IMG/VR virus record: IMGVR_UViG_3300027744_000080
Coordinates: 1-30,737 of that record
DNA from: a virus
Taxonomy: Duplodnaviria > Caudoviricetes
Direction: 5' to 3' (one strand)
Length of the DNA stretch: 30,737 nucleotides
The translations under genes were made by a program, and so were the position numbers. The notes beneath the pieces are model-generated. The model searched no databases and was not told where the DNA came from. It saw only the letters and a program-made list of their open reading frames with translations. This document shows positions 1 through 30,737 of the stretch, in pieces. Each line of letters opens with the position of its first letter. Position 1 is the first letter of the stretch.

Positions 1-2
1 AG

Positions 3-272
3 CTGGTGACCGGTCTAAACTGCCAATCTTGCGGGTCTGGTGAGATGGTGCAAGCTGCCCACACCAATTGGGGCGGTCACAAAGGCAGGGGCATAAAGGC
101 TGATGACAACCTGGTCGCTGCTTTGTGCCTCAGATGCCACTATGAGATCGACCAAGGATCAAAGTTAAGCAAAGAAGAAAGAATAGAGAAGTGGCAGAAA
201 GCCCACAGCAAGACTGTTAATTGTTTGCGATCTGTTTGGCCTGTTGACATTCCTTTACCGGCTGATCTATAA
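3..272 (+). CDS. 3' part of an HNH/His-Me finger Zn-binding nuclease-like protein (DUF1364/DUF968/Ref-like nin-region protein); 5'-truncated by the window edge
   Basis: CxxC (CQSC)...AAH...GxGIKADD...LCxxCH motif pattern; frame is open to the window start. Confidence 0.7.
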   Translation: MVTGLNCQSCGSGEMVQAAHTNWGGHKGRGIKADDNLVAALCLRCHYEIDQGSKLSKEERIEKWQKAHSKTVNCLRSVWPVDIPLPADL

Positions 273-273
273 T
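244..273 (+). promoter_or_regulatory. sigma70 promoter with perfect consensus hexamers
   Basis: TTGACA at 244-249, 18-nt spacer, TATAAT at 268-273 (overlaps the upstream stop codon); predicted TSS ~279-281. Confidence 0.8.
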
Positions 274-308
274 TTGCTTGTCAAGTGCCGACACACAAGA
301 CAGACATG

Positions 309-381
309 AGGCCATTTTCTCATGCGTTACCCTTTAGAGGGGACTGATGTGTCGGCATCAGAACGCAGTAGAAAGTGGCTT
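309..381 (+). ncRNA. c4/CI-like antisense RNA (three-way junction) with complementary target boxes upstream (286-295) and downstream (384-399)
   Basis: Closing stem 309-328/362-381 with a 2x2 internal loop; hairpin CCCT-TTAG-AGGG 330-341; hairpin CTGATG-TGTCGG-CATCAG 344-361; 348-357 is the exact reverse complement of 286-295. Confidence 0.6.
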
Positions 382-394
382 TTCTGCGTCCAGT

Positions 395-610
395 GCCGAT
401 TGCTGATGACGAAACAATGCACCAATGTCGTGGTGGCTATCGAGTGAAGCGATGCGCTTACTGACAAGCCAGCGCGAGAACTTGCTAGGGGTATCTCAGG
501 AACAAGGCAAACGTGGTGATGTGGAGCTTAGGCCATGCTTGATGGTCGCCTTGGAAATTGAACCTAGCCCTTATGGGTGCAGTAGTCGTAAAAGATGGCT
601 GAAGTCGGGG
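395..610 (+). ncRNA. putative large structured RNA / leader element
   Basis: Nested helices 396-401/603-608, 409-412/586-589, 418-423/576-581, 428-438/467-477, 447-451/455-459, 484-489/563-568, 503-508/548-553, 531-536/542-547. Confidence 0.45.
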
Positions 611-669
611 GTATCATCCGCTTGGCTTGTCCTATGGGAAATGCTAAAATTAAGCATGGGAAACTTAAA

Positions 670-1350
670 ATGATCCGTATCTTTGGTGGCTACGACCCTA
701 GGGAAGCTGTTGGCTTTCATGTGTTTTGTCAAAGCCTAATTGAGCGAACCAAAGAGCCAATAGCGATCACTCCCTTTTTTGGCAAGCAGCGGGACGGCTC
801 AAACGCCTTCATTTATCAAAGATTCCTAGTCCCGTATTTCACAGGGTTCAAGGGCAAGGCAATCTTCATGGATGCCTCAGACATGCTGATGCTGGGCGAC
901 ATAGATGAGCTAAACAAGCTATTTGACCCCACAAAGGCTGTACAGGTCGTTAAACACGACTACAAGACCCAGCACCCTAGAAAGTACATTAACACGCCTA
1001 TGGAGGCCAAGAACGAGGACTACCCAAGGAAGAACTGGTCAAGCCTGATCCTGTGGAATTGTGAGCATCCTCGGAACAATGTGTTAACCCCAGACTACAT
1101 TGATGACCACAGCGGCAGTGACTTGCATCGGTTTACCTGGCTGCCCGATTCCCTGATTGGTGAGCTGCCTAAACAATGGAATGTGCTTGTAGGAGAGCAA
1201 GACAACCCAAATGCCAAGATAGCGCACTACACTCTGGGCATACCGGAGTTTTTTCATTACAAGGACTGCGACCACAGCAAGCCTTGGCACAGCACTAAAA
1301 GCAGAATGCTTAACGGCCTCATTAACATGAAAGAGCAAGATGGCGACTGA
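670..1350 (+). CDS. GT-A fold glycosyltransferase (GT8-like)
   Basis: IFGGYDPRE, RFLVPY, AIFMDASDML (DxD-like), VQVVKHDY, YPRKNWSS, WNVLV, HYTLG motifs; ATG 670 preferred over 595 because the conserved motif starts there. Confidence 0.8.
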   Translation: MIRIFGGYDPREAVGFHVFCQSLIERTKEPIAITPFFGKQRDGSNAFIYQRFLVPYFTGFKGKAIFMDASDMLMLGDIDELNKLFDPTKAVQVVKHDYKTQHPRKYINTPMEAKNEDYPRKNWSSLILWNCEHPRNNVLTPDYIDDHSGSDLHRFTWLPDSLIGELPKQWNVLVGEQDNPNAKIAHYTLGIPEFFHYKDCDHSKPWHSTKSRMLNGLINMKEQDGD

Positions 1351-2146
1351 ACAGCAATTAGCTCAGGCGTTAAACCCATACGAGCCAAACTTTTTACAAA
1401 ACCCAACAATGGGTCAAACTCAGCCGTCTTTGCTTGGAAACACGCCAAAGTTAATCGGCTATGGGTTGCCGCAAGATTCAGGTGGTGATGCTTATTCCAA
1501 TCCAAACTCGGGTTGGTCAAACAAATCAGATGCAGAAAAAGCATCTTATTATTCTCAAAATCCATTAATGGCAGGCATAACGCAATTGGGTCAAAAAGCG
1601 GCTGGTTTTTCATCTTTGGGCATGTTGCAAAATCTTTTATATCCTAGTTTTGTAGCTCAGCAAAATGTACAAACATACGGCTACGCTCCAGAGAATTACT
1701 TTGATCCAGGTTTGGCAGTAGCTGCTGATGCAGCGGCGGTGGCGCAACAGAACAACAATGTCGCAGCCGGTTTAGCGGCGGCTGCTGACGCAGAGTCTGC
1801 GGCTGGTGGCGCTGCCAATGCTGCCACAAATGAAGCGGCTGGACTAGCGGCGGCTGCTGATGCAGAGGCGGCAGCAGGATCAACAGTAAGTAATGCCAGC
1901 GACAACAGTGCATCAAACGCTGATGGCACATCAAGTGGGATGGGAACTGAGGGCGGCGGCGATGGATGGGCCAAGGGCGGCAAGGTCACAAAAAACCGAC
2001 TCAAAGGCTCAGACCCTAAAGGCCCAGATGACGGCTACGGCGCTTTACAAGGCGGCGAATTTGTCATTAAAAAAGCAGCAGTTAGAAAATACGGCGAAGG
2101 CATGCTAGGCAAAATTAACGCAGGCAAATACACGCCAAGGAGCTGA
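1340..2146 (+). CDS. Ala/Gly-rich putative internal virion (cargo/ejection-like) protein
   Basis: Leader MATEQQLAQALNP shared with the next gene; internal AAGLAAAADAE repeats; C-terminal AKGGKV...GPDD...L.GGEFVI...AV..YG...L..IN motif typical of tape-measure/ejection protein C-termini. Confidence 0.6.
   Translation: MATEQQLAQALNPYEPNFLQNPTMGQTQPSLLGNTPKLIGYGLPQDSGGDAYSNPNSGWSNKSDAEKASYYSQNPLMAGITQLGQKAAGFSSLGMLQNLLYPSFVAQQNVQTYGYAPENYFDPGLAVAADAAAVAQQNNNVAAGLAAAADAESAAGGAANAATNEAAGLAAAADAEAAAGSTVSNASDNSASNADGTSSGMGTEGGGDGWAKGGKVTKNRLKGSDPKGPDDGYGALQGGEFVIKKAAVRKYGEGMLGKINAGKYTPRS
1763..1879 (+). repeat. in-frame imperfect direct repeat encoding AAGLAAAADAExAAG (2 copies, 72-nt period; degenerate third copy ~1706-1738)
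   Basis: gcagccggtttagcggcggctgctgacgcagag vs gcggctggactagcggcggctgctgatgcagag. Confidence 0.8.
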
Positions 2147-2147
2147 A

Positions 2148-4250
2148 ATGGCAACGGAGCAAGAACTTGCCCAAGCGTTAAACCCTGCGTTTGGCATCTA
2201 TCCCAAGGCTTTTAGGGGCAACTACGGCAATCCAGAAGATGCTGCCAATTTGCCTGTGGATGTAATGCGGGGGCGCACGGCTGGCCTGTTGGGAATGTTT
2301 GGTGATGTTGTTAACCAGCCAATTGCATTTACGCCTGTCAGGGCTGCTCAGTTAGCCATGCAAGGCGTGATGGGCCAAGACAAGTACCCTGACACAGAGC
2401 ATTTCCTTAAAACAATGCCGCTAGCGCCCACATCCAGAGCCGGTGAGGTTGCGGGTCAGGCTGCATCGTTTGTGCCGTTAAACCCAGCGCCATTGGTTAG
2501 GGCAGGGGTTGCGGGGGCTAAAGCGCTTGCGCCAACGGCTGCGCGAATGACCGAAGGCTATTTGCAGCGGCAAGGATTGATGCCTGGCGTAATGCCAGAA
2601 CAGCCGTCCCTGCTTGGCAACATAACAACCAAACCAAAAGCGGAAGTGTCGCCATTGGGCTTTTACAGCGCAGTAGAACAGCAAGCCCTTAACATTCCCC
2701 GCAAGCAGGGCAGCGGCGAGTCATTCTTAAACGATCTGGCAAAAGGCCAAGATGTTAAAAAATACGAAATGGAAACGATGGGGCTTGATGAGTTTTTGAG
2801 GGGCAAACCCAATGTAACCCGACAGGAAGTGCAAGACTACATTGCTGGCAATCGCATCAATGTGCAGGAGAGGCAGTTGGGTGGCGCTTTAAGCCCAGAA
2901 ATGCAAACAACAAGAGATGCATTAAGTGATAAATATAAAGGACTTGTTGACAATATTGCAGATGCTAAATCTCAGTTTGAAGAAGGAAAAATATCTTATG
3001 CACAGGTAAGAAATACTGTATCAAATAATCAAGTGCAAATACAAGCACTTGATACACAAATAAACGAAATAAATAAAACAATATCACCTACCAAATACGA
3101 GCGTTATCAACTGCCAGGCGGTGAGAACTATCGTGAAATTTTGTTGACTTTGCCCAACAAGCCAATGGAGGCAAGCAAAGCAGCAGAAAATTATTACACG
3201 CAATTTGTTAAGCGCGGAGGCGAGCCAGAATGGGCGCAGTTAAATTCTGTAAGACAACAAGAAATTACAAACGCAATGCCAGCGCAAGCTAGAAACGCTT
3301 CAGCAGCACCGGAATACAGGTCAAGCCACTTTGACGAACCCAACATTTTGGCCCACATGCGGGTTAATGATCGCATAGACGCTGACGGCAAAAAGATGCT
3401 GCTGATTGAGGAAGTGCAGTCGGACTGGCATCAGGCTGGGCGGGAAAGGGGCTACCAAGGAAAAGGAACACTAAAAGAATTGCCTGATAATTATTTTGTA
3501 CAAGAAATTAAAACAATTGATGGCGACACCATGTATGTTGTTAGAGACAACAACAATCCAGGCGTTGTTCTTAATAAAGATTACAACAAACAAAGTGCTA
3601 TCAATGGCGTTATAAATGAATTAAATGCAACATCTGCTGGCGGTGTCCCAGACGCCCCCTTCAAAGACACATGGCATCAACTGGCGCTGAAACGGGCGCT
3701 AAAAGAAGCGGTGGACAAGGGCTACGACAGGATTGGCCTTACAACGGGGGCGCAGCAAGCAGAGCGCTACAACCTTGCCAAGCAAGTAGATGAAGTCATT
3801 GCCAAGCGCAACCCAGATGGCTCATTTAACTTGGATGCCACTTTGGTAGGTGGTGGGACGCAGCAAAGCATTGGCAAGAATATCGCCTCTGACAAGCTGG
3901 CTGACTATGTGGGCAAAGACCTGGCTACAACTATGCAAAGCCAAACCGCTGGCACTGATGTTTATAGCGGCGATGCCTTAAAAGTTGGCGGCGAGGGCAT
4001 GAAGAAATACTACGATGAGATTTACCCTGCTTTCCTTAACAAACAAGGCAAGAAATACGGCGCACAGGTGGGTGAGACAACAATTGGTAAAAAAGGAACA
4101 ATTGAAAAAGCTGGCAAAAGTTTTTACCAAACACCAGATACAAAGGAAACAGTGCGCTACCTTGACATCACGCCAGAAATGCGTAAAGCCATTCAGGAAG
4201 GCCAGCCAATTGCTTCTATCCAAAATGAATTAGCAAAGGCTTTGGCATGA
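2148..4250 (+). CDS. 700-aa putative virion-delivered protein with a polyvalent-protein-type domain (possible divergent GNAT-like fold)
   Basis: Blocks GFYSAVE, LPGGENYREILL, SHFDEPNILAHMR, LIEEVQSDWHQ, VPDAPFK..W..LALKR, GYDRIG.TTG, GMKKYYD, which I recognise from large phage virion proteins. Confidence 0.6.
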   Translation: MATEQELAQALNPAFGIYPKAFRGNYGNPEDAANLPVDVMRGRTAGLLGMFGDVVNQPIAFTPVRAAQLAMQGVMGQDKYPDTEHFLKTMPLAPTSRAGEVAGQAASFVPLNPAPLVRAGVAGAKALAPTAARMTEGYLQRQGLMPGVMPEQPSLLGNITTKPKAEVSPLGFYSAVEQQALNIPRKQGSGESFLNDLAKGQDVKKYEMETMGLDEFLRGKPNVTRQEVQDYIAGNRINVQERQLGGALSPEMQTTRDALSDKYKGLVDNIADAKSQFEEGKISYAQVRNTVSNNQVQIQALDTQINEINKTISPTKYERYQLPGGENYREILLTLPNKPMEASKAAENYYTQFVKRGGEPEWAQLNSVRQQEITNAMPAQARNASAAPEYRSSHFDEPNILAHMRVNDRIDADGKKMLLIEEVQSDWHQAGRERGYQGKGTLKELPDNYFVQEIKTIDGDTMYVVRDNNNPGVVLNKDYNKQSAINGVINELNATSAGGVPDAPFKDTWHQLALKRALKEAVDKGYDRIGLTTGAQQAERYNLAKQVDEVIAKRNPDGSFNLDATLVGGGTQQSIGKNIASDKLADYVGKDLATTMQSQTAGTDVYSGDALKVGGEGMKKYYDEIYPAFLNKQGKKYGAQVGETTIGKKGTIEKAGKSFYQTPDTKETVRYLDITPEMRKAIQEGQPIASIQNELAKALA

Positions 4251-4564
4251 CAAAAGAATCTAAAGTAGTTAAAACTAGACCCAAGTATGGCGGGAGAACA
4301 GCGGGTGTTCCTAACAAGCTCACAGCACAGGCTAGAGAGGCCATAGCGCTGTTTGTTGACGATAACGCACCTAGACTAGCCCAGTGGCTTGATGCAGTCG
4401 CTAACGGCGATCCAGCCCATGATGTTAAGCCAAACCCAGCCAAGGCATTTGAGCTGTTTCAGTCTGTGATTGAGTACCATGTACCCAAGCTGGCAAGGAC
4501 AGAAGTTACAGGCGCAAATGACGGCCCAATTGAAATGGTGGTCACATGGGCAAACGGGAAGTAG
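4247..4564 (+). CDS. terS: probable terminase small subunit
   Basis: GGRxxGVPNK N-terminal motif, EVTGANDGPI C-terminal motif, immediately upstream of and overlapping terL. Confidence 0.65.
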   Translation: MTKESKVVKTRPKYGGRTAGVPNKLTAQAREAIALFVDDNAPRLAQWLDAVANGDPAHDVKPNPAKAFELFQSVIEYHVPKLARTEVTGANDGPIEMVVTWANGK

Positions 4565-5865
4565 TCCTTCCCTACAGTCCACGGGACGCATTCATGCCGT
4601 TCCACAACAGAACAGAGCGATGGGCTTGTTTAGTGGCTCACCGAAGGGCTGGCAAGACAGTCGCAGCCATCAACGACATCATCAAACGGGCAATCACTGA
4701 AGGCAACAGGATGGCGCAATATGCCTACATTGCCCCGTTCCGTAGCCAGGCCAAGCGGGTTGCATGGGACTATCTCAAGCATTACGCAGCTCCGATCACC
4801 AAAAACACCAACGAAGCTGATTTGCTGGTCGAGCTGGTTAACGGCTCAAAGATCATGCTGTTTGGCTCAGACAACGCTGATGCCATGCGGGGATTGGGCT
4901 TTAACGGGGTTTTCCTTGACGAATACGGCGACTTTAAGCCTAGCGTCTGGGGCAATGTCATACGGCCAACGCTGTCAGACCGGCTAGGCTGGGCAGTGTT
5001 TGGCGGCACTCCCAAGGGCAAGAACCAGTTTCACGACATTTACAGGGTCAGCCAAGCAACGCCAGGCTGGTTTCTGACCCGCCTGCCAGCCTCCATATCC
5101 AAGCTGCTGCCTGACTCTGAGCTAAAAGACGCACAGGATCAGCTAAGCCAAGACCAATACGACCAAGAATATGAGTGCAGCTTTGATGCCGCCATCCTCG
5201 GGGCTTTCTACGGCCAAGAGATGCGTTTGGCTGATGAACAGGGGCGTATTAGGGAATTACCCTTTGATCCTGAAAGCCCTGTTTTTAGTGCATGGGATTT
5301 GGGTTACAGAGATGACACGGCGGTCTGGTTTTATCAGGTGGTCAGGGGCGAGATCAGGGTTATGGATTACTACGCAGTCTCAGGCGCAAGTATTGAGGAA
5401 ATTGCTCAGGTGGTCATTGACAAGGGCTACCGCTACACCAAGCACTATTTGCCCCATGACGCAAGGGCCAAGACGCTGGCCTCGGGCGGTAAGTCAATTG
5501 TTGAGCAACTGGCGGCGCACTTGGGCGGCATGGCAAAGTTGGCAATTGTGCCTGAAATTGGGGTACAAGACGGCATTCAGGCGGTGCGGATGATCTTGCC
5601 CAACTGCTATTTTGACCCTTCTTGCGATGAGGGGCTGGAAGCACTAAGACAGTACCAAAGGGAATATGATGAGGACAAAAAGACATTTAGGCAAAATCCC
5701 CGTCATGACTGGTGCTCACATCCAGCAGATGCGTTTAGAATGTTAGCAGTGGCATATCGACAAGAGAACAAAGACGTTACGCCGCCCAAAGGCAAAACCC
5801 TGCAAACCATTACTCTCGATGAGATGTGGGACTTTGAGAACACTCACAAACAGGAGCGCATATGA
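4546..5865 (+). CDS. terL: terminase large subunit
   Basis: Walker A HRRAGKT, Walker B VFLDE, coupling motif GTPKG, nuclease WDLG..D and SH.ADAFR. Confidence 0.95.
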   Translation: MGKREVVLPYSPRDAFMPFHNRTERWACLVAHRRAGKTVAAINDIIKRAITEGNRMAQYAYIAPFRSQAKRVAWDYLKHYAAPITKNTNEADLLVELVNGSKIMLFGSDNADAMRGLGFNGVFLDEYGDFKPSVWGNVIRPTLSDRLGWAVFGGTPKGKNQFHDIYRVSQATPGWFLTRLPASISKLLPDSELKDAQDQLSQDQYDQEYECSFDAAILGAFYGQEMRLADEQGRIRELPFDPESPVFSAWDLGYRDDTAVWFYQVVRGEIRVMDYYAVSGASIEEIAQVVIDKGYRYTKHYLPHDARAKTLASGGKSIVEQLAAHLGGMAKLAIVPEIGVQDGIQAVRMILPNCYFDPSCDEGLEALRQYQREYDEDKKTFRQNPRHDWCSHPADAFRMLAVAYRQENKDVTPPKGKTLQTITLDEMWDFENTHKQERI

Positions 5866-6137
5866 GCCAGCCAGTAGCAGAAGTCGGTGCATACAAAAAC
5901 ATGACCGCAACAGGCGATGTAACCACAGGCCCATGCCAGCTTCTTGGGTTTTACGTCAACAGCACCAGCTCAGGCACTGTGGTGCTTAAAGACGGAGGCT
6001 CAAGCGGCACAGTCATTTGTGGCACGATCACGCCAGCCATAGGCTTTCACCGATTCCCAGCGACTGTAGGCACAAGCCTGCATTTCACTGAGGGCGGCAC
6101 AATGGATATAACCTTCTTCTTTGCCGCTGGCTTCTAA
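5862..6137 (+). CDS. small beta-rich hypothetical (likely virion) protein
   Basis: ATGA overlap with terL and TAATG overlap with portal; GGAG RBS. Confidence 0.7.
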   Translation: MSQPVAEVGAYKNMTATGDVTTGPCQLLGFYVNSTSSGTVVLKDGGSSGTVICGTITPAIGFHRFPATVGTSLHFTEGGTMDITFFFAAGF

Positions 6138-8440
6138 TGGCTTACGAAGACACAGGCGCTTACGAGGGCGAAGACCCTGGCCCGTATTGGCACGACCAAC
6201 TAGCAAACGCTGAGAAGGTCTTTGACAAGTGGGACAGGCGAGGCCATAAGATTGTTAAGCGATACCGCGATGAGCGCGATGCGGTTGAGATGCCACGGAT
6301 GAAGTTCAACATCCTCTGGTCAAACATCCAAGTGCTGATGCCTTCTCTGTACGGACGGCAAGCGAAGCCTGAAGTCTCCCGCCGGTATATGGATCAAGAC
6401 CCTGTAGGGCGCTTGGCTTCCACCATGCTGGAGCGCGTAATCGAATATGAAACAACGCAATTTAACGACTTTGACAGCGCAATGGTTAACGCTGTGCAAG
6501 ACCGGCTGTTGCCAGGTCGAGGCACAGTCTGGATTCGTTACGAGCCTGTAATCGTAGGTGAGCCAGCACCCGAAGTCGAGCTAGCCGAAGGTGAAGAACC
6601 GCAAGTCTCCAATGTCCAAGAATCGGGCGAGTCAATTGATTCTGCCCACAGCCCAATTGATTATGTGTACTGGAGCGACTTCCTGCACAGCCCAGCTCGG
6701 ACATGGGATGAAGTTTGGTGGGTAGCCCGTGCCGTCTACATGACCCGCGATGAGGGTGTGGAGCGCTTTGGCGATGTGTTTAAGAATGTCGGCCTGACTG
6801 ACCAGAACACAGACGATGACGGAAAGAATCAGCAGACAGTCAAGACAACCTTTGAGAAAAAGGCCAAGGTCTTTGAAATCTGGAACAAACGCACTTTTAA
6901 GGTGTGCTGGGTTGCCAAGGGCTATCCACAGTCGTTAGATGAGCGTGATGACCCGCTAGAGCTGGAAGGCTTTTTCCCATGTCCTCGGCCTTTGGTGGCT
7001 ACAACAACCACGGGAACAATGATCCCTGTTCCTGACTATTGCGAATATGAAGACCAAGCGCAAGAGCTAGACAACTTGACGCAGCGCATCTATATGCTGA
7101 CCAAAGCCTGCAAGGTGGTCGGTGTGTTTAACGCTGAGTTTAAGGAGCTGGGTCGGTTGTTTACAGAGGGCATTGACAACAAGATGTTCCCTGTGACTTC
7201 TTGGGCTGCGATGAGTGAGAAGGGCGGGCTAAAGGGTGCTATCGACATGATGGACACCTCGCAGATCGTCTTGACGCTGCAACAGTTATATGCAGCGCGT
7301 GAGGCGGTTAAACAGAGTATTTACGAAATTATGGGCATTTCGGACATTCTGCGCGGCGCATCCAAGGCACAGGAGACTTTGGGCGCACAGCAGCTCAAGG
7401 CTAACTTTGGCTCGCTGCGATTGAGAAGCAGCCAGGGCGAAGTGGCTCGGTTTGCCACAGACATCTTTAAGCTCAAAGCGCAAATTATCTGTAAGTTTTA
7501 CCCGCCTGAGCTAATTGTCGAGATGTCGGGCGTGATGAACACGCCAGATGGTCAAGACCCGCAAATGCTGCAAGCTGCGATCCAGATGCTGTCGAACAGC
7601 ACGATCCGCGACTTCCACATTGCAGTCGAGGCTGACAGCTTGGCTCAGATTGACGAACAGGCAGAAAAGCAAGGCGCACAAGAGGCTGTCCAAGCCATTG
7701 GGCTGTTCTTGCGTGAAGCCATGCCAATGGTAGGCGCTGCGCCTGAAACGCTGCCTATGGCCTCAGAAATGCTGCTGTTTTTAGTGCGCCGGTTTAAAGC
7801 TGGCAGGGGGCTGGAATCGGCTGTTGAACGGGCTATGAAAGCGCTGCAAGACAAGGCAGACCAAGCTGCCCAACAGCCACCAGCACCCGATCCAGAACAG
7901 ATGAAGATGCAGGCATTGGGTCAGTCTGAGCAAATGAAGATGCAAGCGCAAGTGCAGTCAGACCAAATGAAAATGCAAACAGAAATGCAGATGGCGCAAG
8001 CCCGTGCTGACTTTGACATGCAAATGCAGCAAGCAAAGATTCAGTCAGAAATGCAAATAGCGCAGATGAAATCTGAGTTTGAGACTGTTAAGCAACAAAC
8101 CGAAATGCAAATTAAGGCCAGAGAGATGGCAGGGAAGGAAGAATATGAACGATGGAAAGCAGAGCTGGACGCAGCGACCAAAATTATGGTTGCAAGGATT
8201 GGCAGCAACCCTGGAGTCGATTTACCAGTCGTTGAAGCGGCGGCTGCACAAATAACCAACGAGCTGGGCGGCACGATTTTGACGGCAATGGACAAGATTG
8301 CCATGATGCACGACCAGATGGCAAACATGCACGGGGACTCTATGCAAAACATAGGCATGGCTATGCAAAGACTTTCTGCCCCTAAACGCATTGTTAGAGG
8401 GCCAGATGGCAAGGCCATAGGCGTGGAAGTTGTCAGCTAA
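6137..8440 (+). CDS. portal protein (P22-like) with long Q/M-rich coiled-coil barrel
   Basis: 767 aa after terL; FNILWSN, YEIMGISDILRG, ETLGAQQLK motifs; Q/M-rich helical C-terminus. Confidence 0.88.
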   Translation: MAYEDTGAYEGEDPGPYWHDQLANAEKVFDKWDRRGHKIVKRYRDERDAVEMPRMKFNILWSNIQVLMPSLYGRQAKPEVSRRYMDQDPVGRLASTMLERVIEYETTQFNDFDSAMVNAVQDRLLPGRGTVWIRYEPVIVGEPAPEVELAEGEEPQVSNVQESGESIDSAHSPIDYVYWSDFLHSPARTWDEVWWVARAVYMTRDEGVERFGDVFKNVGLTDQNTDDDGKNQQTVKTTFEKKAKVFEIWNKRTFKVCWVAKGYPQSLDERDDPLELEGFFPCPRPLVATTTTGTMIPVPDYCEYEDQAQELDNLTQRIYMLTKACKVVGVFNAEFKELGRLFTEGIDNKMFPVTSWAAMSEKGGLKGAIDMMDTSQIVLTLQQLYAAREAVKQSIYEIMGISDILRGASKAQETLGAQQLKANFGSLRLRSSQGEVARFATDIFKLKAQIICKFYPPELIVEMSGVMNTPDGQDPQMLQAAIQMLSNSTIRDFHIAVEADSLAQIDEQAEKQGAQEAVQAIGLFLREAMPMVGAAPETLPMASEMLLFLVRRFKAGRGLESAVERAMKALQDKADQAAQQPPAPDPEQMKMQALGQSEQMKMQAQVQSDQMKMQTEMQMAQARADFDMQMQQAKIQSEMQIAQMKSEFETVKQQTEMQIKAREMAGKEEYERWKAELDAATKIMVARIGSNPGVDLPVVEAAAAQITNELGGTILTAMDKIAMMHDQMANMHGDSMQNIGMAMQRLSAPKRIVRGPDGKAIGVEVVS

Positions 8441-8792
8441 CTATTGGGACACGGGTGTATGGGATGAAGCCGTCTGGGATGGTGTTGATCCACCAGTGTC
8501 TGAACTGCCATTAGGAGGTCACTTTGGCTTCGATGAAAAGACGCGAGATAAACAGTGGCAAAGCGATTTAAAGGCTGAAAAACAAAGGCGTTTAAAGCTG
8601 CAAGAGGAATTATTTGGCCTGCCGCCAGAGCAAATAGAGCAAATAACCAGCAGCCCAGAGAAAACAATTGCTGTAGCAGCGGCTAAATATGCAGATTACG
8701 ATTCATTATTGCAACAAATTAACGCAATTAAAAAGCAAATTGATGATAATCAGGACGAATTAGACATTGAACTTTTGATTGGACAACTTTGA
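8430..8792 (+). CDS. hypothetical protein with N-terminal W-x4-W-x4-W motif
   Basis: TTG start overlapping portal end; WDTGVWDEAVWDG; helical acidic C-terminus. Confidence 0.6.
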   Translation: MSANYWDTGVWDEAVWDGVDPPVSELPLGGHFGFDEKTRDKQWQSDLKAEKQRRLKLQEELFGLPPEQIEQITSSPEKTIAVAAAKYADYDSLLQQINAIKKQIDDNQDELDIELLIGQL

Positions 8793-9211
8793 AAACCACA
8801 TGGCGATACCCTGCTGATGGCAGCGAACCTTACGAGGTCGGCACATATCAAAGCGAGACAATTACCACTGTGATGGGCGACATTGAGCCGTTTCGATCAC
8901 CGGATGGGGTCATGATTACAGGGCGCAAGCAGTGGCGGGAGCATTTAAAGACCACAGACAGCATCGAAATGGGGCATTCTGATGTAAAGTATGCTCAACA
9001 AGAGTGGAACAGGAAAAAGGAAGTTCAGCGGGAACGGCTGAAGGGTCAGGTCGCCACAGTGCAAGAGTTTGACCGGCCAGGCGCACCGATTGCCCCAATG
9101 CGGATGAGTGGGCTGAATGTGGAAATGGCAAACCGCCTGCACAACAGGCCAATGCCAGAGCGCAAAGAGATGATTAAGATGACTTTGGAACAAATGAAAA
9201 GGATGAAGTGA
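8789..9211 (+). CDS. conserved hypothetical phage protein between portal and scaffold
   Basis: DIEPFRSPDG..ITGR..WREHLK motif; coupled overlaps at both ends. Confidence 0.7.
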   Translation: MKTTWRYPADGSEPYEVGTYQSETITTVMGDIEPFRSPDGVMITGRKQWREHLKTTDSIEMGHSDVKYAQQEWNRKKEVQRERLKGQVATVQEFDRPGAPIAPMRMSGLNVEMANRLHNRPMPERKEMIKMTLEQMKRMK

Positions 9212-10242
9212 TGGAAAATGAAGTTGTCGCACCCGACACAACAGAAGCACCAGCACCAGAAGCGCCAGCAGTAGAAGTCAAGGCTGAACCCAGCCGTGCC
9301 GATACGATCCGCGAGGCAATGAAGCAGACGGAGGACAAACCGCCCCGTCTTGCAAGAGCGCCTAGAGAGGCGAAAGAAGCCAAAGCCACAGACCCCAAAT
9401 TCCCTACTGAGAAGACCGAAGCCCCGAAGATGGCAGAAATGCCAAAATCGTTGCGGCGCGAGTTAAAAGAGCATTGGGAGAAAGCCCCAAGCGAGCTACA
9501 GCAAGCAATTGCCCAGCGTGATGCTGACTATGAAAAGGGCATTGCCAGCTACAAAACCCGTGATGCAGAGGCAAGGCAGATCACAGAGCAATTTGCACCC
9601 TACGAGTGGATTTTGCGGAACGAGAACACCACCCCAGCGGCAGCAATTGGCCCACTTTTGCAGACGGCAGCGCTGCTTCGGACGGGAACGCCACAGCAAA
9701 AGAGCCAAGCTGTCGCCCAAATGATCCAGCAGTTCCAGATTCCGCTGGATCAGGTGGCCTCATATTTTAATGGCGAGACTCCACAGCCAGAAAATACTCA
9801 TTACAATCAACTAGCGCAGCAAGTACAGCAGCTCACGCAGCACATCACGCAGAGCCAGTATGAAGCGCAGAAACAGAATGAAAATCGAGCACTCTCGGTT
9901 ATCCAGCAGTTTGCAGGCGACCCTGCCAATCTGCATTTTGAGGCAGTCTCTGACCGAATGTTGCAGCTTCTCCAAGCGCCACAGGTGTTAGGTGACACAA
10001 GTCAGATGTCAGAACGCGAGAAATTGCAACTGGCTTATGACACGGCAGTGCGGCTTGATCCAGCTATCGCGCAGCAGTTTTATGCTCAACAGCAACAAAA
10101 CACGCAAGCAGCTAACCAAGTGCAAAGAGCAAAAACAGCGGCGGTACAGGTACGAGGAGCACCAGGCTCTAGCATCAGTGGCGCTATTAATCAGACAGAC
10201 CGGCGAGCCGTTATAGCAAATGCGCTACGGCAAATCGGATAA
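9211..10242 (+). CDS. capsid scaffolding protein
   Basis: Acidic/Pro-rich N-terminus, Q-rich coiled coil, directly upstream of the major capsid gene; TGATG coupling. Confidence 0.8.
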   Translation: MENEVVAPDTTEAPAPEAPAVEVKAEPSRADTIREAMKQTEDKPPRLARAPREAKEAKATDPKFPTEKTEAPKMAEMPKSLRRELKEHWEKAPSELQQAIAQRDADYEKGIASYKTRDAEARQITEQFAPYEWILRNENTTPAAAIGPLLQTAALLRTGTPQQKSQAVAQMIQQFQIPLDQVASYFNGETPQPENTHYNQLAQQVQQLTQHITQSQYEAQKQNENRALSVIQQFAGDPANLHFEAVSDRMLQLLQAPQVLGDTSQMSEREKLQLAYDTAVRLDPAIAQQFYAQQQQNTQAANQVQRAKTAAVQVRGAPGSSISGAINQTDRRAVIANALRQIG

Positions 10243-10255
10243 TTAGGAGTAAGTT

Positions 10256-11236
10256 ATGGCATACGCCAACGCAAATTACTCAGACGTATTGGCAACGACC
10301 ATTGAAAGTCGTTCCGGCATTGTTGCGGATAACGTGACAAAGAACAATGCCTTGCTGACCCGTCTGCGCGAGAAGGGCAAAATGAAGCCTTTCTCTGGTG
10401 GTTCGACCATTCTGCAAGAATTGTCATTCCAAGCCAACAGCACAGCCATGTATTATTCTGGCGCTGAAACACTGAACATCTCCCCAGCGGATGTGATTAG
10501 TGCTGCTCAGTTCCCGATCAAACAGGCAGCAGTGGCAGTTACGATCAATGGTTTGGAAATGCTCCAAAACAGCGGCGAAGAACAGATCATCGACTTGTTT
10601 GATGCCCGTTTGGACGTTGCTGAAGCATCTATCGAAAACTTGATCTCCACTGGTATTTACTCGGATGGTACGGCCAACAACGGCAAGCAGATCACTGGTC
10701 TGCAAGCTATGGTGGTTGCATCTCCGTCTACTGGTGTGGTCGGCGGTATTGATCGTTCTACATGGTCATTCTGGCGCAACCAGACTTTTGACTTCTCTAC
10801 TGATCTTGGTGCTTCTGCATCCAGCTCAAACATTCAGTCGGGTTTTAACCGACTGTATGCAAAGACAAGTCGCGGTTCTGACGTTGTTGACCTGATCCTG
10901 TTGGATAACAACCTGTGGGGCTTCTTCATGTCCTCACTGCAAAACATTCAGCGTTTCCCTGGCTCTAGCAAGATGGCCGAACTCGGCTTTGTTGCATCCA
11001 AGTACATGAATGCCGATGTGGTTCTAGACGGCGGTATCGGTGGAAATATTCCTACCGGCACAGGCTATTTCCTGAACACAAAATACATTTTCTTCCGGCC
11101 TCACGCAAACCGCAATTTCGTCCCAATCGGCGATGAGCGTATGAGCACCAATCAGGACGCAATCGTGCGCTTGATCGGTTGGGCTGGCAATATGACTGCT
11201 TCTGGACTCCAGTTCCAGGGCATCATGACTGAATAA
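10256..11236 (+). CDS. major capsid protein
   Basis: 326 aa, strong AGGAG RBS, DNV.KNNALL..L, IYSDGT..GKQITGL, GGIDR...FWRN, YFLNTKY motifs; position after scaffold. Confidence 0.88.
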   Translation: MAYANANYSDVLATTIESRSGIVADNVTKNNALLTRLREKGKMKPFSGGSTILQELSFQANSTAMYYSGAETLNISPADVISAAQFPIKQAAVAVTINGLEMLQNSGEEQIIDLFDARLDVAEASIENLISTGIYSDGTANNGKQITGLQAMVVASPSTGVVGGIDRSTWSFWRNQTFDFSTDLGASASSSNIQSGFNRLYAKTSRGSDVVDLILLDNNLWGFFMSSLQNIQRFPGSSKMAELGFVASKYMNADVVLDGGIGGNIPTGTGYFLNTKYIFFRPHANRNFVPIGDERMSTNQDAIVRLIGWAGNMTASGLQFQGIMTE

Positions 11237-11247
11237 GGAGCAATATC

Positions 11248-11784
11248 ATGTCTTCAGATTACGTCACAGACGGCAAAATCGGCATTGACTTGACGGCTAC
11301 TTATGCGTCAACCAGTGCTGGCTCTACTTCCCTTTTTCCTGTTACACCAGGCAGTCGGGTCAATACGAGCAACAACGGCGTTTACATTTTTGTTCGCGCA
11401 GAAAGCACAATTGCTGCTTTTGATGCGGTCATCATGTCTTCATTTGCAGATTCGGCAAGCACCACACCCGTGATGCGAGCTGTTCCTGTAACCACTACCA
11501 ACGCTGCTGCGCTGGGTTTCAACATGGTCGGCTTTGCACAAACCGCAATCGCATCTAGCTACTACGGCTGGGTCGGTCTGAATGGTTTGCTGCAAGTTAA
11601 CTTGTTGATTGGCTGCAACCCTAAAGTGCCGCTGTACACCACTGCAACTGCTGGATCACTGGACGACACCACTGTGTCGGCTGGTTTCATCCAGGGCATT
11701 GTGGCGAACACATCGGCAACCAGCGCAAGCGCACCATTCTGCATGGTAAACAATGCTGGCCTGATGATGGTCGGCGCAGGCTAA
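11248..11784 (+). CDS. putative capsid decoration/cement protein, Ser/Thr-rich
   Basis: TAAGGAG RBS, directly after MCP and before the terminator; small-residue beta-rich sequence, YYGWV and LYTTATAG.LDD motifs. Confidence 0.65.
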   Translation: MSSDYVTDGKIGIDLTATYASTSAGSTSLFPVTPGSRVNTSNNGVYIFVRAESTIAAFDAVIMSSFADSASTTPVMRAVPVTTTNAAALGFNMVGFAQTAIASSYYGWVGLNGLLQVNLLIGCNPKVPLYTTATAGSLDDTTVSAGFIQGIVANTSATSASAPFCMVNNAGLMMVGAG

Positions 11785-11789
11785 AAATC

Positions 11790-11821
11790 GACTCCTCCCT
11801 TAAAAAAGGAGGGGTCTTTTT
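11790..11821 (+). terminator. Rho-independent terminator after the capsid genes
   Basis: Stem GACTCCTCC (11790-11798)/GGAGGGGTC (11808-11816) followed by TTTTT. Confidence 0.8.
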
Positions 11822-11822
11822 A

Positions 11823-13454
11823 ATGAGTCTTTTACCCCTAAAAATCACTGGTCAGTGTGTCTCAGATGACGATACACTTTTTGGACACATGGATGCCGCG
11901 ATTGCTCGGGGCTATCCACAAGTCACACAAGCGCAAGACCCTAAAAAGGGCAAAGTCGTTTTAGTGGCAAGTGCGCCAAGTGTCAGGGGGCAGATAGAGC
12001 TTATTAAAAAGATGAAGGCAGACGGGTTGCCCATTGTGGCAATCAAAGGGGCGCACGATTGGCTAATTGATAACGGCGTGATTCCTGATTACGCTTTAGC
12101 CATTGACCCGCAAGAACACCGGATCGCGTTTTACAAGCCAAACAAGGCTGTTCATTACATGATTGCCAGCCAGTGCCACCAAGCGCTGTTTGACAACTTA
12201 GACGGCCACAATGTCACGCTTTGGCATCCGTACATCAAAAAAGGCCAAGACCGGCCAAAAAACTGCATGCTCATTGGCGGCGGCACAACTTCCGGTCTAA
12301 GGGCTATTTCCCTGTTTTATGTGCTTGGCTGGCGCAACTTTGAGCTGTTTGGCTTTGATTCGTGCAATGACGGCTCAGAGCTAAGGGTCAACGGCGATGG
12401 CCTCAAAGACGGCGACAAGCTGATCGAAGTCAGGATAGAGCCACAGGGTGAGCCGTTTTACTGCAATGCGGCAATGGCGCTGCAAGCTGAACACTTCCAG
12501 ACCTACTACGACTATCTGCCAGATGCCACCTTTACGGGGCATGGGCATGGGTTGATTCAGGCCATCATCAAGAAACGCAGCCAGAATGTCTTTGAGCTGG
12601 CGGGGCTGATTGACAAGCGCAAAGAGCTAAACACACGCACATCGTTCATTCATTGGGGCGACAACAAGTCAGCAAGCTGGCGCTATCGGGCAAAGATACC
12701 GGCAGGGGATTGGGCAAGCCTGAACGACCTGACGGCTGACACGCTGGTGTTTGCCAAGCCCCAAGCGCAAGAGCTGATGGACATGGCACGGGCCAAGGCA
12801 CGGGGCGCATGGATTGTGGTGGACTTTTGCGATGACCACTTTGATTGGATGCACTACCAAGAGGCGCTGCGCCTGGCCGATGTGGTTACTTGCCCCACTG
12901 ATGAGATGGCAAGGCGCATCAAAGTGCTGGAACGTGATGCCGTGGTCATTCCTGATCCGTTTGAGTACCCGCTGAAGAAGCCACATTGCAAGGGTGTTAA
13001 CCTGTTGTGGTATGGTCACCAAGTTAACAGAGCAAGCCTAGAGCGCATCTTGCCCGAGATAGCGGGTTATCACCTACGGGTGGTTTCCAACTTTGCAGGG
13101 TCGATTCCGTGGTCAAAGAAGACCATGCTCAAAGAGTTTGCACAAGCTGACATTGTGGTGCTACCCGCTACAGAGACTTACAAGAGCGCCAACAGAGCAA
13201 TTGAGGCGATCCGACAGGGTTGCTTTGTGGTGGCAGAGCCTCACCCTGCGCTAGAGGGTTTCCCGATCTACATTGGCAACATCAAGGACGGCATTGAATG
13301 GACTTTAAAGAACAAAGCAAACCGGCTCATATCGAAGGCGCAGTCTTTCGTGACGGGAAAATTCTCGCCGCAAACACTAAGCGCCAAGTGGAAGATAGCT
13401 ACGAAACGGCCTACAACCTTGGATGTGGAACAAAAAAATGGGACGGATGGATAA
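11823..13454 (+). CDS. fusion: Maf/DUF115 (MptE-like) domain + GT-B-like glycosyltransferase domain
   Basis: N half: ASAPS, GAHDWL...IPDY...DP, GGGTTSGLRA...LG...LFGFDSC. C half: SASWRYRA, VVDFCDDHF, ADVVTCPT, VIPDP, LLWYG, ADIVVLP...KSANR.IEA..QG..VVA. Confidence 0.75.
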   Translation: MSLLPLKITGQCVSDDDTLFGHMDAAIARGYPQVTQAQDPKKGKVVLVASAPSVRGQIELIKKMKADGLPIVAIKGAHDWLIDNGVIPDYALAIDPQEHRIAFYKPNKAVHYMIASQCHQALFDNLDGHNVTLWHPYIKKGQDRPKNCMLIGGGTTSGLRAISLFYVLGWRNFELFGFDSCNDGSELRVNGDGLKDGDKLIEVRIEPQGEPFYCNAAMALQAEHFQTYYDYLPDATFTGHGHGLIQAIIKKRSQNVFELAGLIDKRKELNTRTSFIHWGDNKSASWRYRAKIPAGDWASLNDLTADTLVFAKPQAQELMDMARAKARGAWIVVDFCDDHFDWMHYQEALRLADVVTCPTDEMARRIKVLERDAVVIPDPFEYPLKKPHCKGVNLLWYGHQVNRASLERILPEIAGYHLRVVSNFAGSIPWSKKTMLKEFAQADIVVLPATETYKSANRAIEAIRQGCFVVAEPHPALEGFPIYIGNIKDGIEWTLKNKANRLISKAQSFVTGKFSPQTLSAKWKIATKRPTTLDVEQKNGTDG

Positions 13455-13900
13455 ATGTCGATCTTTACTCGGATGTCTCAGACATTAAATGCGATCTGCG
13501 AAAGCTGGAAATTGCGTCTGATTCGGCTGATGCCGTGGCTGCGATTCATGTTTTAGAGCACTTTTACGAGTGGGAAGTCGCTGATCTGCTGACTGAGTGG
13601 AAACGGGTGCTAAAGCCTGGCGGCAAGATGATCCTAGAGCTGCCCTGCATGGACAAGGTGTTTGCTTACGTCCACAACTGTGTGGTTAATAAAGAGCCGT
13701 TGCAGCCCTTTATGACCCTGCATGCGCTGTATGGCGACCCGAAATATAAGAACGAGGCAATGTGCCACCATTGGGGCTGGTTTCAAGTTCCATTGAGCCA
13801 GATGCTGGAGTCGGTGGGCATGCAGCGCATAGAATTTTTTGAGCCTCGCTACCATTTCCCATTCAGAGACATGAGGGTCGAATGCTACAAGGAGTCTTGA
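13388..13900 (+). CDS. class I SAM-dependent methyltransferase (Methyltransf_11-like)
   Basis: NLGCG...GWINVD, HVLEH, EW.RVLKPGG...LELP; start uncertain (GTG 13388 or ATG 13298). Confidence 0.85.
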   Translation: MEDSYETAYNLGCGTKKWDGWINVDLYSDVSDIKCDLRKLEIASDSADAVAAIHVLEHFYEWEVADLLTEWKRVLKPGGKMILELPCMDKVFAYVHNCVVNKEPLQPFMTLHALYGDPKYKNEAMCHHWGWFQVPLSQMLESVGMQRIEFFEPRYHFPFRDMRVECYKES

Positions 13901-14616
13901 GCAACGCAGAGCGCCATGCCCAGATGTCGCAGGCGTATGGGCAAATGCTCAAGAAAAAGACCAAATTTAACGATAAATGGGCATCAATTGTTTGCTACGG
14001 GCCAAGCCTAGCCGACACATGGCAACAGATAAAACGCCCAATCGTCACTGTTTCAGGAGCGCATGACTACCTTGTCGAGCGAGGCATCGTGCCAGATTTC
14101 CATGTGGACTGCGATCCCAGAGAGCACAAGGCCAGAATGCTTAAAAGGCCACAGAAGGCCACAACATACCTAATGGCTACTGTATGCCATCCAAGCTGGT
14201 GGGAAGCCCTAAAGGGCTATAACGTGCGTCTGTGGCACTTGATTAACGGCAACGACTTAGACACAGTGGCATGGGTAGCGGCAAACCATCCAGAAGGCTT
14301 GAACAGCATGATTTCGGGTGGCTCGACTGTAGGCATGAGGGCAATGGAAGTGATGGCGGCGTTAGGGTATCGGCGGTTTAAGTTTCACGGCATGGATTGC
14401 AGCTACTTAACAGACCGGCATGCAGGGCCACATTTGGGTAAAAATCAAGATAAAATATTTGTCAAGGCTGGGGACAGGGTGTTCCAGACCACACGGCAAA
14501 TGCTTGAGGCGGCAATCGAGATGGAGCAATTCATCAAGACTCAGGATGCAGAGCTTGCATTTTTTGGCGATGGTTTAATGCAAGAAACCGCGCTACAACT
14601 AAAGGAAATGGCATGA
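13882..14616 (+). CDS. second Maf/DUF115 (MptE-like) domain protein
   Basis: YGPSL, GAHDYL...IVPDF...DP, SGGSTVGMRA...LGY..F.FHGMDCS, GDGLMQ; paralogous to the N half of 11823..13454. Confidence 0.75.
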   Translation: MLQGVLSNAERHAQMSQAYGQMLKKKTKFNDKWASIVCYGPSLADTWQQIKRPIVTVSGAHDYLVERGIVPDFHVDCDPREHKARMLKRPQKATTYLMATVCHPSWWEALKGYNVRLWHLINGNDLDTVAWVAANHPEGLNSMISGGSTVGMRAMEVMAALGYRRFKFHGMDCSYLTDRHAGPHLGKNQDKIFVKAGDRVFQTTRQMLEAAIEMEQFIKTQDAELAFFGDGLMQETALQLKEMA

Positions 14617-15200
14617 AAAACGAAGTGGCTGGATGGACAGACGAATCATTTATGGAGAGCAATCGCGGCAAGATGGCGGTATTTTTCCATGCGGTTCAGG
14701 TGCAGAACAACTTTAGAACGGCTGAAGAAAAGCGCCCAATCTTTCAAGAGCGTATTTTCTTGAAAAAGCTAGTGCCAGGCGACAACACCCTGACCATTGA
14801 CCGGCCAATGCGTGAGCAAGACATCGAAGACTTCCCCGTAGAGTGGGCAAGGTTTGAGCAAAAGAAAGAGGAAACAGTGCCAGGCACTCCAATCGAGGTG
14901 TGGAGCGCTGTTTCTGAGACTCAAAAGGCTGAATTTAAGGCGCTAAACATCTTTACGATTGACCAGTTTGCCCAGCTTTCAGACATTGTTGGCAACAAGA
15001 TTATGGGCTTTAACGATTTGCGCGACAAGGCTCGGGCGTTTATTGCTGCTGCTGAAGATTCGCAAATGTTTGACAAAATCCGTGCTGAAACTGATGAAAA
15101 ATTGAAGGCTCAGGATGCTGAAATGGCTGAACTTCGTGCGATGATTGCAGAGTTGACGGCCAAAAAAGCTGGTCGCCCTAAAAAAGAATTGGTGGAGTAA
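14613..15200 (+). CDS. conserved hypothetical protein of the head-tail region
   Basis: RPIF...PGD, F..EW.RF, GTPI..W, NIFTIDQ.A.LSD motifs, C-terminal GRPKK; AAGGAAA RBS, ATGA overlap. Confidence 0.75.
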   Translation: MKNEVAGWTDESFMESNRGKMAVFFHAVQVQNNFRTAEEKRPIFQERIFLKKLVPGDNTLTIDRPMREQDIEDFPVEWARFEQKKEETVPGTPIEVWSAVSETQKAEFKALNIFTIDQFAQLSDIVGNKIMGFNDLRDKARAFIAAAEDSQMFDKIRAETDEKLKAQDAEMAELRAMIAELTAKKAGRPKKELVE

Positions 15201-16115
15201 ATGGCCTACACGCTGCTGCAATTAGTCGATCAAGTCTCCGGTGAATTGGGACTGTCGCAGCCAGCGGCGGTAATCGGTAACTCTAACAATCAGACTGTCC
15301 AGCTTCTTGCCTTGGCTCAGCGCCTTGGCAAAGACTTGGTGCGTGATTATGAGTGGCAGCGGTTGGTCAAAGCGTACATTTTTCAGACCACGGCGGCAAC
15401 CACTGTCACAGGGGACATAACGGCCAATTCCAGCGTAATCACCAACATCACCACATCGGGCTTGCAAGTGAGCAATGTGGTCACTGGTACGGGCATAGCG
15501 GCTTACTCTGAGATTCTGACGATTGACTCTGGCTCTCAGCTAACCCTTAACACGCCGGTCAGCACTTCCACGGCGGCTGTTTCGCTGACATTTGCCAAGC
15601 AAGATTACCCAATGCCAGGCGGCTTTGACCGGATGATCTCCGACACGAATTGGGACAGAACAAACCATTGGCGCAACCTTGGCACAAAGACCAGCCAAGA
15701 GTGGCAATGGCTGCAAGGCGGCATCATTTCGGTTGGCCCACGGGAGCGTTACCGAATTTACAACGACAAGCTGCGTATATTCCAAGCCCTGACCAGCGTT
15801 TACAACCTTGCGTTTGAGTATGTGGGCAGCTATTGGGTTGTTGCATCTGGCGGCACAGAAGGCACAAAACCAGCCTACACAGCCGATTCAGACACTGCTG
15901 TGTTTGCTGATGACTTAATGCTGGCCGGTCTAAAATACTATTTCCTCAAGGCCAAGAAACTTGACTACGCTGTAGAGCTGGGCGAGTTTATGAGGACTCT
16001 TAGCTACACCAAGGCGCAAGATGTGCCTGTTGCGGCTCAGTCGCTAGCACCAGCAGGCATGAATGCACTGGTTGGGCCTTGGAGTATCCAAGACGGCAAC
16101 TGGCCTACCGCATAA
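15201..16115 (+). CDS. head-to-tail adaptor (P22 gp4/T7 gp11-like) with inserted Thr/Ser-rich beta domain
   Basis: TLLQLV...ELGL, LLAL...G..L...EWQ.L, Y.MP..FDR, FEY, DDLM..GLK motifs; position before the gp10-like gene. Confidence 0.7.
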   Translation: MAYTLLQLVDQVSGELGLSQPAAVIGNSNNQTVQLLALAQRLGKDLVRDYEWQRLVKAYIFQTTAATTVTGDITANSSVITNITTSGLQVSNVVTGTGIAAYSEILTIDSGSQLTLNTPVSTSTAAVSLTFAKQDYPMPGGFDRMISDTNWDRTNHWRNLGTKTSQEWQWLQGGIISVGPRERYRIYNDKLRIFQALTSVYNLAFEYVGSYWVVASGGTEGTKPAYTADSDTAVFADDLMLAGLKYYFLKAKKLDYAVELGEFMRTLSYTKAQDVPVAAQSLAPAGMNALVGPWSIQDGNWPTA

Positions 16116-17662
16116 TGCTGGCCTCATTTGCTAAAGCGCCACTTACGCAGCGCAGTCAAACAGTTTCGGTAGCTGCGCCCATTGGCGGGTGGAACGCAAG
16201 AGATTCATTGGGCGCGATGGATGCAATGGATGCGGTGACGCTGACCAACTTCTGGCCTGGCACTAACTCCGTTATTTTGCGAAATGGCTACACCAAGTTT
16301 GCCACTGGCATTGTGGGCCAAGTTGAAACGATCATGTCTTATAGCTCTGGCACGGCCAATGAGTTATTTGCAGCGGCTGATGATTCAATCTACAACATCA
16401 CGGCTGGCGGTGCGGTTGGGGCGGCTGATGTAACAAGCCTGACAAACGCACGATTCCAATACACCAACATCACCACATCAGCAGCATCTTATTTAATGTG
16501 CGTTAACGGCGCAGACAAGCTCAGAATTTATGACGGCTTGGCTTGGCACACCGATGGGGACGGCGTACCTTACAACATCACCAATATTGACACAGCCACT
16601 GTTTCAAACATCACGCTGTTTAAAAACCGGATTTGGCTGACAACAAACGACTCACTTAAAGTTTGGTATTTACCGGTTAACTCCATTGGCGGGGCAGCGG
16701 TTGCGTTAGACATGACCAGCATCTTTCAGATGGGTGGCTACATTGTGGCTGGCATGACATGGACGCTAGACGCTGGCTATGGTGTGGATGACTATTTAGT
16801 CTTCATTACAAGCAACGGCGAAGCGTTAGTTTGGCGGCTAACTGATCCGACAACCCCATCAGGGATTTCGCAAATTGGCTTGTTCAGGGTTGGCGCACCT
16901 ATTGGCAGGCGCTGCTATACCAAGTTTGGCGGCGACTTGCTCATCATTACGCAAGATGGTGTAGTGCCTATGGCGGGTGCATTGCAAAGCTCACGACTTG
17001 ACCCACGGGTATCAATTACCAACAAAATCCAATACGCAATGGGTCAGGCAGGCACTACCTACGGGGCAAATTTTGGGTGGCAATTGCTTTACTACCCAAA
17101 AGAAAATCAATTAATAATGAATGTGCCAATTGCTTTAGGTCAGCAACAACAGTATGTGATGAACAACATTACTAAAAGCTGGTGCAACTTTACGGGTTGG
17201 TATGCTAATTGTTGGGAGTTGTTTGAGGATGATCCTTACTTTGGCGGTGATGGATTTGTGGCGGCGGCTTGGAACGGCACTGTGGATGACACTTCCAACA
17301 TCGAAGGCTTTGCCCTGCAAAGTTTCCAGAATTACGGCGCGGCAACCCAAAAACAATGCAAGATGATCCGCTATCACTTGTTTTCAGACGGCAATCCTAC
17401 GATCTTTGGCAATGTCAATGTTGACTACAACCTGAATGACCAGAGCGCACAGTTAACCTTTTTTGGGTCTACTGTTGGCCTTTGGGACACGGGATTGTGG
17501 GATTCTGCGCTTTGGGGCGGTGGTTTAGCTCCTTCAGCAAACTGGGAAGGTGCGACAGAAATCGGCTATACCTTTGCGCCGCTGTTGAAAACTGCCACTC
17601 AGGGAATACAATTACAGTGGGTCGCAACCGATCTAGTGTTTGAGGCCGGTGGTGTCCTTTGA
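16115..17662 (+). CDS. tail hub / packaged-DNA stabilisation protein (P22 gp10-like)
   Basis: APIGGWNARD N-terminus, NGAD, FKNRIW, GGDL..IT.DG, beta-propeller-like; ATG 16115 via TAATG overlap. Confidence 0.75.
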   Translation: MLASFAKAPLTQRSQTVSVAAPIGGWNARDSLGAMDAMDAVTLTNFWPGTNSVILRNGYTKFATGIVGQVETIMSYSSGTANELFAAADDSIYNITAGGAVGAADVTSLTNARFQYTNITTSAASYLMCVNGADKLRIYDGLAWHTDGDGVPYNITNIDTATVSNITLFKNRIWLTTNDSLKVWYLPVNSIGGAAVALDMTSIFQMGGYIVAGMTWTLDAGYGVDDYLVFITSNGEALVWRLTDPTTPSGISQIGLFRVGAPIGRRCYTKFGGDLLIITQDGVVPMAGALQSSRLDPRVSITNKIQYAMGQAGTTYGANFGWQLLYYPKENQLIMNVPIALGQQQQYVMNNITKSWCNFTGWYANCWELFEDDPYFGGDGFVAAAWNGTVDDTSNIEGFALQSFQNYGAATQKQCKMIRYHLFSDGNPTIFGNVNVDYNLNDQSAQLTFFGSTVGLWDTGLWDSALWGGGLAPSANWEGATEIGYTFAPLLKTATQGIQLQWVATDLVFEAGGVL

Positions 17663-18095
17663 AATAAAATCCGATCATGCGGTTGGTCACTGGACTGCCA
17701 AGCAGCTCGATGGTGGATATTTTGAAGAACGCAGCCGTGCGATTGGGCTGGCAAGAGATGGTGAAATAATTGCTGGCGTGATTTACGAGAACTGGAACGG
17801 GCAATCAATTTTTTGCCACATTGCGATTGAGGGTCGGATCACTGCAAGCTACCTAGCTGCAATTTTTGATTACCCGTTCAATGTTTGCAATGTCAAAAAG
17901 ATCATTGTCCCTGTAGACGCAACAAATGCAAAAAGCATAACTCTGGTTGAGAAGATGGGCTTCACAGAGGAGGCAAGGGTTAAAGATGGAATGGCTGATG
18001 GTGACTTAATTTTGTTCACATTGGCAAAAAGTGATTGCAAATATTTAGGGGAAAGATATGGGGAAAAAGACAACACCGCCACCACCATCGCCTGA
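17652..18095 (+). CDS. GNAT-fold acetyltransferase-like virion assembly protein
   Basis: AGVIYE, FDYPF, N.KS..LVEKMGF.EE motif; conserved slot between hub and ejection genes; GAGG RBS before GTG 17652. Confidence 0.75.
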   Translation: MSFEIKSDHAVGHWTAKQLDGGYFEERSRAIGLARDGEIIAGVIYENWNGQSIFCHIAIEGRITASYLAAIFDYPFNVCNVKKIIVPVDATNAKSITLVEKMGFTEEARVKDGMADGDLILFTLAKSDCKYLGERYGEKDNTATTIA

Positions 18096-18954
18096 TTACA
18101 GGGGCGCTGCTGTTGAACAAGGGCAGGCTAATCTTGAGTCGGCTCGGGCTACTGCAAAGTTGTCGAACCCCAACATGTACACGCCCTATGGTCAAAGTTT
18201 GGTTAGTTATGACGGCGACACTCCAACAATACGCCAAACCTTAACGCCACAAGCGCAGCAAACTTTAGAGGCCGAACAAAGGGTGCAAACCGGTCTTGCG
18301 AACCTTGGAGAAAAAGGTACGCAAATGGCATCCACTGTGCTGGATAAGCCTTTTGCTTTTGGTGGCCCAGCGGTACAAACAAGCCTAAACACAAGCAACA
18401 TAGCCAGAGCGCCGATCAATGCGGGAACTACAGGCTTTGACGCAATCATGTCTCGCCTTGAGCCGTCAATGGCACGGGCTAGGACAAGCACAGAAACCAA
18501 TTTAATAAACCAAGGCTTGCGGCCAGGCACTGAGGCTTACGACAACGCTATTCGGTCACTTGGTGAGCAAGAGACAGATGCACGGACTCAGGCCGCACGG
18601 ACGGGCATTGATCTGGACAGTGCTGCCAACACAAACCAATTTAATCAGGCTCTACAGGGCGGTCAATTTGCCAATACCGCGCAGGGGCAGGCTCTTGCAC
18701 AAGCGATCCAAGGGCGGCAGATGCCTCTTAATGAGATTACTGCGCTTATGTCTGGATCGCAAATCCAGAACCCAACATTTGGGGCGTATCAGGGTGCAAA
18801 TGTGGCGGCTGCGCCTACCTTTGCAGCTACACAAGCGCAGGGCGCATTTGATCAAAACAACTACAACACGCAAGTGGGGCAATCTAATGCGAACACGGCA
18901 GCGCTTTACAGTCTTGGCGGCTCGGCTGCAAGGGCTTTTGGTGGCAGGGCATAA
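18058..18954 (+). CDS. internal virion/ejection protein 1 (gp7-like slot)
   Basis: MGKK..PPPP.PDY, N..TPYG, L.NQGL.PG.EAY, Q/A/G-rich. Confidence 0.65.
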   Translation: MGKKTTPPPPSPDYRGAAVEQGQANLESARATAKLSNPNMYTPYGQSLVSYDGDTPTIRQTLTPQAQQTLEAEQRVQTGLANLGEKGTQMASTVLDKPFAFGGPAVQTSLNTSNIARAPINAGTTGFDAIMSRLEPSMARARTSTETNLINQGLRPGTEAYDNAIRSLGEQETDARTQAARTGIDLDSAANTNQFNQALQGGQFANTAQGQALAQAIQGRQMPLNEITALMSGSQIQNPTFGAYQGANVAAAPTFAATQAQGAFDQNNYNTQVGQSNANTAALYSLGGSAARAFGGRA

Positions 18955-18956
18955 AT

Positions 18957-20699
18957 ATGGCAACAATAAATTTATCACCATATACGGCTGAGTCAGAGGC
19001 GATTGCGCGGCGGTTGCGCTTGGCTGAAGCGCTAGGGCAAAAAGCAGCGCAGCCTTTAGAGATGCCTACGCAGGCCGGTGTGCGAATCAGCCCGTTAGCG
19101 GGTTTAGCAAAAATGCTGGATGAGTACACGGCTGGACGGCAAGAAAGATCGGCCAGAGCAGAATCAAAAGCGCTTGGTGAAAAATACCAAGCTGACACTT
19201 CTGCTGATTTTGGCGCATTGTTAAAAGGTCTGACTCCAACAGCGGCAGTGCCTGAAGGCCCATCAACATTTACGGCAAATGTGGATCAGCGTGATGTTGT
19301 TGAAAATCCTCGCATGGTGATGCAACCTGAGCGCAACGAGATGAATGAGATCATTCAGCCTGGCGAGGCTGGCGCTGGTAACTTTGGCGTAACGCCTGGC
19401 ACACCCGCAATTCCTGCAACCACAGGTGAATTAACTGCTGAAGGTTTTAAAGCAATGAAAACCCCTGCTGGGCAACAGCAGTACATGGCTCAATTGTTGG
19501 CACAAATTGCGCCTAAAGATGCAATGGTTGTTCCTGAAGGCGGTAGTCTTTACAGTAAAAGCGGCAAACTTTTAGTGCAGGGCGCAGGCAAAAATAAGTT
19601 TGGAAACATTGATCCAAGCAAATTTACGCCTGACAGCCTTGCTTTATTCATGGCAAGCGGCGGCAAAGATTTTAGTCTTTTACGCACACCGCCGCCAAAT
19701 TTAAGTTTCCAAAACACGGGCGGTGGAATTCAAGCGTTTGATCCAAGATTAGGCACACCGGTTGGTACTGCTACTCCAATAACAGTCAGCCCAAATACAA
19801 AGGCTACGCTAGATCAAGCTCGCATTTTGTCAGATCGTGCGTTTAATGGTTTGTCAGCCAATCAAAGATTGCAATTGGAGAACGAAGCTGCACGGCTTAA
19901 CATTAGCGCCCAGCAATTGTTTTTTGATACCGGTTTACAAGCTAGCGGTGGGGCGCGTTTGTCACCACCAGCGCCGCCAGCGCCTAATGCGCCGCCGGTT
20001 GTCGCACCAGTTGCCCCTGCAACGATGCCAGCGCCTGTTGCGCCCGTTGCGGCGCGTCCAGCGGCTGCTGCGCCTGTGGCTACTGCGCCAGTAGTTCCAC
20101 CCGCAGCGCCTGACGCACAAGCAGCGCTGTCTCCCAGAGCGCGGCAAGAATTGGAGAAAACGCGGCAGCTTGAAGAATTTAAGGGAATGACGGAAGTGCA
20201 AAGCAATGCCGCTTTGTTTGGCGGCGCTATGAAGCAAGCACAAAATGTCATTACGCAGCTTGAAGCTCAAGGCACAGTCAAAAACGCAATTATTCCAAGT
20301 GTGTTGCAAAGTGTTGTTAAATTAATTCCGTTTGGGCCAGGTGAGCAAGCTGCAAGCATGATTGAATCAATTGCAAGAACAGACCCAACTTCATTGTTTG
20401 GGCCTGACCAAAATCAGCAAAAATTAGGACAGGCGCAAATTGCATTTGCTACAGCTTGGCTGCGTAAGACTTCAGGCGCTGCGTTTGGCGGCAGTGAAAT
20501 TGCAAACACAATTAAAGAATATTTTCCGTTAATTGGTGAGGGCGAGGCTGTTATTAAGCAAAAAGCAGAGGCTAGAGATAGAGCCATTGAAGGCTTGCGA
20601 TTATCAACGGGCGCACAGGGTAAGGCTTACATTGACAAATATGGTGGTTCATCCGCTAGCGGCACGGCTAATGATCCGTTTGGCTTGAGGAAAAAATAA
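18957..20699 (+). CDS. internal virion/ejection protein 2 (gp20-like slot)
   Basis: 580 aa, Pro/Ala linker, C-terminal LRKTSGAA...E....YFP..GE...VI.QK..AR domain. Confidence 0.65.
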   Translation: MATINLSPYTAESEAIARRLRLAEALGQKAAQPLEMPTQAGVRISPLAGLAKMLDEYTAGRQERSARAESKALGEKYQADTSADFGALLKGLTPTAAVPEGPSTFTANVDQRDVVENPRMVMQPERNEMNEIIQPGEAGAGNFGVTPGTPAIPATTGELTAEGFKAMKTPAGQQQYMAQLLAQIAPKDAMVVPEGGSLYSKSGKLLVQGAGKNKFGNIDPSKFTPDSLALFMASGGKDFSLLRTPPPNLSFQNTGGGIQAFDPRLGTPVGTATPITVSPNTKATLDQARILSDRAFNGLSANQRLQLENEAARLNISAQQLFFDTGLQASGGARLSPPAPPAPNAPPVVAPVAPATMPAPVAPVAARPAAAAPVATAPVVPPAAPDAQAALSPRARQELEKTRQLEEFKGMTEVQSNAALFGGAMKQAQNVITQLEAQGTVKNAIIPSVLQSVVKLIPFGPGEQAASMIESIARTDPTSLFGPDQNQQKLGQAQIAFATAWLRKTSGAAFGGSEIANTIKEYFPLIGEGEAVIKQKAEARDRAIEGLRLSTGAQGKAYIDKYGGSSASGTANDPFGLRKK

Positions 20700-22528
20700 T
20701 GGCAACGCTTGTTGAGTTTCGCGCCAAAAACCCAGAGTACAACGACATGCCAGATGTGGCATTAGCGGATGCAATGCACTCCAAGTTTTACGCTGACATT
20801 CCTAAACCACAGTTTTACAAGCAACTTGGATTAGGCGCGGAGACACAAATTCCTGGCGGCGAAACGGCAACCACACTGCCACCAAAGCCTGTAACAATGC
20901 GTGATCGCATTATGGGCGTAGTTGAAACGCCTGCAATTATTGCTGGCAATGTTGGGCGCATGATTGCAGCGCCAATTGCAAAATACGGCACAGAGGCGGT
21001 TGTAGGTTGGAACACGCCTGAAGGCATGAAGCAAGGGCAACAGGCTGCACAAACAACATCTAATCAGTTTTATCAGCCAAGGACAGAAACCGGCTCTGAC
21101 ATTGTTGGATCAATGGCAAAAGTGTTAGGGGCAATTCCTCCTACGCCATTGACTAGCGCGGGGGTGGCTCTATCAACGCTTGCTGGCCCAGCGCTAACGC
21201 AAACGGCAAGGGCAATTCAGCCTGCAATGCAAACTGCTACGCAAACGCCAGCGATGCAAAAAATGGCTGCATTGCTTAAGCCACCAGAAAAACAAATGGT
21301 GGGCATGGGCGCAGCTAGTACAGATGAAGTTTTGCTACGCCAGCAACGGGCGCAGGCACAGGGCATTCCGCTAACTAAGGGCGAGCAACTGCAAGATTTT
21401 GGGCTAATGAAGCGTGAATCGGATTTGCCTAAAGAAAACCCAGATTTGGCTAAAGGCTTGATTGAATTTAAAGCAGGGCAAAAGCAAGCCATCATTAAGC
21501 GTTTTGAACAAATGGCTGATGAAACCGGCGCAGTCTACGCTGACCCAACTGCCTTTAGAAAAGTTGGCTCTTTAGTGGACACAGAAGTTGTCAAACAATT
21601 TGATGCCAAAAAATTAAGGGTAGACAACGCTTATCAAGCGGCTAGAGATGCTGGCGAAACAAAGCAAGTGGTTAGCACTGCACCATTAGAACAATGGCTT
21701 GCAGCTAATGCGCCAGAGGCTATTTCTGTTCCTGAAATTAATTCAATTGCGGCAAAACTTGAAGCGCTAAAAAAGGCAAGAAACGGCCAAGTCACCATTG
21801 ACGATGTTGAAAACCTTTACAAAGCTGCTGGTCAACTTGGTAAAAAAGGTGATCCATCAGGCATGTTTATGGGCCAAGTTAAGGGCGTTATTAATGACAT
21901 GACTGAAGGCGCTGGTGGCGACTTGTATCGTGCCGCAAGGGTGCAACGCAAAGAGCTTGGCAACCAGTTTGAAAACACCTATAGAGTGGCTAAATTGCTA
22001 GGCACAAGAGGCGGTTATGGTGATCGGGCTGTGGCGCTAGACGATGTGTTTTCGCATGTTGTTTTGGATGGCAGCTTAGAAGAAATGCGGACTGTTACCC
22101 AATTGCTGAAAAAGGGTGGGCCACAAGGTCAGCAGGCTTACGCTGAATTGCAGGGTCAGACAATCCAATACCTTAAAGATCAGCTTACAAAAAATGCTAG
22201 CGGTGAGTTGTCCTTTGCTAAGGTCAAGAACGCAATCGACACGCTTGATCGTGAAGACAAACTGGCGTACATGTTTGGCAAGTCAGGGCGTAACACCTTG
22301 ATTGATGTGCGCGATGCGATACAAGATGCGTTAGTCAAGCCGCCTGGCACTGTCAATTATTCCAATACGGGTAGTGTTGTAATTAGAGGCTTGGACAAGC
22401 TGGCAGAAATGCGAGTGCCTTTGGCTAAGTCAGCATCGGATATTGCTAAATCGCGGGAAGTTAAAAAACAAGTGGAAGAATCCACAAAATACAACGCTTT
22501 GGTTGACGCTTTGAAAGGTACAAAATGA
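20699..22528 (+). CDS. internal virion/ejection protein 3 (gp16-like slot)
   Basis: FR.K.PEY.DMPD..LADAMH.KFY.D N-terminal motif, GIPLT.G, N.SNTG near the C-terminus; helical. Confidence 0.65.
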   Translation: MATLVEFRAKNPEYNDMPDVALADAMHSKFYADIPKPQFYKQLGLGAETQIPGGETATTLPPKPVTMRDRIMGVVETPAIIAGNVGRMIAAPIAKYGTEAVVGWNTPEGMKQGQQAAQTTSNQFYQPRTETGSDIVGSMAKVLGAIPPTPLTSAGVALSTLAGPALTQTARAIQPAMQTATQTPAMQKMAALLKPPEKQMVGMGAASTDEVLLRQQRAQAQGIPLTKGEQLQDFGLMKRESDLPKENPDLAKGLIEFKAGQKQAIIKRFEQMADETGAVYADPTAFRKVGSLVDTEVVKQFDAKKLRVDNAYQAARDAGETKQVVSTAPLEQWLAANAPEAISVPEINSIAAKLEALKKARNGQVTIDDVENLYKAAGQLGKKGDPSGMFMGQVKGVINDMTEGAGGDLYRAARVQRKELGNQFENTYRVAKLLGTRGGYGDRAVALDDVFSHVVLDGSLEEMRTVTQLLKKGGPQGQQAYAELQGQTIQYLKDQLTKNASGELSFAKVKNAIDTLDREDKLAYMFGKSGRNTLIDVRDAIQDALVKPPGTVNYSNTGSVVIRGLDKLAEMRVPLAKSASDIAKSREVKKQVEESTKYNALVDALKGTK

Positions 22529-23340
22529 GTTACAACGGCTCTGGCACATTTGTCATTAACACTGCTGGTCAGCCGGTGGTTTCTGGCACAGTCATCTCTA
22601 GCACCTACTTTAATGCGCTGACAGCAGACTTGGGGACTGGTCTGAGTACGGCCATCACAAAAGATGGACAGACCACCACCACAGCGCGGATTCCATTTAT
22701 CTTTGGTATCAATTCAAGCCTGATCACTGACTCAACCAGCGGCTCTACGGGATCAATCTTCACGGCTGGCGGTATTGGTATTACCAAGTCTTTGGTGGTT
22801 GCTGGCGCTACTGACGCATCTAGCACAACCACAGGCGCAATTACTACGGCGGGTGGTGTAGGTGTAGCTAAGGCTCTTTATGCTGGCAGCGATTCGTTTT
22901 TCACCAGCACGGGCGCTGTGCAAATTTCAAAGGGAACGACAGCAGAGCGACCCACGGGCGTTACGGGCAAGTTGAGGTTCAACACTACCACTGGTGAGTT
23001 TGAGGGCTACACGGGCGCTGGATGGGCTTCTGTGGGCGGCTCTGCAATTGTCAATGACACCAGCACTGCAACAAACATCTACCCGCTGATGGCAAGTGCA
23101 ACAAGCGGCACGGCTACGACAGTTAACACTAGCAATGCCAAGCTGCTTTACAAACCGTCTACGGGTGAGTTTCAATCAACAGCGCTGGTGGCTTTAAATG
23201 GCATTGTGGTGAACAGCGCAACGATTGCAACAAATTACACTATTGCAACGGGCAACAACGCAATGAGCGCAGGGCCGGTGACAATCAACACAAGCATCAC
23301 AGTTACAGTCTCCAGCGGCTCTCGCTGGGCTGTTGTTTAA
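22525..23340 (+). CDS. proximal tail fibre / fibre adaptor
   Basis: MSYNGSGTF...ISST.FN...DL..GLS..ITKDGQ N-terminus, GTTAERP...RFNTT..EFEGY, AMSAGPVTI...SGSRW. Confidence 0.75.
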   Translation: MSYNGSGTFVINTAGQPVVSGTVISSTYFNALTADLGTGLSTAITKDGQTTTTARIPFIFGINSSLITDSTSGSTGSIFTAGGIGITKSLVVAGATDASSTTTGAITTAGGVGVAKALYAGSDSFFTSTGAVQISKGTTAERPTGVTGKLRFNTTTGEFEGYTGAGWASVGGSAIVNDTSTATNIYPLMASATSGTATTVNTSNAKLLYKPSTGEFQSTALVALNGIVVNSATIATNYTIATGNNAMSAGPVTINTSITVTVSSGSRWAVV

Positions 23341-23349
23341 GGACGCAAA

Positions 23350-24309
23350 ATGACTTTAATTTTAAGTGGCACTGAGGGTCTTTCTGATATTGACGGATCG
23401 GCAGCGACCCCTGCTATTCGTGGCACTGATGCAAACACCGGCATCTTCTTCCCTGCGGCTGACACCATTGCTTTTGCTGAAGGTGGTGCGGAGGCTATGA
23501 GAATTACATCGACCGGCGATGTGGGAATTGGCACGGCTTCGCCAAGTCTTCGGTTGCATGTTAGTGGCTCTTCTACTTATGTTGCGGGTGTAGAGGGTAG
23601 TTCAACATTTGCGTTAATGGGCTTTAAGGCTTCTGGTACTACCGGAACTATGGCAGACCCCAATGTTGCTATTGGCGCAACTGGTGATGATCTTTATTTT
23701 AGGGCTGGCGGCACAGAACGCGCCCGTATCGACTCCAGCGGTAACTTGCTGGTGGGGACTACAACTTCTAATAATGGTGGCGGTATATGTCTTATTAAAT
23801 CAATTAATGGAAGCACAATAGCCAATTTTGATAATAGTTTTGGCAGTGGTGGTCAAGTTTTACGAACAACCATGCCAGCCGCAGCAAATAATACATCTTC
23901 TTATCATATTGTTTGCAACACTGGGACTGACAAACTTTTTGTTTATGGAAATGGCAATGTTGTAAACATTAACAACAGCTATGGCGCTCTTTCAGATATA
24001 AAGCTAAAAGAAAACATTTCCGATGCAACGCCAAAACTTGCTGACCTATTGCAAGTCAAAGTTCGCAATTACAACTTAATTGGCGAGGAAACAAAACAAA
24101 TTGGCGTTGTCGCCCAAGAGTTAGAAACTATATTCCCAGCAATGGTTGATGTATCGCCAGATATTGACAAAGACGGCAACGACCTTGGCACAACAACCAA
24201 GTCTGTCAAGTACAGCGTGTTTGTTCCTATGCTTATCAAAGCCATCCAAGAGCAACAAGCCCTCATCACAGCCCTGACAACCCGCATCACCGCACTGGAG
24301 GCAGCATGA
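23350..24309 (+). CDS. tail fibre with C-terminal intramolecular chaperone (Peptidase S74)
   Basis: G.VGIGT.SP...LHV and ERARIDSSGNLLVGTT repeats; SDIKLKENI...IGVVAQE...LIKAIQE coiled coil. Confidence 0.88.
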   Translation: MTLILSGTEGLSDIDGSAATPAIRGTDANTGIFFPAADTIAFAEGGAEAMRITSTGDVGIGTASPSLRLHVSGSSTYVAGVEGSSTFALMGFKASGTTGTMADPNVAIGATGDDLYFRAGGTERARIDSSGNLLVGTTTSNNGGGICLIKSINGSTIANFDNSFGSGGQVLRTTMPAAANNTSSYHIVCNTGTDKLFVYGNGNVVNINNSYGALSDIKLKENISDATPKLADLLQVKVRNYNLIGEETKQIGVVAQELETIFPAMVDVSPDIDKDGNDLGTTTKSVKYSVFVPMLIKAIQEQQALITALTTRITALEAA

Positions 24310-24830
24310 GTTTATTAGCCGTTCAAGGGGGCGCTACCGGCACAGGTACGGTCACCCTGTTAGCACCCATCACAAACACAAACCAGACGCTGACGCTGCC
24401 TGATGCTACTGACACAGTGGCGGGAATTGCTGCAACTCAGACGCTGACCAACAAGACGCTGACCAGCCCCTCGCTGACCACGCCAAACATTGACTCAGCG
24501 CAGTTTGCTACTGTATCGGGTACAGCGCCGATCTATCCGTGCCGCGCATGGGTCAACTTTAACGGCACTGGCACGCCAGCAATTCGCGGAAGTGGAAATG
24601 TGTCGAGCATTACGGATAACGGCACTGGCGATTACACAGTTAACTTTACGACTGCGATGTCTGATGTAAATTATTCATTTTTAGCTGGCGCACAAGCTAA
24701 CGGCGTAGCCAATGGCCCAATGGTTGATCTTTATGGTGTCGGAGCTACAGGAAGCGCTAGATTTCGTGTCTTTACACAAGCATCAGCAGCAATGGATTCG
24801 CCGGTTTGCACATTTGCGGCCTTCCGCTGA
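24306..24830 (+). CDS. short tail fibre / receptor-binding protein
   Basis: TLTLPD, QTLTNKTLTSP, RAWVNFNG, NVSSITDNGTGDYTVNF. Confidence 0.75.
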   Translation: MSLLAVQGGATGTGTVTLLAPITNTNQTLTLPDATDTVAGIAATQTLTNKTLTSPSLTTPNIDSAQFATVSGTAPIYPCRAWVNFNGTGTPAIRGSGNVSSITDNGTGDYTVNFTTAMSDVNYSFLAGAQANGVANGPMVDLYGVGATGSARFRVFTQASAAMDSPVCTFAAFR

Positions 24831-24839
24831 AAGAACAAA

Positions 24840-25016
24840 ATGACCCAAAGAATCATCTACAAAACACCAGACGGCGGCGTAGCCGTCATCATCCCAGCCG
24901 ACACCATTGAAGCCTGCATGAAAGACATCCCCGAGGGCGCTGAATACGCCATCGTGGATGTGGCAGACATTCCAGAAGACCGCACATTCAGAGGAGCATG
25001 GACATGGGCATCGTAA
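24840..25016 (+). CDS. 58-aa tail fibre assembly-like protein, N-terminal half (not in ORF track)
   Basis: Translated by hand: MTQRIIYKTPDGGVAVIIPA...KDIPEG..Y.IVD..DIPEDRTFRGAW. Confidence 0.7.
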   Translation: MTQRIIYKTPDGGVAVIIPADTIEACMKDIPEGAEYAIVDVADIPEDRTFRGAWTWAS

Positions 25017-25234
25017 TCGACTTGACCAAAGCCAAGGCCATCACGCATGATGCGCGTAGGACAGCCCGTGCTGCTGAGTTTGCACCACTGGATGTAAAGG
25101 CAACTATCCCGTCTGAGGCCGCAGCCGCTGAAGCCGCCCGTGCTGCTATCCGCACCAAGTACGCCGACATCCAAACGGCTGTTGATGCTGCTGCTGATGT
25201 GGCCGCGCTGAAAACTATCCTGGAGGCAATGTAA
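25004..25234 (+). CDS. tail fibre assembly-like protein, C-terminal half
   Basis: IDLTKAK.I.HD.RR.AR..EF.PLD motif; GAGGAG RBS. Confidence 0.7.
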   Translation: MGIVIDLTKAKAITHDARRTARAAEFAPLDVKATIPSEAAAAEAARAAIRTKYADIQTAVDAAADVAALKTILEAM

Positions 25235-25848
25235 TGGCTAACGGAACAATTGCAGCAAGCCAGCTTGAGATGCTGTCCCTAAGCGGGACGGGCATCATCA
25301 CCATCACGCCACCGGCTACCAACACGAACAGGGCGATCACTCTGCCTGACGCAGCGGGAGCGCTTGTTGTGTCTGGTACAACCCCGTCACTCAACGGCAT
25401 CACCTTCCCTGCTACGCAAGTCCCAAGCGCTGACGCAAACACGCTGGATGATTATGAGGAGGGGACTTGGACAGCAGCTTTTGTTCCAGCCAGTGGTTCA
25501 ATCACAATTAGTACATCTTTTAACACCGGCAGATATACAAAAGTTGGTCGATTGGTTACTGTCAATCTTCACGCGAGATTTACAAGTGTAAGTTCACCCT
25601 CTGGATCGCTTCAAGTAACTGGATTGCCATTTACATCTAGCGCGACTGGACAACAAGACCGAAATGCTGGTGCGGTTGCGGCAATAGCTGTTACTACATC
25701 AGCCACCCCAATGACAGCTTATATAAGCAACGGTGCAACTCAAATGACCCTAACTGGCTTTGTTGCGGCTTCTGGTGGTTATGCAGATGCGGCTACATAT
25801 ATAAACGCATCAAGCGAGTTATATATAACTATAACTTATTATGTTTAA
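25234..25848 (+). CDS. short tail fibre / receptor-binding protein
   Basis: ITLPD, GITFPATQ..S.DANTLDDYEEGTWT, GRYTKVGRLV, GLPF. Confidence 0.78.
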   Translation: MANGTIAASQLEMLSLSGTGIITITPPATNTNRAITLPDAAGALVVSGTTPSLNGITFPATQVPSADANTLDDYEEGTWTAAFVPASGSITISTSFNTGRYTKVGRLVTVNLHARFTSVSSPSGSLQVTGLPFTSSATGQQDRNAGAVAAIAVTTSATPMTAYISNGATQMTLTGFVAASGGYADAATYINASSELYITITYYV

Positions 25849-25896
25849 TTAACTTGGTTGGATTACCAAGTCGGACACTTAACCAAAGGAAATCAA

Positions 25897-26148
25897 ATGG
25901 CACTCACCGAAACCAAAGTCATCGACCAAATCACCGTCACCGAGAACGGCATTGTGCTGTACCGCGAGGCTACGCGCATCCTAAAAGACGGCGACCAGAT
26001 TGCTCAGACCTACCACCGCACAAGCCTGACACCAGCGCAAGACCTAACGGGCGTTCCTGCCAATGTCGTGGCAATCTGCAACGCAGCTTGGACACCTTCT
26101 GTTATTGCAGCGTATCAGGCGGCACAGGCTGCACAGGCAATGGCATGA
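25897..26148 (+). CDS. small tail-fibre-associated protein (putative chaperone)
   Basis: AAGGAAA RBS; D.I.V.ENG.V..REAT.I..DG....YHR...V.AICN..WT..VI.AY. Confidence 0.72.
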   Translation: MALTETKVIDQITVTENGIVLYREATRILKDGDQIAQTYHRTSLTPAQDLTGVPANVVAICNAAWTPSVIAAYQAAQAAQAMA

Positions 26149-26315
26149 CAGAAACTGAAGCAAGGCTGAACAGTCACGAGGCCGTGTGCTTGATTCGGTA
26201 TGAGCAAATCAACGCCAGGTTAAAGCGCATGGAAGGCATCATGATCAAAGCGTCAGCCGTGCTGATCTTAAGCATGGCCGGTGTGATCTGGTCAACCATC
26301 GTTCACAAGATGTAA
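26145..26315 (+). CDS. 56-aa membrane protein (coiled coil + C-terminal TM; holin/antiholin- or XhlA-like)
   Basis: MTETEARLNSHEAVC..RYE.I..RLKRME followed by a hydrophobic helix; ATGA overlap. Confidence 0.65.
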   Translation: MTETEARLNSHEAVCLIRYEQINARLKRMEGIMIKASAVLILSMAGVIWSTIVHKM

Positions 26316-26320
26316 ACAAC

Positions 26321-26437
26321 ATGGAAGCGCTGCCGCCACCACCGCCAGTTGCGCCGGTTTATCAATGTGTCCGTTGGAGTTGGACAGGGGATGTCTACAA
26401 CCGAGTGGTGACTTGTTTGAAGTGGGTGAAAAAGTGA
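26321..26437 (+). CDS. 38-aa Pro-rich, two-Cys protein (not in ORF track)
   Basis: MEALPPPPPVAPVYQCVRWSWTGDVYNRVVTCLKWVKK; fills the gap and ends in a GTGA overlap. Confidence 0.55.
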   Translation: MEALPPPPPVAPVYQCVRWSWTGDVYNRVVTCLKWVKK

Positions 26438-26928
26438 TTGAAGTAATGGCCGCGCTTGCAGCGGTAAACACAGCAATTAAAGTCGTCAAAGCCACAGTCA
26501 GCACCTGTCAAAACCTTGAAAGTTTAGGCCCATGCCTTAGTCAGTTTTTTGGCGCTAAGGAACAGGCCATAGCTGTTGTCAAGCAAGGTGGTTTTAAGGG
26601 CAGCGCACTTGGGAAGGCAATTGAATTAGAGCTTCTTTTGGAGTCTGCAAAGCAGTATGAGGAATCCATCAAGATGATGTTTTTTAGCGCAAACAAGCTC
26701 GACGTATGGCAGCGGATCGTTGCTCGGTCTAAGCAGATCACCAGCGATCAAATTCAGTCTGAACGGCGTGAGCGCGAGGCGGCTGCAAGACAGAAAAAAA
26801 TGATGCAAGAGTGGATTGAGGCTGTGCTGATAGCGCTAGTGTTTTTTGCGCTTGTCGGGTTCACAGTGTATTTTTCTTATGCCATTTATGAGCAATGCGC
26901 TGGCAAGTGCAGCTTTCAAAAAGGATAG
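26434..26928 (+). CDS. hypothetical membrane protein, C-terminal TM helix
   Basis: GTG start overlapping the previous stop; helical body, then AVLIALVFFALVGFTVYF. Confidence 0.65.
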   Translation: MIEVMAALAAVNTAIKVVKATVSTCQNLESLGPCLSQFFGAKEQAIAVVKQGGFKGSALGKAIELELLLESAKQYEESIKMMFFSANKLDVWQRIVARSKQITSDQIQSERREREAAARQKKMMQEWIEAVLIALVFFALVGFTVYFSYAIYEQCAGKCSFQKG

Positions 26929-26930
26929 CC

Positions 26931-27341
26931 ATGTTTCCCTTAACAGCACTACTTGAAGTGGGCGGCAAGCTGATAGACAAGCTCATTCCCGATCCCCAGG
27001 CTAAAGCAAAAGCGCAACTTGACTTAGCTCAAATGGCGCAGGACGGTGAGTTAGCAAAAATGGCAAACGACACCAAGATGTTTGAAGTGGAGCAAGAGAA
27101 CACTACAGCGCGTTGGACTGCTGACATGTCTTCAGATTCATGGCTGTCAAAGAACATTCGCCCAATAGCTTTGATTGCTATTTTTATTGCTTATTTTATG
27201 TTCACTGCGATGTCAGCGTTTGGCTTTAATGCACAAGAAAGCTATGTAAATTTATTGGGGAGCTGGGGGCAAATTGTGTTCCTAGCTTATTTTGGTGGTA
27301 GAACGGCTGAAAAAATTATGGAAATGAGGGTAAAGAAATGA
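26931..27341 (+). CDS. holin (3TM, GTA-type)
   Basis: LIDKLIPDP..KAKAQL, SDSWLSKNIRP, AYFGGRT.EK with TM segments; AAGGA RBS. Confidence 0.78.
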   Translation: MFPLTALLEVGGKLIDKLIPDPQAKAKAQLDLAQMAQDGELAKMANDTKMFEVEQENTTARWTADMSSDSWLSKNIRPIALIAIFIAYFMFTAMSAFGFNAQESYVNLLGSWGQIVFLAYFGGRTAEKIMEMRVKK

Positions 27342-27496
27342 AACTAGATGGACTGTACAAAAATATCCAAGACAAGAGAGCAAGAATTGCGGCGGGTTCT
27401 GGCGAGACTATGAGGAAACCTGGCACAGAGGGCGCACCTACTGCTAAAGCCTTTAAGGAGTCTGCCAAGACTGCTAAACCAGAGAAGAAGAAATGA
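27338..27496 (+). CDS. 52-aa basic hypothetical protein (not in ORF track)
   Basis: MKLDGLYKNIQDKRARIAAGSGETMRKPGTEGAPTAKAFKESAKTAKPEKKK; ATGA overlaps at both ends. Confidence 0.75.
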   Translation: MKLDGLYKNIQDKRARIAAGSGETMRKPGTEGAPTAKAFKESAKTAKPEKKK

Positions 27497-27780
27497 GCGC
27501 GGCTTGGCAACGCAAGGAAGGTAAGAACCCTGAAGGCGGTTTAAACGCCAAGGGACGCGCCTCAGCAAAGGCAGAAGGCATGAACCTCAAGCCGCCAGTG
27601 CAAAGCGGCGATAACCCGCGCAGAGCATCTTTTTTGGCCCGTATGGGCGCAATGCCTGGCCCTATGGAAAAGAACGGAGAACCCACCCGTTTAGCTCTTT
27701 CGCTAAAGGCATGGGGGGCTTCTTCCAAAGAAGATGCTAGACAAACAGCAAAGGCGATCTCAGCAAGGAATAAGAAATGA
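27493..27780 (+). CDS. basic conserved phage protein (DUF6321-like)
   Basis: AWQRKEGKNP.GGLNAKGRAS...LKPP...RRASF.ARM. Confidence 0.72.
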   Translation: MSAAWQRKEGKNPEGGLNAKGRASAKAEGMNLKPPVQSGDNPRRASFLARMGAMPGPMEKNGEPTRLALSLKAWGASSKEDARQTAKAISARNKK

Positions 27781-28205
27781 CTCCGCACTTTACGCTGGCA
27801 GAGCTGACGGCCACCAGCCATAGGCAGTTTGACAACACGCCAAACGCGGCTGAGACTGCCAATCTGCAAAAGCTGGCAGAGTTTTTGGAACGGGTTAAAG
27901 AAGCGCTGGACGGCAAGCCGGTGATGATTAGTTCTGGGTATCGGTCTAAGCCCGTCAATGACAGTGTTGGCAGCTCTGACAAGTCTCAGCACAGGACGGG
28001 CCAAGCTGTTGACTTTAAAGTGCCAGGCATGACACCAGACGCAGTGGTCAGGGCAATCATGGCGGCTGGTCTACCCTACGACCAGATCATTCGTGAGTTT
28101 TCAGACCCTGTTGCTGGTGGTGGTTGGACGCATATCAGCATCAGTGACACACCACGCAGGCAAGCGCTAATCATTGATCGGGCGGGGACTCGCCCTTTCG
28201 CATAA
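27777..28205 (+). CDS. endolysin, peptidase M15A (Zn D-Ala-D-Ala carboxypeptidase-like)
   Basis: HFTLAEL, ISSGYRS, SQH..G.A.D, W.HIS zinc-ligand motifs. Confidence 0.88.
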   Translation: MTPHFTLAELTATSHRQFDNTPNAAETANLQKLAEFLERVKEALDGKPVMISSGYRSKPVNDSVGSSDKSQHRTGQAVDFKVPGMTPDAVVRAIMAAGLPYDQIIREFSDPVAGGGWTHISISDTPRRQALIIDRAGTRPFA

Positions 28206-28344
28206 GTTTGCGGTAAGCGGCAATAGCGTCCTTTAGGTCGCACTGAAGCTGCTCAATCCGGTCATTCTGCTGGATCATCTTTTCGTTTGCTTGCTGCGCG
28301 AACTCCGCTAGGCTTTCTGGCGACCACGTTCTGAAGTTTGACAT
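28171..28344 (-). CDS. 57-aa coiled-coil hypothetical protein
   Basis: MSNFRTWSPESLAEFA...LKDAIAAYR; internal ATG 28344 preferred. Confidence 0.6.
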   Translation of the reverse strand: MSNFRTWSPESLAEFAQQANEKMIQQNDRIEQLQCDLKDAIAAYRKLMRKGESPPDQ

Positions 28345-28465
28345 GTTCTTCCGTTGTGAATTTGTGTCCATTGCCGCATTGTCGGCGGCGTAGTGTAAAG
28401 CCTTCCTTAGCTCTTGTGTCTTGCACAGTGCTCCAAACTTTACCTTCACAAATTGGGCAATTCAA
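28262..28465 (-). CDS. Zn-ribbon protein resembling the NrdR N-terminal domain
   Basis: CP.C...V.DTR....RRR.C.NGHKFTT.E. Confidence 0.72.
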   Translation of the reverse strand: MNCPICEGKVWSTVQDTRAKEGFTLRRRQCGNGHKFTTEEHVKLQNVVARKPSGVRAASKRKDDPAE

Positions 28466-28662
28466 GCGTTTTTCTCCCGTAACTTGGCTTCTGTCATTTG
28501 CACGGCTTGATATCGAGTGTGTGCTTTTTCCAAGATTTCAAAAAGCTCTTTATTTGTAAGCTCTACCCACGGGCGCTTGTAGACCTGTGTGTCATCGTCC
28601 TCCAAGGCTCGAATCTTGGCTTCGCGCTCAAGGCGCTGGAATTCTTCATCTTCTTCGGTCAT
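28462..28662 (-). CDS. hypothetical phage protein
   Basis: EEDEEF, DDDTQVYKRPWV.LT, EAKLREKN. Confidence 0.7.
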   Translation of the reverse strand: MTEEDEEFQRLEREAKIRALEDDDTQVYKRPWVELTNKELFEILEKAHTRYQAVQMTEAKLREKNA

Positions 28663-28665
28663 GCT

Positions 28666-28845
28666 TCACTTCCCCCAAAACATATAAAACGGAAAATCTT
28701 GATCGGTGTAATCACGCTTTTCAAGACTAGGTGCATACTCCCATGCGTAAAAATCTGCCATGTGTAACCCTTTGTTGCTTGGTTGATATAACACCCAGCG
28801 GTAACCAAGAAAATTCATAAAGTGCCACCAAATCCAATAGGTCAT
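28666..28845 (-). CDS. 59-aa aromatic-rich hypothetical protein (not in ORF track)
   Basis: MTYWIWWHFMNFLGYRWVLYQPSNKGLHMADFYAWEYAPSLEKRDYTDQDFPFYMFWGK; ATGA overlap upstream, 3-nt gap downstream. Confidence 0.6.
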   Translation of the reverse strand: MTYWIWWHFMNFLGYRWVLYQPSNKGLHMADFYAWEYAPSLEKRDYTDQDFPFYMFWGK

Positions 28846-29057
28846 GCTTGTCCCCTTGCTCGTATGGCTTCAGCGCAATGTTTTGGCCCCAGCGCGGGCC
28901 ATACACCAACTTCTTCACACACCTTCGCACACGCCTCACGCTCTGCTGCTGCGACAAGAAAAGCAAAGGCTTCAAGCTGGAACATAGCGTGAACAGTGCC
29001 GTCAAAACCAGCCATCCCCGACTCACGCGCCATGCGGATGATGTCTTCGCGGGTCAT
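28842..29057 (-). CDS. hypothetical phage protein
   Basis: MTREDIIRMARE...LVAAAEREACAKVC...AIRARG; ATGA overlap. Confidence 0.75.
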   Translation of the reverse strand: MTREDIIRMARESGMAGFDGTVHAMFQLEAFAFLVAAAEREACAKVCEEVGVWPALGPKHCAEAIRARGQA

Positions 29058-29236
29058 ATCAAAAGACTCCATATCCAAAGCCCCGTAAAAAACAGCAGCA
29101 GAACGACCACCATCAGCGCCACCAGCACAAAGCCAACGACAACGCTGCCCACTGTTTGCCACACTTGCGGCACTGGCTCAATGTCGGCCGGTATTACTGG
29201 ATATGGCTTTATCTTGCGCGTCTCAAGCTCAATCAT
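29054..29236 (-). CDS. small membrane protein
   Basis: RKIKPYP.IP.DI.PV followed by a long hydrophobic helix; ATGA overlap. Confidence 0.65.
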   Translation of the reverse strand: MIELETRKIKPYPVIPADIEPVPQVWQTVGSVVVGFVLVALMVVVLLLFFTGLWIWSLLI

Positions 29237-29427
29237 GCTGTCTCCAAATACGCTTTTAAGCGCTTGATACGCTGCTTTTGACATACGACCATAGCTTCGG
29301 CATATTCCACCCCAGCTTGCGCCCGTAGCAAATCGTGCTCTGCGTGAAGCAATTCGTGCGCGGCTGTTTGTGCTGGCGGCAACATCTTGAGTGTTGACCT
29401 AAATTCTGTCCACATATATTTAAACAT
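29233..29427 (-). CDS. hypothetical coiled-coil protein
   Basis: P....A.EL..AE..LL.A..GVEYA...RIKRL..YL. Confidence 0.7.
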   Translation of the reverse strand: MFKYMWTEFRSTLKMLPPAQTAAHELLHAEHDLLRAQAGVEYAEAMVVCQKQRIKRLKAYLETA

Positions 29428-29439
29428 TTTTAAGCCCTT

Positions 29440-29751
29440 TCACAGTGTCCACTCTCTTTCTTGGCGATTAGAGTTTGACTTCACTGTCTTGCCGGTCAGA
29501 CGGATCAGGCCAAGTTTCTGCATTTCGTTTAAGCGCCTAGCGATCTGGTTAGGGTCAAGCCGTGAGTAAAACGAGATGCCATCCTTGCCCAGCGGCCCAA
29601 TTGTGCTGAGCGCTTCCAAGATTTGAGCGTAGTGAGAGCTGACATCTGTAATGGATGCTGCCGCCTGATGGGATGTCACTGGGTCACTGTTACGCACCCG
29701 TGGAAACTGACCCAACGGGATGATGTTTTTGAAAAAGTCTTTGTAGTCCAT
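29440..29751 (-). CDS. winged-HTH DNA-binding protein
   Basis: R.SDP.TSH.AA, IL..L...GP, Q.ARRL.E..KLGLI..TG; ATG 29751 with AAGG RBS. Confidence 0.72.
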   Translation of the reverse strand: MDYKDFFKNIIPLGQFPRVRNSDPVTSHQAAASITDVSSHYAQILEALSTIGPLGKDGISFYSRLDPNQIARRLNEMQKLGLIRLTGKTVKSNSNRQEREWTL

Positions 29752-29763
29752 GATGTGCCTTGT

Positions 29764-29815
29764 AAAAGAAGGGGACTTACGCGCCAGGCAACTGCGTGAA
29801 GCACAGCGCTGCCCC
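29764..29815 (-). other. structured intergenic element / possible terminator downstream of ssb
   Basis: Minus strand GGGGC-A-GCGCT...GGCGC-GTAA-GTCCC followed by CTTCTTTT. Confidence 0.5.
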
Positions 29816-29821
29816 AAAATA

Positions 29822-30085
29822 TTAGAACGGAATATCGTCTTTCATGTCATCAAAACCGCTGTCAGTGCGAACAGGACGGGGCGGGGCAATGTAAGCCTCT
29901 GGCTCAAATGGGCGCTGTTCAAAGCAATGAAACCAGCCTTCAAAGTTTTTGCTCACGGGTTGACTTTCCATTTTTATCTTAATCCTATCTCCGTCAATCC
30001 ACAAAGTGCCGTGCGTAGTCCAAAAGGTTTTTTTCTCGCCTTGCATTTCGTATTCACGGGCGGCAAATTTAATGTCGTATTTCAT
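29822..30085 (-). CDS. small single-stranded DNA-binding protein
   Basis: GEKKT.W...G.L OB-fold-like strands and acidic tail FDDMKDDIPF; adjacent to the exonuclease. Confidence 0.72.
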   Translation of the reverse strand: MKYDIKFAAREYEMQGEKKTFWTTHGTLWIDGDRIKIKMESQPVSKNFEGWFHCFEQRPFEPEAYIAPPRPVRTDSGFDDMKDDIPF

Positions 30086-30687
30086 AATTTTTCAAGTTCC
30101 TTAATTTTGCTTTCCATCTCGCCAAGAAATTTAACCACTTCAGTTTCCAGCCCTGCCACATAGACAGGATCGTAGACCTCGCGCACAACAAACATTTGCA
30201 GTCGTTCTGGCAATCGCGGGTCGTAGCTAAGAAAATCGCACCAGTGCCGTCCAGTACAGGCCATCTGCCACTGGACTTGTGGCCGGTGCTTAGAAGGCAT
30301 CTTTTTGGCAAGCAAGGTATCCAAGTGGGTGGCAGTGTTGGGACACTTAATTTCAAGCAGGCCAGAATCGCCCACCAAGGCATCAGGAGACGCACCAGAC
30401 TGCTCAATTGACGGATGGGTAACAAAGCCTTCAGCTTGCACTAAAACGCCTTGTGCGGCCTCATACGCAGATAGCGCCATTGGCTCAGTGTCTGTGCCGT
30501 GCTGCATTGCAGCATTGCTGTACGACTCGGCAGCAGCGCCTGTCAAGCGTTCACAGATCAGCAGCGCCATGTAGTTGGCACGGCTGGCTGAGTAGCCTGA
30601 CTGAGTTTTGCCAATGATGTCGCTGATGCGGCTGGCGGTTACCTTGCCCAATCGGGCGGCAAACCATTCGGGGCTACGTTGTTCCAT
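30082..30687 (-). CDS. YqaJ / lambda-exonuclease family recombination nuclease
   Basis: QRSPEWF.AR.GKVTAS, M.HG...EP.A, GASPDA, EIKCP, QVQWQM.CTG. Confidence 0.92.
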   Translation of the reverse strand: MEQRSPEWFAARLGKVTASRISDIIGKTQSGYSASRANYMALLICERLTGAAAESYSNAAMQHGTDTEPMALSAYEAAQGVLVQAEGFVTHPSIEQSGASPDALVGDSGLLEIKCPNTATHLDTLLAKKMPSKHRPQVQWQMACTGRHWCDFLSYDPRLPERLQMFVVREVYDPVYVAGLETEVVKFLGEMESKIKELEKL

Positions 30688-30736
30688 TGTTTTCTTTCAA
30701 TCTTAAATTTAAAATGGCAAGTTCGTGTTTAATGCG
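30674..30736 (-). CDS. 3' end of an upstream gene cut by the window edge
   Basis: Open frame ...RIKHELAILNLRLKENNGTT* overlapping the exonuclease start. Confidence 0.4.
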   Translation of the reverse strand, partial: RIKHELAILNLRLKENNGTT

Positions 30737-30737
30737 T

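Follow-up and report, generated by a model that had tools for sequence, protein, structure and literature searches.

In ColE1, an RNA forms a persistent hybrid, RNase H cuts that RNA, and Pol I is primed. In phages with C4 or CI RNAs, the regulated genes are icd/ant or kil. Replicons that lack ORFs and are under antisense control have precedent, and RNA-initiated, antisense-controlled replication has been described for the plasmids ColE1 and MRB (PMC3035462). The small RNA I of MRB is described as repressing only its own replicon, which creates compatibility groups (PMC3035462). Among structured motifs linked to plasmid replication regions, ARRPOF lies within a region reported to be sufficient for rep-less replication (PMC5737381).

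We analyzed a freshwater phage record of 30.7 kb (30,737 nucleotides; the window), in which the end of an HNH gene at 6-272 is followed by a stretch without genes and then by a long operon that runs rightward and encodes glycosyltransferase, terminase, portal, capsid, tail, and lysis proteins. The gene-free stretch contains a promoter, a C4/CI-like antisense switch, and a large structured RNA that we designated class A (Table 1). The cassette at 255-638 is, with a probability of roughly 0.6, an antisense-gated, RNA-dependent origin of phage DNA replication that would work like ColE1 RNA II/RNA I without being a member of that family. The cassette sits in the slot of an initiator gene and therefore probably needs no initiator protein to start replication of the phage DNA.

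Table 1. Features of the cassette and its surroundings (window coordinates)
Feature	Position	Strand	Description
Sigma70-type promoter	244..273	+	12/12 consensus; -35 = 244-249, -10 = 268-273; predicted start ~279-280
Exchangeable cassette	255..638	+	Flanks 244-254 and 639-653 common to sister L603
5' hairpin with variable specificity box a (286-295)	279..302	+	Box covaries with loop a'
C4/CI-like three-stem module	308..385	+	Long stem 308-326/362-382, two apical hairpins, antisense loop a' 348-357, U-tract 380-385
Class A large structured RNA	391..634	+	~245 nt, no conserved ORF; HMM family, alignment A1
5' domain	397..453	+	Hairpin 420-423/432-435, loop pairs 427-431/449-453 (pseudoknot); likely 397-403/436-442 helix, one central mismatch
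Invariant hairpin	454..475	+	Stem 454-457/472-475; loop to 3' end, 463-471/623-631 = 9-bp pseudoknot
Middle part	476..567	+	Hairpin 476-482/490-497, loop pairs 485-489/563-567 (pseudoknot); stem 503-508/548-553; inner hairpin 531-535/543-547; kissing 516-520/613-617; probable 2-bp contact 525-526/538-539
3' part	569..631	+	Hairpins 569-571/575-577, 580-587/594-601; G-rich hairpin ~606-620, loop kissing 516-520; 3' strand of 463-471 pseudoknot
Weak second promoter-like site	622..650	+	9/12, ahead of late genes; family spacing not conserved

A -10-like box was also seen by eye upstream of the C4-like module in the homologous loci inspected. No conserved downstream promoter was found across the class A family, and a consensus scan of the window found no minus-strand promoter-like site near the class A element. 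The GC skew of the window tracks the coding strand and hence is uninformative. A scan with Rfam 15 gave no gathering-score match anywhere in the window and only a chance match at E ≤ 10 in 200-750, and 20 homologue loci gave only chance matches at E ≤ 1. Neither the window nor those 20 loci had a covariance-model match in Rfam 15 to ARRPOF, PAGEV, GEBRO, GOLLD, ROOL, raiA, RNase P, tmRNA, introns, or small ribozymes. At 654-669 the window, like L001 and L002, lacks the DUF5856 (Dps-like) gene that close relatives have between the RNA and the glycosyltransferase gene.

Homologues were gathered with protein-neighbor and pattern scans and then by HMM search, which returned 220 matches (113 distinct sequences) among 465 loci. 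These counts are lower bounds because the searches used exact patterns and HMMs, without a calibrated covariance model of the full RNA. For alignment A1, 90 full-length sequences were reduced to 50 below 93% identity (mean pairwise identity, 66%; minimum, 48%). The annotated phages searched contained no real match to the class A element, plasmids in PLSDB contained no match to the window element, and only 2 of 17 pattern matches in GTDB genomes were true. Contigs from RNA libraries covered parts of 305-577 in seven of eight runs, and the piece listed for the eighth covers 569-746; the runs were selected for holding the stretch and speak to presence rather than to strand, ends, or level, and DNA carry-over is possible.

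An earlier note on this DNA had drawn eight nested helices here. All eight can be written in the window, with one mismatch in 428-438/467-477, but only three hold across the 50 homologues. The helices retained in A1 are 484-489/563-568 (90% of cells paired), 503-508/548-553 (98%), and 531-536/542-547 (89%). The alignment does not support 396-401/603-608 (53-58%), 409-412/586-589 (44%), 418-423/576-581 (69%), 428-438/467-477 (64%), or 447-451/455-459 (78%, with no two-sided change), and for that structure as a whole 74% of cells pair. The joint stability of the eight-helix span is within chance compared with shuffles (z of -1.34 for 390-615, and -1.0 to -1.9 over 390-615 and 395-610). The region nevertheless has a strongly conserved structure, though with another, pseudoknotted fold. 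The region is thus a real conserved RNA structure, different from the fold first drawn.

When covariation in A1 was ranked without supervision, Watson-Crick pairs came out on top, crossing pairs included. The revised structure comprises 63 pairs, with 95.7% of cells paired, compared with 32-38% in slid controls, and 47 of the 63 pairs have two-sided changes. Because the structure was read from the same sequences that scored it, a tree-based null was run in addition, with our own script and 40 null replicates rather than with R-scape. Fifteen pairs reached E ≤ 0.05, all of them within the revised model and spanning three pseudoknots (430-450, 464-630, and 486-489/563-566). For example, in the 5' domain the E values were <0.025 for 430-450, 0.025 for 421-434, and 0.05 for 420-435. 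The 463-471/623-631 pseudoknot is 98.7% paired, with two-sided changes at four pairs and E < 0.025 for 464-630. A fourth pseudoknot, 516-520/613-617, is 94.7% paired, and all five of its pairs have two-sided changes. Support for two further contacts came solely from anchored tests: 397-403/436-442 formed 5.2 of 7 pairs with its own partner versus 4.3 in crosses, and at 525-526/538-539 the partner was present in 49 of 50 sequences, including all 8 non-CG variants. In the alignment, just 71-78% of cells pair in the 606-620 stem, and the A-rich junctions at 498-502 and 553-562 are near-invariant. The fold consists of nested helices crossed by at least four pseudoknots, and the total for the 245-nt RNA is four to six. 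Helix cells on the plus strand include 302 G-U versus 35 A-C, with several G-U pairs near-invariant. This excess fixes the strand, and RNA is therefore favored.

The reading frame 425..673, which had been raised as an alternative object of conservation, is not conserved. There is no open plus-strand frame across the core in 29 of the 50 homologues, core lengths differ modulo 3, and no conserved ORF was found across the class A family. The suggestion that the region is an undescribed structured phage RNA, rather than a tRNA, an intron, or a known riboswitch, agrees with the lack of Rfam matches. A hammerhead-like word at 403-415 that served as a search seed was rejected because its columns vary across the family. 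One homologue (L327) lacks about 85 nt of the RNA core, which may be a natural deletion or an assembly error.

The C4-like module upstream is stable (z of -6.0 for 305-385), and 15 of its 18 consensus pairs have two-sided changes in 19 homologues. Box a and loop a' are perfect complements over at least 8 nt in 64 of 74 homologues (mean of 9.7 nt versus 5.5 when shuffled), with 46 distinct box a sequences in the 74. Several apparent exceptions have another RNA or a small ORF in between, which places the module farther upstream. In their variability these box/loop pairs resemble incompatibility determinants. In energy folding of the window, the a:a' helix is predicted as long as the long stem lacks its 3' strand; once that strand has been transcribed, the terminator-like form prevails, and we infer that the module switches between these two states.

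A second, downstream target of the antisense loop had been proposed at TGCCGA (394-399), where antisense binding and folding of the large RNA would exclude one another. This interlock is not borne out: the 6-mer is almost fixed while the antisense loop varies, and the best downstream match to the loop averaged 5.3 nt versus 5.1 nt in the shuffled control (64 homologues). The proposed target is a chance match. No consistent second antisense target was found elsewhere in the genome either, with 2 of 16 genomes at P < 0.05. In four loci (L363, L403, L321, and L676), the C4-like module is separated from the large RNA by an extra structured insert of 150-200 nt that is closed by a long stem. The inserts of L363 and L321 also have a T-arm-like hairpin, and ARAGORN found no tRNA in L363, L403, or L321. 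In L134 (~345-360), the antisense loop is missing as part of a 33-nt gap in the C4-like module, which may be a natural deletion or an assembly error.

The switch and class A RNA occurred as a single copy per record in 31 of 31 records and were gained and lost together; four complete sister genomes lack both. Their neighbors vary: upstream lie Cro-like genes, initiator pieces, NinB/NinG, spanin, or HNH genes, and the genes that follow encode terminase small subunit, HNH, capsid, tail, holin, recombinase, or DUF5856 proteins. The insertion contexts number at least eight, replication loci among them. In sister phages (L013, L015, L022, L042, L044, L045, L047, L055, and L060), two small noncoding modules recur directly behind the late promoter, ahead of a terminator-like hairpin; their ends are conserved and their interiors vary.

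The flanks that border the cassette in the window enclose a 266-aa DUF1376 initiator gene in the sister L603. Likewise, when gene content was compared, a DUF1376-type initiator was present in the sisters that lack the element. In L603, a small structured leader of another kind and a small ORF lie upstream of the DUF1376 gene (L603:9975-10060), and G011 and G015 have similar small-ORF sequence ahead of their initiators. Four near-complete class A genomes had no match to an initiator, primase, helicase, or polymerase (ORFs scanned plus 16 tblastn queries), and three others had only a short C-terminal initiator piece, within 0.7 kb of the RNA. It is possible that phages with class A alone have a small initiator that is not recognizable as such. 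In 8 of 15 near-complete class A genomes, a full initiator or a primase/helicase is encoded as well, at a distance of 2.7-26 kb; in genomes that keep replication genes, class A would be a second or newly gained origin or an RNA with another job.

Two further scans yielded 159 loci. The entire early-right region, bounded by the leftward recombination genes on one side and the late genes on the other, is covered in 61 of these (51 contigs). Ten of the spanning contigs have class A, all without an initiator match. Another 14 have only a 117- to 145-aa initiator piece, each with an RNA of class B or C, a co-occurrence that is partly by construction because the profiles of these two classes were built from loci found through the short initiator. 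One contig (L528) has neither the full-length initiator nor the short piece; by eye it has a switch of this kind, and its RNA has the middle domain in common with class A (E of 0.002). Within this one phage family, every spanning contig without a full-length initiator carries a structured RNA (25 of 25; 24 by profile and 1 by eye), whereas class A, B, or C was found in none of the 26 with a full-length initiator. The L519 genome carries a full initiator. In a glycosyltransferase tree of 39 of the spanning contigs, class A forms one clade with the L603 contig (row L518) as its sister, and the 10 class A contigs of the window lineage therefore reflect one swap event. Class C requires six changes on the tree, and all states together require eight versus a minimum of 3. 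RNA and initiator states switch back and forth over the tree.

A scan with the short initiator protein, which aligns to the C-terminal domain of phage replication proteins, found 80 loci. The protein is under 170 aa in 79 of them, and 75 have an adjoining structured RNA, often directly after cro. Class B RNA covaries, lies behind the same kind of C4-like switch, and by eye has a 5' domain in common with class A. It adjoins the short initiator piece at L664-L670, L672, L675-L679, L682-L684, L693-L697, L704, L709, L710, L715, L717, L719, L721, and L733. Class C is a conserved stretch of ~270 nt with no ORF; it lies at the replication locus, follows a C4-like switch, and has no HMM similarity to class A (L671, L673, L680, L681, L692, L700, L705, L707, L713, L737, and L739). 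There are also a variant D (E of about 1e-8 to 1e-10 to class A), a variant E that shares the middle domain, and one unclassified stretch; these lie at L701:1417-1652, L711:4574-4798, L528:about 2240-2480, and L698 upstream of 1512. None of nine loci with the other RNA classes or the L603 leader had an Rfam match at gathering score. We would place even odds on a broader proposal, in which many abundant tailed phages of fresh water have as their replication origin a member of a superfamily of antisense-gated multi-pseudoknot RNAs (at least classes A to E, with domains in common). Such RNAs would replace the initiator or its origin-binding half, and the fast-evolving 10-nt switch would set incompatibility groups of coinfecting phages.

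If the cassette is a replication origin, transcription from 244-273 would first form the a:a' helix, delaying the terminator-like long stem, and on a fresh genome read-through would yield the 245-nt RNA. As the short a'-bearing RNA accumulated, it would pair in trans with box a of new transcripts, freeing the long stem and U-tract to form and turning synthesis off. We propose that this shut-off in trans would therefore provide copy control as well as incompatibility between phages with the same box. The folded RNA would keep its own 3' end on the template as an R-loop, which host RNase H, Pol I, and the PriA primosome could convert to a fork, as for ColE1 RNA II. With the related RNA classes, the short protein that has only the initiator C-terminal domain may help helicase loading.

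The best surviving alternative, which we nevertheless regard as improbable, is that class A is a trans-acting, ornate noncoding RNA encoded by the phage, a GOLLD/ROOL-like moron (for example, a protein or tRNA binder or an antidefense decoy) timed by the C4-like switch and only indirectly linked to the initiator. The constant single copy, the many unrelated gene contexts, the near-invariant junction bases, and the insertion of other small RNA modules at the same sites are what such an RNA might show, as is coexistence with full replication genes in 8 of 15 genomes. However, this alternative explains neither the same-slot swap with the initiator and the 25/25 versus 0/26 exclusion nor how class A-only genomes replicate.

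The chance is considerably smaller that the RNA acts in cis in the manner of HK022 put, as a processive antiterminator that the antisense attenuator licenses for the long downstream operon. This idea from the earlier note is kept only as a minor rival. The RNA does lie directly behind a promoter and U-tract stem, its own terminator is not evident, and it has the same orientation as the next gene at the loci inspected, heading a 28-kb operon in the window. Yet sister phages with the same late operon lack it, there is only one copy, and antitermination does not account for the exchange with initiator genes.

An equally slim chance attaches to another of that note's suggestions, that the fold acts as single-stranded DNA, as a primase or primosome assembly site exposed by transcription. 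A DNA site would likewise explain the link to replication, and plasmid motifs have been suggested as potentially acting in that form (PMC5737381). The G-U excess and the near-invariant G-U pairs described above argue for RNA instead, as do the dedicated promoter, the antisense-like RNA switch and U-tract module upstream, and the presence of the element in RNA libraries, where DNA carry-over is possible. Least probable is a selfish or catalytic RNA (self-cleaving, self-splicing, or DNA-cleaving) moving between phage promoters. At least eight insertion contexts and invariant core bases would suit it, but no Rfam ribozyme or intron matches, there is never more than one copy, the inspected empty sites hold other modules rather than a precise empty junction, and none of the joints listed for the RNA-library contigs spans the element.

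If the cassette is an RNA-dependent origin, a tailed phage family that repeatedly swaps a protein initiator for a 0.4-kb RNA cassette would extend RNA-initiated replication to viruses. This would account for phage genomes with no or headless replication genes and would supply many naturally orthogonal, compact origins. Whatever its function, the 245-nt RNA is a strong candidate for structure determination, since it has four to six pseudoknots and belongs to no Rfam family. Judged from sequence comparison, class A is an uncatalogued multi-pseudoknot phage RNA without an Rfam family. We found no description of it in a literature search that left aside the PMC5737381 supplement and the PMC10690425 alignment archives. 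PMC10690425 describes unnamed candidates of 29-151 nt from the same database as the window, and fragments of class A may be among them, which would amount to a partial prior listing.

Several described systems share individual properties with this locus. GOLLD and ROOL are also large, intricate phage-associated noncoding RNAs (PMC5737381), but class A is much shorter and does not match them, and tRNAs were found in just 1 of 20 genomes scanned. ARRPOF, PAGEV, and GEBRO are structured motifs of 223-349 nt linked to plasmid replication regions (PMC5737381). As characterized in that report, they are plasmid-borne, come from other phyla, and are described without a C4-like switch (PMC5737381), and they have no Rfam match here.

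The switch resembles P1/P7 C4 and P4 CI (Rfam C4, RF01695), in which a same-strand, three-stem RNA of ~77 nt has a variable specificity loop whose complementary target lies upstream (PMC5320573, PMC4825925). Unlike these, the locus has no second downstream target (seqC/a2) and no Rfam C4 match, and its cargo is a structured RNA instead of icd/ant or kil genes. With neither a downstream target nor an Rfam match, the switch therefore works like C4/CI without being filed as a member.

As replicons, the MRB (pB1067-type) elements of Vibrionaceae plasmids are comparable in being Rep-less and ~500 bp (PMC3035462). They differ in that their RNA I is counter-transcribed and has two hairpins, and the window element has no PLSDB match. 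ColE1, with its RNA II preprimer and RNA I antisense, offers an ORF-free origin, a long structured RNA under a short antisense RNA, and specificity set by loops (PMC3035462). In contrast, the antisense loop here is on the same strand, in a C4-like module, and is not a counter-transcribed RNA I. The RNA is ~245 nt with at least four pseudoknots, shows no similarity by sequence or in Rfam, and belongs to a tailed phage, and priming is presumed. The class A cassette is likely a new variant of the RNA-based replicon.

Follow-up and report, generated by a model that had tools for sequence, protein, structure and literature searches.

A Maf-like enzyme cassette inherited with a putative decoration protein suggests head glycosylation in Mx8-like podophages

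Directly behind its capsid genes, an uncultured podovirus-type, Mx8-like phage carries a cassette of enzymes that probably O-glycosylates its putative decoration protein, using a CMP-ulosonate of the host (Kdo or nonulosonate), followed by extension and methylation of the glycan. In many distantly related lineages, Maf genes are located at this junction as well, together with varied methyltransferases and glycan enzymes. Since Maf and the decoration protein are inherited together, a methylated glycan likely covers the heads of these phages. Glycosylation of the virion had been proposed in an earlier note on this stretch of 30,737 nucleotides (the window), and considering fold, catalytic residues, position and co-inheritance it is the best-supported, though predicted, function.

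The cassette consists of three overlapping ORFs of 543, 200 and 244 aa on the plus strand (11823-13454, 13298-13900 and 13882-14616), in agreement with the earlier note. On the 5' side it is bounded by the putative decoration gene and on the 3' side by the p50 and tail-adaptor genes. The MCP, decoration, p50 and GT8-like genes described below are on the plus strand as well. The major capsid protein (MCP, 10256-11236) belongs to the Mx8-like family (phrog_9953, E 1.7e-106), whose cultured relatives have Gram-negative hosts, and is 51-58% identical to the MCPs of Mx8, ppBjS10J-1 and BUCT555. It is followed by a putative decoration/cement protein of 178 aa (11248-11784), which matches phrog_29386 'virion structural protein' (E 2.9e-6). 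Downstream of the cassette are the Mx8 p50 homologue (14613-15200; phrog_20268 and gene order), a core gene that closes the insertion site, a tail-tubular/adaptor gene and a stabilisation gene. Therefore, the placement between capsid and neck genes holds on the capsid side, but the 'neck' genes are podovirus tail-adaptor genes. A terminator-like hairpin with a T-run (11790-11822, -15.8 kcal/mol), located between the decoration gene and ORF-A, spans the GGAGG preceding ORF-A and would reduce expression of the enzymes relative to MCP and the decoration protein; as comparably stable folds occur 3' of the decoration gene in Maf-negative phages, it is not specific to the cassette. The short C-terminal tail of ORF-A overlaps the methyltransferase gene.

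PF01973 is matched by residues 41-182 of ORF-A (E 6.8e-18) and residues 21-176 of ORF-B (E 1.8e-19), and the two are indeed paralogous (31% identity across 198 aa, E 7e-28). The N-terminal domain of ORF-A (residues 1-256, 11823-12590) is referred to as MafA and the stand-alone domain of ORF-B (13882-14616) as MafB. The shared motifs listed previously are present in both, except that ORF-A reads SQCH instead of [A/T]xCH. Single-sequence PDB searches with ORF-B and with the GT8-like protein gave nothing useful, so profiles and folds were needed. The MafA fold (VIA) reaches Z 20.2 to the Maf structure 5MU5 (219 aligned, rmsd 2.6) vs 13.6 to MptE, and the MafB fold (VIA) Z 20.4 vs 14.2; for MafB, whose AF2 model has a pLDDT of 94, the Foldseek E values are 2.4e-9 and 2.2e-5, respectively. 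A profile of distant junction homologues gives E 1.6e-13 for 5MU5 and 0.012 for MptE. The comparison suggested by the earlier note thus places Maf nearest (Z about 20), MptE at about 14 and the CstII and GT29 sialyltransferases at 7-9. In NCBIfam both domains match only PseD, which modifies flagellin, and the match is weak. On the other hand, the Pfam family is named MptE-like, and MptE, with SteA and the thiamine pyrophosphokinases next, is the second-best fold. That the PF01973 domains are phosphotransferases of this kind, acting on a pterin, a small molecule or a protein, is nonetheless very improbable: 5MU5 is far ahead by sequence profile and by fold, the SDLDGD and FTDGD aspartates of MptE (the latter within GGFTDGDR in 8SD5), which have a role with Mg-ATP, are replaced by DP and by the TxG of GG[TS]TxG[LM]RA, and the identified companion genes all encode glycan enzymes, save HNH, transposase and DNA-methylase passengers. 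The caveat that these could be MptE-like kinases is therefore much weakened.

According to the alignment, Asp95 and Asp179 of MafA and Asp78 and Asp172 of MafB are the equivalents of the catalytic acids Glu324 and Asp415 of MmMaf. Both of these are needed for Maf activity according to bioRxiv 10.1101/2020.06.03.131540, and Ser334 of CbMaf (Ser356 of GkMaf) is a third essential residue. The position equivalent to 324 is Asp in all 129 distinct domains and the position equivalent to 415 in 128 of them. The Ser of the ASQC motif is a candidate for the third essential residue, and ORF-B has Thr at that site. The His after the GxD motif is retained in MafB, as in Maf; it is kept in 112 of the 129 domains, whereas MafA has Arg188 instead. 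Across 80 homologues of MafB, Asp78, Asp172 and His184 are invariant. A search for transmembrane-grade hydrophobic stretches found none (maximum KD19 1.19 vs 2.26 for the holin). MafA is predicted to attach the first sugar to the decoration protein. The phage domains are not classed here as members of Maf and would work like Maf.

The second part of ORF-A (residues about 270-523, 12630-13454) bears out the GT-B-like fusion proposed earlier: residues 270-471 give Z 8-10 to the GT-B structures SenB, LpxB, SdgB, GtfA and GlgM, and the PF13692 match of residues 391-476 (E 8e-5) is weak and below the cut-off. The model has a mean pLDDT of 68, with low confidence in its C-terminal half, and many GT-B enzymes have similar Z; the CAZy family is not assignable. 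The ESM Atlas neighbours of this domain are viral clusters, with giant-virus glycosyltransferase clusters among them. KpsC/KpsS-type structures are missing from the list of GT-B matches, an absence compatible with such an identity. Between the Maf genes, as noted before, a class I SAM methyltransferase is encoded (13298-13900; PF08241, E 2.8e-10). Its best NCBIfam match is the oligosaccharide methyltransferase MftM (E 1.3e-7, far below the cut-off), and it is a predicted sugar O-methyltransferase. It starts at 13298 (ATG) or 13388 (GTG), both kept in 45/45 ungapped relatives. The idea that GT-B and methyltransferase are fused by programmed frameshifting was rejected, because the A-run near 13434 is unconserved and sits past SAM motif I, the stop of ORF-A is retained in 45/45 relatives and the methyltransferase has its own conserved starts. 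A GT8-like (GT-A type) glycosyltransferase of 251 aa is encoded far upstream (595-1350; PF01501, E 3.5e-6, above the cut-off) and was found in 5/5 relatives searched. In two other loci (L084, L085), homologues with 31-33% identity are located inside the cassette, between the methyltransferase and ORF-B, and the gene is likely a displaced member of the glycosylation system.

The synteny survey that had been called for places 101 of 115 Maf-domain loci between the MCP/decoration and p50/tail-adaptor genes, 14 with one of these flanks and none with neither, a count that is biased because junction genes served as seeds of the Maf-only scans. In an MCP-seeded sample the module is present in 8/25 MCP clusters. 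Among the 44 Maf-positive MCP clusters, 34 have a methyltransferase and 25 a DxD-bearing GT-A-like domain, while in three Maf is the only transferase at the junction. Companions seen at single loci are a sugar C-methyltransferase, a GT2, a PseB/FnlA-like dehydratase and a hexapeptide acyltransferase. The junction is a general insertion site, which is occupied by lysis genes in BUCT555 and, in some loci, by HNH genes. No cultured phage carrying the Maf domain was found, and the literature search returned no paper on this phage cassette.

Chemistry of the GT-B, GT8, FkbM and ulosonate kind is typical of LPS loci, which raises the question of whether the target is on the host surface, i.e. LPS, capsule or an appendage modified to mask receptors or exclude superinfecting phages. 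Phage glycosyltransferases are known to convert serotypes, and one relative has a Cro-like gene, a hint of a temperate life style. Such a target is quite improbable, considering that the cassette is part of the late head operon and follows a terminator-like hairpin, with one promoter-like site (weak and on the opposite strand) vs 3.4 expected by chance, that it encodes no membrane anchors and that it is co-inherited with a virion protein. Least probable of all is that the cassette adds sugars to phage DNA, as a hypermodification that precedes packaging. Modification of DNA at a late stage has a precedent in Mom. Glycosylation of DNA by phage GT-A and GT-B enzymes is described in 10.1101/2023.12.21.572611, and it depends on a ThyS-like enzyme or 5mYOX to supply the 5-hydroxymethyl handle. 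ThyS (PF00303) is absent from 4/4 genomes with controls working, no oxygenase or own polymerase was found in the Pfam-scanned sampled early genes of relatives, and the search for TET/JBP (5mYOX) was blank, as was its control. As a separate observation, one close relative carries a Mom gene of its own.

Glycosylation of the virion itself agrees with the trees. On the decoration tree of 43 phages the presence or absence of Maf requires 3-4 changes, and 0/500 shuffles are as low; for the same phages there are 9-10 changes on the MCP tree, 10 on the tree of p50, the linkage control, and 8 on that of the tail adaptor (the MCP trees are quick trees). Among 30 Maf-positive phages, the distances of Maf and of the decoration protein are correlated (rho 0.56, partial 0.52, p 0.001), those of Maf and MCP are not (-0.02) and those of Maf and p50 are so only weakly (0.22). 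Across the 27 genomes of the window's clade, divergence of the decoration protein follows that of MafA (partial 0.61, p 0.002) and not that of GT-B, methyltransferase or MafB, which track MCP and scaffold (rho 0.63-0.74). The within-clade correlation falls with distance (0.67, 0.27, 0.14, 0.19), and since the decoration and Maf genes are adjacent, block recombination from a 98%-identical MCP would also yield co-inheritance. Maf-positive phages with an unrelated gene of about 95 aa after MCP (e.g. L270, L299, L316) are outside the decoration tests, L302, which is without an intact Maf ORF, was excluded from the composition and position counts, and L329, where the wrong ORF had been picked as 'decoration', was disregarded.

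The composition of the decoration protein is consistent with the predicted role as acceptor. Ser and Thr make up 23% of its residues, and the loop Thr155-Ser161 (11710-11730), which contains the predicted glycosylation sites, is invariant in 57/57 distinct clade sequences and aligns, with gaps, with the Ser/Thr loop that decoration proteins linked to Maf typically have. Two columns of the family alignment (1002 tests) are differentially occupied: Ser/Thr is present in 37/37 Maf-positive vs 5/14 Maf-negative sequences in the first and in 29/37 vs 1/14 in the second. With GC as covariate, the Ser+Thr content of Maf-positive vs Maf-negative phages is 20.6 vs 17.4% in the decoration protein and 15.5 vs 14.2% in MCP, and is not raised in scaffold, p50, tail adaptor, stabilisation protein, portal or GNAT; the MCP sister contrasts (6/9) are not significant. 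Beyond its clade, the window's decoration protein shares just 13-32% identity with the family, and it is without the family's Lys column. The cement/minor-capsid matches PF09956 and PF23982 are weak and present in 1/42 family members, and a PDB search gave no match to a solved structure; the label 'decoration' is putative, based on position and weak matches.

It is unlikely that another virion protein is the acceptor, or that Maf caps a glycan started by GT-A or GT-B, with the decoration link due to hitch-hiking. The candidates would be MCP, a Ser/Thr-rich gene of 91 aa (5862-6137) and tail proteins. MCP likewise has raised Ser+Thr in Maf-positive phages, the other cassette enzymes track MCP and scaffold within the clade, the fold is shared with glycan sialyltransferases (Z 8-9), and a Ser/Thr-rich gene of about 120 aa is located after Maf in several lineages. 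However, the Ser/Thr columns are specific to the decoration protein, its tree co-segregates with Maf, across lineages Maf does not track MCP, and in three of the 44 clusters no other transferase is present at the junction. When the MCP alignment was scanned column by column (3288 tests), no Ser/Thr position stood out convincingly as an acceptor (best p 0.006). The acceptor is likely the decoration protein rather than MCP, which is a possible minor acceptor.

The donor is presumably host-derived. As the earlier note stated, there are no sugar-synthesis families among the annotated ORFs of the window, and PF02348 and PF03102 are absent from it and from three complete relatives. Kdo is available in almost any Gram-negative host. 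The sole genome match is a phage-sized contig of 33.4 kb, possibly a binning artefact, in a Burkholderiaceae MAG that encodes both KdsB and a NeuB-family enzyme, and thus does not decide the donor. The transfer of Kdo is also known for Maf enzymes, according to bioRxiv 10.1101/2020.06.03.131540. The donor is inferred to be host CMP-Kdo or CMP-nonulosonate, and the nonulosonate glycan suggested earlier is not established.

Our results suggest the following mechanism for the late-operon cassette and the decoration protein encoded just upstream. In the cytoplasm, MafA would move an ulosonic acid from the host CMP-sugar to Ser/Thr of the C-terminal loop Thr155-Ser161; the GT-B domain, the GT8-like enzyme and MafB would extend or branch the glycan, or MafB could act on a second virion protein; and the methyltransferase would cap it by O-methylation. 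The outcome would be a phage head with a methylated acidic glycan made from host nucleotide sugars, and its likeliest purpose is to shield the head or to change adsorption by means of a coat that is charged and variable. A broader, joint reading, whose chance we put slightly below even, is that a widespread podophage group of Gram-negative type repurposed a flagellin enzyme as a minimal protein O-ulosonyl transferase of about 250 aa, in a swappable enzyme-plus-substrate cassette travelling with its decoration protein; variable methyl-capped Kdo/nonulosonate head glycans would then create phage 'glyco-serotypes', and the window's clade would have the most elaborate version among the loci here, with two specialised paralogues, a His-less MafA for the decoration protein and MafB for a second step or target.

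Within the literature searched, virion glycosylation of tailed phages is shown only in mycobacteriophages. If the proposed mechanism is true, it extends to a large podophage group and to a different chemistry, flagellin-type direct transfer of acidic sugars to Ser/Thr. The analysis points to one particular pair of enzyme and substrate and to a loop of seven residues. A stand-alone Maf domain of 250 aa would show how Maf chooses its acceptor and has potential use in glyco-engineering, and a glycan coat would matter for the stability and adsorption of virions and for grazing in natural waters.

Among known systems, the bacterial Maf enzymes (MmMaf, PDB 5MU5; GkMaf; CbMaf; Campylobacter PseD; PF01973) share with the phage domains the catalytic fold (Z about 20, 215-219 aligned), the equivalents of Glu324 and Asp415, and the arrangement of a soluble enzyme next to a Ser/Thr-rich structural protein. 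Unlike the 666-aa bacterial Maf, the phage domains (244-256 aa) consist of the catalytic part only, without flagellin-binding parts, and no flagellin was found among the scanned ORFs of the window; they are phage-encoded in a head operon as two paralogues, one of them fused to GT-B, with methyltransferase and GT8-like partners. MptE (the archaeal 6-hydroxymethyl-7,8-dihydropterin pyrophosphokinase, PDB 8SD5, for which the literature search found no structure paper) has the Pfam family and fold in common (Z 13.6-14.2), but in each of the two models 5MU5 scores about 6 Z units higher, and the phage domains are without the DxD and FTDGD aspartates and without pterin-pathway context. The GT42 (CstI/CstII) and GT29 sialyltransferases have a related CMP-ulosonate transferase fold (Z 7-9), are far more distant than Maf and act on glycans, not directly on Ser/Thr. 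In mycobacteriophages, capsids are glycosylated by phage glycosyltransferases (Che8 gp110, Corndog gp38, Myrna; Freeman et al. 2023, as cited in later work). Those systems likewise have a phage-encoded set of several glycosyltransferases modifying virion proteins from host sugars, but the citing literature gives no sign of a Maf-fold enzyme in them, their acceptors are the C-termini of capsid and tail-tube proteins, and their hosts are Actinobacteria.

The three overlapping ORFs described in the earlier note, together with their domain calls, were recovered by ORF calling and domain search: ORF-A (11823-13454, MafA domain followed by a GT-B domain), the methyltransferase ORF, MT (13298-13900), and ORF-B (13882-14616, MafB). 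The PF01973 domain is common to ORF-A and ORF-B (31% over 198 aa, E 7e-28), and the paralogue motifs quoted earlier are present in both copies, except that [A/T]xCH reads SQCH in ORF-A. The overlap between ORF-A and MT spans 157 nt (13298-13454); 45/45 relatives retain the ATG at 13298, a start codon at 13388 and the stop of ORF-A. From 13298 to 13387 all codon positions vary, a pattern of dual coding, and beyond 13388 the variation lies at third positions of the MT frame. The GT-B-like domain (12630-13454) has look-alikes in stand-alone, virus-only, unannotated clusters, some from giant viruses.

The window covers 91% of its virus record (complete relatives are 33.7-35.5 kb), and its major capsid protein (MCP, 10256-11236) belongs to the Mx8/BUCT555/ppBjS10J-1 family. 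Judging by gene order, the cassette is an inserted block at a known late-operon junction, since the post-MCP gene directly adjoins p50 (14613-15200 in the window) in four annotated relatives (Mx8, ppBjS10J-1, ctMlz233 and RHph_I3_18) and lysis genes sit between the two in BUCT555. The order decoration-MafA-GT-B-MT-MafB-p50 is kept, up to contig ends, in 81/81 IMG/VR loci, many of them near-copies (ORF-B 67-100% identical). Relatives numbered 212 among 376 candidates for ORF-B and 410 among 8000 scored for ORF-A. Homology searches found no match to the Maf domains in cultured phages, the single weak match being to GT-B; the BFVD neighbours are proteins of uncultured tailed phages, and giant-virus matches are weaker. 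The GT8-like gene at 595-1350 is likely part of the same system, because its homologues lie inside the cassette in two more distant loci (L084, L085) and it is present in 5/5 relatives searched. The L084 cassette also encodes a 339-aa protein of no recognised family (8129-9148); it is likely an unrecognised glycan enzyme, and in L360 (7932-9632) a homologous domain is fused to Maf.

An MCP-seeded scan (the 80 best of 562 confirmed, covering 17 of the collection's 64 parts) yielded 56 loci with a visible junction; these group into 25 clusters at an MCP identity of 85%, and 8 of the clusters carry a Maf gene there. Two Maf-seeded scans added 116 new loci, 115 of which were counted after exclusion of one that had no intact Maf ORF. 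Synteny with MCP, a survey proposed in the earlier note, was borne out: Maf lies downstream of capsid genes and upstream of p50/tail-adaptor genes in 101/115 loci, one flank is seen in 14 and neither in none, a count biased by seeds taken from junction genes. On a quick MCP tree the module must have been gained or lost 13 times, with strong branches forcing at least 8 of these changes. Among 44 Maf-positive MCP clusters, 34 have a methyltransferase (FkbM, Methyltransf_24, _23/_25 or _11), 25 have an N-terminal domain with a DxD motif, labelled putative GT-A with no Pfam match, and 3 have Maf alone. Further passengers of the junction are a sugar C-methyltransferase, GT2, a weak sulfotransferase match and a hexapeptide acyltransferase, besides non-glycan HNH and DNA-methylase genes. 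A conserved Ala/Ser/Thr-rich gene of about 120 aa lies immediately 3' of Maf in several lineages (L308 8753-9115, L351 4447-4806, L294 9295-9654); it has no Pfam match (one member scanned) and no counterpart at the window junction. A GNAT acyltransferase of the tail module (17640-18095) is conserved across Mx8-like podophages whether or not they carry the cassette, and some close relatives lack it.

Among Maf, sialyltransferases and MptE, the Maf of M. magneticum (MmMaf, 5MU5) is the closest fold for both domains. The ORF-B model (pLDDT 94) matches it with Foldseek E 2.4e-9 and VIA Z 20.4 (215 aligned, rmsd 3.1), versus E 2.2e-5 and Z 14.2 for MptE (8SD5) and Z 8-9 for sialyltransferases; the ORF-A model (pLDDT 68) gives Z 20.2 versus 13.6 for MptE, and its second half Z 8-10 to GT-B enzymes. 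Eight distant junction homologues combined into a profile likewise match 5MU5 (E 1.6e-13) ahead of MptE (E 0.012). E324 and D415 of MmMaf are described as required for activity (bioRxiv 10.1101/2020.06.03.131540). By alignment, their equivalents are D95/D179 in ORF-A and D78/D172 in ORF-B, and Asp occupies the first position in 129/129 and the second in 128/129 distinct domains. The SDLDGD and FTDGD aspartates of MptE have a functional role, and sequence comparison found them absent from the phage domains. The earlier caution that the fold also covers MptE kinases holds for the fold itself (Z 13.6-14.2), but kinase chemistry fails both the motif and the fold tests and is highly improbable. MafB keeps a His found in 112/129 domains and MafA has Arg, so the two copies probably have different roles.

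The acceptor is most plausibly sought in the product of the post-MCP gene (11248-11784, 178 aa), whose identity as a decoration protein is tentative. Its Ser+Thr content is 20.6% in Maf-positive (n=37) versus 17.4% in Maf-negative phages (n=14; p 0.003, GC as covariate), that of MCP is 15.5% (n=44) versus 14.2% (n=22), and six control proteins show no rise in Maf-positive phages; among hand-picked sister pairs, contrasts are positive in 6/6 for decoration and 6/9 for MCP. Near the C-terminus, decoration proteins linked to Maf carry a Ser/Thr loop (column 144, 37/37 versus 5/14; column 147, 29/37 versus 1/14), to which the window loop aligns with gaps, and a Lys column (33/37 versus 2/14) that is a gap in the window protein. 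These tests cover clusters whose post-MCP gene was recognised as the decoration family. In 43 phages having all four genes, the Maf label changes 4 times on the decoration tree with FastTree, 3 with IQ-TREE and 5 without the loop (0/500 shuffles as low), versus 9-10 for MCP, 10 for p50 and 8 for the tail adaptor. Across 30 Maf-positive phages, the distance between Maf domains correlates with that between decoration proteins (rho 0.56; partial 0.52 with p 0.001) and does not follow MCP (-0.02), p50 (0.22; partial 0.13, p 0.04) or the adaptor (0.12). Maf-positive L238 resembles Maf-negative L237/L240 in MCP (84-86%) and p50 (60-62%) but not in decoration (36-38%), where it is 74-79% identical to Maf-positive phages with MCP identity of 34-43%; at the sequence level, this apparent natural swap shows Maf travelling with the decoration gene. 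In the window clade (50 complete loci, dereplicated to 27), divergence of the decoration protein goes with that of MafA (rho 0.67, partial 0.61, p 0.002) but not with that of MT, MafB or the GT-B half, which belongs to the same polypeptide as MafA. Against this reading stand the adjacency of the decoration and Maf genes and a within-clade correlation that falls off with distance. The loop T155-S161 is invariant in 57/57 sequences of this clade.

Virion glycosylation thus stands as the likeliest reading, and the tree co-segregation and distance correlation make the decoration protein its predicted acceptor, a proposal we hold to be probable. MafA would start O-glycosylation of this protein in the cytoplasm, the GT-B, GT8-like and MafB enzymes would extend the glycan, and methylation would follow. 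The main rival, rather unlikely, keeps virion glycosylation with another acceptor or order of steps; Ser/Thr-rich putative virion proteins at 5862-6137 (23%; 91 aa, tandemly duplicated in one relative, G002) and 22525-23340 (31%) are possible further acceptors. Adjacent ORFs at 1340-2146 and 2148-4250 (700 aa, matching phrog_7348) share nearly identical first 13 residues and otherwise differ; a few relatives have related N-termini on variable ORFs, and this shared segment could be a virion-targeting leader. Conversion of the host surface by the cassette enzymes is quite improbable, as soluble enzymes encoded in a late operon fit it poorly. Glycosylation of DNA is the least credible: it is described as requiring a ThyS-like enzyme or 5mYOX (10.1101/2023.12.21.572611), ThyS is absent from 4/4 genomes, and a close relative (G001) has a separate gene for a Mom-family DNA-modifying protein (L162 13797-14612, PF25680, E 1.3e-18), beside a Cro-like gene. 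A TET search gave no match, but neither did its positive control.

As to the donor, the suggestion of host nucleotide sugars, possibly nonulosonate, fits the absence of PF02348 and PF03102 from the window and three complete relatives; that same absence makes host CMP-Kdo an equally plausible donor. Maf enzymes are described as transferring Kdo as well as Neu5Ac to Ser/Thr (bioRxiv 10.1101/2020.06.03.131540). One distant locus has a PseB/FnlA-like dehydratase at its junction, suggesting that a nonulosonate or a deoxy sugar is made there.

No paper on phage Maf/DUF115 genes was found in the literature searched, which covers subscription journals thinly; virion glycosylation itself is described from mycobacteriophages. 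On the one hand, the phage domains share the fold and catalytic acids of flagellar Maf and are predicted to work like it; on the other hand, they are truncated and come without flagellin, and for this reason are placed outside the flagellar Maf family.
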